Positions 1-56,373 are shown, counted from the first letter of the stretch. The stretch is 56,373 nt of DNA from a virus (IMGVR_UViG_3300029319_007099:1-56373); one strand, 5' to 3'. Translations and numbers: made by a program. The notes: generated by a model from the sequence alone, not told the origin.

Positions 1-1
1 T

Positions 2-487
2 AATTTCTTTGGCACTGAAACAACTACAACAGAGTTTTCCACGCAACGGACACACTTTTTTTCAACACAGCAACCAATATTTGAAGATGCAAGTCCAGGA
101 ACTATAAATCAAGGTGGGTCAAACGCAAGTTATGAGTTCACTCTACCACTACCCACAAATATTTCATACCTTGATATTGTAGGCGTTCATATCAGAGTGA
201 GAGCGAGAACCACTAATGGTGATCCGGCTCAGTTATTTATTTCTCAAGGTGAAGGCATGACAGATGAGAGAGTCTTATCGGAAGTGGATGGAAACGGTGA
301 CGATAATCGTCACGAAAGGTCCTCTCCCTCTTTCATGATATACCCTGCTAAAATAAGCGGTAACGAAGATGCGCTATCATTTACCCTTAGGGGTTCTGGT
401 TCTGGTGCAGGTAAATTCTCGGTATATATTGATGCAATTGATTTCTTAGAAAGGCTAAGTGTTACAAATACGACCATAGGGGGTTAG
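2..487 (+). CDS. Partial (5'-truncated) hypothetical protein, probably virion structural
   Basis: The frame is open from base 2 (NFFGTETTTTEF...) through the listed 197..487 ORF to TAG at 485-487. It is Thr/Ser-rich and lies 3 nt upstream of the next gene. Confidence 0.6.
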   Translation, partial: NFFGTETTTTEFSTQRTHFFSTQQPIFEDASPGTINQGGSNASYEFTLPLPTNISYLDIVGVHIRVRARTTNGDPAQLFISQGEGMTDERVLSEVDGNGDDNRHERSSPSFMIYPAKISGNEDALSFTLRGSGSGAGKFSVYIDAIDFLERLSVTNTTIGG

Positions 488-490
488 TAA

Positions 491-3400
491 GTGGGCGACA
501 TTAATTTCGCTGATTGCTCTTTTGCGGAGCCTGGAACCTTCCCCGACCCAGACGAGGAAAATGAGGATCCCGATGGTGGTGGTACGGTTATCGTTCACCC
601 TGACCCGCCAACACCAGCAGGAGATGTAAAGACTGGCACTTGGCCTCCACCAGACAACGGTGGAGGTGGTGGTGGTCCACCAGATGATATAATTATTGTT
701 GTTCCTCCTAACTTAAAATGTCAGCCACAGGAGGATACCGAACCAATCATTGGTTGCATGGATCCCACTGCTGATAATTATGATCCTGATGCCACCATAC
801 CTTGTGATAATTGTTGTGAGTATGGAGGAGAAGGAGGCGGAGGAGGAGGTCCTACTACAGGTGAAGGGGACCCCACAATTGAAACCCTTTTAAGTGATGT
901 AGAAGTTTTCTCTTTTAACTTTGAGCAGTTTATACCTAGTGATGTTCCTGGGTATGAAGGCACTACAGTTTTTGATTCCACGCTACCAGATCAACCTTTT
1001 TCTATAAATATAGAAACAATTAGTTTAAGCTTTGAGGGTTCTGAAATAAACAGCATTCCTGGAGCAAATATAGTGGGAGAAATAAAAGACTTGCCTAATG
1101 TAGGTGCTGCCACAAACACTCCCTTTTTTCAGATTACTCTTCCTACAACTCCTGAAGCGATTCAGTATTACAAAGACAATGATATCACAGGCACAGTAAG
1201 AGCTAATTTTGATATCGTTTATTTGTCCGATATTCCAGGTGGAGAGGTCGAACTTGTTGAATTACACAGAGACAATGTAGATATAACCACAGCAATAGAG
1301 GTAGAGGTTTTGGGGGATGATCCTCCTGATCCTACAGATCCTGTAATTGAATATCCACAGCCAATGATAATGCACTACAATGCTGATTCTGAGGCGCAAG
1401 AAACATACTCACCCACTCAATGGGATTTAGGTGGTAATGTTGTAGAAAGTTATGTGATTGATGTCATTCCCTCTTACCCAGCGTTCCCACCAGAGGAGAA
1501 GTATTCGCCTGAAGATATCCTTTTTAACGAAGAAACTGGTCAAGTAACATTGTTACCTTTTCAGGGTGATTTATCTGAGCGGTTGCCTGGAGGCATTAGG
1601 ATAACTTTGTTCTTTAGCTTTTCTCAAAGCCAACAATTTGTAATACCACTATTACCTATTTCAGATGCACCCACTGAACCCCAGTTCTCTTATGAAGGTA
1701 CAACAGCAGTTCTTTACTACAACGCACCTTTTGATGCAGAGCCTACGATTGCTATTCCTAGTGTGTGGGATGTAGCGGGAAATGAGGTTTCTTTTGAGGT
1801 TGGACAATTACAGGTTATACCCGCTGGAGATGATGGTGAAGGAAATACATGGCCTTCCGACCCAGGAGATATTCAATCTGCTGAATTGAGTTTTGACCCC
1901 ATAACGGGAGCCATCTCAGTCACACCTTTTACAGGAGCTTTTTCTGTCGGTAATCTTCCTGGAGATAGTATATCGGTTATTATTTTCTGGTCAACATCAG
2001 ATGGAGAATACTCTGACACCATAGTTACAGAGGTTCCTTTGGCGTTAGCTGAGTGGCCTGGAAGTAATTTAGCCTTTACGGCGGGAGGAGGTCAAGGAAA
2101 CACTTTAGTGCAGAATCCTGTGACAGGTGGCAGAATTAACATACCTAACACTTACTTAACTCAAAATAGAAATCAACAAAACATAACCCCTGTTGCAAGA
2201 GTGGGTCGAAGGAATGGAGGCGTAACGAGATCGAATGTTGTTGTAAAAGCTAGACCGTTATCAACGGAAGCACAAATTAGAAAGTTAAAATCTTCTGCTT
2301 TTACGAACGGTATAACCTCTCAAAACTTTACATTTTATCAAACCTTTGTTCCATCCCCTTTCCTATCAGAGAACCTTGGGACAACAGGAGTTGATCTTTT
2401 TTCAGGTAAAGAAGATTTCACAATTAGGGCGATACAAGAAATAAACAGAAACCCACAGTTATACGAAGATTTTGCTTATAATTCAATAACAAGCAAGAAA
2501 GTTGAGGACTCTTTTAGTGAGCCAGTGAAAGCATTACTGCAAGGAAAAGTTTTTTCTGATGGAAGACCTTTAGCTAAAGTTCTCTCATCTGCGGTAAAAG
2601 ACGCTTTAATTTTTGACGAGGAGAAACTGTTTAATTTAAACAGCATACAGCAATTAACAGAGTCAGGCCAGTTCAGCACTGTTGAAATATATAAACGATC
2701 TTCCTCTGCTCTAAACCAAAGAGATGCGGTAAATTTATTAATTAATAATTCTCTTCCATTAGATCCCAATGAGTACAACATAAAAAATAAAAATAGGCTG
2801 TTGAACTGGAAAATCTTAGCAGAGGACATCGACAAAAGAGTTGTATACAAAAAGTCCGATTTAACAGAGACAAATATTTACTTGCCTAATGCAGAGACAT
2901 TAACTGTTGTTGATTCCACAGGCACCTCACATACAATAGATATGCAAGATGGTGATTACTTCTCTGTTGATACAGTAGATTCTGTTGATCGACTAACTGT
3001 TTTTTCTGATCGTGATAAAGCTAAAATTCTAAACTTGCAGGATACATCAAGGGCTTTTAATTTATGTAATAAAACCTATAAAATAGATATCTCTTGTAGC
3101 ACTCCTCCATCATCCTTGGTTGAATTATCTGTTGATTTGAACACTCCTCGTCAAGATTATTACATACTAACTTTAGATAAGACATCAATAGTAGATCAAG
3201 TATCCACAGACCCACTATTCAAAAGCACTAAAGCCACTTACAATTATGTAACAGACACGGCAACAATAGATGATTACATTAAAAATAAAGTGTTTCCGCA
3301 TTTTACAGTGATGATTAGGGATGATGATATGTTCATCAACCACTTGGAGGCTGGCGCATCAGTTACAGCATCTTTTCAAGATCTATCTTTGGATAATTAT

Positions 3401-4138
3401 TCTAACACTCCTGATGATGTTTATGTTAGAAGAATACCTTGGTTCTTTGTGATTGTGCCATCAGATAAAACTAGTGAAGTTTTTAGCCATAGAAGATCTA
3501 AATTTGAAGATTTTAATACAAGAGTTCTTTCGGTAGTTCCTGCCCCGCAAGTAAAAAATCACAGCACAGGAACATGGGCTCAACAATTTATTAGTGAAAC
3601 AGTCGTTACTGAAGGTGGCGTAAACTTTGGAGTAGATATAAGAGATGGAGTTATATATCAAGAGAACAGGGAATACTCTATTAATTATACAGCTTTAAAT
3701 GATTTTGATAACTATACAACAGGAGCACCAACAGTTCCTAGAAAGAGATTACCTGTAAATGAAACTTTGCTTGAGGTGTGCTCAATAAAAACAGATTTTA
3801 GTTTAGGAGAGCGTGATTCCATGTCTTTCTATGATTTGTATACAAGATTAAAACCAAGTGTTTTTAGATCTTTAGGTAATGACACAAATAATTTGGATAC
3901 TTTTAAAAATAACCTGACAAGAAATACTGTATCTACAGACAAAGATGTAAACGACACTTACTTTGTTAAAGTTAAAGAGTTGTCCAATATATCAAATAAG
4001 ACACCTACTGTCTTGTCTGATGATGACGCAACAACAACAGTAAGCATATTCAGCAAAAGTAAAACAACCGCAGAGGATGTGGGTGCCGCTGCTCCCGCGC
4101 CTGAGGATCGTAGTGGTGATATAGGAGGCATTGGTTAA
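491..4138 (+). CDS. Large acidic Pro/Gly-rich protein (1215 aa), putative virion/tail-associated
   Basis: Long ORF with an N-terminal Pro/Gly/Asp low-complexity region, a GCMDPTADNYDPDATIPCDNCCEY motif and beta-rich segments. It sits directly before the PAAR gene and the head module. Confidence 0.55.
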   Translation: MGDINFADCSFAEPGTFPDPDEENEDPDGGGTVIVHPDPPTPAGDVKTGTWPPPDNGGGGGGPPDDIIIVVPPNLKCQPQEDTEPIIGCMDPTADNYDPDATIPCDNCCEYGGEGGGGGGPTTGEGDPTIETLLSDVEVFSFNFEQFIPSDVPGYEGTTVFDSTLPDQPFSINIETISLSFEGSEINSIPGANIVGEIKDLPNVGAATNTPFFQITLPTTPEAIQYYKDNDITGTVRANFDIVYLSDIPGGEVELVELHRDNVDITTAIEVEVLGDDPPDPTDPVIEYPQPMIMHYNADSEAQETYSPTQWDLGGNVVESYVIDVIPSYPAFPPEEKYSPEDILFNEETGQVTLLPFQGDLSERLPGGIRITLFFSFSQSQQFVIPLLPISDAPTEPQFSYEGTTAVLYYNAPFDAEPTIAIPSVWDVAGNEVSFEVGQLQVIPAGDDGEGNTWPSDPGDIQSAELSFDPITGAISVTPFTGAFSVGNLPGDSISVIIFWSTSDGEYSDTIVTEVPLALAEWPGSNLAFTAGGGQGNTLVQNPVTGGRINIPNTYLTQNRNQQNITPVARVGRRNGGVTRSNVVVKARPLSTEAQIRKLKSSAFTNGITSQNFTFYQTFVPSPFLSENLGTTGVDLFSGKEDFTIRAIQEINRNPQLYEDFAYNSITSKKVEDSFSEPVKALLQGKVFSDGRPLAKVLSSAVKDALIFDEEKLFNLNSIQQLTESGQFSTVEIYKRSSSALNQRDAVNLLINNSLPLDPNEYNIKNKNRLLNWKILAEDIDKRVVYKKSDLTETNIYLPNAETLTVVDSTGTSHTIDMQDGDYFSVDTVDSVDRLTVFSDRDKAKILNLQDTSRAFNLCNKTYKIDISCSTPPSSLVELSVDLNTPRQDYYILTLDKTSIVDQVSTDPLFKSTKATYNYVTDTATIDDYIKNKVFPHFTVMIRDDDMFINHLEAGASVTASFQDLSLDNYSNTPDDVYVRRIPWFFVIVPSDKTSEVFSHRRSKFEDFNTRVLSVVPAPQVKNHSTGTWAQQFISETVVTEGGVNFGVDIRDGVIYQENREYSINYTALNDFDNYTTGAPTVPRKRLPVNETLLEVCSIKTDFSLGERDSMSFYDLYTRLKPSVFRSLGNDTNNLDTFKNNLTRNTVSTDKDVNDTYFVKVKELSNISNKTPTVLSDDDATTTVSIFSKSKTTAEDVGAAAPAPEDRSGDIGGIG

Positions 4139-4140
4139 TT

Positions 4141-4875
4141 ATGGCTTTTATATTGTTGGAGGGTGATACAGGTGATGGAGTTTGTTTGTCTCCTGAGCAT
4201 AATGTTCTTGGTATTCAGGTGCCGACAAACGCAACTACAGTATTTGATGATATTTTAGCTAAAAATACAGAAATAGGTAATCGGCCTATAGTCTTACGAG
4301 ATTCAAAAGGAACAGCCACATGTGGACATACAACAACAGCTACTACAGGAACCACAGCAGCAGCAGGTAGAGTTTTTTGTGAAAATAAAGGTGTTCATTG
4401 CGATACTATTGAATTTGGAACAGGGGTTTTTGATCAGGGTGGTAACTACATCGCAAATCAGGCGACTAATTTTAGTGTTCTTGTGAACGGTAGTGGTTTT
4501 CCACCCAAAATTCAAGGAGTGGTTGCCACTGAATCTTTACCTCGCCCCTTCCAAGCTCAGTCTGAAGGCACAGAAGGGTTTGATTTTGAGATTTATGGTA
4601 AAAACCTATTACTTTTTGGTGTGCCTATAGTTAGATTTGGTTCGGAAACTCTAAACTTAGAGGATATGTTGCTTATTCCTACCGATCCAATCACAGGAAT
4701 TTCTACAGGCCCTTTAAGTTATTCTAGAAGTAATCAAATACTGTCTTTCCCTTATGAGAGAATACTTTTTTCTGTTCCTGCGGGAGAGGAAGGCACTAGA
4801 GTTTCAGTGGCAGTTCAAACAACGGAGGGTCAGGATCGTATTAGAAATGTTTTTGAGTATACTGAGCAGAATTAA
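4141..4875 (+). CDS. PAAR-like spike-tip domain fused to a C-terminal IPT/TIG (Ig-like) domain
   Basis: N-terminus GDTGDGVC..H...IGNRPIVLRDSKGTATCGH...RVFCENKGVH follows the PAAR/gp5.4 pattern with Cys/His ligands. C-terminus PPKIQGV..FEIYGKNL..VRFG..FSVPAG..VSVAVQT..FEY follows the IPT/TIG pattern. Confidence 0.6.
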   Translation: MAFILLEGDTGDGVCLSPEHNVLGIQVPTNATTVFDDILAKNTEIGNRPIVLRDSKGTATCGHTTTATTGTTAAAGRVFCENKGVHCDTIEFGTGVFDQGGNYIANQATNFSVLVNGSGFPPKIQGVVATESLPRPFQAQSEGTEGFDFEIYGKNLLLFGVPIVRFGSETLNLEDMLLIPTDPITGISTGPLSYSRSNQILSFPYERILFSVPAGEEGTRVSVAVQTTEGQDRIRNVFEYTEQN

Positions 4876-4900
4876 TTTTTTTTGGCCCTTAGTGTCGAAC

Positions 4901-4916
4901 ATGAGTAAATACTCGT
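4901..4916 (+). promoter_or_regulatory. Putative late promoter (TAAATA at 4906-4911) inside a short palindrome
   Basis: ATGAGTAAATACTCGT lies upstream of the head gene block and resembles the T4 gp55 late -10 element TATAAATA. Confidence 0.5.
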
Positions 4917-4960
4917 AGAGGGTTTTCGCCCTTATTCAATAATAACGGAGTTATAATATT

Positions 4961-5461
4961 ATGGATTTTAGTCAGAATGTAGACAAGGAATTTGTCAACA
5001 GTATTCTTGAAAGTTCACTTTGGCAGAAAGCCAATGTTGAAGTAAAGAAAAGTGAAGTTGTTAGCGAAGAAGCTAATGAGGGCGAGATTGAAGTCGTTGA
5101 TGAGTACCAGGATGGTCTCGCAAACGAATACGATGAGCCCACCACCATAGATGATGGTGACACAGATTACTCAGAGGATTCATTTACTTTGGACGATCTT
5201 CAGTATGTTCTTGATAACTTAGAGGACGAGGATCTCATGGAACACGCCATGAACATGCTTGATGTTTTTGATGTGGCTTATGAGCAGCTTTCTGAGGACT
5301 CTGATGAAGAGTATGAAGAGGATGTCGAGGAAGACGAGGAGGACGAAGACGCTGATGAGCTTGAGGAGAACATTGAAAAGGGTTACGGCGCTGGTGCCCC
5401 TCCTCATAGTGCAGCAGCCAAAAAGATTCACAAGAAGCGCATGATGCGTAAGAAGAAGTGA
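4961..5461 (+). CDS. Highly acidic protein with basic tail, putative prohead core protein (gp67-like role)
   Basis: Asp/Glu-rich with several L/I-x-E motifs; GGAG RBS; located upstream of the prohead protease. Confidence 0.5.
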   Translation: MDFSQNVDKEFVNSILESSLWQKANVEVKKSEVVSEEANEGEIEVVDEYQDGLANEYDEPTTIDDGDTDYSEDSFTLDDLQYVLDNLEDEDLMEHAMNMLDVFDVAYEQLSEDSDEEYEEDVEEDEEDEDADELEENIEKGYGAGAPPHSAAAKKIHKKRMMRKKK

Positions 5462-5925
5462 GCATGAACGAAATAGATATTGCAAGCTTCGCTGAAAGTC
5501 TTTTAGAAGAAGAAGTATCTAAGGGAAAGCCTGTGCAGTTCGCCGCTGCACAGGCTCCCGATGCTCCTGATGTATCAGATGTTCAGGTTTCTCACGATTT
5601 TGCATCTCAAATTTTAACCGAAAGTTTTTCGGTTGCTCCAACCCAAAGACCTGTTGCTAAGGTTGCACCAAAAGTTGAGGAGCCTAAGCCAGAGCGTATT
5701 AATGAAGAAAGCGTCTACAAGCAACATCTTTTAAACGAATACAAAAAGAAGGTCGATGATTTGAAGGAGTTAGTTTCAATTATGGAGTCTTTAGGTATCG
5801 TAGGCACTGGTGCTGCGACAGGAGCGACTTTTACCACTTCTCTAGGAACAGGTCCTATGGGTGGAAAAAAAGCAAAGAAAAAGAAACAAAGAAAACAGCA
5901 TGTCCCTGGTAGATATAGTCGCTGA
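5458..5925 (+). CDS. Hypothetical protein, putative prohead-associated
   Basis: Overlaps the previous stop (GTGA); LLE/LTE/INE motifs and a basic C-terminus; within the head module. Confidence 0.5.
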   Translation: MSMNEIDIASFAESLLEEEVSKGKPVQFAAAQAPDAPDVSDVQVSHDFASQILTESFSVAPTQRPVAKVAPKVEEPKPERINEESVYKQHLLNEYKKKVDDLKELVSIMESLGIVGTGAATGATFTTSLGTGPMGGKKAKKKKQRKQHVPGRYSR

Positions 5926-6271
5926 ATCAAAAGCTAGGCCTTCAAAAAGAGGATCTTACCACACCTTAAAAGATGGTGTGGTATCATCCAAAAAATCTAA
6001 GGTTATAAATTATCCAAGTATAAAGGTGGCTTTGAGAAGAGGCTATCCAGGGCAGATTTTTTCTACAAAAGGTGCAGCGAGGCTTTATGTTATAAGCAAG
6101 GCTGGTTGGGGTAAGAAAAGCTCTGGCAAAATAGCTAAAGGGTTTACTCCTGGTTCGGCAACTCCCTCCGCAAAATGGGATAGCATCAAGGGACACTCAG
6201 TAAGAACCATGAAAAAACACGGGAAACAACGGTCCCGAAAATTTGAAAAATACAAGGTAAAGAAAAAATGA
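5900..6271 (+). CDS. Very basic small protein, putative prohead core/DNA-binding (gp68-like position)
   Basis: Lys/Arg-rich; ATG at 5900 (MSLVDIVAE) is preferred; overlaps the start of gp21. Confidence 0.5.
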   Translation: MSLVDIVAESKARPSKRGSYHTLKDGVVSSKKSKVINYPSIKVALRRGYPGQIFSTKGAARLYVISKAGWGKKSSGKIAKGFTPGSATPSAKWDSIKGHSVRTMKKHGKQRSRKFEKYKVKKK

Positions 6272-7134
6272 TTTTAACAGATACATTTATTGTAGAAAGA
6301 GCCGAACTGATAACAGAAAACAGGGGAGGCAAAAAAACTCCAATCTTAAGAGGGGTTTTTGGTCGTTGTGAGGAGAAGAACAACAACGGCAGAGTTTATT
6401 CTAAAAACATTTTAGAAAGAGAAGTAAAAAGAATTGGCGATGCCATGACTGAGAGAAGATTACTTGGTGAGTTAGATCACCCAAGCCATGATTCAGTTAA
6501 ATTAACCAATGTATCTCACTTAATTACAGGCCTTAGTTTTAAAAACAATGAGTTAATAGGCGAGTGTGAGCTTTTAGACACACCCGCAGGTAAAGTTGCT
6601 CAAGCTTTGGTTGAGGGTGGAGTTAAAGTAGGTATTTCATCCAGAGGCATGGGAACTCTTTCGGAGGAGGCAGACGGAACCAAGAGGGTTAACGAAGATT
6701 TTAGATTAGTGACCTTTGATCTTGTCGCTGATCCCTCAACTAGGGGTGCGTTCCCTGGTATATCTGAGTCTTCTCAATCAGGTTTGGTTGATGAAATCGT
6801 AAAGGACACACTTGATAAGGCAGCAAGGGAAAAAGTTTTCACTACTTTACTTAAGGACAAGTTAAGAGAGAAATCTGCTGAGTTTGCCACTCAAGACCCA
6901 GGCCCTATGGCAAAAGGTAAGCCTGAACTAGTTAAGCAAAATAAAAAGAAGCCTAGTGTTGAAGAGCCTTTCCGCAACTGGGAGGATTTTTATGGAGCTT
7001 ATACTGGGAAACCTAGGGCGAAAAGAACCCGAGGCTACCAGGACTTTGATAGTGTAACAGAGCCAGCAGAAGTTTATGAAAATAAGTTTGCTGCTTTGAA
7101 AGGTATTTTAACAGAAAACTTTAGAAAAAATTAA
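6268..7134 (+). CDS. gp21: Prohead core protease (T4 gp21-like)
   Basis: Motifs NNNGRVY, LGELDHP, VGISSRGMG and FDLVADPST. Confidence 0.95.
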   Translation: MILTDTFIVERAELITENRGGKKTPILRGVFGRCEEKNNNGRVYSKNILEREVKRIGDAMTERRLLGELDHPSHDSVKLTNVSHLITGLSFKNNELIGECELLDTPAGKVAQALVEGGVKVGISSRGMGTLSEEADGTKRVNEDFRLVTFDLVADPSTRGAFPGISESSQSGLVDEIVKDTLDKAAREKVFTTLLKDKLREKSAEFATQDPGPMAKGKPELVKQNKKKPSVEEPFRNWEDFYGAYTGKPRAKRTRGYQDFDSVTEPAEVYENKFAALKGILTENFRKN

Positions 7135-7153
7135 CCTCTTTTTTTTAGGGGTG

Positions 7154-7159
7154 TACATA
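7154..7159 (+). promoter_or_regulatory. Putative late promoter variant TACATA
   Basis: Intergenic, upstream of the GGAG RBS of the scaffold gene; fits the TANATA pattern seen before other structural genes. Confidence 0.35.
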
Positions 7160-7181
7160 CTTATAGACACGGAGTTTAAAT

Positions 7182-7808
7182 ATGAGTAAATTCGATAGTA
7201 TTTCACAACTTCTCCCTGAGGGGCTAACCGAGGAGACCGTTTCTGAGATCGCCACCCTCGTCAATGAGGTTATTTCAGAGGAAGTTGAGAACAAAGTAAA
7301 AGATTTAGAAAACAAAGTTCATGGTTTTCTTCGTATGAAAATTGACGAAGTAAAGTCTCACGCCATGGCTGAACTTGAGCAAGAAAACGAGACCTTCAAG
7401 AACGCCCGTATCTTTGAATCACTTAAGGCTTTGATGGCTTTAGAGCTTAACGCTGATGATGAGGATAATGCAATCTCACAAACCAGGAAAGAGTTTGATG
7501 AAGTTCAAGAAGAAAATGATGTTCTCGTTAGAGAATTAAACTCAGCTTTAACTGAGTGCTCAAAGTTAGAAAATACCTTAAGAGTTTTATCTGAGAAGAT
7601 TGAGATTCTTGAGGAAGAAAAGGAAAACCTTCATGAATCCGTTGTGGTTCTAGAGGAATCCGCTAGGCTACCTTTTGAAAGTAATGAAAAGGCAGTCGTT
7701 ATCTCTGAGCAAGTAGATGAAGAGATAACACAAGAAACAGTTGAACCTCATGATGGTAATGAGTTTATCAACGAAGATATGATGGCTTTTATGCCCTTTA
7801 AAAAATAA
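7182..7808 (+). CDS. gp22: Prohead scaffold protein (T4 gp22-like)
   Basis: Acidic coiled coil with many L/I-x-E sites, between the protease and the major capsid gene. Confidence 0.8.
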   Translation: MSKFDSISQLLPEGLTEETVSEIATLVNEVISEEVENKVKDLENKVHGFLRMKIDEVKSHAMAELEQENETFKNARIFESLKALMALELNADDEDNAISQTRKEFDEVQEENDVLVRELNSALTECSKLENTLRVLSEKIEILEEEKENLHESVVVLEESARLPFESNEKAVVISEQVDEEITQETVEPHDGNEFINEDMMAFMPFKK

Positions 7809-7824
7809 TTGGAGATTATAAAAA

Positions 7825-9453
7825 ATGGAAATTAATGTGACTGGCGATGTCGCCAATGAAACAGTCCAAAAATGGTCTCCTGTATTAGAAGGAATAGAAA
7901 GCGAGTATACAAAGAGAGTTACTGCACAACTTTTAGAGAACCAAGCAAAGGCAATCATCTCCGAGAAAGTTCGGATGGATGAGGATGTTGCTCAGGGTAT
8001 CGGTGGCACCACAACCACCACACGCCTTGGTGCTTTCCAGAAGTTTGCATTCCCTCTCGTTCGTCGCGTCTATCCTGAGCTAATCGCCAACAACATCGTT
8101 GGAGTTCAGCCTATGCAGGGTCCTGTTTCCCAGATTTTCTATCTAGGAAACTCTCGTAGAGATGGGCTTGCTGGTACACCCGAGCAAGCAATTTACAGTA
8201 AGTACAACCTCACCTATAGAGGTCTTACTGCTGGTCAGATCATGGCAAGTGGTACTGGTAACTATCAAACTGATGGTACTGCCACTGGTCCTGGCCTTCC
8301 TGATGGTGCTCCTGGTGTTGGCTTCGATGTAAGTGACATCATGAACGCTACCTCTGGTGCCCCCTCAACCACCATCGGCGGTAAGATCGCTGATTTCCCA
8401 ACACCTGGGAAAATGCGTGGTCTCGCTACTGGCCCTGCAAGCCTCTTAGGCTTCAATGTTTCGGCTGGTGAGCGTCTTGAGGGTTCTGGCATCCCAGAGA
8501 TGATGTTCAACATTGAGCAGCAGCCAGTAGCCGCCCGTACCCGTAAGATGAGAGCCCTTTGGACTCTTGAGGCTTCTCAAGACCTTCGCGCTTATCACAA
8601 CCTTGACCTTGAGCAAGAGCTTACCGACCTTCTTGGTAAGGAGCTTCGCCTTGAGATCGACCGTGAGATCGTTGAAGACCTTAGAATGCTTGCTTACGGT
8701 ATCAACAAGATTGGCGAGTACGGCGACTCTGGTAACGACACCTTCTGGAACGCAAGAAACCTTGATCAGTCTTACGCAGGGGACACAGGAACTAACTTCA
8801 AGTTCGAGCCTGATTTCACTGGTGCAAGCAGCATGGACTACGATTTCACTGGTCGTTACACCCACAACAAGCCTAAGGATTACGACAATGTTTTCCTTAT
8901 TGATTTCTCTGACTCAACTCTTGGTTTCGCACCACAGCATGTTGGTCATGTTTATGCTAACCTAATGGCACTTTGCCATAGGGCAGCAACCGATATCTAC
9001 AAGTCCACCCTTCGTGGTCCTGGCAACTTCATCGTCACCTCCCCCACCGTTGCAGCCATGCTTCACGCAGCCGCACGAATGGAAGGTGGTGTCCAGAATG
9101 TTGACGGTCCCACAAACATGAATGGTGCCCGTGTTGAGTATCGTGGTAAGCTTGGTGGTCAATTCGACCTCTATGTTGATCCTCTTTATCCTGAGGACGA
9201 GATCATGGTTGGTTACAAAGGTGCCAATGCTATGGATTCTGGTTATGTGTATGCCCCATACATCCCACTCCAGCAGACACCCACCATCACCGACCCTGAG
9301 ACTTTCCAACCCAGAAAGGGTATCATCACCCGTTACGGTAAGGCAGCAGTTGCTCCCGCATCAAGATTCTACAGAATCATTAGATTGATCGGCCCAACCG
9401 CCAACTACCTCTTCACACCATTCGTCGCTGTGAAGAACAACTCCTGGGCATAA
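7825..9453 (+). CDS. gp23: Major capsid protein (T4 gp23-like)
   Basis: Motifs KWSPVLEG, LLENQ, PLVRR, GVQPMQGP, ARTRKMRALWTLEASQDL, LEIDRE, YAPYIPL and FQPRKGIITRYG. Confidence 0.97.
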   Translation: MEINVTGDVANETVQKWSPVLEGIESEYTKRVTAQLLENQAKAIISEKVRMDEDVAQGIGGTTTTTRLGAFQKFAFPLVRRVYPELIANNIVGVQPMQGPVSQIFYLGNSRRDGLAGTPEQAIYSKYNLTYRGLTAGQIMASGTGNYQTDGTATGPGLPDGAPGVGFDVSDIMNATSGAPSTTIGGKIADFPTPGKMRGLATGPASLLGFNVSAGERLEGSGIPEMMFNIEQQPVAARTRKMRALWTLEASQDLRAYHNLDLEQELTDLLGKELRLEIDREIVEDLRMLAYGINKIGEYGDSGNDTFWNARNLDQSYAGDTGTNFKFEPDFTGASSMDYDFTGRYTHNKPKDYDNVFLIDFSDSTLGFAPQHVGHVYANLMALCHRAATDIYKSTLRGPGNFIVTSPTVAAMLHAAARMEGGVQNVDGPTNMNGARVEYRGKLGGQFDLYVDPLYPEDEIMVGYKGANAMDSGYVYAPYIPLQQTPTITDPETFQPRKGIITRYGKAAVAPASRFYRIIRLIGPTANYLFTPFVAVKNNSWA

Positions 9454-9475
9454 TATTCTTTAGGATATTTTTAAA

Positions 9476-9515
9476 AAGGGTGGGGGAACTTTTCCCCCAC
9501 CCTTCTTTCTTTTTT
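9476..9515 (+). terminator. Rho-independent terminator after the major capsid gene
   Basis: 13-bp stem AAGGGTGGGGGAA/TTCCCCCACCCTT, 3-nt loop, T-rich tail. Confidence 0.9.
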
Positions 9516-9526
9516 AACTATATATA

Positions 9527-9775
9527 ATGTACAAATATCAAAGCAAATGTAAGTTTAGAATGCTAACTACTATAGGAGATAAGATAGTAGAGATTAGACC
9601 TAAACAAATCATTGAGTCTTCTGTAAAGGTAGATAACCATTACTTGGTTCCTTTAACAAAGACAAGTGATGTTAATTATAAACCACAAAAGAAACAAGAA
9701 AAGAAGGATATAGATAATGCCAGATTACCAAGTAAACGAAAGAACGACCCCTCAGATACCTCGTCCCAAGCTTAA
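9527..9775 (+). CDS. Hypothetical protein (82 aa)
   Basis: ORF immediately after CTATATA (late-promoter-like); overlaps the neck gene. Confidence 0.55.
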   Translation: MYKYQSKCKFRMLTTIGDKIVEIRPKQIIESSVKVDNHYLVPLTKTSDVNYKPQKKQEKKDIDNARLPSKRKNDPSDTSSQA

Positions 9776-10616
9776 CGGTTATGGAAGCAGCGATGGTATT
9801 TACGGTGGTGATGAGTTAACAGATTATGTCCAGGAAGGTGAGATAGACTCTCCCAATCTTAACAGGTTAACTCTTGAAGGCGCTACTGAATTTAGCAAGT
9901 TTGAAACAGTAATAAAAGACTATGTTTTAGGCATGTTAGGTTTTCCTATTGTTAGGGTTGAGCTAACAGACTTTCAACTAAAACAAACGGTACAAGAGGC
10001 GATAAACCGATTAAATTATCATGCCCCATTATGGAACCTACAGTATGCTTCCTTCGACGCCTCTGCTGGACAGAACATTTACGAGTTACCACTCTATATG
10101 ATTCAAAACTTAGAGTATGTGGCTTATAGAAAAACACTACTAACTATCGCTGCCCAGGCTGGGACATTAGAGATGGATTTCTTTATTAAGTATTTCCAAG
10201 ACAACTTCTTGTTCTCTAACATGCAGGTGGGAGAGTTCTACCTGTTACAACAAACCCTAGAGATGTATAGAAAGATACTAAGTGGCGATGGTGGGTTCAA
10301 CATTGTTGGTGGAAAATACCTACAAATATATCCATCCCCAGCGATAACCCCAGAGAGGGTCATCATTGAGTACAGAGCGGTAAATTCTGATACAATTTTA
10401 CCAGCATATCTTAACTGGGCTCAGAGATATGCGCTGGCTGTAGCCAAAGGTATTTTAGCTCAAATACGAGGTAAATTTGCTTCGGTTCCGTCTCCCGCTG
10501 GTGGGGCTACACTGAATGGAGCGCAGCTTGCACAGGAAAGCCAGCAAGAAAAAGAGGCTCTTATCCAAGAATTATTAAGTGAAATAGAGGAGCCACCTGC
10601 ATTTAGTACATTCTGA
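9717..10616 (+). CDS. gp13: Neck protein (T4 gp13-like)
   Basis: Motifs DYVLGMLGFPIVRVELTDFQL, WAQRYALAVAK, RGKF and PAGGATLNG. Confidence 0.9.
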   Translation: MPDYQVNERTTPQIPRPKLNGYGSSDGIYGGDELTDYVQEGEIDSPNLNRLTLEGATEFSKFETVIKDYVLGMLGFPIVRVELTDFQLKQTVQEAINRLNYHAPLWNLQYASFDASAGQNIYELPLYMIQNLEYVAYRKTLLTIAAQAGTLEMDFFIKYFQDNFLFSNMQVGEFYLLQQTLEMYRKILSGDGGFNIVGGKYLQIYPSPAITPERVIIEYRAVNSDTILPAYLNWAQRYALAVAKGILAQIRGKFASVPSPAGGATLNGAQLAQESQQEKEALIQELLSEIEEPPAFSTF

Positions 10617-11188
10617 TGGTTAGAAAGAAAGAATTATTCGGTGTGACCACCCCGATGCCTCCTCTTCCTGAGGTTGACGCTAAAAGTAAACTGTCGTTTT
10701 TTGATCAAGAGAACGCCGATATAAACTTATTCAACCTTGTTGATGATGAGTTGATTCGCATAGCAGGTTCTGAGCTTCTGTATTACAAATACTATATTGA
10801 TCGAGACTACGATGAGGTGTATCTAGAGGACAGATCAAAAACCATCGCCACTGAGCCAATAGAAGTTCACGGACATTACGAACCTAAGCCTTTAGAGCAA
10901 AACTTAACTGAGTTTGGTTTGCAATTAACGAATGATCAGTTGTTTGTATTCAACAAATCTTACATAACTCAAATGATTTCTCGCGTACCTCAAGCGGGTG
11001 ATGTAATAAAACCAAAATTTCAAAACCAAAGATATGAAATCTTTGAGGTGCAAGAAGATAGCTTTCAAATATATGGCGTATACCACATTGTCTGTGCTGC
11101 TAAACTTCTTCGTGGTAGCGAGGACATTGTTGATGAGCATCTTACCAAAAAAAGTGAGGATGTTGGAGGCTACCTAGACTTACAATGA
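10616..11188 (+). CDS. gp14: Neck protein (T4 gp14-like)
   Basis: Motifs LVDDELIRIAG, DEVYLED, LTEFGLQ, PQAGDVI and YEIFEV; follows gp13. Confidence 0.85.
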   Translation: MVRKKELFGVTTPMPPLPEVDAKSKLSFFDQENADINLFNLVDDELIRIAGSELLYYKYYIDRDYDEVYLEDRSKTIATEPIEVHGHYEPKPLEQNLTEFGLQLTNDQLFVFNKSYITQMISRVPQAGDVIKPKFQNQRYEIFEVQEDSFQIYGVYHIVCAAKLLRGSEDIVDEHLTKKSEDVGGYLDLQ

Positions 11189-11940
11189 CTGAAACAAATA
11201 TAAGAACTAGAACAACAGAGGAGGCTTTTACTTTAACCGATGGTAATGCTTCTAGTATGGCTGATTTCAAGGGATCATCCAGGACTGGGCAGCAGTATCT
11301 GTTGAATCTGATCTCTCAAATGTCTAAGAAAAGTGTTGTGCCAATCAACGCTTACAAAGAGATAGTTAGATTTTTAATAGCAAACTTTGATAAGTTAGTT
11401 TATCTTAACAATGATTTAGAAAAGGTTGAAGTAAAATGTAGGTATGGAAATCCAGAGAGAACGATAGCTATGTTAAATGAGCATGATAATATAGTTGTTC
11501 CACTTATTACAATATCTCAAAACTCAGTCGTTGAGGCAGACACTAGAAGAAGAAACAGCACTTTATTGCTTCAGAGAACTTCTTGGAATGAAGAAACGCA
11601 AAGAGCAGAAAGGATAGTTAGTTTTTGTGATCGGCCTGTAACTTTGCAGTATAATTTAAATATTTGGTGTAAGTACATGGAGGATTTAGACCAACTAGCA
11701 CAGCAAGTTAGATTAGCTTTCAACCCATCTATACCTCTAACCACAGAGTTCTCAAAAGATAGCCAAGCATTTCTAGCTCAAGAAGCTAACAACTACTCTT
11801 TTGCCTTGGCTGATAGAGAAGATAGAATTTTACAAAAAACATTTACCATATCTGTAGAGACATATATTAAGAGTCCTCAATACAAAATAACATCTACAGG
11901 TAAGATAGAAGAGGTTAACGCAGAAATAACCGTGCTCTGA
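11185..11940 (+). CDS. gp15: Tail terminator/sheath stabiliser (T4 gp15-like)
   Basis: Motifs VKCRYGNPER, VPLITI and PVTLQYNLNIWCKYMEDLDQLAQQV..FNP; synteny with gp13/14 and gp18. Confidence 0.8.
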   Translation: MTETNIRTRTTEEAFTLTDGNASSMADFKGSSRTGQQYLLNLISQMSKKSVVPINAYKEIVRFLIANFDKLVYLNNDLEKVEVKCRYGNPERTIAMLNEHDNIVVPLITISQNSVVEADTRRRNSTLLLQRTSWNEETQRAERIVSFCDRPVTLQYNLNIWCKYMEDLDQLAQQVRLAFNPSIPLTTEFSKDSQAFLAQEANNYSFALADREDRILQKTFTISVETYIKSPQYKITSTGKIEEVNAEITVL

Positions 11941-11970
11941 TTGGATAATTTTTTCCAAAAAGCCTTTCGT

Positions 11971-11993
11971 AACCTCTAAATACATTAGAGGTT
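11971..11993 (+). promoter_or_regulatory. Late promoter TAAATA (11977-11982) within a 9-bp inverted repeat that covers the downstream RBS
   Basis: AACCTCTAA-ATACA-TTAGAGGTT; the right arm contains GAGGT. Confidence 0.6.
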
Positions 11994-11998
11994 AAATC

Positions 11999-12175
11999 TT
12001 GAAATCCATTAAGAATGATTCATTACAAAGGTTAGAGCTTTATCTGACCACAAAAAAGGGAACCAAAAGAATATGGTTGATGCCTAGAGAAACAGTAGTG
12101 GTCCCCAGTTATTACCTAACAAAGCAGATAACTAATCTTGCAGAGAGAAGAATTCTTACGGTCAAGAGTGCATAG
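11999..12175 (+). CDS. Small basic protein (58 aa), not in the supplied ORF track
   Basis: TTG start 6 nt after GAGGT; reads MKSIKNDSLQRLELYLTTKKGTKRIWLMPRETVVVPSYYLTKQITNLAERRILTVKSA* and fills the gap before the sheath gene. Confidence 0.7.
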   Translation: MKSIKNDSLQRLELYLTTKKGTKRIWLMPRETVVVPSYYLTKQITNLAERRILTVKSA

Positions 12176-12186
12176 AGGAATAAATT

Positions 12187-14463
12187 ATGGCAAATTTCGT
12201 TAGTCCAGGTGTTTATGTTGTAGAAAGAGATATCAGTGATTACACCCCAGCGGTTAATCCTACTGTGGTTGGTTTAGTTGGCTTTGCTTCTAAAGGTGAG
12301 CCAAACAAAGCAAAGCTTATCACTAGCCAAGAAAACTTAGTTAAAGAGTTCGGTAGACCCATCGAAGTTCTTCCTGGTCAGGCTATTGAAGGCGCTTTAG
12401 AGATACTTGAAACATGTAACCAGCTTTACTTTGTTCGCGCACTAGATTCAGCTACAGCCTCTGATGCCAGTGCAATGATTGATATGGGCGCTTGCCCTGC
12501 TTTGGGAGTGTCTTCCGCAGGTTTAGGTGTAACGAGTAGTATTTACCTTCGAGTTCAGGTAACTAACAATGAAGGAACTAACCAGTTCGATACAGCAAAA
12601 GTTTACTCAGTTCTAGCTGGAACCTCTTACGGTGCTGGGACTGCTGCTACAACACAAGCTCAAGCTATGGCGTCTGTGTTAGGAGCAGCCTTGGACACCA
12701 CAAAAGTAGGTTCCTACTTGACTGCTTCAGGCACTGATACCACAATCCCTGAGGTTGTAGGTAATTATATCGTCGGAAACTTTGCGGGATCAGGCGCAAC
12801 TTTAACTGTTGAAGCGTTTGGAGATTCTGCTTTAACAGAAAGATCTCCCATTCTTTATCCCTTAGATCTCAGTGGAAATGCTAGTGGTGTTTCAGGCGTT
12901 ATTCCTGCAAATGCGACAATTGGTTTAGGTGTTGGTGATGGCGCAGGTGTTGCACCTATGAACTCATATGCAAACTCAGGTATCGGAGGTCCTTCTGGTC
13001 CAGGATTCGTTTCAGCAGTTGTTAGAGGTGTGAGCTTTGTAAATGGTTCTGGAACAAATGGTCTAGGTTACTTAGCACAATCAATCTATGAGGGTGCAGG
13101 TTACAACACCTCAACCTTAACTGATGGCACTGTCTTAGGTAACTCAATTACAGTTAAGGACTTGGGTAGCTTTAATAACACTATTCAAGTAAATGAAGAG
13201 GGTGTCGCATTAGAAAACTTCAAAGTATCCTTACTAAACTCAGGCAACTTTGTAGAAGATGTGATTAACACAGGAGAGACAAACCTTACATCTAACATCA
13301 TTAAAGGTAACCTATACTCAGAAGGTGTTGATCTTGCAACTATCACTAAGTTTGGAAACTACACTGATAAATTAGCAAACCTAGGGACTCTTGGGGTTGT
13401 TAGAGGATCTAAAGGTGCCATGACAGTTAACCGTGGAGGTGCTGTAGCAAGTGATACTTCTGCTGCTGAATTAAATACAGACGGAAGGTACATGGATTCA
13501 AGATTCAACAAGTTTATCGCTGGCACTTACAGCATGTTTGATGGTGACAACGGTACTGGCGCTGATTCTGACGCAGAGACCACTGCCTTAATAGGCACCA
13601 CTTCGCCAAGCAGATCAGGAATGCAGGTGTTAGATGATGATCTTGTCCCTGTCACCCTTGCCGCTGTCCCAGGGATTACTACTGCGGCAGTTCAGAACGC
13701 TTTAATCACTCTAGCAGAAGCCACTGGAGACTTCTTAGCAGTATTCGGAGCACCTCACGGTGTTGGAAATGTTGGGGATGCAATTGATTACAGTAATGGT
13801 TTAACTACTTACAGATCAACACCCTTTAACAGTTCTTACGCTGCTCTCTACTTCCCACATGTTAAGGTTTTCCAAACCTTCTTAGGGAAGGATATCTTCT
13901 TAGACCCAGCAATCTTTGCAATCAGGCAGATGGGCTTTACTGATACTGTGGCAGACTTATGGTTCGCACCAGCAGGATTCCAAAGAGGTAGATTGACGAA
14001 GCCTACAGAGGTTGAGGTTTCCATCAATAGAGGAGATAGAGACGCCATGTACAGTGGTGGAAATGCGGTCAACCCCATCGTTAATTTTGCAGGACAAGGC
14101 ATTACAATCTTCGGTCAAAGAACCACACAAAGAGAGCCTACCGCTCTTGACAGAATCAATGTTAGAAGATTGATGATCTTTGTGAAACGAGTTATTGAGG
14201 CAGCAACAAGACGATTTATTTTCGAGCCCAATGATCCTGTTACTCAAGAAGCAATTACTAACCTTCTTAAACCATTGTTCCAAGACATCAAGCAACGCAG
14301 AGGTATCACTGATTTTAAGGTTATCTGTGATGAGACAGTAAATACCCCTGTGAGAGTTGATAGAAACGAACTCTGGTGCAAGGTAATAATTAAGCCCACT
14401 AAGGCGGCTGAGATCTTAGTATTCGAGTTGAATATCACAAATCAATCCGCAAAGGTAAGCTAA
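12187..14463 (+). CDS. gp18: Contractile tail sheath protein (gp18-like)
   Basis: Motifs FVSPGVYVVERDIS, WFAPAGFQRG, FGQRT, LDRINVRRL and FEPND. Confidence 0.97.
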   Translation: MANFVSPGVYVVERDISDYTPAVNPTVVGLVGFASKGEPNKAKLITSQENLVKEFGRPIEVLPGQAIEGALEILETCNQLYFVRALDSATASDASAMIDMGACPALGVSSAGLGVTSSIYLRVQVTNNEGTNQFDTAKVYSVLAGTSYGAGTAATTQAQAMASVLGAALDTTKVGSYLTASGTDTTIPEVVGNYIVGNFAGSGATLTVEAFGDSALTERSPILYPLDLSGNASGVSGVIPANATIGLGVGDGAGVAPMNSYANSGIGGPSGPGFVSAVVRGVSFVNGSGTNGLGYLAQSIYEGAGYNTSTLTDGTVLGNSITVKDLGSFNNTIQVNEEGVALENFKVSLLNSGNFVEDVINTGETNLTSNIIKGNLYSEGVDLATITKFGNYTDKLANLGTLGVVRGSKGAMTVNRGGAVASDTSAAELNTDGRYMDSRFNKFIAGTYSMFDGDNGTGADSDAETTALIGTTSPSRSGMQVLDDDLVPVTLAAVPGITTAAVQNALITLAEATGDFLAVFGAPHGVGNVGDAIDYSNGLTTYRSTPFNSSYAALYFPHVKVFQTFLGKDIFLDPAIFAIRQMGFTDTVADLWFAPAGFQRGRLTKPTEVEVSINRGDRDAMYSGGNAVNPIVNFAGQGITIFGQRTTQREPTALDRINVRRLMIFVKRVIEAATRRFIFEPNDPVTQEAITNLLKPLFQDIKQRRGITDFKVICDETVNTPVRVDRNELWCKVIIKPTKAAEILVFELNITNQSAKVS

Positions 14464-14480
14464 CCAAGGAAAAATAAGAT

Positions 14481-15107
14481 ATGGCATACAAACAATATTT
14501 CGCAGGAACAGACCCTATCGTAAATAGAGGTATCACTGAGCGTGATGATGTTCCTAACATTTCAACTGATCTAGATTCAGTAAGAGCTTATCAATGGGAA
14601 GTTAACTTCTTTTTTGATAAGCAAGGCGCGGGGGACGGTGCTACTCTAAACGGTAGCCAAAAGCCTTTGACCCTTGCAGCAAAGCAAGTAAACGGTATTG
14701 GAATGACAGTTGAAGACATTGAAGTTAACAGAGTTAACGACAAGGTGTACTATCCTGGCAGAGCCAGCATGGAAGAGGCTGTTGTTACTTTCGATAACTT
14801 GTCCAGAACTAAGGTTGACCGTGTTTTATATGAGTTATTTGGTAAAACATATGACCCTAGGAACGGTCAAATGGGCGACATTGGAAGAGGCACAGCCAGT
14901 AAAGGTAAGATTGAACTTGTTCAGTTACAACCTAATGGTGAGCCTCGAAATGTAATAGTCCTCATGGGTGCATATCCCAAGGCACTTACACATGGTGAGT
15001 ACAACTATAGCACTAATGAATTTCATACTCTTGAAATGACCTTCCGCTATGATTACTTCATCAATACTAATGATGCTGAGGGCGAAATTAGAACAACCAT
15101 CGCATAA
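14481..15107 (+). CDS. gp19: Tail tube protein (gp19-like)
   Basis: Follows the sheath; motifs RAYQWEV, VYYPGR, GAYPK and LEMTFRYDY. Confidence 0.85.
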   Translation: MAYKQYFAGTDPIVNRGITERDDVPNISTDLDSVRAYQWEVNFFFDKQGAGDGATLNGSQKPLTLAAKQVNGIGMTVEDIEVNRVNDKVYYPGRASMEEAVVTFDNLSRTKVDRVLYELFGKTYDPRNGQMGDIGRGTASKGKIELVQLQPNGEPRNVIVLMGAYPKALTHGEYNYSTNEFHTLEMTFRYDYFINTNDAEGEIRTTIA

Positions 15108-15126
15108 AGCATAAAGTCAAATTTAA

Positions 15127-15165
15127 AAACCCAACTCGTTTGGACGCGGGTTGGGTTTATTTTTT
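15127..15165 (+). terminator. Rho-independent terminator
   Basis: Stem AAACCCAACTCG/CGGGTTGGGTTT followed by ATTTTTT. Confidence 0.8.
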
Positions 15166-15179
15166 AGCTATGATATAAT

Positions 15180-17741
15180 ATGGATTACTTCAACGAATTA
15201 CTGGAAAGCTATTCTAGATTAAAGAAACGGAAGCTGGTTTTGTTAGAACAAGAACCATCTGCCAAAGAAAAGAAGGCTGAACAGGATGCAGGAGGGCGAG
15301 AGAAGGCTGAGGCCTTCTTTAATGCCGCTGACAATGAGAGAGTTGTAGCTAATTTACAAGCTATGGATGCAAAGAAAGCTCCTTATGCATACAAAGGAGA
15401 CTTCAAAGGCAGATTAGTTACTAAAATTACAGGAGGACCTTTAGGTAATCGCACTATAAATGGAGCCACATTCCAAGAAATGGAATCTACTTATCCTGAA
15501 CAAACTACAAAACTAGTTAACTACTTCGCAGACAACCAAGAACCCGATGAGATCACTTCTATGTTGCAAGGGGTGGGTCTTGAGGCTGCCCTTAATCGGG
15601 TGGGCAATCAGTTAGAAGACGCTGCTCCTGGTATGGAAGCGGGTATTTTAGAAAGTATCAAAGGTAAGTTGCTTACATCTTTACAAAAAGCCAACAGCCT
15701 TGTTTTGGTGGCGAGAGAGTTAGGAGTAAAAGAGAACTGGGCTGGTTGGAGCAAAGAAACAGAGAGCTATAGAGGACAGGCTGAAGGTGATGATAGTCCT
15801 GACAAGACAGGCACGGTAGGATCTTACATTTCAGGTGGGGCACCACAGAGTCTTGAGAGACAAATGGCTCAAGGAAAATTAGGAATGATCACTGAAGAAG
15901 AAGGTTTGGTTTTACAGGACATGGTTTCCGATCCCACTTTAATTCAAGGTGCTGTAGATTCAATGAATGCATTACTTTCCTTTGGTGATTCAGAAATAGA
16001 AGATAAGGACGAAAAGTGTGCCTCTTTAGGCAGTCGCGTTAGAAGTAAAGGCAAAAAATTAGTTTTACATAATCGGGGTAATATGGATGAGGGTGTGGTT
16101 ATATCTAGAAACCAGTTCTTAGAGTTTGCTATCAAACAGGCTAGGGAACGGTGTGATAATCCTGGCGTGATTCCAGAGATCCCTAAGGGTATTTATACAC
16201 CGCAAGAATTAAATGATGCTAGAGGCAAAGGACTAGAGACTGCTTTCGTAGCTGTTTCTTTTTACGATAGCTTAAGATCCTTAGATGATTCCACCAAAAA
16301 GAAAAAGCTCTTAAAAGATTTCGCTAAGTATGTAACTCAAGAATTGCTACTAGACCAAAGAAAGTTTGATGCTGCAAATAGATGGGCAGTAGAGACTGAG
16401 CGTAATAAGAATGCAACAGACTTGCGGGGATCTTTTGTTAGCGATATGCTTTTGGAGCTAGGAAAACAAACAAACACTCCAGCTAAACTTATAGGCTTTT
16501 TACAACGAGCCCATGAGATGGAGGCTGTAGTGGTTAATAAAATTAAACCAGAATTCAGTATCCCCCTAGGAAAAAAGACAGGTGCTGGTATAGCAGATGA
16601 TATGGGTTACCTGTATAGAGATGAAAAGTCTGCACAAAATGCAGCTAATGAACTAGGCTTAGAGAGGGGAGAGACTGTCCTCACCACTACCGTTGAAGAA
16701 CTTAAAAAAGAAAGCCCTGAAATGGCTGAGTTATACCAAGAAAGGTATGATTTATCTGACGATCAGCAGGTATATGTTGTTGGTAGTGGAGTAAAGTCTT
16801 ACTTTGATGAAGGGTCGGTAAAAGCAGGTGAGAACAACAGTTACGAAAGAAGATCAGGCTTGGTAAATGGCACTGATACACAAAGTGTCGCAGAGGGATT
16901 CCAAGAGGTTACTATGAAAAGACTTGGTTTTAACGATGCTGATTTGTCGGATGTTAGGTCTTACCAAGCTGAGTTAGATAATATTTACGACACTATGGGT
17001 AGTATTTTACCTGAGGACTCCACCGTTCTTGTTGATGCTGAGGGCAACAGAAGGCCTATTGATTTCAAAACCACTGTTGAGATTCTAGACACTAGAATTG
17101 CGGGGTTATCATTAGATGACGCTGCCAGAAATAGACTGAAGATGCTAGTACAGAACCAGGATGGAACTAAAATAAACTTAAGTGATAAGATCGAAAGGCT
17201 TGACCTACGAGAAAACTTAGGAAGGTTGTTATTAAATGCAAAACAATCTAATGATTGTAAAGAGAGAGACTCATCTGGTCAGCTAACAGAGAAAGCCATG
17301 AGAGCCAGGAAGAATCTAGCTTATACTTGTCACATGATTGGAGGAGTAAAATTAGACAGTGCCATGAATAGGAAAACTCTAAACAGTAACAATGTTAGGG
17401 TTGGTTCCCATATGGCTCCAATCAATGAGGCAACCAAAGGTATTTTAGATCCTGACTCTGGGTTTGAGGTTGATATTGCATCCACAGGCAACACTTTATC
17501 CTTAAGGCGACAAGGTGTGGGCGGGATATCCTTAGGAACTGAGCGCACTAGAGGGGCTGATAGAGTTCCTAGAACCAGAAGCTTAGTAAGTGTTAGCAGT
17601 GAAAGCCAGAAAGATTCTGCAACTATAAATGAGACTATTAGTGTAAGACAAAAAGGCTCCGAGAATGTTCAAGATAGCTTAATGATTAACTTTTTAAGAG
17701 GTCAAGCAAAGCTACTTGAACAATTATTAGCTAACAGTTGA
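15180..17741 (+). CDS. Large hypothetical protein (853 aa), possibly head-packaged
   Basis: Long ORF; the N-terminus MDYFNELLESYSRLKKRKLVLLEQ carries LLE motifs like gp21 cleavage sites. Confidence 0.6.
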   Translation: MDYFNELLESYSRLKKRKLVLLEQEPSAKEKKAEQDAGGREKAEAFFNAADNERVVANLQAMDAKKAPYAYKGDFKGRLVTKITGGPLGNRTINGATFQEMESTYPEQTTKLVNYFADNQEPDEITSMLQGVGLEAALNRVGNQLEDAAPGMEAGILESIKGKLLTSLQKANSLVLVARELGVKENWAGWSKETESYRGQAEGDDSPDKTGTVGSYISGGAPQSLERQMAQGKLGMITEEEGLVLQDMVSDPTLIQGAVDSMNALLSFGDSEIEDKDEKCASLGSRVRSKGKKLVLHNRGNMDEGVVISRNQFLEFAIKQARERCDNPGVIPEIPKGIYTPQELNDARGKGLETAFVAVSFYDSLRSLDDSTKKKKLLKDFAKYVTQELLLDQRKFDAANRWAVETERNKNATDLRGSFVSDMLLELGKQTNTPAKLIGFLQRAHEMEAVVVNKIKPEFSIPLGKKTGAGIADDMGYLYRDEKSAQNAANELGLERGETVLTTTVEELKKESPEMAELYQERYDLSDDQQVYVVGSGVKSYFDEGSVKAGENNSYERRSGLVNGTDTQSVAEGFQEVTMKRLGFNDADLSDVRSYQAELDNIYDTMGSILPEDSTVLVDAEGNRRPIDFKTTVEILDTRIAGLSLDDAARNRLKMLVQNQDGTKINLSDKIERLDLRENLGRLLLNAKQSNDCKERDSSGQLTEKAMRARKNLAYTCHMIGGVKLDSAMNRKTLNSNNVRVGSHMAPINEATKGILDPDSGFEVDIASTGNTLSLRRQGVGGISLGTERTRGADRVPRTRSLVSVSSESQKDSATINETISVRQKGSENVQDSLMINFLRGQAKLLEQLLANS

Positions 17742-18264
17742 ACCATTTTTCTTTATAGTCATCTATAATATCTTTTAATTTATAAATACTATAAGTGTTT
17801 GCTGTTAATGTTTGTTTATCATCCTTAAATATTGTAATAGAAGGAATTAATGTAGTAAACATATCTTTATAAGTAATTACTAATATATCTTTTCTATCTT
17901 GTTTATATATGATCATAGGCACTTTGCTCATTTTTTTTGCATCTTTTTCACATTGTTCTATGAACTGCCATATCTTTGAATTATAATCTAACAAACTGTA
18001 GATTGTTTGGTCGTTGTAGCCCTTTTTACACTCAATACAAAACTTGAAGTTTAGTGGTGTAATTAGGTCCCCTGCGACTGTAATGTGTTCAGGAAGCTCA
18101 TGGGTGGTGGCGAAAGCGCCGCTGCCAGGAGTCCGACTGAATTCTTTGGTACTAAACTGTTCGTTAAGCATCTTAGCTATTTGTCGCTCAAAAGCACCAC
18201 CTTTAGCTTTGCTGTTAACTCGTTTAGGCTTTTTTAACTTTTCTAAATTAATTTTGTCCCTCAT
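17731..18264 (-). CDS. Holliday junction resolvase (Hjc-type PD-(D/E)xK nuclease)
   Basis: Motifs NSKAKGGAFER, RTPGSGA, GDL and IECK. Confidence 0.85.
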   Translation of the reverse strand: MRDKINLEKLKKPKRVNSKAKGGAFERQIAKMLNEQFSTKEFSRTPGSGAFATTHELPEHITVAGDLITPLNFKFCIECKKGYNDQTIYSLLDYNSKIWQFIEQCEKDAKKMSKVPMIIYKQDRKDILVITYKDMFTTLIPSITIFKDDKQTLTANTYSIYKLKDIIDDYKEKWFNC

Positions 18265-18284
18265 GTACTATTATACCTTGAGTT

Positions 18285-18614
18285 ATGAAAGAAAAATTGG
18301 TTTTAAATTTTGAGTCTTGGAATATTAAACAAATAAACAGGAGTAAAGACCGTATGAAACTACAAATTAAACTCAGCAAAGAAGAGGCGCAAGCCTTCAA
18401 AAACTTCACCGAAATGGTTAAGCCCCCTGAAATCCCTGAGGATGATTTCTTGAAAGGTATTTTTAAAATTGGTGTCGAGACAATGGAGATGAAGCTCATG
18501 GAAGCCGTGCAGCAACACGCTCAAGAGAACGACATTGATCTAGATAAACTGGCCGAAGAAACCGAAAGTGTTGAGGAAACACAAGATGAAGTACAAGATA
18601 GTAAAACTGTCTAA
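18285..18614 (+). CDS. Hypothetical protein with acidic tail
   Basis: ORF divergent from the resolvase. Confidence 0.6.
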   Translation: MKEKLVLNFESWNIKQINRSKDRMKLQIKLSKEEAQAFKNFTEMVKPPEIPEDDFLKGIFKIGVETMEMKLMEAVQQHAQENDIDLDKLAEETESVEETQDEVQDSKTV

Positions 18615-18912
18615 AGAGAATGATCTCAACCGAGAGTTGAGAAAACAAAAGCGTGAGAAAGGAGAGATTTCAATTCTCTTCGTTTCTCCTTGGGATAAAT
18701 ACTGCACCGCTCTGATGGAGAAGTTAGAGAAGAGGTACGACAGCAATGTGAAAGGCGGGAAGCCTTTGTATATCGTAGACAACTACAATATGCCTCACTC
18801 TTTTGTCATCTTCAAGAGCAGTGTGCTGCCTCACCTAGTTACCATCAAGCGTAACAAGGTAATCTCTGAGGACTACCTTCCCATGGTATACAAGAACCTA
18901 GACCTAGAGTAA
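18586..18912 (+). CDS. Thioredoxin-fold-like protein with atypical WDKYC motif
   Basis: ILFVSPWDKYC sits at the WCxxC position and VLPHLV resembles the cis-Pro loop; GAGGA RBS before ATG 18586. Confidence 0.55.
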   Translation: MKYKIVKLSKENDLNRELRKQKREKGEISILFVSPWDKYCTALMEKLEKRYDSNVKGGKPLYIVDNYNMPHSFVIFKSSVLPHLVTIKRNKVISEDYLPMVYKNLDLE

Positions 18913-19245
18913 GTCTTTTTTTAGTTCTGTATACGCATCTAGCTTTTCACTATACTTTTTGTTTTTAGTGTATAAAAGCTTGAGGTTATTGAGTATAATA
19001 GTTGTGAAGTAGTTAAAAGCGTTGCCCATTTCAGGGTTAAAGTTTTTGAGTGTTTTGAGTATTAACACAAAACACTCCTGCTTCGCATCGTCCTCTTCCA
19101 GGTTGAACGAGAATCCTGTGATGATGTTTGATATGAGTACATCGAACATTGCAAAAAGCTCGTCCTCATGTTCCTTGGGGTTTCGCTTGTAAAGCTTGAT
19201 TAAGCTTTCAAATTTATTGTTATCTATGTAATGCTTCTGACTCAT
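18904..19245 (-). CDS. gp55: Late-transcription sigma factor (T4 gp55-like), short form
   Basis: HYIDNNKF...DDAKQEC...LKNFNPEMGNAFNYFTTII matches the gp55 pattern HYVNN..F / NFDP..NPFAYFT. Confidence 0.75.
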   Translation of the reverse strand: MSQKHYIDNNKFESLIKLYKRNPKEHEDELFAMFDVLISNIITGFSFNLEEDDAKQECFVLILKTLKNFNPEMGNAFNYFTTIILNNLKLLYTKNKKYSEKLDAYTELKKDLL

Positions 19246-19257
19246 AATATATTATAG

Positions 19258-20274
19258 ATGAATAACTTACACACTTTGTACGCCGCAGAAGAAGTTCAGT
19301 CACATTGTAAGGATTGTTCTATTCTTCTGAAGAAAAAGCCAGTCTATTGCGTGGAGGATTACAAGAAGTTAAAGCAGTCAGATGTGCTTTTCCTGTCTGA
19401 TTCTATCAAACACAGGTTTGGAAAGTCCTACGCTTTCTCAAAACAAGAAATCGAAATTATATCTGATTTTTTTCCTGGAGATACATATCAGATGGCTGCA
19501 TCAGTAAAGTGTCCGTCTGTTAAGGAAGCCGATATGAGTCCAGCAAACATGGAGGCTTGCAGGAACTACCTTCAGGCCACTATTGATAAGGTAAAACCGC
19601 GCCTTGTTTTTGTGTGCGGCAACTTAGCCATGAAGATGCTGATAAAGAAGAGCGGCATTACAGACAAGAGAGGTAAATCTTATGATTATTCAACTGATAA
19701 CGGGCATGATTGCGTTGTTGTTCCTATCTTTCATCCTTATTCTGTGGTTAAGGAACCTCGGCATAGGGTATTATTCGAGACGGACATCAGGAATGCATAC
19801 GAGAAGTATGTACTTGGCAAGACGCACGAAGGAAAACTCGAATACAAAGTCTTAACAGACATACAGGAAGTGGTGCATCTGGCAGAAAAGCTAAAGGACT
19901 CAGAAGAAACGCTGGCAATGGATATTGAAACCACAGGCCTTAACTTCCTAACTGACAGTATTCAAACGATAGCTATTTCATCTAGAGAGACAAACTGGGT
20001 GATCCCATGTGACCATAAGGATTCTCCTTTCAGAAAGGGTGAGCCTGACTACGGGAAAGTCTGGACTTCTTTGCGGAAGATTCTAGAGAATCCCAAGAAC
20101 AAAAAGGTCTTTCACAATGCCAAGTTCGACCTCAAGTTTCTACTTAACTATGGGATCTATACTAAGAATGTGTGGGACACTAAGATCATGCACCATCTTC
20201 TTGATGAGAACCTACCTAAGAGTTTGATGGATTTGGTTAAGCTTTATTTCCCGACCGAGCTTGAAAGCCTTTAG
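19258..20274 (+). CDS. DNA polymerase A, part 1: uracil-DNA-glycosylase family 4-like domain plus N-terminal part of the 3'-5' exonuclease
   Basis: UDG-like motifs CKDC, VKCP, EACRNYL, KPRLVFVCGNLA and PIFHP; ExoI DIETTG, ExoII FHNAKFD, then DTKIM. Confidence 0.85.
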   Translation: MNNLHTLYAAEEVQSHCKDCSILLKKKPVYCVEDYKKLKQSDVLFLSDSIKHRFGKSYAFSKQEIEIISDFFPGDTYQMAASVKCPSVKEADMSPANMEACRNYLQATIDKVKPRLVFVCGNLAMKMLIKKSGITDKRGKSYDYSTDNGHDCVVVPIFHPYSVVKEPRHRVLFETDIRNAYEKYVLGKTHEGKLEYKVLTDIQEVVHLAEKLKDSEETLAMDIETTGLNFLTDSIQTIAISSRETNWVIPCDHKDSPFRKGEPDYGKVWTSLRKILENPKNKKVFHNAKFDLKFLLNYGIYTKNVWDTKIMHHLLDENLPKSLMDLVKLYFPTELESL

Positions 20275-20740
20275 CTATTTTTTCTAAAGCCTCGATCCGA
20301 GCTTCGTTTTTCTTCATTACTTGATCTTGTTCATCGTCCCTTGCGTCAATGTCCGCTTGGGAGACGGTGTTATGGATAGATCCAAATTTCTTGAACCAAG
20401 TTCGACCTTTCTTACTAAAGAGGGGAAGGAATACAAAGAGGATTAAATACCAATAACCCAGTGTCTTAATTAAACCACCTGTTTCGTGTAATGTAGATGC
20501 CGTAGTCCCTTGTACTGGTCCTGCACCTGCTACCTGAGCTACGACTGCCGCAGGGCTCTGAGAGGGGAAGATCATTTCTGTAACCATCACTCCACCTGCG
20601 GCCCCTGCTGCAACTGCTGCTGGCTCAGGGACAAAGGCTGCAACCGCACCTGCTCCAGCAGCACCGCCAATGGCGTGTTTAATTGTGCCGCACCCAGCCA
20701 ACATTAACATTAACGATATACTTATTACTGCGTTTCTCAT
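20237..20740 (-). CDS. Lipoprotein with glycine zipper and a C-proximal transmembrane helix
   Basis: MRNAVISISLMLMLAGC lipobox, GGAAGAGAVAA..AAGAAGG zipper, hydrophobic LGYWYLILFVFLPLF and a coiled-coil tail. Confidence 0.75.
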   Translation of the reverse strand: MRNAVISISLMLMLAGCGTIKHAIGGAAGAGAVAAFVPEPAAVAAGAAGGVMVTEMIFPSQSPAAVVAQVAGAGPVQGTTASTLHETGGLIKTLGYWYLILFVFLPLFSKKGRTWFKKFGSIHNTVSQADIDARDDEQDQVMKKNEARIEALEKIAKGFQARSGNKA

Positions 20741-20776
20741 TGATTTTTTGGTTCCATTGACCTCTAATATATAGCC

Positions 20777-21256
20777 ATGCTTACCATACAAAACCCCAAT
20801 AAATTTGATTGGTCCTCCATGTCATTGTCTGACTGTTGTGAGGGTAATGCGATGGACTCCTACTTTACCTTGAAGCTTTTTGATTTGGTTCATGAAAAGT
20901 TAGAGGATTTAGGTGTTTTACGCTTTGCTGAGAACATCTTTTCAGATGCCATGACCACTTTTGCTGAGATGGAATATGAGGGCTTATTGGTAAGCGATGA
21001 TAAGCTATCAGTTCTGGAGAAGGAGTTGTACGAGTTAACTCTAAACCAAGAGGATGACCTATACCTGTATGATCAGATACAAAAGAAAGATAATCTGTCC
21101 TCCAACAATGATTTGATAGACATCTTTTACTTAAGAGAGGGAGGCTTTGAGTTTTATCCTCCTGATAAGACAGCCAAAGGGTCTCCTTCGGTATCAGCAC
21201 CTACACTTAAAATTTTACTAGAGCAAATCAATGAGGAGATTGTCAGACGATCATGA
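20777..21256 (+). CDS. DNA polymerase A, part 2: ExoIII helix and thumb
   Basis: GNAMD (ExoIII-like), EMEYEGL, NLSSNNDL and KTAKGSPSVSAPTL. Confidence 0.8.
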   Translation: MLTIQNPNKFDWSSMSLSDCCEGNAMDSYFTLKLFDLVHEKLEDLGVLRFAENIFSDAMTTFAEMEYEGLLVSDDKLSVLEKELYELTLNQEDDLYLYDQIQKKDNLSSNNDLIDIFYLREGGFEFYPPDKTAKGSPSVSAPTLKILLEQINEEIVRRS

Positions 21257-22374
21257 GTGCAAAGTGGCAACACAGAGACGAAGGCAAGAAGATAAGTAAG
21301 AGCGTCATCAGATCTAAGTCTTTGGATGAATTAAAAGATGCATCTAAGTTCATCACGCAGCTTTTGGAGCTAAGAAAAGCTCAGAAGCTGCAAAAAACTT
21401 ATATCCATGGCACAAAAAAAGCATTGGACTACAATGAGAGCGGTAAGCTTTATGTGGATTACAGACTTGACGGAACAGCTACAGGGAGGCTTTCGTGTGC
21501 AGCGTATAATGCTGAGAAGCCCATGGGTGTTTCTTTCCACACCTTACCTAGAGAGACTACCACAAACATTAGAAGTATGTTTGTGGCACCAAAAGGTAAG
21601 GCTTTTGTGACGGTTGATTACGCTGCCATGGAACTGCGTGTTCTTGCTCATATAGCCAAAGAGAAGAGTATGCAACACGCTTTTAAATCTGGCGCGGACC
21701 TACACTCGTACACTGCTAGACTCCTGTTTAATAAAGAAGATATCACTAAAGAGGAGAGGCAGATAGCTAAGACTGTATCCTTCTTAATCGTTTATGGTGG
21801 TGGTGCTTTCAACTTATCTGAGACTATGGCTATCCCTTTGGATAGAGCGGAAGAGATTATTAGTAATTACCAAAGAGTTTACCCTGGCATCTTTAGGTAT
21901 ATGGAGTTTGTCAACGACTTCATTAAAGAGAATGGTTATGCCTATACGATCTTTGGAAGGAGAAGAAATCTTCCTGATGTTAGAAGCAAAGATAGGTCTG
22001 TTATTAATAGGGCTCTTAGACAGGGCCTAAATTTCACCATTCAAAGCTCTGCATCAGATATCCTTTTGTGTAGTTTGCTAGGTGTCGCAAAGAGGTTCAA
22101 AGAAAATTCTTTGGATGCTAAGGTTGTCGCAACTGTTCACGATAGTTTAGAGATTATTTCCTCAGAGAAAGATTTAGAGGCTTGCCTAGAGATAGTCTAT
22201 GATGAACTAGTAAATTACCCCAACCTGCGTAGGCTCTTTGGAATTAACTTTGATGTTCCTTTAGCTGTCGATTTTGAGGTTGGCAGGTCGTTCGGTGATG
22301 GTAAGGATGTCACTTTTGCTGACAATAAGCCTACAAACCTGGACGATATTCTAGCATATCTAAAGGAAAACTAA
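21253..22374 (+). CDS. polA: DNA polymerase A, part 3: palm/fingers catalytic domain
   Basis: LLELRKAQKL, GTATGRLS, motif A DYAAMELR, motif B RQIAKTVSFLIVYG, NFTIQSSASD and motif C TVHDS. Confidence 0.95.
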   Translation: MSAKWQHRDEGKKISKSVIRSKSLDELKDASKFITQLLELRKAQKLQKTYIHGTKKALDYNESGKLYVDYRLDGTATGRLSCAAYNAEKPMGVSFHTLPRETTTNIRSMFVAPKGKAFVTVDYAAMELRVLAHIAKEKSMQHAFKSGADLHSYTARLLFNKEDITKEERQIAKTVSFLIVYGGGAFNLSETMAIPLDRAEEIISNYQRVYPGIFRYMEFVNDFIKENGYAYTIFGRRRNLPDVRSKDRSVINRALRQGLNFTIQSSASDILLCSLLGVAKRFKENSLDAKVVATVHDSLEIISSEKDLEACLEIVYDELVNYPNLRRLFGINFDVPLAVDFEVGRSFGDGKDVTFADNKPTNLDDILAYLKEN

Positions 22375-22382
22375 ATCTTTTT

Positions 22383-23420
22383 ATGGTAAAGACTTTAATT
22401 ATCGGAGATATTCACATCTCCAATAAGGACGCAAGATTGCGGGATGCTCAAGAGAAATGCATCAAAAAAATATATGATACCGAAAAGCCTGACGAGGTTA
22501 TACAACTAGGGGACTTCTTAGACTTCAGGAAACCCTCTCCTGAGGCGATGATAACCGCTAAAAATATAATAGATCATTGGAAAAAAGAATCTAATGTATA
22601 TATCCTACGAGGTAATCACTGCGCCAGCACTAAGGCCGATGATGGTGTAACAGCCATGAGCCTGTTTGAGGGCGCTGCCAACCAAAAGCTTTTACCTTAT
22701 GTAAGGGATCGAGTTCAAGCAGTAAAAATAATCACCCACACATGGTTTGACCACAGAACGAAGAGGGCTTTTATTCCACACTATGAAAATGAAGAGACAA
22801 TTATCCAAGCCCTTGAGCGTGTGCCTAGAGATTATACTGTTTTTGGTCACTTTGGTTACTTCGGTTGTCTTAATTCCGTTGGGGATCATGATTTTGATAT
22901 CAACATTAATAGCTTCAGGAATGATACTATCCTGGGTCATATTCACAGAAAAAATGAGAGAACTTTTAAATCAAATGGACAAGAAAAATCATTACTAATT
23001 TTAGGAACTCCGTACACCACTAATTTTGGAGAGTCAGGAAAGCAAAATTACTATGCAACAATAAGTAAGGGCGAGCTTAAGTTACATGAAATAGATCATG
23101 GTCCTAGGCACATGATGATTCTTAATAAAGATCTTCCTGATTGTATTGATGACATTAATAACGATAACTACCACACTTATCTTAGAGTGGTTCTAGATGC
23201 GGGAGAGCCTTTGAATGATATAGAGGGGGTTTGCGCTGCATCCATTGATGTGAAATATGCTCCAGCGTTTGACGAGGAGGATGTCTCAACATATAGACCT
23301 AGAAGAGATCTTTTTAAGGTCAACGAAATGGTCATAGAGGACTACATAAAGTCAGCTAATTCTTGTATTGAAAAAGATAAGTTAATGGATGGATACAACT
23401 TGCTAAGGTATGAAGATTAA
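22383..23420 (+). CDS. gp47: Recombination endonuclease subunit (gp47/SbcD/Mre11-like metallophosphoesterase)
   Basis: Motifs GDIH, LGD, GNH, GH and LGHIH. Confidence 0.9.
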   Translation: MVKTLIIGDIHISNKDARLRDAQEKCIKKIYDTEKPDEVIQLGDFLDFRKPSPEAMITAKNIIDHWKKESNVYILRGNHCASTKADDGVTAMSLFEGAANQKLLPYVRDRVQAVKIITHTWFDHRTKRAFIPHYENEETIIQALERVPRDYTVFGHFGYFGCLNSVGDHDFDININSFRNDTILGHIHRKNERTFKSNGQEKSLLILGTPYTTNFGESGKQNYYATISKGELKLHEIDHGPRHMMILNKDLPDCIDDINNDNYHTYLRVVLDAGEPLNDIEGVCAASIDVKYAPAFDEEDVSTYRPRRDLFKVNEMVIEDYIKSANSCIEKDKLMDGYNLLRYED

Positions 23421-24996
23421 AAATATAAAAATTCAAAACTTTTACTCGTTTGAATCTGCTGAAGTTAACTTTGATAAGTTTAAAAATATTGTCCTAATCA
23501 AGGGTCAGAATAAAGATGCAAAGGGCTCAAACGGTTCGGGAAAGAGTGCTTTCATTGAGGCAATATACTTTGGCTTAACAGGTAAGACCATCAGGAAGAG
23601 CACAGAGGATGCCATGGTTCATGTGAAACACAAAAAGAAGTGTCTCGTTGAACTTACTTTGGACAATGGCATGAAGATTACTCGACAGAAAAAACCGTCA
23701 AAACTACATGTTTTAATTGATGGGAAAGACGAAACCAAAGAAAGCATAGCCAAGACCCAACAATACATAGACGAGGTTTTAAATTTAAATTATAAGGTAT
23801 TACTGTCCTCTATGTTTTTCGGACAGGGCAACTCAGTAACTTTTTTGGAATGCTCTGCCGAAGACAAAAGAAATATAATAAAAACTTTTCTAGATTTAGA
23901 TGAAGTTTTTGAGATGCGGGATAGAATAAAAACACACAAGGCTGGTTTTTATAATACCATGAAAGAGCAGGATTCTTTGATAGAGGAACACCGCTCAATG
24001 ATCGAAGAGTTTACCACTAAGATTGAACAGATAAAAAAGGCGAAGGAGCATTTCTCAGGCTACGATGAAAGCATTCTTAGTTTATCTTTAGACGAAATAT
24101 TAGAGGCTGAAGAGAAAGAATCTGAAAGATCTTGGCAACTTGTTTCGATAAATCGAGACATAGATAGTGTTAAGCAAGAAATAGTAAAACAAAAATCGCG
24201 GTTAGAAGTGGGGGACACGAAGGGTGTTTGTGATAAGTGTGGGCAGCCAGTAGAAGAGAAAGTAAACGCTGCGTTTATTCAAGCTGAGATCGCAAAGCTA
24301 GAAAAAGAACATTTGGTGCTGCTCAATTCTAGGGATACTTTAGAAGACGCTAAGATTGATACTCCAATAAGCTCAAAAGAATACTCAAAAGTTTTAGCTT
24401 TCAAAGAGCTTTGTAGAGATGAAACAAATTATGCTGAGTTCGTTAAATCATACAAAGATAAAATTAAAATAAGGTCTGATGTTAAGGCAGAGAACAAACT
24501 AGATTATGAGGTGATGAGGTTTTGGGAGAAGGCTTTTTCTCAACAAGGCATAATCAAATTCATAATTAGAAACATTCTAGATTACCTCAATAATAAGGTT
24601 AATTATTATTTATCTTTCTTAACAAACTCTAAGTATAGTTTATTTTTTGATGAAGAATTAAACGAAAAAGTGATAACAAATGATAGCGATATACAGTATA
24701 TATCCTTATCTGGTGGTGAGAAGCGGAAGGTTAACCTAGCTGTTACCATGGCTCTGAAAGATTTACTGTTGCTTACGGATAAGAACCAAACAAATGTTCT
24801 TTTCTTAGATGAGATTGCAGAGAATCTAGATGAAGAAGGAATAACTGGTTTACATAACTTATTACAAGAGATAAAGAAAGATAAACTAATCTTTATAATC
24901 ACTCATAATAAATACTTAAAAACTTTATTGCACTCTGCACCCCGTCTGTCTATTATTAAATCCAAAGGAGTATCAAAGATAACAAAATGGCGTTAG
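23410..24996 (+). CDS. gp46: Recombination ATPase subunit (gp46/SbcC/Rad50-like)
   Basis: Walker A GSNGSGKS, zinc hook CDKC, signature LSGGE, Walker B FLDE and H-loop ITH. Confidence 0.95.
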   Translation: MKIKNIKIQNFYSFESAEVNFDKFKNIVLIKGQNKDAKGSNGSGKSAFIEAIYFGLTGKTIRKSTEDAMVHVKHKKKCLVELTLDNGMKITRQKKPSKLHVLIDGKDETKESIAKTQQYIDEVLNLNYKVLLSSMFFGQGNSVTFLECSAEDKRNIIKTFLDLDEVFEMRDRIKTHKAGFYNTMKEQDSLIEEHRSMIEEFTTKIEQIKKAKEHFSGYDESILSLSLDEILEAEEKESERSWQLVSINRDIDSVKQEIVKQKSRLEVGDTKGVCDKCGQPVEEKVNAAFIQAEIAKLEKEHLVLLNSRDTLEDAKIDTPISSKEYSKVLAFKELCRDETNYAEFVKSYKDKIKIRSDVKAENKLDYEVMRFWEKAFSQQGIIKFIIRNILDYLNNKVNYYLSFLTNSKYSLFFDEELNEKVITNDSDIQYISLSGGEKRKVNLAVTMALKDLLLLTDKNQTNVLFLDEIAENLDEEGITGLHNLLQEIKKDKLIFIITHNKYLKTLLHSAPRLSIIKSKGVSKITKWR

Positions 24997-26918
24997 CAAA
25001 TTTAAATGAGTTGGGTCAAGAAATTTTCGAGACAAGGTACGCTTACCCAGGCGAAACCAAATGGGCCGAGAGAGCTAAGTCTGTCGCAAAGGTCATGGCA
25101 TCAGCCGAGAAGGATGAGGACAAAGAAAAGATTGAGAAGATCTTTTACGATGCAGTTGGTTCGGGAGACCTTATTCCAGGCGGTAGAATTATTTTCGGTG
25201 CTGGTCGCAACCGTGGTAATCATAATCTGCTTAACTGTTATGTTATTATTCCAGAAGATTCAGTCGATTCTATAGGAAAGACTGTTCAGGATATGTATAG
25301 AATATCCTGTGCTGGTGGTGGCGTAGGTTTTAATGTTTCAAAGATCAGACCTAAAGGTGACCACATTGGTAGCGTAAAAAATTCAGCCCCAGGCGCAGTA
25401 TCTGTGCTTAAAATGATTAATGAGGTAGGTGAACATGTCCGTGCTGGTAAGAATCGCAGAACTGCTCTTATGGGTATCCTTAATGTTACCCACCCTGATC
25501 TACTTGAGTTTTTGCATGTAAAGTTAGATCAAGGTGAGCTAAACAATTTTAATATTTCCGTAGCCATCACCAATCGTTTCCTTGAAGCGGTGGAGTTGGA
25601 TGATGATTGGTATTTCTCTTTCAACAACAAAGAGTATCATTCTTATGAACTGGTGCGACATTGGGAAGGAGACCAAGGTGATGGCATGAGTGGCTCTGGG
25701 GGTGAGGTTATTCGTGTTGTAGGCATGGATGAAGAGGATGCCATAACCCGAGCAGAGAACTTTCATAAGAAAAACTGGTCTGATAAGTTTGAAATGATTG
25801 GTCGTAAAGATATTAAGGCTAGAGAGTTATGGAATATTATCTGGGAAAACTCCGTAGAATCTGGAGATCCAGGCATCTATAACATCGACTTGGCTAATAA
25901 ATATACTAATGTGTCGTATTTTGAAAGCCTTGATTCAACCAATCCTTGTGGGGAAATCTCGTTACCATCCTATGGAAACTGCTGCCTCGCTAATATTAAT
26001 CTCAGTAATATGGTGCCTGATGGTAGTTCTGATCTTGATTGGAAAAGATTGGCTCGTACAGTGCGTACAGGAATTAGGTTTTTAGATAATGTTTTAACAG
26101 TTAACACATTCCCAACAGAGGAGTGTAAATTAGTTGGCGAGAGGTCTCGCCGCATCGGGCTAGGTGTGACAGGGTTACACTATATGCTCATTAAACTGGG
26201 GATCAAGTATGGTAGTGAGAAGTGCCTAGAGTTTTTAGATAGGTTGTTCAGTACGATTAGAGATGAGGCATATAAAATGTCCATCTACTTGGCTAGAGAT
26301 AAGAAGCCATTCCCAGAATTTGATTACAAGAAATATTTGAATGAAGATTTTGCAAGAACGCTTCCTGCTAGAATCAGGATGCTTATTAAACGCTACGGGA
26401 TTAGAAATGCAGTTATGCTTACAATTCCCCCCTGCGGAACTATCTCAATGCTCCACGGTGTTTCTAGCGGTATCGAGCCAATATTTGCTGCTATGTATAA
26501 TCGCAGGTATCGCCATGCGAATATTTGGAAGGAGCAATTAGTTGTCGATCCGTTATTCCAAGAGTATTACGAAAAAGGAGTACCCCTCGATAACTTCGTG
26601 GGAGCCTACGATGTTTCGCCCGACGATCACATTAAGGTACAGGCGACGGTTCAGAAGTACATCGACTCTTGTATCTCCAAAACAATCAACCTTCCTGCTG
26701 AGGCAACACCTGAAAGCTTTTCTCAAGCGGCTTTGGACTATGCTCCATACCTGAAAGGCTTGACTGTGTATCGTGCTGGATCTAAAGGAAATGAGCCCTT
26801 ACAAGCCATCCCTCTTACTCAAACCAATGTCGATAAGTACATGAAAGGCAAAGAAAAAACTGCCTCAATGCAAACAGGGGATGCCTGTTCTTTAGCAGGA
26901 GGAGACTGTGGCGCGTAG
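24987..26918 (+). CDS. nrdJ: Ribonucleotide reductase, probably class II (adenosylcobalamin-dependent)
   Basis: Motifs PGGRI, NCY, GGGVG, TNPCGEI, RRIGLG, ISKTINLP and a C-terminal Cys pair (CSLAGGDC); no R2 subunit gene in the window. Confidence 0.85.
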   Translation: MALANLNELGQEIFETRYAYPGETKWAERAKSVAKVMASAEKDEDKEKIEKIFYDAVGSGDLIPGGRIIFGAGRNRGNHNLLNCYVIIPEDSVDSIGKTVQDMYRISCAGGGVGFNVSKIRPKGDHIGSVKNSAPGAVSVLKMINEVGEHVRAGKNRRTALMGILNVTHPDLLEFLHVKLDQGELNNFNISVAITNRFLEAVELDDDWYFSFNNKEYHSYELVRHWEGDQGDGMSGSGGEVIRVVGMDEEDAITRAENFHKKNWSDKFEMIGRKDIKARELWNIIWENSVESGDPGIYNIDLANKYTNVSYFESLDSTNPCGEISLPSYGNCCLANINLSNMVPDGSSDLDWKRLARTVRTGIRFLDNVLTVNTFPTEECKLVGERSRRIGLGVTGLHYMLIKLGIKYGSEKCLEFLDRLFSTIRDEAYKMSIYLARDKKPFPEFDYKKYLNEDFARTLPARIRMLIKRYGIRNAVMLTIPPCGTISMLHGVSSGIEPIFAAMYNRRYRHANIWKEQLVVDPLFQEYYEKGVPLDNFVGAYDVSPDDHIKVQATVQKYIDSCISKTINLPAEATPESFSQAALDYAPYLKGLTVYRAGSKGNEPLQAIPLTQTNVDKYMKGKEKTASMQTGDACSLAGGDCGA

Positions 26919-27015
26919 AAACGATCAAGTAACTAGAGAGGTGGTCGCTTTGGCTATCGTGTATGCTACTTTAGGATCATTATTGTTATACGGGTTACTA
27001 AATTGGTTAGGCTAA
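26908..27015 (+). CDS. Small single-pass membrane peptide (35 aa), not in the ORF track
   Basis: GTG after AGGAGGAG; MARRNDQVTREVVALAIVYATLGSLLLYGLLNWLG*; the stop overlaps the next ATG (TAATG). Confidence 0.55.
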   Translation: MARRNDQVTREVVALAIVYATLGSLLLYGLLNWLG

Positions 27016-27446
27016 TGAGTTTATTTTTAGGGTTTGTAACTGCCTGTCTTCCTCCAGTCATAGAACACACTTTCATGGTGGACGGCGCGATTGAGTGGGT
27101 CGCTAACGCAGAAGATAATATCTGTGGATTAAGTGATTTGAGAATGATTCGACAGCCTGGGGTTGTTGATTGGGTTGCTCTGATGGATTCTACATCAGAG
27201 ATGAAAAAAATTAAAAGAGAGGGCATCAGAAGGGACAGTCCAGAGGGTATATTATTAATTACGAAAGCTGAGGGTAAATGTAGAACTGCTTGTGTAAAGC
27301 AGATGCGTAAAACTAAGGTGGATAGTATGTGGAAACGAATTACACATGAAAGTAAGTTGCCTTGGGAGCAGACTGACGCTGTAATTGATATCATCAACAA
27401 CGAACAGAAGAAAGCTGTTCTTTTTAAGTGGAGAGAAACCGAATGA
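27015..27446 (+). CDS. Hypothetical protein with hydrophobic N-terminus
   Basis: Starts MSLFLGFVTAC; translationally coupled on both sides. Confidence 0.55.
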   Translation: MSLFLGFVTACLPPVIEHTFMVDGAIEWVANAEDNICGLSDLRMIRQPGVVDWVALMDSTSEMKKIKREGIRRDSPEGILLITKAEGKCRTACVKQMRKTKVDSMWKRITHESKLPWEQTDAVIDIINNEQKKAVLFKWRETE

Positions 27447-27697
27447 CATTTGTAATACAAGAGCCTTGTGTGGCAACAAAAGACACAGCCTGTGTAGATG
27501 TTTGTCCTGTGGACTGCATTTACGAAGTAGAGCCCAAGGAGGAGTTCTTGAATCTACCCATGTTCATCCACGCTGATGAGTGCATTGATTGTGGTGCTTG
27601 CGAGCCTGAGTGTCCTGTTGATGCAATTCGCATGGATACCGAGGCCGATGAAAAGTGGATTGAAATTAATGCAAAACTTTCGGAGGAGCAAGGTTGA
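27443..27697 (+). CDS. Dicluster (7Fe-type) ferredoxin
   Basis: CVATKDTACVDVCP and CIDCGACEPECP motifs. Confidence 0.92.
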   Translation: MTFVIQEPCVATKDTACVDVCPVDCIYEVEPKEEFLNLPMFIHADECIDCGACEPECPVDAIRMDTEADEKWIEINAKLSEEQG

Positions 27698-28146
27698 CAA
27701 AATACGACTGGATTTGCAACGATTGTGAGGTGGTTTGGGAACAGGATCACCCTTTAGGTAAAGCGCCGAAAGAAACTGAGTGCCCTGAGTGCGGTAAAAT
27801 GCGTGGAAGAAACTGGGCTTCAGTGACAACCTTTAGAATGAAGGGGGATTGTCACACAAATAGGGTCAGGTTACGAGAGAGGTATGATAAAGGTATGGAC
27901 AAGGACACCGCAGAGGAGTTCTATGATACAGCGATCAAAGCCTCTAAGAGAAGTATAGAGACAGGATGGAAGAATTACTCAAAAGTTGAGCCTAACATAG
28001 CAGCCTTTAGAGAAAAGGGTTTAGTGCGAAAGAGGAGTGAGCAAGAGGCACAACAAGCGACGGAAAACGCTAAAAAATTGACAGAGGCAGTCTATAATGA
28101 TAGGAACATTGACATCAAAGAGACCATTCAACGAAAGCCTCAATAA
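27694..28146 (+). CDS. FmdB-like zinc-ribbon protein
   Basis: YDWICNDC...CPECG. Confidence 0.7.
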   Translation: MTKYDWICNDCEVVWEQDHPLGKAPKETECPECGKMRGRNWASVTTFRMKGDCHTNRVRLRERYDKGMDKDTAEEFYDTAIKASKRSIETGWKNYSKVEPNIAAFREKGLVRKRSEQEAQQATENAKKLTEAVYNDRNIDIKETIQRKPQ

Positions 28147-29444
28147 TGAAATACGATTTTAGCGACGATATCCAGCGCGGCATACTATTCCTTTCCAAGT
28201 ACAGCCGAGACTTTTATCTTCAGATTAGCTCACTCGTCCGTCCTGAATACTTTGAGTTCCCTATACACTCAAACATCTTTCAGGCTATCAGCCAGTATTA
28301 CGAGGACTACAAGGATATCCCTAAGGACCTACACCTTCTAGAGTGTGTTAAGGATTACAAAGGGACCAAGGAGGATTTGTCTGACTATGATGACGAGCTT
28401 CATCGCGTTAACTCTATGGATGCTTCATGCATAGGGCACACCGAGTTCTTCTTGGACATTATTGAGAAGTTCGCTCAGAAGTCTGCCATGCGAGAGGCCA
28501 TTACTAATAGTATAGGCCTACTCAAAGATGATAGAATGGGTGAGATCGAGACTTTGGTTCGTGATGCTCTGTGCATCAACAGAAATGTCGATCTAGGTCA
28601 GACCTACTTTGAAGATGTGTTGGCTCGATTTGAGAGAAGCCTAAACGATAACAAAGGCAACAGACATGCCACAGTGTTTGATACTTTGTCTAAAGAGTTA
28701 GAAGGTGGTTTAGGTAATAAAGAATTAGCTATGGTTGTTGCCCCTCCAGGGGTAGGAAAGTCTCTGTACTTGGTCAATCAAGGTGTTCAGGCTTTGATGA
28801 ACAACAAGAAAGTCCTATACATTAGTTTAGAGATGAGTGAGGATAGGATTGCGGCAAGGTTTGATTCAGTTATGACCTTGATTCCGCAGAAGAAACTGAA
28901 GGATAGCATTTCCCTGCTTCAAAAGAGACTTAGCCTGTTTTCAGAGAAATTTCCTGATGGTCAACTCATGATTAAAGAGTTCCCTACGGGACTAGCCAAC
29001 ATTAATGATGTTAGGTCTCTTCTTGTGCAGCTTCAAAACTATCATGATTTCAAGCCTGATGTGATTCTGATTGATTATCTTGAGCTTCTACGCCCAACAC
29101 GGGATGGTCTAGCGGAGTATCAAGCACAGCAGAGAATCTCTGAGGAATTGAGGGGACTTGCTGTTGAGGGTGATGTCTTGGTTTGGACTGCAACCCAAAC
29201 TAACCGACAAGGTAGATCAGTAAAACTCATTACAGATGCCGAGTTGGCAGACGCATACGGAAAGATTAGAACCTGTGATTACGCGATCTCTTTAAACCAG
29301 ACAGAAGAGGAGTTCGATGATGGTCAGATGAGATGTTATGTTATGAAGTCTAGAAATGGAAAGCAGAGGTTCGTTGTTCCTGTTTCTATTGATTACAGCA
29401 CCCTAACTTTAAGTGAGGCTGATCCGTATGAGTCGGAAGAGTAA
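28146..29444 (+). CDS. Replicative DNA helicase (DnaB/gp41 family)
   Basis: Motifs APPGVGKS, ISLEM, LIDYLEL, WTATQTNR and KSRNG. Confidence 0.93.
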   Translation: MKYDFSDDIQRGILFLSKYSRDFYLQISSLVRPEYFEFPIHSNIFQAISQYYEDYKDIPKDLHLLECVKDYKGTKEDLSDYDDELHRVNSMDASCIGHTEFFLDIIEKFAQKSAMREAITNSIGLLKDDRMGEIETLVRDALCINRNVDLGQTYFEDVLARFERSLNDNKGNRHATVFDTLSKELEGGLGNKELAMVVAPPGVGKSLYLVNQGVQALMNNKKVLYISLEMSEDRIAARFDSVMTLIPQKKLKDSISLLQKRLSLFSEKFPDGQLMIKEFPTGLANINDVRSLLVQLQNYHDFKPDVILIDYLELLRPTRDGLAEYQAQQRISEELRGLAVEGDVLVWTATQTNRQGRSVKLITDAELADAYGKIRTCDYAISLNQTEEEFDDGQMRCYVMKSRNGKQRFVVPVSIDYSTLTLSEADPYESEE

Positions 29445-29814
29445 GCACCTATTTGATCTCATTGGAAGCCAAGGCCTTGTTTATGGTCGCGTCGATGTTG
29501 GGTGGGCTGTATTTGACATTAAACTAGTTTCTGGTTTGAAGTCAGGAGAATCGACCTGTTGGGGAACTTGTGATTTCGACACCTATGTCATTAGCTTAGA
29601 AAAAAAGATGGATGATGCTCCTGCGAGAGAAACTTTGCTGCATGAAATTTGTCATATCTTCTTAGACTTCTGTGGGTTAGGAGGAGCGGGTGAAGAAAGC
29701 GAGGAATCCATAACAACTTCAAACGAGGCTGTGACTATTACAATGTCTAGAGCGATGATTATGTTCGCTCGACTAAACCCAGAACTAGCAAAAGAATTAT
29801 TATGCCTAAATTAG
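29428..29814 (+). CDS. HExxH zincin-like phage protein
   Basis: WGTC...ETLLHEICH...NE. Confidence 0.65.
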   Translation: MSRKSKHLFDLIGSQGLVYGRVDVGWAVFDIKLVSGLKSGESTCWGTCDFDTYVISLEKKMDDAPARETLLHEICHIFLDFCGLGGAGEESEESITTSNEAVTITMSRAMIMFARLNPELAKELLCLN

Positions 29815-30248
29815 ATATAAATAAAATTATTAATGACCTAGATATGGATACATACAATGAGATTTGTCAAAGTATAACTAAGATAGATAGGACAAACATG
29901 GATGTTGAGTTATCTCGTCACGCAAGCCATTACTCCTACTACTCAGCTATGCAGGATCTTTGTAAGAAGAAGTTGGATGACAAAAACTTAGAACTAACCA
30001 TGTACATGGCTAGAACAAGAAAAGAGAGAACGGAAGAGGGAAGAGGCCTAGCAAAGAAGCCTACAGCAAAAGACTTAGACGATTTCGTCCTGTCCCAAGA
30101 GGAGTACGGGCGCATTTGTCTTCAAGTGAATGAATTAACTTTGAAGTATAATATGCTAAAAAGTTTAGTTCAGTCGCTGAGTCAGAAAAAAGACTTGCTT
30201 GTGCAGCTATCAGCTAACATGCGAGCAGAAAAAAACATTTACAGCTAA
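29802..30248 (+). CDS. UvsY-like recombination mediator
   Basis: Helical protein with KID, YSYY and a C-terminal ANMRAE; between helicase and SSB. Confidence 0.6.
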   Translation: MPKLDINKIINDLDMDTYNEICQSITKIDRTNMDVELSRHASHYSYYSAMQDLCKKKLDDKNLELTMYMARTRKERTEEGRGLAKKPTAKDLDDFVLSQEEYGRICLQVNELTLKYNMLKSLVQSLSQKKDLLVQLSANMRAEKNIYS

Positions 30249-30311
30249 CACAACTGGCACAGTCTGCCTATTATAGCACTCACAGCTTAACTAACTACAA
30301 AGGAGTTTATC

Positions 30312-31052
30312 ATGGCTATTGATTTAGATAAAATTAAGGAAATCCACGCAAACCTTTCAGGCAAAGGCACTGCTGGTGGAGGGATGTCAGACGCATTCCT
30401 CAAGATTGAAGAGGGCACGAACACTATTCGTATCATGCCCCCCAAGGAAGAGGATCAGGACTTCTATGCGATGACTAAATTGCACAGGATTCCTATGGCT
30501 GATGGCACTGTGAAGAATATTCACTGCCGACAGGTTCATGGGGAGCAGTGTCCTATCTGCAACCTTTACTACTCTTTGTGGAAAGAGCCCACAAAGGATG
30601 AGAATCTCGCTCGACAAATTAAAGGGCGTGATCGCTACTACATGAATGTAGTTGATCGAAACACAGGGGATGTCAAGATCCTCTCTGTAGGCATCCTACT
30701 ATTCAAGAAAATTATTGCAGCGATGGTTGATCCCGATTACGGCGATATCACCGACGCTGAGGAGGGTCACGATTTCAAGATTGTCAAGGTCATGGAAGGA
30801 CAATGGCCCAAGTATGACCAATCAGCACCTCGCCCCAAATCCACCCCTGCGGGTAGCGGCAAGGAGGTTGCTGAGTGGATGGACTCTCTGCATGATATCC
30901 AGAATCTTGTGAAGCTGGAGGATTATGAGGAGCTTAAGCAGATCGCTGAAAGTATCAACCCTTTCGCAGCGGTTGAGAGGTCTGCTAACGACATCAACCG
31001 TTCTACTACAGAGGTTGGTGATGATGATTACATGGAAAGATTACAATCATGA
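30312..31052 (+). CDS. Single-stranded DNA-binding protein (gp32-like)
   Basis: GTNTIRIMPP, H..C...CPIC Zn motif, RYYMNV, YGDITD..GHDFKI and an acidic C-terminus. Confidence 0.85.
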   Translation: MAIDLDKIKEIHANLSGKGTAGGGMSDAFLKIEEGTNTIRIMPPKEEDQDFYAMTKLHRIPMADGTVKNIHCRQVHGEQCPICNLYYSLWKEPTKDENLARQIKGRDRYYMNVVDRNTGDVKILSVGILLFKKIIAAMVDPDYGDITDAEEGHDFKIVKVMEGQWPKYDQSAPRPKSTPAGSGKEVAEWMDSLHDIQNLVKLEDYEELKQIAESINPFAAVERSANDINRSTTEVGDDDYMERLQS

Positions 31053-31441
31053 AAAATATTATTCTACCTGCCGCTTTTGCGGTTCTACTCGGAACGGGTC
31101 TGATGTCCTGTTCCATGGTTGAGACCTTCACTGCTGAAGGCGCAGCCGACAGCCCTGGAGGCTTTCTCGACACCTTGTGGACTCTATTGAAGGGTTTCCT
31201 TCCCAGCCTTGCAGCGTGGGAAGGTGGGTGCGCTGTTTTTAGCCCCAGAAAGAGGCAACACTACTCTAACATGGTTATGGCTATTGTTCCTATGAACAAG
31301 AACATGGAGTTTGGGGATGCTCTTAAGTCTTTAGGCTCTGGCCTTGGACTTGCTCACTCCTCCGACGCTAGTAAAGCCGCCAATGATGAGGAAGTTGCTG
31401 CTAAAAAAGTTGAGGCTGCAAAACCTGCAAAAAAAGCATAA
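31049..31441 (+). CDS. Putative lipoprotein/membrane protein
   Basis: MKNIILPAAFAVLLGTGLMSC lipobox-like signal, an amphipathic helix and an Ala/Lys tail. Confidence 0.65.
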   Translation: MKNIILPAAFAVLLGTGLMSCSMVETFTAEGAADSPGGFLDTLWTLLKGFLPSLAAWEGGCAVFSPRKRQHYSNMVMAIVPMNKNMEFGDALKSLGSGLGLAHSSDASKAANDEEVAAKKVEAAKPAKKA

Positions 31442-31462
31442 CAACTAAAAAGTAGGATCTAT

Positions 31463-31496
31463 AATAAGAGGAGCTTTCGGGCTCCTCTTATTTTTT
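31463..31496 (+). terminator. Rho-independent terminator directly before the glycan island
   Basis: AATAAGAGGAGCT-TTCG-GGCTCCTCTTATT plus T run; a TATAAT overlaps the left arm. Confidence 0.8.
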
Positions 31497-31500
31497 ATAT

Positions 31501-32745
31501 ATGGAAAAACTAAAGATTTTATGTTGCCCAGCCAATGATGGTGGGTGCAGTTATTACAGGGCTTGGTCACCTTTTGCTAAACTTGCAGAGAAGTTTCCTG
31601 ATTTAATTGAACTTCGGTTCGACAAAAATCCTCTAGGACTAGACCCAGAAAAAGGTCAGTGGGACGAGAGTTTTGATTTTGAAAATATGAAGTGGGCAGA
31701 CATTGTTATGACTCAAAACATCTGCAACTGGGGTGGTCCTTACACTGCTCGCATTGTAGGTAAGGCAAAAGAGTTTGGCAAGTTCGTACATTTCGATACT
31801 GATGACCTTCTAACCGAGTTGTATGATGGACACAGACTAAAGCAAGTTTATGAGGAGCGAGGGCTTTCAGATATAACTAAATTCATTTACGCTAACTCAG
31901 ATTTAGTTACGGTCACACAAAGAAAGTTTGCTGAAAGAATACATGAGTATTGTGGTGGTGTTTTAGCCGTTATCAAGAACGCTATTGATTATAATCTGCC
32001 TTGCTGGAATGTTCCTAAGTCTAGACCTAGAAAGAAGAGAGTTGTTAGGATAGGCTGGGCAGGAGGTATTCACCATGAGGAGGATGTAAAGGAATTCGCT
32101 GGAGTGCCTCACTTTGTTAACCAGCGCGTTGGAAAAGAGAATGTTGAATGGCACTTCTTCGGTCGCCCACCCCGAGTTCCTGGTGAAGAGCAGACTGATG
32201 AGTGGCAGTTTGATGTGTGGAAAAACTACCAACGAATTCTGTTGCAGGGATTTAAAGGCGCAAACAATTGGTTCATTCATGATGCCATGTCTACAGATAG
32301 GTATGGAGAAATATTCTCTCATGTTGATCTTGCCATTGCACCTTTACAGATGAATGCTTTTAATGATTCTAAATCAGAGATTAAGGTCGCTGAATGTGGC
32401 AGATACAAGATACCTTTAGTGGCCTCGAATGTTGGCTGTTATGATGAAACAATTAAAAACGGAAAGACAGGGTATTTGATAGATCCAGGCGCACCACCTA
32501 AAGATTGGGTTAATACTCTAACGAAGATAATCAAAAACCCAAAACATAGATTAGAGATGGGACAGAACTTACATAATCTTACAGAGGAATACTTTGATTT
32601 GAATAAAGTAGTAAGGTCCCGTTTGGAGTTGTATAGAGATGCTTTCGACTTGAGAGGTGCGAAAGATCTTCATGAAAAAATGTGTGCTTTGTTAGGGGAA
32701 GGGAGCCCCGAGACTTATGATTTACCAGTGTTACCCAAAAAGTGA
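31501..32745 (+). CDS. GT-B glycosyltransferase (GT4-like)
   Basis: GCSYYR, DTDD, IGWAGG..H and DLAIAPL..NAFNDSKSEIKVAE..IPLVASNVGCY. Confidence 0.88.
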   Translation: MEKLKILCCPANDGGCSYYRAWSPFAKLAEKFPDLIELRFDKNPLGLDPEKGQWDESFDFENMKWADIVMTQNICNWGGPYTARIVGKAKEFGKFVHFDTDDLLTELYDGHRLKQVYEERGLSDITKFIYANSDLVTVTQRKFAERIHEYCGGVLAVIKNAIDYNLPCWNVPKSRPRKKRVVRIGWAGGIHHEEDVKEFAGVPHFVNQRVGKENVEWHFFGRPPRVPGEEQTDEWQFDVWKNYQRILLQGFKGANNWFIHDAMSTDRYGEIFSHVDLAIAPLQMNAFNDSKSEIKVAECGRYKIPLVASNVGCYDETIKNGKTGYLIDPGAPPKDWVNTLTKIIKNPKHRLEMGQNLHNLTEEYFDLNKVVRSRLELYRDAFDLRGAKDLHEKMCALLGEGSPETYDLPVLPKK

Positions 32746-33532
32746 ACATAAAAAGGACTTGTTCAAGGAGGGTCCTTACAAGGGTTTCGGCTTGGAGCCT
32801 GGAGTGAATAAACTATTAACTTTGAATTGTCCTGAGCTAAGAGATCCTAAGACAAGAATGCAGTTGACAGAGTATGCTTGTTTTTTGTGGCATTGGAGAA
32901 ACCCTGGGTATGATACTGATACTTGGTTTGGGACCACTTCTTTTAGGCAGTTAGATAAGTTTCCCCATATATTCAAATCTAAGGATGAGATCAGAGACTT
33001 ATTGGCTGATAATAAAATTGTTGGGTGGGGTGAGTACGATTGTTACGCAGTAACTAGAAAACCGTCTCCTAAGATGATAGAGGATCATGGATTAAAGGTG
33101 AACAATCTACCTGATGATGGCGCTTTTGCGATACCCATATCCCTCAAAGAGCAAGCTGATTTATGTCACCCAGGAATCAGCGACTACATTGAGTTCATGT
33201 TTAAGAAGTTTGGTCATACGATCCCTGATGATTGGAGTAAAGTGACCCGAGGCTTTTATGCAAACTACTGGGTTATGAGTAAAGAGTTATTGAATGATTT
33301 CATGAACTTCTCTTGGCCTATGGTGAAGTGGAGTCTGGAGAATATAGAGATAACTCATTACTATAATATTCAACCTGTTTATGGAACTGTGAGCAACAAT
33401 AAGGCTACGGGATACTTCATGGAGAGATTATTTATGCTCTGGTATCTGTCCAGGGGGATTACACCCTATAACCCTTCCGAACCCAGCCAACTAATGAACA
33501 AGTACGAATGGGAGGGGGATTATGCTGAATAG
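32717..33532 (+). CDS. DUF4422/GT111-like putative glycosyltransferase
   Basis: LTEYACFLWHWRN, FGTTSFR, ANYWVM and GYFMERLF parallel the DUF4422 pattern. Confidence 0.5.
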   Translation: MIYQCYPKSEHKKDLFKEGPYKGFGLEPGVNKLLTLNCPELRDPKTRMQLTEYACFLWHWRNPGYDTDTWFGTTSFRQLDKFPHIFKSKDEIRDLLADNKIVGWGEYDCYAVTRKPSPKMIEDHGLKVNNLPDDGAFAIPISLKEQADLCHPGISDYIEFMFKKFGHTIPDDWSKVTRGFYANYWVMSKELLNDFMNFSWPMVKWSLENIEITHYYNIQPVYGTVSNNKATGYFMERLFMLWYLSRGITPYNPSEPSQLMNKYEWEGDYAE

Positions 33533-34406
33533 TTACTGCACCTTATCAGATATAAATTATTTGGACCGAGGTTTAGCATTGTACACATCCTTATGTGAGC
33601 ATTCGACAGATAAGCCTTGGATTTTGAGTTACCTTTGTTTGGATGATGAGTCTTACAAGAAATTAGTTCAGTTAGATCTACCTTATATGCATGTTTATCA
33701 TATCGAACAGTTTGATATAAATGAAGACTTGAAAGAGGCAAAAGGTAACAGGGATAGGAAAGATTATATCTTTACTTTGGCATCATACTTCAGCGACCAC
33801 TTATTAAACTCTTTGGGTCATGACAGTATCTTCTACATGGATTCTGACATTTATTTTTATGATGATCCACAAACCATTATTGATTGCTGCGATGAGAAGG
33901 ATTGTGGCATAATGCTGCACAGACACAACTTTGTGGGGCATAGAGATGGAGGCTTCAATGTTGGGGTGGTGTGGTTTAAAAACTCTGATAAAGGTAAAGA
34001 GATTTTGTCTTGGTGGAAGAACGCTGTGCTAAAAAAGGAGCCAAAGGAGCTTTCGATCATGGGAGATCAGAAGTATTTGGAAGCATTCATTCCTATGTTT
34101 GGAGAGGATTCAGTTAAGATTATTGATGAGGACATAGGACATGGAGCCCCTTGGAACTTTAGGCTTTATGTTTATGATGATTTCAAAGACAAAGGAATCA
34201 TAGGATGGGGTGACAAAAAACAGAAGTTGGTGTTCAATCACTTCTCACAATTCTGGTATGATTTGAATGAGAAGAAGATTTCATTTGATAACAATGTTTA
34301 TGGTCACCTGACATATAATGGTGCTGTCTTCATGGTTCCCGAGGTTTATGGTATGTATGAGGGTTACTTTTCAGCGTTAGCGGAGGTTAAAGAAAAATGG
34401 CTTTAA
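33522..34406 (+). CDS. GT-A glycosyltransferase (nucleotide-diphospho-sugar transferase)
   Basis: YMDSDIYF DxD motif, FNVG, GDQKYL, APWN and HFS. Confidence 0.85.
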   Translation: MLNSYCTLSDINYLDRGLALYTSLCEHSTDKPWILSYLCLDDESYKKLVQLDLPYMHVYHIEQFDINEDLKEAKGNRDRKDYIFTLASYFSDHLLNSLGHDSIFYMDSDIYFYDDPQTIIDCCDEKDCGIMLHRHNFVGHRDGGFNVGVVWFKNSDKGKEILSWWKNAVLKKEPKELSIMGDQKYLEAFIPMFGEDSVKIIDEDIGHGAPWNFRLYVYDDFKDKGIIGWGDKKQKLVFNHFSQFWYDLNEKKISFDNNVYGHLTYNGAVFMVPEVYGMYEGYFSALAEVKEKWL

Positions 34407-35284
34407 AAATAGCTTTTGGTATGATTGTGTTTGAGGGCGATTATGTTTTACATGAGGCGCTAGAATCTGTTTACCCATACGCAGAACAGATACTTATTGC
34501 AGAGGGTCCAGTGCAGTTTTGGCAAGATAGAGGTAAGGTAACATCTACAGATAAAACGAATCAAATAATTGATAACTTTCCTGATCCTGAGGGTAAGATC
34601 TCCATTGTTCACGGACAGTTTGCCGAAAAAGATGAGCAGTGTAGAGCATACATGCCGTTCTTAAATGATGATATAGATTACATTTGGAATCTTGATTCTG
34701 ATGAGGTATTCAAAGGCGAAGATATCGAGAAGATAATTGAAATTTTGGAGAAAGAAAAGTACACTTCTGTGGGCGTCAGAAGCTGTTCTTTTTACGGCGG
34801 GTTCAACCATTACATAAGTGGTTTCGAGCAAATGAAGGACAATTTTTTGCGGATTTTTAAGGTATATCCTGGGGCAAATTGGCTCACGCACAGACCACCG
34901 ACAATAGTGGCTCCCGAGGGAGTTGAGACTTTGCCAGAGAAACACTTAGATAGCGAAACTTTGTGGAGAGATCACGGTGTACAGATGTACCACTACTCTT
35001 ATGTTTTCCCAACTCAAGTAAAGAATAAGTTAGAATATTACAAGGCCAAAGTTAGTAAGCAGTATTGTCACCCTAATTACTTTGATGATATTTATTTACC
35101 GTGGGTAACAGGCAACCGAGAGGTTGAGAAAGCTTGGAAAGGTGTGCATGAGTTTAATCCTAATATAAGAATGCACTCTTTTACAGAAGAGTTTAGTGGC
35201 TCTCATCCTGTAGCAATACTTAAGAGTATGGACAAATTAACAACGAGATTACATGACGAATTACAAAGATTCTTGGAAGAATAA
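34397..35284 (+). CDS. GT2-like glycosyltransferase
   Basis: MIVFEG, STDKT, WNLDSDE and HYSYV. Confidence 0.8.
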   Translation: MALKIAFGMIVFEGDYVLHEALESVYPYAEQILIAEGPVQFWQDRGKVTSTDKTNQIIDNFPDPEGKISIVHGQFAEKDEQCRAYMPFLNDDIDYIWNLDSDEVFKGEDIEKIIEILEKEKYTSVGVRSCSFYGGFNHYISGFEQMKDNFLRIFKVYPGANWLTHRPPTIVAPEGVETLPEKHLDSETLWRDHGVQMYHYSYVFPTQVKNKLEYYKAKVSKQYCHPNYFDDIYLPWVTGNREVEKAWKGVHEFNPNIRMHSFTEEFSGSHPVAILKSMDKLTTRLHDELQRFLEE

Positions 35285-35879
35285 AAAAGTTTTTGAGGCT
35301 CAACTCGCCCTCAATGAAAAAGAGTTAGACGCTTATCCCTTCCATTGGAATTGCTTTTTGGCTGCCATGGGGTTCTTAAAAGATAAGCCTAAATCGTTTT
35401 TAGATTTAGGTTGTGGATGCGGCGTGTTCTCTCAGATTTGCAATACGCACTTTCCTGAAATGCAATACAAAGGTGTTGATTATGCACAGGAGGCAATCGA
35501 AACAGCAGCTAAAAGATGGGGAGATTCAGACTTTATTTGGGAAGTTAAAAACTATAATGATTTATGTGGCGATGATCTAAATTTCGATGTCCTACACGCT
35601 GGCGCTATGTTGGATGTTCTGCCTGACGCAGATGAGGCCTTGAGTCATTTGTGTCAATTAGGTTATGAGAATCTAATTTTTGGTAGGATGAAAATTATTG
35701 GAGAGGACAGCAGGGTTGAAACATATGAGGCTTACGATTTAATAACAACTTATGCATTCTACCACAACCAGGACTATCTTCATAAAACACTCCAAAGCAA
35801 CGGCTATCACTACGCTGTTGTGGGAAACCCAGACAACGCCACCGTGGTTGCATCAAAAAAGGAATTAACTTTTGATTAA
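35253..35879 (+). CDS. Class I SAM-dependent methyltransferase
   Basis: FLDLGCGCG, YKGVD and FDVL. Confidence 0.88.
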   Translation: MTNYKDSWKNKKVFEAQLALNEKELDAYPFHWNCFLAAMGFLKDKPKSFLDLGCGCGVFSQICNTHFPEMQYKGVDYAQEAIETAAKRWGDSDFIWEVKNYNDLCGDDLNFDVLHAGAMLDVLPDADEALSHLCQLGYENLIFGRMKIIGEDSRVETYEAYDLITTYAFYHNQDYLHKTLQSNGYHYAVVGNPDNATVVASKKELTFD

Positions 35880-36783
35880 TTTATTTAATTTAAATAATTA
35901 CACCGTAGACTTAGGATCTTTTGATCATCATTTACATGGAAGCATAGTCACCGAGTTTGAACAAGAATTTTGTTCTTATGTCGGTGCAAAGCATGGCTGC
36001 GCTTTGAGCAGTGCCACAAATGCCATTTTTTTATCTTTGTTAGGCAAGAACACTGAGGTTACAATACCAAGTCTAATACCTCCTGTTGTGGCGAATGCAA
36101 TCGTGAATTCAGGCAATAAGGTAGCATTCAGAGACCAGATTTCATGGGTGGGTGATAGTTATCTTTTACACAACTTTGGTGATTATAAGATAGTTGATTC
36201 TGCACAAAAGGTCGAAAGAAACCAATTCGCTCAATGTGATCCGCAAGATCTTATGTTTTTTAGTTTTTACCCCACAAAACCTGTAGGTGGCATTGATGGG
36301 GGTATAATCGTTTCCGACGATGAAGAAAAGATTAATTGGTTTAGGGAGGCGTCGATGAACGGCATGAGCTACGCAGTACACAACTGGGAGAGAAAGCAGA
36401 AGTTCCCAGGGTGGAAGATGTACATGAACTCTTCACAAGCGTATGTGGCGCTTCAAAACCTTAGAAAACTAGACGAGAAGAAGCGTCGGCTGGCAGTAAT
36501 CAGACTAAGGTACAATAGACACTTTAATGAGGTCAACACCAGCGACCATCTGTATAGAATAAATGTAACTGATAGATCAACTGCAATGCAAACTCTTAAG
36601 GAGAAAGGCATTGTGTGTGGAATCCACTATGAGCCTCTACATAAGTCCGAAGTATTTTTTAGTGACGATTCTCTGCCTTGGTCGGAGAATGAAGCAAAAA
36701 CAACAATGAGCATTCCTTTTCACGAAGCCATGACAGATGAAGAGGTCGATAAGGTGATCACCGAAGTTGGTAAATTTATCTAA
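35872..36783 (+). CDS. DegT/DnrJ/EryC1/StrS PLP-dependent sugar aminotransferase
   Basis: FEQEF, SSATNA, DSAQ, SFYPTK (PLP Lys), DGG, GIHY and SIP. Confidence 0.9.
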   Translation: MINLFNLNNYTVDLGSFDHHLHGSIVTEFEQEFCSYVGAKHGCALSSATNAIFLSLLGKNTEVTIPSLIPPVVANAIVNSGNKVAFRDQISWVGDSYLLHNFGDYKIVDSAQKVERNQFAQCDPQDLMFFSFYPTKPVGGIDGGIIVSDDEEKINWFREASMNGMSYAVHNWERKQKFPGWKMYMNSSQAYVALQNLRKLDEKKRRLAVIRLRYNRHFNEVNTSDHLYRINVTDRSTAMQTLKEKGIVCGIHYEPLHKSEVFFSDDSLPWSENEAKTTMSIPFHEAMTDEEVDKVITEVGKFI

Positions 36784-37336
36784 AAGCATAGCTTTGGTAG
36801 GATCTAGTGATATCCTTCTGGATAATGATTATGGAGACTTGATAGACTCGCATGACCAAGTTGTAAGATTTAATAATGCCATTGTCACAGGCTATGAAAA
36901 ACATGTAGGAGCGAGAACTGATATTAGGGTTTCCAACCCTCATGTTTTTGATGATCACCCTGATCACCACATTCATGATGTTAGACCAGGGAGTTTAAAG
37001 CATCGGCAGGACAATCCTGAGGAGAAGTATGATTTAGTTCACGCTAATTCCTACAGACAGCCCTTATTACTGCATACTCTAACTCATGGAATACCTGAAT
37101 GCCCTACCGCAAAGCAAATCCAGAAGGAGTACACAGTGGGCACCAGTTTCGTCATACTGTGTGTGTTAGAGGGGATAGTTCCTAGTCTTTTTGGATTTAG
37201 TTTGGATATGGATAGGAGAGGAACACATTATTGGCAAGATAGAGAAGCCCCCAACATGGTTGGACATGATCAACTACAAGAACAGCAACTTCTACGGGAG
37301 TTGTCGCAAGCTAAAAAGATAAAGGTTTACCAATGA
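36767..37336 (+). CDS. GT29 sialyltransferase-family glycosyltransferase
   Basis: Sialylmotif L (IALVGSS.IL...YG..IDSHDQVVRFNNA...GYEKHVGART), S (TVG...LC.....LFGF), III (HYW) and VS (HDQLQE). Confidence 0.85.
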   Translation: MVNLSKSIALVGSSDILLDNDYGDLIDSHDQVVRFNNAIVTGYEKHVGARTDIRVSNPHVFDDHPDHHIHDVRPGSLKHRQDNPEEKYDLVHANSYRQPLLLHTLTHGIPECPTAKQIQKEYTVGTSFVILCVLEGIVPSLFGFSLDMDRRGTHYWQDREAPNMVGHDQLQEQQLLRELSQAKKIKVYQ

Positions 37337-38229
37337 CAAAAACAGTTATTCCCATCCCTCCCTCTTTTAACAAAGGGGGTCTCATGATAGAACATCACCA
37401 AACCTTTGAGTATCTCCAATGGTTATACTCAAAAGGGATAGATGAAGTTATGACAACCGCAGGAACATCTCAATTCAATATGATGAATAATCAGGAGATT
37501 TGTCATTTTAATGAGACTGTTGGCGCGTGTTTTCCAGGAAGAAAGATTTTAGGTGTTCCTGCATACAACACCTTTGACATGCAGATTTTCATAGACGATA
37601 TCAAAGGTAAAGAGATAAAAAACGCATGTTTTATGCTTCTTTATCCTGATAGATTTTATGACACCGAAACACTAGTTGATTATTTTAAAGCAGGTAGCGA
37701 TGCTTCTGAGGGTCCAGTGTATTTGCATGACATGGGTATGCGTAATGGAACTGGAGGTTCTTGGGAATACACTGCTGACTTGATAAATGATATGTATGCT
37801 CAAGGAATCATAAAAGGTATTAAGGAGGAGCATTCCACACTAGATTCTGCTTTTAAGTTTGTAAGTAGGTTGGATGAGGGCCTCGATGTCATCGTTGCAG
37901 GAGGAAGCATGAGAAGACATCAATTCCTTCGACACGCAGGGGCTAATGCCTTTTTGGGTGGGATAGGTAATTTAGCACCAGAGGTCGAGCTTGAATACTG
38001 CTCTTTAGTGGATCAAGAGTACACCAAAGAAGCTAAAGAGGTCGATTTCTTATTGCAGAAAGAAACTACCCTGTTTGAAACTTTTATGAAATTTGGATGG
38101 CACAGATCTTTAAGAGAAGGAATATCACAAATAGGATGTGGGTGCGACTATGATAGAATGCCTTGGCCTAAACGCGACGATTTTTTCAAGGCTGAGATAA
38201 AAAATTGTCTGGAGAAAACAATAAAATGA
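37333..38229 (+). CDS. DapA/NanA-family class I aldolase
   Basis: TTAGTSQF (GTTGE-like), GIKEE Schiff-base Lys and GGIGNLAP. Confidence 0.75.
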   Translation: MTKTVIPIPPSFNKGGLMIEHHQTFEYLQWLYSKGIDEVMTTAGTSQFNMMNNQEICHFNETVGACFPGRKILGVPAYNTFDMQIFIDDIKGKEIKNACFMLLYPDRFYDTETLVDYFKAGSDASEGPVYLHDMGMRNGTGGSWEYTADLINDMYAQGIIKGIKEEHSTLDSAFKFVSRLDEGLDVIVAGGSMRRHQFLRHAGANAFLGGIGNLAPEVELEYCSLVDQEYTKEAKEVDFLLQKETTLFETFMKFGWHRSLREGISQIGCGCDYDRMPWPKRDDFFKAEIKNCLEKTIK

Positions 38230-39032
38230 AAGATAAAGTATGGCTTCTAGGTCCCTGCTCTTTGGAGGATAGGGACACATTTATGTTTACATTAAGCATG
38301 ATTAGTGCTGAAATGACACCTGAAGATGATTGGTACATGAAAGCCAGTTTCGATAAGGCGAATAGAACATCTTTACATGGAGGTCGAGGCCCTGGCTTAG
38401 ACTACTGTAAGGATGTATGGGCAGAAGCTAAGGAGTTATACCCTGGCACTAAGTTCATTACGGATGTTCACGAAACCCATCAAGTTGAGCAGTTAGTGGG
38501 CCATGTGGATGCTATTCAGATCCCTGCGTTCTTAGGTAGGCAGACAGACTTAATTGTTGAGTGCGCCAAGCATTTCGATAAGATTAACATTAAGAAAGGG
38601 CAGTGGTTAGGCCCTAACAACTTGATTAAGTCTGTGGATAAAGTAAAAGAGGTTAATCCTGATTGCGAGGCTTGGATTTGCGACAGAGGCACCAATTTTG
38701 GTTACTATGATCTTTTCGTGAATTTTGGAATCGTTGATGAGCTTAAAAAATATTATGATAAGGTCATACTCGATTGCACTCATGCGACTCAAAGATCTAG
38801 GGGTGTTTACGGCAAACAAGGAGATCCTATTCTAGCGGAGAGGTACTTCATGGCTGCAAACCTCTTTAATTACGATGGTGTTTTCGCAGAGATTCACCCT
38901 AGACCTAATGATGCGGTCTCAGATGGAGATTGTCAATTAAGCGTCTCACAGTTCAGAGAAGTCTTGAAAAAGACGAGAATGATTGACGCTCTCCCACCTG
39001 TGGGTAGGCATCATAGAGTTGTGGGGGACTAG
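38226..39032 (+). CDS. kdsA: KDO 8-phosphate synthase family, metal-dependent type
   Basis: GPC, KASFDKANRTS, TDVHE, QIPAFLGRQTDL, NIKKGQ, DCTHATQ and EIHP..SDG. Confidence 0.92.
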   Translation: MKDKVWLLGPCSLEDRDTFMFTLSMISAEMTPEDDWYMKASFDKANRTSLHGGRGPGLDYCKDVWAEAKELYPGTKFITDVHETHQVEQLVGHVDAIQIPAFLGRQTDLIVECAKHFDKINIKKGQWLGPNNLIKSVDKVKEVNPDCEAWICDRGTNFGYYDLFVNFGIVDELKKYYDKVILDCTHATQRSRGVYGKQGDPILAERYFMAANLFNYDGVFAEIHPRPNDAVSDGDCQLSVSQFREVLKKTRMIDALPPVGRHHRVVGD

Positions 39033-39698
39033 TTGAGACGGTTAGCTGTAATTCCCGCAAGATCAGGCTCAACCAGACTAAAGAATAAGAACACATTCCC
39101 TTTAGGAGGGAAGCCTCTTATTCGTTGGATGACTGAGGCTGTTATTAACTCTAAGTGTTTTGATAAAGTTATCATCTCGACAGACGGATCACACATCTTT
39201 GATGCTGTAGAAGATTTGCCTGTCGAGAGGCACTACAGACCCGACAGCCATGCCACAGTTAGGGCAACCGTACTTGATGCCATGATAGATCTCATGGAAG
39301 GTGTGCAAGAGGAGTATGATGTTTTCTCTTATTTCCTTCCTACCTGCCCGTTCATTAGTCCGTTGGACATTGTGAAGGGCGTAGAAGCTTTGGATCCTAG
39401 CACAGACACCGTTATTAGCATGACTGAAATTCCAGAGACACTACAACTTGCCTGTGTTATGAAAGATGATTGGGTTTTGCCTGTCTATGATAATTTAGAA
39501 CTGGGAATGACAAATAGCAAGTTCCTAAAGAAGTATTACAAACCCTCTGGTGCGTTTTACATGGGGTGGTGGGACACAATCATACAGAATAGAAACTTTT
39601 TTAAGGGCAGCACCAAAGGAGTTCGCATCCCTCAAGAGAGATCAATAGATATCAACGACATCTATGACATACAATTAGCAAATAATTTATTAACATGA
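39033..39698 (+). CDS. CMP-ulosonate synthetase (NeuA/acylneuraminate cytidylyltransferase family)
   Basis: IPARSGSTRLKNKN, ISTD, PTCPF, GAFY and SIDIND. Confidence 0.9.
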   Translation: MRRLAVIPARSGSTRLKNKNTFPLGGKPLIRWMTEAVINSKCFDKVIISTDGSHIFDAVEDLPVERHYRPDSHATVRATVLDAMIDLMEGVQEEYDVFSYFLPTCPFISPLDIVKGVEALDPSTDTVISMTEIPETLQLACVMKDDWVLPVYDNLELGMTNSKFLKKYYKPSGAFYMGWWDTIIQNRNFFKGSTKGVRIPQERSIDINDIYDIQLANNLLT

Positions 39699-40879
39699 CA
39701 AAAGAAACATTTCTTGATCTTGGCTTTCAGCCGATAGCAAACGGCTTCCTAAAAGAGGGTGAAACCGACAACGAGTTTTTCTTCCCTTTAGAGGTCGCGT
39801 TAGATGAGGACACCTTTCTGGTGACTCAAAAAGAGTATGTGTCACCAGAGAAGATGTTTAACGACACTTACGCTTATAGAGGGTCAATGTCCAAAACAAT
39901 GGTTGAGCATTTTAAAAATATTTCGATGACTTTGGGTGCTTACCTAGACCCAAACCCTAAAGTTCTAGAGATAGGTAGCAATGATGGTGTTTTCATCAAG
40001 AACTGGGGCACAGAAACAACTTACGCTGTTGAACCTTGCGGTAACTTTGCCAAGGAAACAAATGATCTGGGTTACAAGACTTACAGCAGGTTTTGGAACA
40101 AAGATTTATCTAACGATATTGTAGCCGAAGTAGGGACCATGGACTTGGTGTTTGCTGCAAACTGTATGTGCCATATTCCTGATTTGGAGGAGACTTTTGG
40201 CGCTGTTGCGAATGTTCTCGACAAAGAGGGCTTGTTTGTTTTTGAAGACCCCTCTTTGGCTAAGATGATAAACCTAAACTCATACGACCAAATTTATGAT
40301 GAACACGCGCACATCTTTTCTGTTCTGGCTCTTAAAAATGAATTAGAAAAAGTAGGCATGAGAATCATTCGCGTGGATGAGCTTTCGGTGCATGGTGGAT
40401 CTAATCGAATCTGGGCTGTACATCAGGATTCTTCTTGGGTTGAAAACAGTAGTGTTTCTCAAGCGTTATCTTTTGAGAGGCTTTTAGGGTTAGACATGCT
40501 AGAGGTTTACGATAGGTTTAGCACAAGAGTGGCTCAATCAAAGTTAGATCTACAGACTCTTTTGTGGTCATGTAAAGATAATGGACATAAGGTGATCAGT
40601 TATGGTGCTACATCAAAATCAACAACAATTTTTAATTATTGCGATATTGGTTCAGAGTTGATTGATTACATCGTAGACACTACACCAGAAAAGCAAGGTA
40701 AGCTCTCTCCAGGTACGCACATTCCCATTACAAAACCTTTAGGGTTGATTGAAGATGATATTAATTATTGCTTCTTGGGTGCTTGGAACTTCATGGATGA
40801 GATATCCAAAAAAGAATCAGCTTTTCTGGAGCGCGGTGGTAGGTTTATCACTCATGTTCCAATCGTGAGGTTCGTGTGA
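39695..40879 (+). CDS. NDP-sugar C-methyltransferase
   Basis: DLGFQPIAN, EIGSNDG, YDQIYDEH, HGGS, YGATSKS, VDTTPEKQG and AWN. Confidence 0.9.
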   Translation: MTKETFLDLGFQPIANGFLKEGETDNEFFFPLEVALDEDTFLVTQKEYVSPEKMFNDTYAYRGSMSKTMVEHFKNISMTLGAYLDPNPKVLEIGSNDGVFIKNWGTETTYAVEPCGNFAKETNDLGYKTYSRFWNKDLSNDIVAEVGTMDLVFAANCMCHIPDLEETFGAVANVLDKEGLFVFEDPSLAKMINLNSYDQIYDEHAHIFSVLALKNELEKVGMRIIRVDELSVHGGSNRIWAVHQDSSWVENSSVSQALSFERLLGLDMLEVYDRFSTRVAQSKLDLQTLLWSCKDNGHKVISYGATSKSTTIFNYCDIGSELIDYIVDTTPEKQGKLSPGTHIPITKPLGLIEDDINYCFLGAWNFMDEISKKESAFLERGGRFITHVPIVRFV

Positions 40880-41295
40880 GTGAGTTAATAGAAAAACCTG
40901 TCTTTCAAGACATTCAGTATCATGAGGATGACAGAGCCCAGAGGTACTTAAATGTTTTCCCTCATATAGAAGGACAATTAAATGTTTCGTTTGTTAATTC
41001 AACGAAGCATATAGTTGCTTGGCATAAACATGACATACAAAGTGATTTTTGGTGTTGTTTAAAAGGTTCATTTAAAGTTGGTTTAGCCACTGACGATGGA
41101 TCTATAAGGTGGGAGTATCTGTCAGAGAAAACTAATAAGGTGTTGGAGATTCCACCTGGGGTGTATCATGGCTACAAGGCTTTAGAGCCAAACTCTATCT
41201 TGATGTATCACTTGACGCATAAATACAATCCTAAGGATGAGATTAGAGCAAAGGTAGGTGCGTTTGGCGAAAAATGGGAAACAGAAAACAAGTAA
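40876..41295 (+). CDS. RmlC-like cupin (NDP-4-keto-sugar 3,5-epimerase family)
   Basis: HEDDR, AWHKH..Q.D and IPPGVYHGY. Confidence 0.8.
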   Translation: MSELIEKPVFQDIQYHEDDRAQRYLNVFPHIEGQLNVSFVNSTKHIVAWHKHDIQSDFWCCLKGSFKVGLATDDGSIRWEYLSEKTNKVLEIPPGVYHGYKALEPNSILMYHLTHKYNPKDEIRAKVGAFGEKWETENK

Positions 41296-41705
41296 CCGTT
41301 GATGATGTTCAGTTTTACAACATGAGAACTGTTGTGGATGAGAATGGCAATCTGACCCCGATACAATCGAATGAGGCTTTACCGTTCTCTATTCAACGAG
41401 TTTTTTATGTTTATGGTGTAAGGAGTGAGGAACTTCGTGGTTGTCACGCTCACTACGAAACAAAACAGCTTCTTATTTGTTTAAACGGTAAGATACAGGT
41501 GATTTGTAAAGACGGCGAGAATGAGAGACAATTCCTTCTTGAGTCCCCACAACAAGCACTTTATGTGCCTGAAATGATTTGGGATGAGCAGTTGTATAGA
41601 TCGGAGGATTCAGTTTTGCTGTCTATTTGTAGTACAAAGTGGGATCCTAGCGATTACATACACAATTATGATGAGTTCAAAAAGATAAAAGGTTCTTTAG
41701 AATGA
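41274..41705 (+). CDS. FdtA/QdtA-family sugar 3,4-ketoisomerase (cupin)
   Basis: DENGNL, PFSIQRVFYVY, RGCHAH and YIHNYDEF. Confidence 0.88.
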   Translation: MGNRKQVTVDDVQFYNMRTVVDENGNLTPIQSNEALPFSIQRVFYVYGVRSEELRGCHAHYETKQLLICLNGKIQVICKDGENERQFLLESPQQALYVPEMIWDEQLYRSEDSVLLSICSTKWDPSDYIHNYDEFKKIKGSLE

Positions 41706-42607
41706 GGATACTAGTTACAGGTGGTTGTGGGCACATAGGCTCAAAGTTTATTAGAAGTTACAAGAAGCACGATCTTACCGTTGTTGATAATTTATCGACT
41801 CAAAGATACTGCTCTTTGTTTTCTTTGGATAGGAACATCAAGTTTTTTAATTTAGATTTCGGTGACTTGACGCTTGATTATTTGAAGCAGTTTGATGTCG
41901 TTATTCACCTAGCAGCCATAACAGATGCACCAAGTACATTCAAAGATCCTAGTCTTTTGGAAAAAACTAATGTTGAAAAGACTAAGAGGTTCTTTGATAC
42001 TTGCCGTCTTGCTGGATGTAGGGTCATTTTTCCTTCCTCCACCAGTGTATATGGAAAAGCAGTTGATGAAGTGTTTGAGGATGATGAATCTGCACTCAAC
42101 CCACAAAGCCCGTATGCGGAGGCTAAGATTAACATAGAAAACTACCTCAGAGCCAATGATGGTAGGTTTACTATTTTGCGTTTTGGCACCATCTTCGGTT
42201 ATAGTGAGGGTATGAGGTTTCATACAGCTATAAACAAGTTTTGCTTTCAGGCAGCACTAGGAGAACCGCTAACTGTGTGGAAACAAAACTATGAACAATA
42301 CAGACCTTACTTAGGACTCAACGATTGTGTTGATGCTTTATCTTTGTGTATAGACAACGAGGACTTGGTAGGATCACAAGAAACTTACAATGTTTTGTCT
42401 ACCAATACTAGGCTGAAAGACATAGTTAGTTTCATAACAAAGGTTAAGTCTGTGAAGGTTAATTATGTTGATACGCCTTTGTTGAATCAACATTCGTATT
42501 TTGTTAATGATGATAAGATTAAATCTTTAGGGTTTTGTCCTGAGGACGATCTGTTTCATTCAATCTCAAAAACCTTGAAAGCTTTATCAGGCATAGACAA
42601 TGCGTAA
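41702..42607 (+). CDS. NAD-dependent sugar epimerase/dehydratase (extended SDR)
   Basis: GGCGHIG, HLAA, SSTSVYG and YAEAK. Confidence 0.9.
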   Translation: MRILVTGGCGHIGSKFIRSYKKHDLTVVDNLSTQRYCSLFSLDRNIKFFNLDFGDLTLDYLKQFDVVIHLAAITDAPSTFKDPSLLEKTNVEKTKRFFDTCRLAGCRVIFPSSTSVYGKAVDEVFEDDESALNPQSPYAEAKINIENYLRANDGRFTILRFGTIFGYSEGMRFHTAINKFCFQAALGEPLTVWKQNYEQYRPYLGLNDCVDALSLCIDNEDLVGSQETYNVLSTNTRLKDIVSFITKVKSVKVNYVDTPLLNQHSYFVNDDKIKSLGFCPEDDLFHSISKTLKALSGIDNA

Positions 42608-43334
42608 GTTATTGATTACTGGTGGTGCAGGTAAACTCGCTAGACAGATAATAAATAAGAACCGTGGTCAGTACAAAATTTATGCACCTAATAGAGATTA
42701 CATGGATCTAACTTGCGCTGATTCAGTCAGAGATTATATAAGTAAGATCAATCCTGATATAGTGCTTCATGCAGGTGCCTACACCAGACCCATGAACAAG
42801 CACCAGGAAAACGCTGACATAAGCATAAAAACTAATATCATAGGAACTTGCAATGTAGTTTTAGCTTGCATGGAGCGCAGTTGTAAATTAGTGTACATAT
42901 CTACAGATTATGTTTATCCTGGGACTGATGGAGACTATGACGAAAACAGCCCTTTATCTCCGTACACAGGCAATAACGATGGGCTAACTAAATACGGCTG
43001 GTCTAAACTTGGAGGCGAATGTGCGGTCAAAATGTATGATAATTCGTTGATTTTGAGAGCTTGTATATGCGACAAGCCTTTCCCACACAAGAAAGCCGCA
43101 ACAGATGTCAAGAAGAGCTTGCTTTTTAATGATGAGGCTGCTGAGATTATACTAAAACTACTAAATGAAAAGGGTATAATAAATGTGGGTGGAGAAGCAA
43201 GAACTGTTTATGATTTTGCACATGAACACGACTCTACGACACAAAAATTAAGTAAAGAAGATATTGATGATGTCAACATTGCACCAGACACGACGATGAA
43301 CATCACAAAAATGAGAAGCTTGATAAAGAAATGA
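42600..43334 (+). CDS. RmlD-like NDP-4-keto-sugar reductase
   Basis: TGGAGKLA, HAGAYT, YISTDYVY and YGWSKLGGE. Confidence 0.88.
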   Translation: MRKLLITGGAGKLARQIINKNRGQYKIYAPNRDYMDLTCADSVRDYISKINPDIVLHAGAYTRPMNKHQENADISIKTNIIGTCNVVLACMERSCKLVYISTDYVYPGTDGDYDENSPLSPYTGNNDGLTKYGWSKLGGECAVKMYDNSLILRACICDKPFPHKKAATDVKKSLLFNDEAAEIILKLLNEKGIINVGGEARTVYDFAHEHDSTTQKLSKEDIDDVNIAPDTTMNITKMRSLIKK

Positions 43335-43942
43335 CACAAATAAGATTAAATTTAGGTTGTGCATCTAGGTTGCTCCCAGACTACATCAACATAGACATGG
43401 ACTCATTGGATGAAATTAAGAGACGCTATCCAAACATCCAGGTTCCTGACAATATTGCTTTCTTGGTGGGTGATGCACTGAATTTAGATTTTGATGATGA
43501 ATCGGTGGATGAGGTAAGAGCAGATGCGTTGTTAGAGCACTTCTCTTTTTTAGAAGAGCCTAAGTTTTTTAGAGAAGCAGCAAGAGTGTTAAAGCCAGGA
43601 GGTGTTTTGCGATTCTCTGTTCCTGATTTTGAAGACGCAGTTCGTAAGTGGTTAGATGCGGAAGACGATTGGAAGGACTTCTTTAGAAATGATGACGAAG
43701 CTATAGAAAACAAACATTGGTTTGGTAACTACTCGTACTCCACAGAAAACAGGTGGGGTTATTTAATGGCAAGTATTTTCGGTCCACAGAATGGAGAAGG
43801 GCAGTTCCACAAGAACGCTTACACGGAGAAGAAAATTGAAGCCATATGTCAAGTCCTAGGTTTTGGACAACCTAAGATAGATAGGTTTTTATGGAAAGGT
43901 GATCGAGACCTAATGCTTGAAGTTGAGATGAGAAAGTTATGA
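43331..43942 (+). CDS. SAM-dependent methyltransferase (type 11-like)
   Basis: LNLGC, LEH and RVLKPGGVLRFSVPD. Confidence 0.88.
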   Translation: MTQIRLNLGCASRLLPDYINIDMDSLDEIKRRYPNIQVPDNIAFLVGDALNLDFDDESVDEVRADALLEHFSFLEEPKFFREAARVLKPGGVLRFSVPDFEDAVRKWLDAEDDWKDFFRNDDEAIENKHWFGNYSYSTENRWGYLMASIFGPQNGEGQFHKNAYTEKKIEAICQVLGFGQPKIDRFLWKGDRDLMLEVEMRKL

Positions 43943-45093
43943 GTTTAGTTAGAGACAATTTAACTGTTATTGTTACGATTAGAAACCGTCGTAATACACT
44001 TCCTCGCGTTATGAATTACTACAAGAATTTTCCTGCGCGAGTTATATTTTTAGATAGCACTCAAGGCCCTGCTTATGAAAAAGCGTTCACTGCTGCACCT
44101 AACGAATATAGGCATGTTCCAGGTAAGACATATGTGCAAAAGATAAATGATTGTTTGCAGGAGGTTGACACAAAATACTCAGTGGTAGTTTGTGATGATG
44201 ATTTTTTAGTTGGTGAGGGTCTTCAATATTGCATTGAGTTCCTAGAGAAACATGACAATTATGTTGCTTGCAGAGGACAAGAAGTTGCCCTATTAAATAA
44301 TTTCATGAGCTTTGAGACTTTGGATTATTTGGTGGAGAGGTTTGATCTTTTTGAGAGCGATGATGTTAAGGAGAGAGTGTACAGAGCATGGACTTACTTT
44401 AATGGAGCTAATGTTCACAATATTATGAGAACTGAAGTTCAAAAAAAGATTCAAGAGTTTCATCTGCAACATGACCATTACAATGCAATGATGATCTACG
44501 ATAAAACACTTACATTTGTCACAGCGTTGCATGGAAACATCGCCACCCTACCTGTTTTTTACATAGTTAGAAGCGATGAACAGGCAGCAACATCCTTAAA
44601 TGCTGAGAATAGTGTTTATAATAATGAAGGAATTAAGGACGCTAAAAGTATAAAGAAGGACATACAGCAAGCCGCTGAAAAGATAACTGATTGGAAACCA
44701 CACCTTAAATTTAGAAAAGATTTTTTGGATTTAGATAGTGAGGCTTTAGAGAAAGCAGCAGGGATCAGTAGGGATTTGATTGTGGAGATGCATCAGAATC
44801 TGTGTTCTGGAAAAGTTCGGGACGCTAGAATGCAGGAGATCATGAATGATAATGATATTTTTTATCCTTGCATGAATAAATTTCATGGTATGCCTCTCCT
44901 ATTTCGCCCAGGTGCAGGAGGCGACCTATTAGGGCCTGAAGCCGCATACAACGACAAAGATAAAAAACATGAATACTTTACGAGCTTTAGAAACGGGGGT
45001 CAAAAAGCAAAGGACATGTATCCAGTTTTAACAGGAAAAAACTTATTAGCTTTGAATGACATAATTAAATGTGTAAAAAGATTTCCCCTATGA
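43939..45093 (+). CDS. GT2-like glycosyltransferase (TIGR00180-like)
   Basis: TIRNR, LDST, VDTKYSVVVCDDDF and YVACRG. Confidence 0.75.
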   Translation: MSLVRDNLTVIVTIRNRRNTLPRVMNYYKNFPARVIFLDSTQGPAYEKAFTAAPNEYRHVPGKTYVQKINDCLQEVDTKYSVVVCDDDFLVGEGLQYCIEFLEKHDNYVACRGQEVALLNNFMSFETLDYLVERFDLFESDDVKERVYRAWTYFNGANVHNIMRTEVQKKIQEFHLQHDHYNAMMIYDKTLTFVTALHGNIATLPVFYIVRSDEQAATSLNAENSVYNNEGIKDAKSIKKDIQQAAEKITDWKPHLKFRKDFLDLDSEALEKAAGISRDLIVEMHQNLCSGKVRDARMQEIMNDNDIFYPCMNKFHGMPLLFRPGAGGDLLGPEAAYNDKDKKHEYFTSFRNGGQKAKDMYPVLTGKNLLALNDIIKCVKRFPL

Positions 45094-45989
45094 AAACACA
45101 CCAAATTTTTAGTGACTTATGGAAGTCTAAAGAGAATGTGAAGACCAGACCTCATTATGTAAGAAACATTATCATGGTAAATGCTGATGAGTTTGTTGAA
45201 AAAGTATTGAATGCAGATGAAAGCGAGGCATCTGATTTAGTAGATTCCATTTATTCTGGTGATGCTTACATATTAAAAGATGCTTTTGGTAGCGAGTTTG
45301 TTGAAGATCTGAAACATAAAGTATATCAGTGGTCAATAAATACTGAAAATAAGTCTTATGAGATGCGTGATGGTTGCCCAGACTATCATTGTGTTTATGA
45401 TACTCCTCAAGGTCCCGCTGGAGGCTACACTAGTTTAGAACACTCGTATGTCTTCTTTCGACATAACAAAAACCCTTTAAATGTTTTTCATCCTTTAGAA
45501 AAGTATTGGGCAGCGATTAAAGTTTTAAGTGGTCAAACACAAGATGCATACAAAAACAATGTTCCCTCTGATGGCTTGATTGATAGAATTACTTTTTTGC
45601 AATATCCCATAAATAAAGGGAAAATAACTAAACATTTTGATTCACCTAAAGCACAAAAGGTTTTGTTAGGTATGCTTATGTCTCAAATAGGTGAAGATTA
45701 TGATTATGGTGAAAATGGTTTTTATCTAGTTGATAAAAAAGACAGAAGAGTACACCTAGAAAACTTGTGCAAAAAGGGTGATTTTATTTGCGTGTATCCC
45801 ACTATGTATCACGGTGTTCCTACGGTGACAAAAATTGATCGTGGGCTTAGACAGAGGTGGGATAGTCCTGACGGGCGTTGGTATTTACAGTGCTATACAG
45901 CCGAATCACATGAGGTTGAGGGACGCGAATATTCTACAGCGGTACGAGACGAGGCTGGTCATGGACCAATGGCAAATCATATAAAGTAA
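45090..45989 (+). CDS. 2OG-Fe(II) dioxygenase
   Basis: QYP..G.ITKHFD (HxD), GDF, YHGV and a distal RW. Confidence 0.75.
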   Translation: MKTHQIFSDLWKSKENVKTRPHYVRNIIMVNADEFVEKVLNADESEASDLVDSIYSGDAYILKDAFGSEFVEDLKHKVYQWSINTENKSYEMRDGCPDYHCVYDTPQGPAGGYTSLEHSYVFFRHNKNPLNVFHPLEKYWAAIKVLSGQTQDAYKNNVPSDGLIDRITFLQYPINKGKITKHFDSPKAQKVLLGMLMSQIGEDYDYGENGFYLVDKKDRRVHLENLCKKGDFICVYPTMYHGVPTVTKIDRGLRQRWDSPDGRWYLQCYTAESHEVEGREYSTAVRDEAGHGPMANHIK

Positions 45990-46939
45990 TGCAGACAGAC
46001 CAGAGACTCACCATATTCGTTCCTTTAAAAGATAGAGTTAAATATACTCTGCGCTTCTTAGAGTACATGGCTCATGTTAAATGTCCGTATAAAATTATCC
46101 TAGCTGATGGTGGTAAAGATAAAAAAATTCAAGATTTGCTAGAATCAAAAGAGCACTTTCAGAATTTAGATTATGATTACTTACGGTATCCATATGATGA
46201 AAATGTTGATTTGTTTTATGAGAAGATGCATTCTGGATTATCTAAGATAGACACACCTTACACGATGATTATGGACAATGATGATTTTGTCCATATGGAT
46301 GGATTAAATGAGTGCCTGAAAACACTAGAGGAGGGTGGTTGGTCATCATCAAGAGGAAGGATAGATGATATGCTAGGGAAAAACATCTACACGCTATACC
46401 CAGACTCCGTTAAGGGAGAAACATGTGCAGACAGAATATTAGATCAAACGAATCGGTTTCATGGTAATTGGCACAATGTTACACAAACTAAATTTCTAAA
46501 GGCTTGTTGGTCAATGATTAACATCGTAAAACCGACTAACTTCCGAGTTACAGAGCAGATTACAGGTTACTTAAGTATTTGTTGGGGTAACGGACATAGA
46601 GGTGATTTTCCTTGGTTAGTTCGTGATGATGGCGAAAGAATTGATACTGATTCAGGATCGTTGCAGAACCACTTCCCTCCGCAAGATGTGTGGTTGAACG
46701 CAGAGTATTGGCCTCAAGAATTCAATAAGATGGTTGATATAATAGGATCTTGCATTTCATATCATGATGATATTGATTTGGAGGATGCTAGAAATCTGTT
46801 CTATAATAATTATTGGTGTAAATTACCTGATCTAAAAGATTTAGTTAACAGGCGTGTGGAGGAAGCTAAAAAGTTGGGATACTGTAAGGATCGAGTAAGC
46901 AAACTATTGAAGGTGTGTAGTGAATATGACCTTAAGTAA
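45989..46939 (+). CDS. GT2-like glycosyltransferase (TIGR00180-like), second copy
   Basis: VPLKDR, ILADGG and IDTPYTMIMDNDDF. Confidence 0.8.
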   Translation: MQTDQRLTIFVPLKDRVKYTLRFLEYMAHVKCPYKIILADGGKDKKIQDLLESKEHFQNLDYDYLRYPYDENVDLFYEKMHSGLSKIDTPYTMIMDNDDFVHMDGLNECLKTLEEGGWSSSRGRIDDMLGKNIYTLYPDSVKGETCADRILDQTNRFHGNWHNVTQTKFLKACWSMINIVKPTNFRVTEQITGYLSICWGNGHRGDFPWLVRDDGERIDTDSGSLQNHFPPQDVWLNAEYWPQEFNKMVDIIGSCISYHDDIDLEDARNLFYNNYWCKLPDLKDLVNRRVEEAKKLGYCKDRVSKLLKVCSEYDLK

Positions 46940-47600
46940 TCAAAAAATACTTGAAACTGTTAAAAGAGATGGGATTTGTGTCTTGGGAGATGATATCCTT
47001 AGCGAAGAGCAAAAGGAGTTCTTCCTATCTTCTTTAGACGAACTATCTAAAAATGACAGTGATTATAAATTTGGCAAGGCTTATAATACGGGAGGTCTTC
47101 ATAATTGGGTAGGCACACCTGTCGCTGAGTTATGCACCAGCCCGTTAGTTATGGAGTTTATATCCACTTATTTTGATAGGCGCGTGGGTTGTGAGGTTTT
47201 CTTAACGCATGAATATAAAAATGACGAAGGTTTAGATCGAAATGGCTTCCTTCATTTTGATAGGCTTCACACTCTTAAGTTTTTTATTTACTTAACTGAT
47301 TGCGATGAGGAGTCTGGTGCCTTTCACTATGTTCCTGGTTCTCATAAGACTGGTAAAAAACTAAGAGAGCAGGGCAGCTTATCGTATGTAGATGATTTTA
47401 TTTCCAACAAGAAGGACTATGATGAAAAGAAGAATCGTTTGGAGGTCGATTTCCCTGAGTTGGGCTATAAGGCCTCCGACGCAGTACCAATAACAGGCAA
47501 AGCTGGGACAATGTTCATTTTCGATACTGATTTATTTCATTTTGGAGGTAAGATTGCGAACGGTAAAGAGCGAAAAGTAATGAGGTTGCATTTTAGATGA
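46926..47600 (+). CDS. PhyH-family 2OG-Fe(II) dioxygenase
   Basis: LHFD, KFFIYLTD, YVPGSH, GKAGTMFIFDT..FHFG and a terminal Arg. Confidence 0.88.
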   Translation: MTLSNQKILETVKRDGICVLGDDILSEEQKEFFLSSLDELSKNDSDYKFGKAYNTGGLHNWVGTPVAELCTSPLVMEFISTYFDRRVGCEVFLTHEYKNDEGLDRNGFLHFDRLHTLKFFIYLTDCDEESGAFHYVPGSHKTGKKLREQGSLSYVDDFISNKKDYDEKKNRLEVDFPELGYKASDAVPITGKAGTMFIFDTDLFHFGGKIANGKERKVMRLHFR

Positions 47601-48625
47601 AGAAAGCGTTAGTGTGTGGAGCGGGAGGCTTCATTGGAGGACATTTAGTTAAAAGACTACTTGACGAAGGTTATGTAGTTGTGGGTGTTGATATTAAACC
47701 CAAAGATGAGTGGGAACAGATGCATGAAGATGCTAAAAATCTGACTCAGCATGATCTGAGAGTTCCGTTCATTGTAGAGAACTTAGTGGGAGTTGAAAAA
47801 CCTCATGAGATCTACCAACTAGCCGCAGACATGGGAGGAGCAGGATATATCTTCACAGGGGAGCATGATGCAGATGTGATGCATAACTCTGCTATGATTA
47901 ATTTGAATTTTGCTCACGCTGTAGCAGAGCTATCTCAAAGAAAGTTTGGAGCCATCAAGTGTAAAGTATTTTACTCCTCCTCTGCTTGTATTTATCCTGC
48001 ACACAATCAGGAGGATCCTGACAACCCAAACTGCAAAGAAAATTCAGCATACCCAGCCGCGCCTGACTCGGAGTACGGATGGGAGAAACTATTCTCTGAA
48101 AGGATGTGGAGATCCTTCGCCAGAAATTACCAATTAGAAGTTCGCATTGCAAGGTTCCATAATATTTTTGGTCCTGAAGGCACTTGGGATGGAGGAAAGG
48201 AAAAAGCTCCTGCTGCTATGTGCAGAAAAGTAGCTATGGCAGAGGATACGCCCGAGGAAGGCTTGCTTATTGATGTGTGGGGTCCTGGAAACCAGACTAG
48301 ATCTTTTCTTTACATAGATGAGTGCATTGAGGCAGTTAGAAGATTGATGGACTCCGATGTAACAGAAGTCCTAAACATAGGGTCAGACGAAATGATTACC
48401 ATTAACGGTCTCGCCCAGATGGCAGCAAGAATAAGCGGTAAGAATGTAAAAATTAGAAACATTGATGGCCCTGTTGGCGTTAATGGTAGGAATAGTGATA
48501 ACGAACTTATAAAAGACTTGTTAGGTTGGGCTCCATCCATGCCCCTAGAAGAAGGTATGAAAAAAACATACAATTGGATTTCAAAACAAGTAGAGCGTGT
48601 CTATAACATACAACAAGGAATTTGA
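47597..48625 (+). CDS. GDP-mannose 3,5-epimerase-like extended SDR
   Basis: GAGGFIG, LAADMGGAG, YSSSACIYP, YGWEK and GGKEKAPAAMCRK. Confidence 0.88.
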   Translation: MKKALVCGAGGFIGGHLVKRLLDEGYVVVGVDIKPKDEWEQMHEDAKNLTQHDLRVPFIVENLVGVEKPHEIYQLAADMGGAGYIFTGEHDADVMHNSAMINLNFAHAVAELSQRKFGAIKCKVFYSSSACIYPAHNQEDPDNPNCKENSAYPAAPDSEYGWEKLFSERMWRSFARNYQLEVRIARFHNIFGPEGTWDGGKEKAPAAMCRKVAMAEDTPEEGLLIDVWGPGNQTRSFLYIDECIEAVRRLMDSDVTEVLNIGSDEMITINGLAQMAARISGKNVKIRNIDGPVGVNGRNSDNELIKDLLGWAPSMPLEEGMKKTYNWISKQVERVYNIQQGI

Positions 48626-48628
48626 CTT

Positions 48629-48844
48629 ATGCCCTTTTATAACTGGCACTGCACAAAGTGCGACATGGTGTTTGAAATTTTTCAAACTATGACTGAGAGA
48701 GACCAAGAACCCCCTACTCACTGTGAGGATTGTGATCCTCAATTAAAGGAGGAGGGTACTTTGAGACAAGTTCACTTCAAAGGCAGTTTGCCTAAGTTCA
48801 AGGTGAAGGGTGACGGGGCATACTACCCTGATAAAATGCAATGA
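48629..48844 (+). CDS. FmdB-like zinc-ribbon protein
   Basis: MPFYNWHCTKC...CEDC. Confidence 0.75.
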   Translation: MPFYNWHCTKCDMVFEIFQTMTERDQEPPTHCEDCDPQLKEEGTLRQVHFKGSLPKFKVKGDGAYYPDKMQ

Positions 48845-49182
48845 TGGATTTAGATGACCCGCCCCCGCCGATGCGGTTAGCAATTAAAGAATCAAAGAAA
48901 TCAAACCATAGGTTTAAACTGGGGGCTTGTATAGCCCGAGGGAAAAGGATACTTGCGAAAGCTCACAATAGCCGTAAGACACATCCTAAATTTGGGTCAG
49001 GAGATTACCAAACTCTCCACGCTGAGAGTCATGCAATATACAAGGCTGTGCGACAAGGTATAAATCTTGAGGGCACAACACTTTATGTTTACCGTCACAA
49101 TAATAACCTCGCTAAACCATGTCCTTGCTGCATGGGGTTAATCCACAAGTATGGAATAAAAGAGGTAATTTATAGTGGCTAA
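48841..49182 (+). CDS. Cytidine/deoxycytidylate deaminase-fold protein
   Basis: HAE and PCPCC Zn motifs. Confidence 0.85.
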   Translation: MMDLDDPPPPMRLAIKESKKSNHRFKLGACIARGKRILAKAHNSRKTHPKFGSGDYQTLHAESHAIYKAVRQGINLEGTTLYVYRHNNNLAKPCPCCMGLIHKYGIKEVIYSG

Positions 49183-49209
49183 TGTAAATTGACTTTTCTA
49201 TTATAATAT

Positions 49210-50223
49210 ATGAATACAGATGTAATCAAAAGGTTGAAGACCGCAGGGCTTTTGTCAGAACAAGCCCATGACTTAGGCTTTGTTTCCACAGGCAGCTATG
49301 CCTTGAACAAAGTTATCTCTGGAAACTACATGAATGGCATCCCCATTGGGCAGATCAGCCAATTTCATGGTGAGTCCTCCACAGCAAAAACCGTGTTTGC
49401 CACACACATTTTAAAAGAGGCACAAAGTAAGGGTTATTACTCGATGCTTGTTGATAGTGAGAATGCATACAATCCAACTTTTGCTAAGACATTAGGGATT
49501 GATCCTGAGAAATTGATTTACTCCACACCTGAGACTTTAGAAGATAGCTTTCAGGTTATGGAGGATACGATTCTTTCGATTCGAGAAACTGATCCCGAAA
49601 CTCCAATTGTTATTGCTTATGATAGTATTGCTGTTTCTCCTTCTAAGGTAGAGTATGATGCTGAATCTTACGACGGTAACAATATGCAGGGTGCGGTAAG
49701 AGCGAAAGCAACAGGTGCTTGTTTGAGAAAGATCAATCCCTTGATGCGTAAGCACAAGGTCGCTCTTATCGTTATTAATCAACTGAGAAGTAAAGTAGGT
49801 GTAATGTACGGCAATCCTGATACCATGGCAGCAGGAGGTCGATCTTTAGATTACTATTTGGGTGTAAACCTAAAGTGTATATCTAACAAAACTACCGACC
49901 TAATCAAAGACGATAACAAGCGGGTCATCGGTATTGCTGGGACCGTTAGAAACACAAAAAATAAAGTCTCCATCCCTTTCAGGGAGTGTGAGTTTGAGCT
50001 TATGTATGATGAGGGGTTGAACTCCTGTGCAGGGCTACTAAAACAACTCGTTTTGGATAACACCATCGACCAAAACGGTGCATGGTATAGCTGGGGCGAT
50101 GTTAAGTTCCAGCGCAAGGAGTTTGATGAGAGCTTCGCTACATCAGAGAAGTTCGCTAAACTCAGGCTTGAGGTGGGCATCGAGCCCCAACTACCTGCAA
50201 CTAAACAGCTTAGAGCCAAGTGA
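49210..50223 (+). CDS. recA: RecA/UvsX recombinase
   Basis: STGS, GESSTAKT, DSENA, YDSIA, INQLR and KNKV..PFRE. Confidence 0.93.
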   Translation: MNTDVIKRLKTAGLLSEQAHDLGFVSTGSYALNKVISGNYMNGIPIGQISQFHGESSTAKTVFATHILKEAQSKGYYSMLVDSENAYNPTFAKTLGIDPEKLIYSTPETLEDSFQVMEDTILSIRETDPETPIVIAYDSIAVSPSKVEYDAESYDGNNMQGAVRAKATGACLRKINPLMRKHKVALIVINQLRSKVGVMYGNPDTMAAGGRSLDYYLGVNLKCISNKTTDLIKDDNKRVIGIAGTVRNTKNKVSIPFRECEFELMYDEGLNSCAGLLKQLVLDNTIDQNGAWYSWGDVKFQRKEFDESFATSEKFAKLRLEVGIEPQLPATKQLRAK

Positions 50224-50271
50224 AAAATAAAAGCGTTTTAAGTTTGCAATACATAAATAAAGAGGTATAAT

Positions 50272-50514
50272 ATGGCGAAGAAAGACAGAGATGATAGCTT
50301 CTTCGGTGTTCTGAGCAACATCATAGACGAGGCCTTTTCCAAAGTGTTTACAGAAAAGAACGAGGACGCGAGACCTGCTGCTCCAAAGTACGCTTCTATA
50401 GAGGAGTACACAGCAGCGACAGGCAAGCGATTCAGAATCAGTAAACAACAAAAAGAAAGAGGCCTCTCAAGACAAGAAGCGTTCGCAGAAATTTACTTAA
50501 TCGAGGAAAATTAA
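50272..50514 (+). CDS. Hypothetical protein
   Basis: GAGGT RBS with an upstream CATAAATA late-promoter-like motif. Confidence 0.65.
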   Translation: MAKKDRDDSFFGVLSNIIDEAFSKVFTEKNEDARPAAPKYASIEEYTAATGKRFRISKQQKERGLSRQEAFAEIYLIEEN

Positions 50515-50516
50515 TT

Positions 50517-51269
50517 ATGATTCTAAACAAAGAAGAGCATCCCGCCATTTTCGCAGAGAAAGCCGCTTCGACGGTTTCTGAGAAGTATACCTTCATTCCT
50601 ACTACTAGGATTCTGGGTATCTTGGAGGATGAAGGTTGGATCCCTACTAGTGCTTCACAGGTTAACTCTCATAAGGAGGGTAACAAGCAATTTGCAAAGC
50701 ACCTTATTCGTTTGCGCCGTGATGAGGCTATCATGCCTGAAGTAAACAAGACGATTCCTGAGATTGTTCTTTTCAACTCTCACAATGGCAAATCTAACTA
50801 TGACCTTCGTATGGGTCTGTATCGTTTCGTTTGTTCTAACGGAATGGTTGTGAGTGACCAAGAGTTCGGATCAATTAAGATTCGTCACATGGGTTACTCT
50901 GATGAGCAGGTCATTAAAGCCTCTCAAGAGTTCATTGATAACAGCACTCGCATTATGAATGTTGTTAACGAGTGGCAGGACATCAAGCTGGATCGTGACC
51001 AGATGCGCTCTTTCGGTCGAGAAGCCGCTAAGTTGCGTTTTGATGATCCTGATGACCTTACCATTAACACCGTCCTACAGGCCCGTAGAGGTGAGGATAT
51101 GGGATCTGATCTATGGACTGTGTTCAACAGGACTCAGGAGAATCTGATTCAAGGTGGATTCCTTGTTACTGGTGGTCGCCGTAGAAGCCGTAAGATTACC
51201 AATATTGATAAGAATATTGACATTAACACTTCTCTTTGGGATCTCGCCAGCAGCTATTCCAAAAATTAG
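50517..51269 (+). CDS. DUF932/DUF945-family protein
   Basis: SEKYTFIPT, KHLIRLR, NSHNG, RFVCSNG, RRGED and LWTVFNRTQENLIQGG. Confidence 0.85.
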   Translation: MILNKEEHPAIFAEKAASTVSEKYTFIPTTRILGILEDEGWIPTSASQVNSHKEGNKQFAKHLIRLRRDEAIMPEVNKTIPEIVLFNSHNGKSNYDLRMGLYRFVCSNGMVVSDQEFGSIKIRHMGYSDEQVIKASQEFIDNSTRIMNVVNEWQDIKLDRDQMRSFGREAAKLRFDDPDDLTINTVLQARRGEDMGSDLWTVFNRTQENLIQGGFLVTGGRRRSRKITNIDKNIDINTSLWDLASSYSKN

Positions 51270-51273
51270 TCTT

Positions 51274-51321
51274 AATTAACCCTCAATAAGTGTACTAAAT
51301 ACTTATTGGGGGTTAATTTTT
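51274..51321 (+). promoter_or_regulatory. 18-bp inverted repeat (terminator-like) with TAAATA in its loop and the next RBS in its 3' arm
   Basis: AATTAACCCTCAATAAGT-gtactaaat-ACTTATTGGGGGTTAATT. Confidence 0.6.
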
Positions 51322-51325
51322 AATT

Positions 51326-51646
51326 ATGCGTAAGAAATATTCGTTTAGACAGCCTTTGGGCAAAGATTTAAATGGTTTATACATTACTGCTGCACAGATG
51401 CAATTCTTTCTTAATCGAAGAACTGGTGAAAAATCTTTTTTAGAAGGGGATTCCACCTTCTTTGAATACTTTTATAAGTGTGCAGTTTATAACATTGTGT
51501 GGGATATGCTAGAGCAAGATCCTGCTTGCGCCACTCTTTTCTGGGATGATGACCAAGAAACAGTAGGCATCAAGTTTCCCATGAATGGAAAGGTAATGAA
51601 GGAACTAAAAAAGAAAAAAGTAGATTACTTTTTTGATGAGGACTAA
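51326..51646 (+). CDS. Hypothetical protein
   Basis: ORF in operon orientation. Confidence 0.6.
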   Translation: MRKKYSFRQPLGKDLNGLYITAAQMQFFLNRRTGEKSFLEGDSTFFEYFYKCAVYNIVWDMLEQDPACATLFWDDDQETVGIKFPMNGKVMKELKKKKVDYFFDED

Positions 51647-51648
51647 GT

Positions 51649-51891
51649 ATGAAATACATTAAGATGTTAGGTTTTTATTTTTTTGAGTTAACAGGCTCGA
51701 TAATAAATCTCGCTTGTGCTGTTTTCGGGTGTTACCCATCTCTAGATTTAGGTGTAAGGTATCTGTTGATTCTTGAAACCAAACGAGTTCTTGAGGAGAC
51801 CACATCGAGACAGGAGGACAGGGCTAATAAAGAAAAGAAAGCCCGAGATTTAGAGTTAGAAGCGAGAAATGGTTATGGGGAAGACATATAA
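51649..51891 (+). CDS. Hypothetical protein with hydrophobic N-terminal half
   Basis: GAGGA RBS; hydrophobic stretch followed by a charged coil. Confidence 0.55.
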   Translation: MKYIKMLGFYFFELTGSIINLACAVFGCYPSLDLGVRYLLILETKRVLEETTSRQEDRANKEKKARDLELEARNGYGEDI

Positions 51892-52051
51892 AAACCCAAA
51901 CGGAAAGCCTAAATGGAAGCCTAAAGGTAATAAAAATCAGGTCAAAAAGGCATTAAATTCTGCCGTAAGAAGGTCAGTTCGTTCGCAAGCCATCTATGAT
52001 GATATAGACGAAGTGGAGGATAACTTTGAAAAATTTGATCGGAAACGATAG
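51875..52051 (+). CDS. Small basic hypothetical protein
   Basis: Starts MGKTYK; overlaps the previous gene. Confidence 0.55.
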   Translation: MGKTYKNPNGKPKWKPKGNKNQVKKALNSAVRRSVRSQAIYDDIDEVEDNFEKFDRKR

Positions 52052-52149
52052 CGACCCCGTGCCTACATACAGTAAGGTCTTCAAGTTTGATGTTTCATTA
52101 GATAATATCAAACGAATGACCTCATTTATGATTGAGAAAACGAGAGAAA

Positions 52150-52479
52150 ATGCCAAAAGAATACATATTGAAGAGACCAGTCCTAGATCAAAATAGGCTG
52201 CAAAAATACGCTAAAAAAATATTAGACGAATCTTCTGATGATCGACAGTTAGCGTTAGATGCTTACAGATACTTTAAAGATATGGTTGATGAAAACCCAC
52301 AAGACTCTGTAGCTAAACAACAAATGACAGACTGCTTAAAATTAGCGCAGTCATCAAAGGCAAGTGCATTAAAAGTTATGGATTTGCTAATAAAATTTGA
52401 ATCCAACAACAACAAAAACGAATCCGCTACACCTACTTCTTTGTTCAATAGGATAGAAGAGTTAGCCAATGAAAAGTAA
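52150..52479 (+). CDS. Helical hypothetical protein
   Basis: ORF coupled to the AAA+ gene; ATG 52150 preferred. Confidence 0.6.
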   Translation: MPKEYILKRPVLDQNRLQKYAKKILDESSDDRQLALDAYRYFKDMVDENPQDSVAKQQMTDCLKLAQSSKASALKVMDLLIKFESNNNKNESATPTSLFNRIEELANEK

Positions 52480-53830
52480 AACTTTTAAGTTATTCTGTAA
52501 AGAGTTAGACGAAATCATCTCCGTTAAAAGTTACTCACATGAGGAAGAGGAGAAGGTTTACGGCGAATTAAAAACATATTTGTCTCAAGTACCAGCATCC
52601 TTTGGTGTCCTAGAGTACAAGAAAAAAGTAGTTGATGTTCTGTTGGTGGACGCTAGTTCATACTACACATATCTCGATTTTGAGGTGGATGATACCTTAC
52701 TTAAAGATGTGGTCACAGCGTTGTACGCAACTATAATTCAGGCATACCCTCATTTTGAGTTTGAGTTTATTTGTAATGATATTAATAACTCTATTGCATT
52801 TGAGCAGATGAGAAGTGTGTTTAAAAAACATATAGAAAGTTTTGAAGAGGCTGCTGCTGCTACTAAGGTAAGGAAGATAAGAAACTTGTCTGATCTAATT
52901 AACCTATCTTACAAACTAAGTAAGGAGGTTATAGGGCAGGAAGAGGCTTGCAATAAAACTGTAGATGCTATTAAGTTGATAGCAGCGGGAATCGACAAGT
53001 TTAGTTCTTTGTTTTACATTGGACCTACAGGCGTAGGCAAGACTAAATTAGCTAAGATTTTGGGAGAGACATACTCAGGTAACTTCTTAAAGGTTAACTG
53101 TGGTGAATATTCTTCTGCTCACGATTATGCAAAACTCATAGGGGCTCCCCCAGGATATGTCGGACATACAGAGAGCAGTCTCTTGGGAGAGAAAGCAGAA
53201 AAATCTAACGCTTGGGTAATCCTTTTTGATGAGATAGAAAAAGCTAATGCAAAGTTTTTTGATTTCTTGTTATCAATACTAGATGATGGCACCTGTACAG
53301 ACAACATGGGTAACACTTTGGACTTCTCTGAATCCATATTTATATTTACCACTAATGAAGGTGTTCAAGATAATAGATTAGGCGATACCAGAATGGGATT
53401 CTCAAAAGAAAAAATCACTTATGAAGGAAGCAAAGACATAATCTTGGACTCTATCAAGAAAAAGTTTGCTCCTGAGTTTATGAACAGAGTGGATCATTTT
53501 ATTTTCTTCAACCGACTAAACGAATCAGAGCTATTAGAGGTTGCAAAATTAGAAATGAATCATTTACCTGTAAGAAAAACAAAGAGTTTACTCAAGTATG
53601 TGGTTGGTAATTCAAATCATGAGGAGTATGGAGCAAGAAACATAGCTAAGTTTATTAAGAATAATGTCTCTACATTAGTAGCTGACGCAATTTTAAAGAA
53701 GAAAATACCTACTGGCAAAGCTAGATACTATACCTTTAAGGTCCAAAATGAGGATCTTTATATTTCAAACATCGAGGAGAATACAGATGGTACGACTAGC
53801 AGACAGACTGAGAGCAAGAAGGAAGCGTAA
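52469..53830 (+). CDS. ClpA/ClpB D2-type AAA+ ATPase with a novel N-terminal domain
   Basis: VIGQEEA, GPTGVGKT, KLIGAPPGYVG, LFDEIEKA, FAPEFMNRVD and YGAR. Confidence 0.92.
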   Translation: MKSKTFKLFCKELDEIISVKSYSHEEEEKVYGELKTYLSQVPASFGVLEYKKKVVDVLLVDASSYYTYLDFEVDDTLLKDVVTALYATIIQAYPHFEFEFICNDINNSIAFEQMRSVFKKHIESFEEAAAATKVRKIRNLSDLINLSYKLSKEVIGQEEACNKTVDAIKLIAAGIDKFSSLFYIGPTGVGKTKLAKILGETYSGNFLKVNCGEYSSAHDYAKLIGAPPGYVGHTESSLLGEKAEKSNAWVILFDEIEKANAKFFDFLLSILDDGTCTDNMGNTLDFSESIFIFTTNEGVQDNRLGDTRMGFSKEKITYEGSKDIILDSIKKKFAPEFMNRVDHFIFFNRLNESELLEVAKLEMNHLPVRKTKSLLKYVVGNSNHEEYGARNIAKFIKNNVSTLVADAILKKKIPTGKARYYTFKVQNEDLYISNIEENTDGTTSRQTESKKEA

Positions 53831-53912
53831 CAGAAATACAGAGAGCGCCCCAGAGGCTCCAGTCGTAAAAGAAGAAAAAAAAGAGAAAAAGACAAGCAAG
53901 AAAAAAGCATGA
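53787..53912 (+). CDS. Small Arg/Lys-rich peptide (41 aa), not in the ORF track
   Basis: GAGGAG RBS at 53774; MVRLADRLRARRKRNRNTESAPEAPVVKEEKKEKKTSKKKA*. Confidence 0.55.
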   Translation: MVRLADRLRARRKRNRNTESAPEAPVVKEEKKEKKTSKKKA

Positions 53913-53930
53913 GGGCTATAATATAGCCCT
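53912..53930 (+). promoter_or_regulatory. TATAAT -10 element inside a perfect palindrome, upstream of the tRNA cluster
   Basis: AGGGCTATA-A-TATAGCCCT. Confidence 0.5.
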
Positions 53931-54022
53931 GATGGGCATTACGCTCATCACTTGTTCTTTTATTTCTTTTGAGAGAGAGGCCGCGTCGAGCGGAAAATAA
54001 CCTCTCTCTCAATTTTTTTAAT

Positions 54023-54100
54023 GGGCAAGTAGCTCAGACAGGTTAGAGCGCGGTTCTTATAAAGCTGAGGTCGCTGGTTCAAGTCCAGCCTTGCCTACCA
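54023..54100 (+). tRNA. tRNA-Ile (anticodon UAU)
   Basis: Acceptor GGGCAAG/CTTGCCT, anticodon loop CT-TAT-AA, T-loop TTCAAGT, encoded CCA. Confidence 0.9.
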
Positions 54101-54107
54101 AAAAACA

Positions 54108-54158
54108 AGCCAAGATTAGCTAATCGTGAGGTTGGCTGGCAGAACCGAAATCTTGGCT
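54108..54158 (+). ncRNA. Unassigned structured RNA between tRNAs
   Basis: 10-bp outer stem AGCCAAGATT/AATCTTGGCT enclosing a GTGA-capped 8-bp hairpin and a GGCAGAACCGA segment. Confidence 0.4.
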
Positions 54159-54162
54159 CTTA

Positions 54163-54238
54163 TCCCTGATAGCTCAGTTGGTAGAGCGTTCGGCTGTTAA
54201 CCGAATTGTCCTAGGTTCGAGTCCTAGTCAGGGAGCCA
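54163..54238 (+). tRNA. tRNA-Asn (GUU)
   Basis: Acceptor TCCCTGA/TCAGGGA, anticodon arm TTCGG-CTGTTAA-CCGAA, encoded CCA. Confidence 0.95.
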
Positions 54239-54291
54239 ACACAATGTATAGTTATATTTTTAGAAACAGGAAGAGATTAGCTAAAACATAC

Positions 54292-54368
54292 GGGATGGTA
54301 GCCCAATCGGCAGAGGCAATAGACTTAAAATCTATCAAGTGTGGGTTCGAGTCCCACCCATCCTACCA
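54292..54368 (+). tRNA. tRNA-Leu (UAA), short variable loop
   Basis: Acceptor GGGATGG/CCATCCT, anticodon arm ATAGA-CTTAAAA-TCTAT, discriminator A, encoded CCA. Confidence 0.9.
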
Positions 54369-54385
54369 ATATAATTTGAATTAAA

Positions 54386-54757
54386 ATGTACGAATATAAA
54401 ATTAAATCCATCGAGCATATCGTAGATGGTGATACCTTTGATTGTATCGTAGACCTAGGCTTTAGCATTCTCCATAAGATCAGAGTGAGAATGTATGGAA
54501 TTAACACGCCTGAGAGCAGAACAAGAGATCTAGAAGAAAAGGCGAGAGGATTAGCAAGCAAGAAGAGACTTATCGAACTTCTAGAGGAACATGAGGGTGA
54601 TCTTATTTTACAAACTAATAAGAAAGGTAAGTACGGAAGGTACTTAGGCACTCTCCTTGTCGATGAGAACGGGGGAGACGGTGAGGAATACAAGAACATC
54701 AACAAACAATTGATTGAAGAAGGTTTTGCAGTAGAGTATTTCGGTGGAAAGAGGTAA
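54386..54757 (+). CDS. Thermonuclease (SNase-like) protein
   Basis: VDGDT, RVRMYGINTPE and GKYGRYLG. Confidence 0.9.
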   Translation: MYEYKIKSIEHIVDGDTFDCIVDLGFSILHKIRVRMYGINTPESRTRDLEEKARGLASKKRLIELLEEHEGDLILQTNKKGKYGRYLGTLLVDENGGDGEEYKNINKQLIEEGFAVEYFGGKR

Positions 54758-54834
<77 letters not shown>

Positions 54835-54856
54835 CTCTTTAGACTATAATTATTTT

Positions 54857-55039
54857 GTGCATAAGCTAGAATTTAAAATACACAGAAATTTAGACCAATA
54901 TAATGAGCAAGAAGTAGAGTATTGGGTCTATGATGAGGTAGTAAAAGTTGAAAAGCGGCATAGTTATGTTGTTATAATGATGCAAGACCGATCAGCTATA
55001 ATCCCAATGAGTTGGGTTTTGGAAGTTAGAGAACTGTAA
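54857..55039 (+). CDS. Hypothetical protein
   Basis: The listed start lies inside the tRNA; the in-frame GTG at 54857 sits 6 nt after TATAAT. Confidence 0.55.
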   Translation: MHKLEFKIHRNLDQYNEQEVEYWVYDEVVKVEKRHSYVVIMMQDRSAIIPMSWVLEVREL

Positions 55040-55048
55040 GGAGTTATT

Positions 55049-55234
55049 ATGTTAGAAGTTATTGTTAATTATCTTGATGGTAGTGTTGAAACATATTCAA
55101 TCTTAACTTATCTAAAAGGAGAGCGGTATTGGCAGCTACTCACCAGCGATGGTGTTACTGTTAGTATTCCTGACCATGCGGTGAAAAAGATTGAAGTACA
55201 TCAAGTAAATCGTCCTGATGCCGAATCAAAGTAA
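55049..55234 (+). CDS. Hypothetical protein
   Basis: AAGGAG RBS. Confidence 0.6.
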   Translation: MLEVIVNYLDGSVETYSILTYLKGERYWQLLTSDGVTVSIPDHAVKKIEVHQVNRPDAESK

Positions 55235-55682
55235 GTTAGACGAAGTTTACCTTCAAATGGCTGAAAACCTTTCTTCTCTTTCTCATGCAGAGAGAAGAAA
55301 GGTTGGATGCTTGATTGTTAAGGATACACAAATCATATCGGAGGGTTACAATGGAACTCCTTGGGGCTTTGATAATAGTTGCGAATATACTAATTATGTC
55401 GGTGAGACATACACTAAACCAGAAGTTTTACACGCAGAATCAAACGCAATCACAAAACTTGCTCGCTCTACTAATTCATCCGAAGGCGCAACACTATATG
55501 TTACTTGTAGTCCTTGTTTTGATTGTGCAAAACTCATAGTTCAAGCAGGTGTGTCTAGGGTCGTTTACAGAGAGATGTATACAAACAAGAACTGCATGGA
55601 AGCACTAGCCCTTCTATCAAAGGCTGGGGTAGTGGTAACACAGATCCAGAAACGCGAAAAAATTTCTGAGGAAAAGGCTTGA
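55218..55682 (+). CDS. dCMP deaminase
   Basis: KVGC, GYNGTP, HAESNAI and SPCFDCAK. Confidence 0.93.
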   Translation: MPNQSKLDEVYLQMAENLSSLSHAERRKVGCLIVKDTQIISEGYNGTPWGFDNSCEYTNYVGETYTKPEVLHAESNAITKLARSTNSSEGATLYVTCSPCFDCAKLIVQAGVSRVVYREMYTNKNCMEALALLSKAGVVVTQIQKREKISEEKA

Positions 55683-55706
55683 CCCTCCCAGGTTTTGTGA
55701 TATAAT
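55679..55706 (+). promoter_or_regulatory. Sigma70-type promoter (TTGACC-16 bp-TATAAT, extended -10 TG)
   Basis: Direct sequence match; ATG follows 6 nt after the -10. Confidence 0.7.
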
Positions 55707-55712
55707 CCCCGC

Positions 55713-56276
55713 ATGATTACGAACGAACAATGGTCTCTCATCGACCAAAAGTATGGCAAGCTGCTCACCACTATCTGCAACAACATTTCTGGAGACATAG
55801 CTATCGCTAGTTTTGATGATAACTTACAAGACTTGAGGATAGCTACCATGGAGGCTGTGGCTGGGTTTGCAAAGAAAGAAGGTAAACAGTTTGAGGACTT
55901 CTGGGGAACCACAGGGTTCAATAAGTACATGAAAACTTGTCTGTGGAATCTCAAAAACAAGAAGGGAGCTAGGATCAGCAAGAGATACAACATCAACAAG
56001 AACACGGTTGATATTACTGAGTATGATGAGATCTTGATGGCTGAGAATCAAGACTCCTCCAGCGTCTCCACATTCACTAACTTCTTTGAAGGCACTCAAG
56101 ATAAACTTAGTGATGAGCAGAAAAATTTGATTAGCGCCGTGGAGAAGAACCCAAAACTCGTAAAAGGTAGTGGCACAATCAATGTGCGGCGACTCTCACA
56201 AGATTTGGGTTGTTGCTCCGCAAAAACCAAGAAAATCCTTGATTCCATTAGAAACCTTATAAACTTAGACCTATGA
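55713..56276 (+). CDS. Sigma70-like RNA polymerase sigma factor (region 2 plus C-terminal HTH)
   Basis: KYGKLL..I, DDNLQDLRIATMEAV..F, FNKYMKTCLWN and INVRRLSQDLGC. Confidence 0.65.
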   Translation: MITNEQWSLIDQKYGKLLTTICNNISGDIAIASFDDNLQDLRIATMEAVAGFAKKEGKQFEDFWGTTGFNKYMKTCLWNLKNKKGARISKRYNINKNTVDITEYDEILMAENQDSSSVSTFTNFFEGTQDKLSDEQKNLISAVEKNPKLVKGSGTINVRRLSQDLGCCSAKTKKILDSIRNLINLDL

Positions 56277-56373
56277 AAGACTTAGAAACACAACGACAAG
56301 AACTAGAGAAGAAGTACCACCGTATGTTTGAAGCGCATACTACAAAGTACAGTAAGCACATCGCAAGTGAGGG
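56273..56373 (+). CDS. Partial (3'-truncated) hypothetical protein
   Basis: ATGA overlap with the sigma-like gene; open to the window end. Confidence 0.5.
   Translation, partial: MKDLETQRQELEKKYHRMFEAHTTKYSKHIASE

What the first reader, a model, noticed from the sequence alone, without database searches (positions are those of the whole stretch)
35872..39698. Phage-encoded 'make, activate, transfer' module for an ulosonic (Kdo/sialic-like) sugar, built around a GT29 sialyltransferase-family enzyme
Seen: five overlapping or abutting genes encoding a DegT aminotransferase, a compact 189-aa GT29 protein with sialylmotifs L, S, III and VS and no membrane anchor, a DapA/NanA-like aldolase, KdsA and a NeuA-type cytidylyltransferase. 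Known: GT29 is mainly a eukaryotic Golgi family that uses CMP-activated ulosonic acids; bacteria usually use GT38/42/52/80 for sialic acids and WaaA (GT30) for Kdo; KdsA condenses PEP with an aldose phosphate. Inference: the phage makes its own 2-keto-3-deoxy acid, CMP-activates it and transfers it. KdsA is paired with a NeuA-like rather than KdsB-like synthetase, there is an extra aldolase and an aminotransferase, and no KdsD, KdsC or NeuB is visible. This suggests a non-standard, possibly aminated, Kdo-like sugar.
Basis: partly seen in the sequence, partly recalled or inferred. Interest (0 to 1): 0.9.

Follow-up and report, generated by a model that had tools for sequence, protein, structure and literature searches.

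The report
Phage Kdo-type sugar module with GT29
A marine phage carries genes to make, CMP-activate and attach a Kdo-like acidic sugar using a small bacterial/viral relative of animal sialyltransferases, and this gene set turns out to be a widespread, swappable cassette in ocean phages.

Summary
Five overlapping or abutting + strand genes encode a short DegT aminotransferase, a 189-aa soluble GT29-like transferase, a divergent DHDPS/NanA-fold protein, a KDO8P synthase and a NeuA-like cytidylyltransferase. They lie inside a 17-kb glycan island of a distant T4-like marine myovirus contig. GT29 membership is supported by Pfam (77 bits), a family profile against ST3Gal-I (E 3e-29), all four sialylmotifs, and a confident model whose significant PDB matches are sialyltransferases.

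The "make, activate, transfer" reading is supported by comparison, not biochemistry. Among 125 distinct GT29 loci, 24 carry KdsA, 26 carry NeuB, and none carries both. The aldolase-like gene sits directly before KdsA in 23 of 24 loci. Its tree splits cleanly by synthase type, while the CMP-synthetase and GT29 trees do not. Phage contigs 98.4% identical in DNA differ only by an Aldo+KdsA versus NeuB+Aldo swap.

The "aminated Kdo" idea is not supported. DegT travels with FdtA (8 of 10 loci) and probably serves a neighbouring deoxysugar pathway. Bacterial GT29-like proteins and viral KdsA+NeuA pairs are already published. I found no paper on phage GT29 cassettes. The sugar's exact identity and the acceptor remain unknown.

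The parts
36767..37336 (+). Compact soluble GT29-like glycosyltransferase (189 aa). Proposed to transfer a CMP-activated ulosonic acid.
   Evidence: PF00777 scores 77.4 bits against a cut-off of 23. A profile of 60 relatives matches ST3Gal-I at E 2.9e-29, and all 8 PDB sequences found are GT29 sialyltransferases. Residues H154, Y155, H167 and E172 are nearly invariant. The AF2 model has pLDDT 93. Its listed Foldseek PDB matches at E<=1e-3 are GT29 enzymes plus CstII.
37333..38229 (+). Divergent DHDPS/NAL-fold class I aldolase-like protein ('Aldo-K'), always paired with KdsA.
   Evidence: The single sequence scores below the Pfam cut-off. The family profile against PDB DHDPS gives E 1.4e-9. The model (pLDDT 92.5) matches DHDPS and NAL at TM about 0.83. 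Lys164 is invariant. His132 aligns to the catalytic Tyr of DHDPS. The gene lies directly upstream of KdsA in 23 of 24 loci.
38205..39032 (+). KDO8P synthase (KdsA), metal-dependent type. The probable start is ATG 38226.
   Evidence: PF00793 scores 117 bits. NF003543 scores 216 bits, below its cut-off of 242. The best PDB match is Aquifex KDO8PS at 155 bits, with GPC, FDKANR, IPAFLxRQTDL, THxxQ and E-H-P...SD aligned. A 268-aa environmental copy is 100% identical.
39033..39698 (+). NeuA/PseF-like CMP-ulosonate synthetase (cytidylyltransferase).
   Evidence: PF02348 scores 84.8 bits. PseF scores 108.5 bits (cut-off 205.7), while the best KdsB model scores 52 bits. In PDB, NeuA matches at 72 bits over the full length and KdsB at 47 bits or less over the N-terminus only.
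35872..36783 (+). Short DegT-family PLP aminotransferase (303 aa). Probably the FdtB-like partner of FdtA, not part of the ulosonate module.
   Evidence: PF01041 scores 124 bits. The PLP lysine motif FSFYPTK aligns with solved DegT enzymes, and about 60 residues are missing between query residues 88 and 117. DegT is adjacent to FdtA in 8 of the 10 loci that hold both.
33522..35879 (+). Nucleotide-diphospho-sugar transferase-like GT, a GT2 and a SAM methyltransferase. This conserved run precedes GT29 in related phage islands.
   Evidence: Pfam calls are. The run NucTr-GT2a-MT208-GT29 occurs in 16 unique loci. MT208 directly precedes GT29 in 25 of 125 unique loci.
39695..43334 (+). Second pathway for an NDP-linked branched or amino deoxysugar: C-methyltransferase, WbuC/FdtA-like cupin, FdtA, SDR and RmlD-like genes.
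   Evidence: Pfam and NCBIfam calls are: PF08484 E 7.7e-47, PF05523 E 1.7e-44, PF01370, PF04321.
46920..47600 (+). PhyH-type Fe(II)/2OG dioxygenase. In relatives it often lies next to the CMP synthetase, so it may tailor the ulosonate.
   Evidence: PF05721 E 1.3e-12. It is adjacent to CMPs in 6 of the 12 loci that hold both.
31501..48625 (+). Whole glycan island of 21 co-directional genes, none with a membrane-spanning segment.
   Evidence: Gene calls are. A 13-bp-stem terminator-like hairpin lies at 31463-31492, just upstream.

Best explanation
The phage carries its own donor-supply-and-transfer module for an eight-carbon 2-keto-3-deoxy acid, either Kdo or a close derivative.

Proposed steps:
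1. KdsA condenses PEP with an aldose 5-phosphate, most likely host arabinose-5-P, to give an octulosonate 8-phosphate.
2. The DHDPS-fold partner (Schiff-base Lys164, with His132 in place of the usual Tyr) acts directly on the synthase's substrate or product. My best guess is a reversible pyruvate-type aldol step on the phosphorylated octulosonate, which would reset C4 stereochemistry.
3. The phosphate is removed by the host KdsC or by a roughly 105-aa mini-HAD. That mini-HAD is encoded in relatives but is missing from this window.
4. The NeuA-like enzyme makes the CMP-sugar.
5. The compact, soluble GT29-like enzyme transfers it, with inversion, onto a glycan built by the neighbouring GTs and methyltransferases.

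Shown here: gene identities, folds, motif conservation, recurrent synteny, and cassette exchange between KdsA/Aldo-K and NeuB/Aldo-N.

Inferred: every catalytic step, the sugar's identity, and the acceptor (a virion protein or a host surface glycan).

DegT belongs to a separate FdtA-type amino-deoxysugar pathway in the same island.
For: Gene identities.

Folds.

Recurrence: 59 IMG/VR loci hold a compact GT29 relative. In the metagenome scan 160 stretches encoded a relative, of which the best 80 were kept.

Counts among 125 distinct GT29 loci:
- KdsA in 24, NeuB in 26 (the cluster representative matches PF03102), both in 0.
- Aldo directly before KdsA in 23 of 24.
- CMP synthetase in 18 of 24 KdsA loci and 23 of 26 NeuB loci.
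- Of the 49 loci with ample flanks, 27 carry one of the two synthases.

Trees: Aldo separates KdsA-linked from NeuB-linked copies with a single change (support 98*). The CMP synthetase tree needs 7 changes and the GT29 tree needs 9.

Cassette swap: L137 and L127 are 98.4% identical in flanking DNA. One has Aldo-K+KdsA where the other has NeuB+Aldo-N. L043 and L026 show the same swap between flanks 83-85% identical.

L003 repeats the island gene for gene over the 18 genes it reaches, 17 of them at 70-88% aa identity and GT2b at 41%.

The mini-HAD carries DxDxT, WTARG, GKP and DDK motifs. It is found in 10 of 24 KdsA loci and 9 of 26 NeuB loci.

Precedent: plant GT29 proteins are proposed CMP-Kdo transferases (PMC11288761, listing and start of abstract only). 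CroV pairs KdsA with a NeuA-like synthetase (PMC9614988, passages read).
Against: - No enzyme was assayed, and no GT29 member has a proven Kdo activity.
- KdsA, the CMP synthetase and DegT all score below NCBIfam equivalog cut-offs, so specificities may differ from the textbook enzymes.
- The window's CMP synthetase lies in a clade of 3 KdsA-linked and 3 NeuB-linked copies. Nearly identical GT29s pair with either synthase. Either both enzymes are promiscuous or the two cassettes give similar sugars.
- 22 of the 49 well-flanked GT29 loci have neither synthase. These include 9 bacterial loci and many viral loci that match only the N-terminal motif.
- The window lacks KdsD, KdsC and the mini-HAD.
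- The role proposed for Aldo is a guess.
- The loci were collected with one or two peptide patterns. Only + strand ORFs of 70 aa or more were clustered. Many loci are truncated, and near-copies are counted separately.
Confidence: 0.62

Rival explanations
1. One reading: all five genes form one pathway, and DegT aminates the octulosonate to give a Kdo8N-like sugar before activation and transfer.
For: DegT overlaps GT29 in the window and directly precedes it in L003 and L112. From recall, Shewanella makes Kdo8N with a DegT-like KdnA.
Against: DegT directly precedes FdtA in 8 of the 10 loci that hold both. It is present in only 7 of 24 KdsA loci, and just as often in NeuB loci (6 of 26). No Fe-ADH oxidase is in the window. 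The island holds FdtA, a C-methyltransferase and SDRs, which together need such a transaminase.
Confidence: 0.1
2. GT29 and the NeuA-like synthetase handle a nine-carbon nonulosonic acid taken from the host pool. KdsA and Aldo only boost host Kdo/LPS supply and are unrelated to the transferase.
For: The synthetase is NeuA/PseF-like. Near-identical GT29s work beside NeuB in sister phages.
Against: KdsA and NeuB are mutually exclusive next to GT29: 0 of the 50 loci with either synthase hold both. They replace each other at the same position. A large CMP-synthetase clade is almost wholly KdsA-linked, 13 of 14.
Confidence: 0.12
3. The block is an ordinary bacterial LPS or capsule locus recently captured from the host, or a bacterial fragment mis-binned as viral.
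For: Compact GT29-like genes exist in bacterial genomes, including Opitutales MAGs, Halomonas urumqiensis and a Pelagibacteraceae SAG. One Opitutales MAG contig carries NeuB-CMPs-Aldo-N-PhyH.
Against: The window carries phage head, sheath and replication genes on both sides of the island. 43 distinct IMG/VR loci hold the GT29, and 10 of them hold KdsA. None of the 15 bacterial loci has Aldo or KdsA near GT29, and the four that align over most of the protein are 32% identical or less. None of 301 genomes sampled from the phylum of G001 matched Aldo at E<=1e-8. The top 120 KdsA relatives are all unnamed environmental proteins.
Confidence: 0.05

Closest known systems
Animal GT29 sialyltransferases (porcine ST3Gal-I 2WNF/2WML, ST6GalNAc2, ST8SiaIII, ST6Gal1)
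   Same: They share Pfam family PF00777 and sialylmotifs L, S, III and VS, aligned residue for residue. They also share the GT-A variant fold.
   Different: The phage protein is 189 aa against about 270-320 aa for the animal catalytic domain. It has no TM anchor or stem. It lacks the motif-L cysteine (IALVGSS against CAVVGNS), so the L-S disulfide cannot form. It is cytoplasmic and phage-encoded, and its donor is presumed to be an octulosonate.
Bacterial GT29-like sequences (Petit et al. 2018, PMC5811610; passages read)
   Same: They lack the TM segment and the conserved cysteines but keep all four motifs, and many are from marine bacteria. Their function is unknown.
   Different: That paper's main text contains no word beginning 'virus' or 'phage'. 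Here the gene is phage-borne and tied to KdsA or NeuB cassettes. Supplementary lists could not be opened, so overlap with those 23 sequences is unchecked.
Plant GT29 proteins proposed as RG-II CMP-Kdo transferases (PMC11288761; listing and start of abstract only)
   Same: A GT29 member is linked to a Kdo donor.
   Different: They are eukaryotic Golgi enzymes, and the activity is likewise unproven in vitro as far as I read.
Putative Kdo pathways of the giant viruses CroV and Fadolivirus (PMC9614988; passages read)
   Same: A virus-encoded KDO8P synthase is paired, in CroV, with a cytidylyltransferase that groups with CMP-NeuAc synthetases.
   Different: Those are eukaryotic viruses with fused bifunctional enzymes, and they encode their own API and phosphatase. 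No GT29 or DHDPS-like partner is reported.
Cyanophage S-SCSM2R kdsA-kdsB (PMC12801897) and a 179-kb TARA viral genome with NeuA and KdsA (PMC5332604); passages read in both
   Same: Marine T4-like phages carry KdsA together with a cytidylyltransferase.
   Different: In S-SCSM2R no GT29 or Aldo relative was found (tblastn of the phage collection; its KdsA region). Its KdsA is 37% identical to the window's. Neither paper's passages mention a sialyltransferase-like gene.
DHDPS / N-acetylneuraminate lyase superfamily
   Same: The TIM-barrel fold matches at TM about 0.83, and the Schiff-base lysine is conserved.
   Different: Identity is 13-18%. The catalytic Tyr position holds an invariant His. 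The stretch at residues 190-195, where I recall NAL's GxDE sugar-binding motif, reads GGSMRR. The gene is obligately paired with a PEP-dependent synthase.

Membership tests
CAZy GT29 / Pfam PF00777 | HMM score above the curated cut-off | tested here: met
   77.4 bits against a cut-off of 23. The six-frame search scores 60.4 bits plus 17 bits. No other Pfam family appears at E<=0.01.
CAZy GT29 / Pfam PF00777 | Sialylmotifs L, S, III and VS with the His/Tyr of motif III and the His...Glu of motif VS | tested here: met
   H154, Y155, H167 and E172 are at least 90% conserved in 60 relatives. They align with HHYWE and HDGDFE of ST3Gal-I. The catalytic roles of these residues are recalled, not tested.
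CAZy GT29 / Pfam PF00777 | GT-A variant fold of the solved sialyltransferases | tested here: met
   The model has pLDDT 93. Foldseek E values run from 3e-8 to 3e-4, to ST3Gal-I, ST6GalNAc2, ST8SiaIII, ST6Gal1 and CstII. The next listed hit has E 0.32.
CAZy GT29 / Pfam PF00777 | Type II membrane topology and the conserved motif L-motif S disulfide | tested here: not met
   There is no N-terminal hydrophobic segment. The motif-L Cys is replaced. Published bacterial GT29-like proteins show the same (PMC5811610).
CAZy GT29 / Pfam PF00777 | Inverting transfer from a CMP-activated ulosonic acid | not testable with these tools
   Only genomic linkage to CMP synthetases is available: 44 of 125 loci, a lower bound.
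KDO8P synthase (KdsA) | Family HMM and equivalog cut-offs | tested here: inconclusive
   PF00793 scores 117 bits, above its cut-off of 25.5. NF003543 scores 216, below 242, and TIGR01362 scores 202, below 314.
KDO8P synthase (KdsA) | KDO8PS-type substrate and metal motifs, as opposed to DAHPS | tested here: met
   The alignment to Aquifex KDO8PS preserves GPC, FDKANR(T)S, IPAFLGRQTDL, THATQ and E-H-P..A-SD. 40 of the 43 PDB matches are KDO8PS, and DAHPS scores only 46 bits. The roles of these motifs are recalled.
CMP-ulosonate synthetase (PF02348) | Family HMM, and the subfamily (NeuA/PseF versus KdsB) | tested here: inconclusive
   PF02348 scores 84.8 bits, above its cut-off of 22.6. PseF scores 108.5, below 205.7, and KdsB models score 52 or less, below 155-281. 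PDB NeuA matches over the full length, ahead of KdsB.
DHDPS/NAL class I aldolases (PF00701) | HMM above the cut-off | tested here: not met
   16 bits against a cut-off of 22.1 for the window protein. Many relatives do carry PF00701, and the profile search is significant.
DHDPS/NAL class I aldolases (PF00701) | Schiff-base lysine and catalytic tyrosine | tested here: inconclusive
   Lys164 is invariant in 22 KdsA-linked and 15 NeuB-linked copies. The Tyr133-equivalent column holds an invariant His132.
Kdo8N pathway (KdnA/KdnB; recalled) | An Fe-dependent alcohol oxidase alongside the aminotransferase | tested here: not met
   PF00465 is absent from the window, while the control rings in 13 of 14 genomes. 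The window is about 28% of the genome.

The most novel reading that the evidence does not exclude
Marine phages carry a modular ulosonic-acid glycosylation system. A minimal, soluble GT29 and a NeuA-like synthetase accept whichever sugar a swappable two-gene cassette delivers: KdsA+Aldo-K for eight carbons, or NeuB+Aldo-N for nine. The His-variant DHDPS-fold partner is a new enzyme class that remodels the freshly made ulosonate phosphate, for example by C4 epimerisation, giving sugars not yet described. The products decorate virions or the infected cell surface. Phages would then be a large reservoir, and possibly a vector, of the GT29 fold from which eukaryotic sialyltransferases arose.
Probability: 0.3. 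Interest if true: 0.85.

Novelty: new variant of a known kind. Interest (0 to 1): 0.7.

Why it matters
GT29 is the family of all animal sialyltransferases, and its prokaryotic members have no known function.

This work shows three things about the compact GT29 genes:
- They are common in ocean phage contigs.
- They are physically tied to CMP-sugar synthesis.
- They sit beside exchangeable Kdo-type and sialic-type synthase cassettes.

That gives a concrete, testable donor hypothesis. It also offers small soluble enzymes for glycoengineering. It points to an uncharacterised DHDPS-fold enzyme that always accompanies the synthase. More broadly, it adds a case of phage-encoded complex glycan synthesis comparable to that of giant viruses, and it bears on the bacterial or viral origin of eukaryotic sialylation.

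Tried and rejected
- DNA search against deposited phages: blastn (distant mode) of the five-gene block against 50,697 phage records found no match.
- Aldolase against the same phage collection: tblastn found no match.
- Bacterial survey for Aldo: the phylum of the Opitutales MAG G001 gave 0 of 301 genomes at E<=1e-8. This is a sample, and there was no positive control.
- Timing of expression: the T4 late-promoter word TATAAATA occurs 5 times against 3.7 expected, and 34 of 100 shuffles do as well. Sigma-70-like sites number 40 against 47.8 in shuffles. Nothing can be said about timing.
- ESM Atlas search for Aldo: it only repeated the DHDPS assignment and showed phage and Verrucomicrobiota taxa.
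- Kdo8N idea: rejected for now, for the reasons given under the rival explanations.
- Aldo as a stand-alone alternative synthase: rejected because it co-occurs with KdsA in 23 of 24 loci and with NeuB in 15 of 26.
- Literature: four full-text searches listed no paper on a phage-encoded GT29, and a fifth on kdsA in phages led to two of the papers below. I read passages of PMC5811610, PMC12801897, PMC5332604 and PMC9614988.
- Not used: complex prediction, the look-up of sequencing runs and read laying.

Full report
**What is in the window.**
The window is an IMG/VR virus record. It is linear and CheckV estimates it at 28% of a genome. It encodes a gp23-like major head protein that is 30-32% identical to those of T4-like cyanomyoviruses. 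It also encodes a tail sheath, a split family-A DNA polymerase, RNR, a DnaB-like helicase, a gp32-like SSB and RecA.

The five ORFs of the finding are exactly as described. They overlap or abut one another. They form the centre of a run of 21 co-directional sugar genes at 31501-48625. In order, these are:
- a GT4;
- an unknown gene;
- a nucleotide-diphospho-sugar transferase-like GT;
- a GT2;
- a methyltransferase;
- the five genes of the finding;
- a C-methyltransferase;
- two FdtA/WbuC-type cupins;
- two SDRs of the RmlB/RmlD kind;
- another methyltransferase;
- two unknown genes;
- a GT2;
- a PhyH dioxygenase;
- an SDR.

None of the 21 proteins has a membrane-spanning stretch. The one hydrophobic stretch is the buried motif-S core of GT29.

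**The GT29 protein.**
- PF00777 is the only Pfam hit, at 77.4 bits against a cut-off of 23.
- An exhaustive phmmer search of 1.84 billion representatives found 1574 proteins at E<=1e-3 and 191 at E<=1e-10. Most are about 200 aa long.
- In an alignment of 60 of them, the motif-L core (VGSS...G..ID...V.RFN), motif S (T.G...FGF), motif III (HYW) and motif VS (H....E) are invariant or nearly so.
- The profile of that alignment matches porcine ST3Gal-I at E 2.9e-29 across the whole catalytic domain. All 8 PDB sequences it finds are GT29 sialyltransferases.
- The AF2 model is confident, with pLDDT 93.0 and pTM 0.90.
- Foldseek against PDB reports 31 matches at E<=1e-3. Those listed are ST3Gal-I, ST6GalNAc2, ST8SiaIII and ST6Gal1, then CstII (GT42) at rank 29. 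The next listed hit has E 0.32.
- The animal features that are missing are the type II anchor and the motif-L cysteine. Petit et al. 2018 reported the same for 23 bacterial GT29-like sequences (PMC5811610, passages read).

**The other four proteins.**
- KdsA. Its best solved relatives are KDO8P synthases: Aquifex at 155 bits, and 40 of the 43 PDB matches. The metal-ligand Cys and the KANR, PAFLxRQTDL and THxxQ motifs align. DAHP synthases reach only 46 bits. The equivalog cut-offs are narrowly missed.
- The cytidylyltransferase. It resembles NeuA over its full length (72 bits) and PseF (108.5 bits). KdsB models match only the N-terminal nucleotide-binding part.
- The aldolase-like protein. As a single sequence it falls below the Pfam cut-off. 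A profile of 31 relatives matches DHDPS at E 1.4e-9. The model (pLDDT 92.5) superposes on DHDPS and N-acetylneuraminate lyases at TM about 0.83 with 12-18% identity among the listed matches. Lys164 is invariant. The column of the DHDPS catalytic tyrosine holds an invariant His132. Residues 190-195, where I recall NAL's GxDE motif, read GGSMRR. This suggests an anionic substrate, perhaps a phosphorylated one.
- DegT. It keeps the PLP-lysine motif but lacks about 60 residues of the large domain.

**Recurrence.**
L003, another IMG/VR contig, repeats the island gene for gene over the 18 genes it reaches. Seventeen are 70-88% identical in protein sequence and GT2b is 41%.

Pattern scans with a 12-sequence alignment returned three sets of loci:
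- 59 viral loci;
- 160 metagenome stretches encoding a relative, of which 80 were kept;
- 15 loci in bacterial genomes.

tblastn with the island proteins hit 145 of the 154 loci for GT29, 59 for Aldo, 30 for KdsA and 51 for the synthetase.

I then called + strand ORFs of 70 aa or more, clustered them, and collapsed loci with identical GT29 proteins. This left 125 distinct loci: 68 metagenome, 43 viral and 14 genome.

A 346-aa neighbour cluster is NeuB (PF03102, E 4.8e-39). A 105-aa cluster is a minimal HAD phosphatase.

Counts:
- KdsA occurs in 24 loci, NeuB in 26, and both in none.
- Aldo lies directly upstream of KdsA in 23 of 24 loci. L065 is the exception.
- Aldo occurs in 15 of the 26 NeuB loci.
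- The synthetase occurs in 18 of 24 KdsA loci and 23 of 26 NeuB loci.
- The mini-HAD occurs in 10 of 24 KdsA loci and 9 of 26 NeuB loci.
- Of the 49 loci with at least four ORFs upstream and seven positions from GT29 to the locus end, 15 are KdsA-type, 12 are NeuB-type and 22 have neither.
- Those 22 comprise 9 bacterial loci, 12 viral loci, many of which match only the N-terminal motif-L region, and one metagenome locus.

**Co-variation and cassette exchange.**
On quick IQ-TREE trees, the aldolase-like proteins split into a KdsA-linked side (22 copies) and a NeuB-linked side (15 copies) with one change, at support 98*. The synthetases need 7 changes. The window's copy sits in a starred clade of 3 KdsA-linked and 3 NeuB-linked copies. 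The GT29s need 9 changes. Related rows share labels, so these counts are descriptive. The contrast within one set of genomes is still informative.

Direct DNA comparison shows the exchange. L137 and L127 are 98.4% identical over 3373 nt (MT208-GT29-C-MTase-SDR) and over 432 nt (cupin). Then L137 carries Aldo-K+KdsA where L127 carries Aldo-N plus a 642-aa NeuB-SAF-xylose-isomerase-like fusion. L043 and L026 show the same replacement between flanks that are 83-85% identical.

It follows that the synthase and its aldolase-like partner move as a unit. The transferase and synthetase stay in place.

**DegT.**
- DegT directly precedes FdtA in 8 of the 10 loci that hold both.
- It directly precedes GT29 only in L003 and L112, as it does in the window.
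- It is as frequent beside NeuB (6 of 26) as beside KdsA (7 of 24).
- The island also holds FdtA, a C-methyltransferase and SDRs.
- The simplest reading is an FdtB-like transaminase of a separate NDP-deoxysugar route.
- No Fe-ADH of the Kdo8N type is in the window.

**Missing steps.**
NeuB, SIS/KdsD and KdsC family searches of the window are empty, while the controls ring. The mini-HAD that lies between the synthetase and the C-methyltransferase in L003 is absent here. Arabinose-5-P, and probably the phosphatase, would have to come from the host or from the unsampled 72% of the genome.

**What is published.**
- Bacterial GT29-like sequences: PMC5811610.
- Plant GT29 as a putative CMP-Kdo transferase: PMC11288761, listing only.
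- A putative CroV Kdo pathway with a NeuA-like synthetase: PMC9614988.
- kdsA-kdsB in cyanophage S-SCSM2R: PMC12801897.
- A 179-kb TARA viral genome with NeuA and KdsA: PMC5332604.

In the INPHARED collection, only 4 of 50,697 records hold a KdsA relative. One holds a GT29 relative. None holds Aldo. The one GT29 record, the unannotated 484-kb LR756508.1, has four GT29-like stretches around a NeuB and a mini-HAD. My searches found no paper on phage GT29. Supplements were closed.

**Conclusion.**
The make-activate-transfer reading is well supported by comparative genomics, and an octulosonate of the Kdo type is the likeliest sugar. The aminated-sugar inference is not supported.

- the abundance and modular exchange of these cassettes in marine phages;
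- the strict pairing of a His-variant DHDPS-fold enzyme with the synthase.

Noticed in passing
window 39695-43334 plus 35872-36783: There is a second sugar pathway: a C-methyltransferase (PF08484), a WbuC/FdtA-like cupin, FdtA, an SDR and an RmlD-like protein. With DegT these look like a route to an NDP-linked, C-methylated 3-amino-3,6-dideoxyhexose. No nucleotidyltransferase is in the window, although relatives carry one (cluster c37, PF00483).
   Followed up: partly
L003 12630-12947; absent from the window at 39695: A mini-HAD phosphatase of about 105 aa (motifs DxDxT, WTARG, GKP, DDK) recurs in 30 of 125 GT29 loci. In the window it is missing exactly where its closest relative L003 has it.
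   Followed up: partly
L127 12809-14737; L026 10594-12447: In some phage cassettes NeuB is fused to a SAF domain and a xylose-isomerase-like TIM barrel (617-642 aa). This hints at an extra sugar isomerisation step.
   Followed up: no
L159 (LR756508.1 312839-338036): An unannotated 484-kb uncultured phage genome has four GT29-like stretches flanking a NeuB and a mini-HAD.
   Followed up: partly
L157 (G002 contig C73, Opitutales MAG): NeuB-CMP synthetase-Aldo-N-PhyH lie in a row on a short contig of a bacterial MAG. This mirrors the phage NeuB-type modules. It could be bacterial or a mis-binned phage fragment.
   Followed up: no
window 46920-47600 and related loci: A PhyH-type dioxygenase lies directly beside the CMP synthetase in 6 of the 12 loci that hold both. 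It may hydroxylate the ulosonate. Related islands also carry sulfotransferases and TylF/CmcI-type O-methyltransferases.
   Followed up: no
window 54023-54834: A cluster of four tRNA genes: Ile-TAT, Asn-GTT, Leu-TAA and Arg-TCT.
   Followed up: no
window 19258-20274 and 21253-22374: The family-A DNA polymerase is split into two ORFs that match successive parts of the same PHROG profile, about 1 kb apart, with other ORFs between them.
   Followed up: no
window 31463-31492: A strong terminator-like hairpin (13-bp stem followed by a T run) lies immediately before the first island gene. No comparable one lies inside the island.
   Followed up: no
L008 (Pelagibacteraceae single-cell genome): GT29-like, CMP synthetase and NeuB genes lie side by side, with a second synthetase-NeuB pair 8 kb away. 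This is a possible clue to hosts or donors of the phage genes.
   Followed up: no
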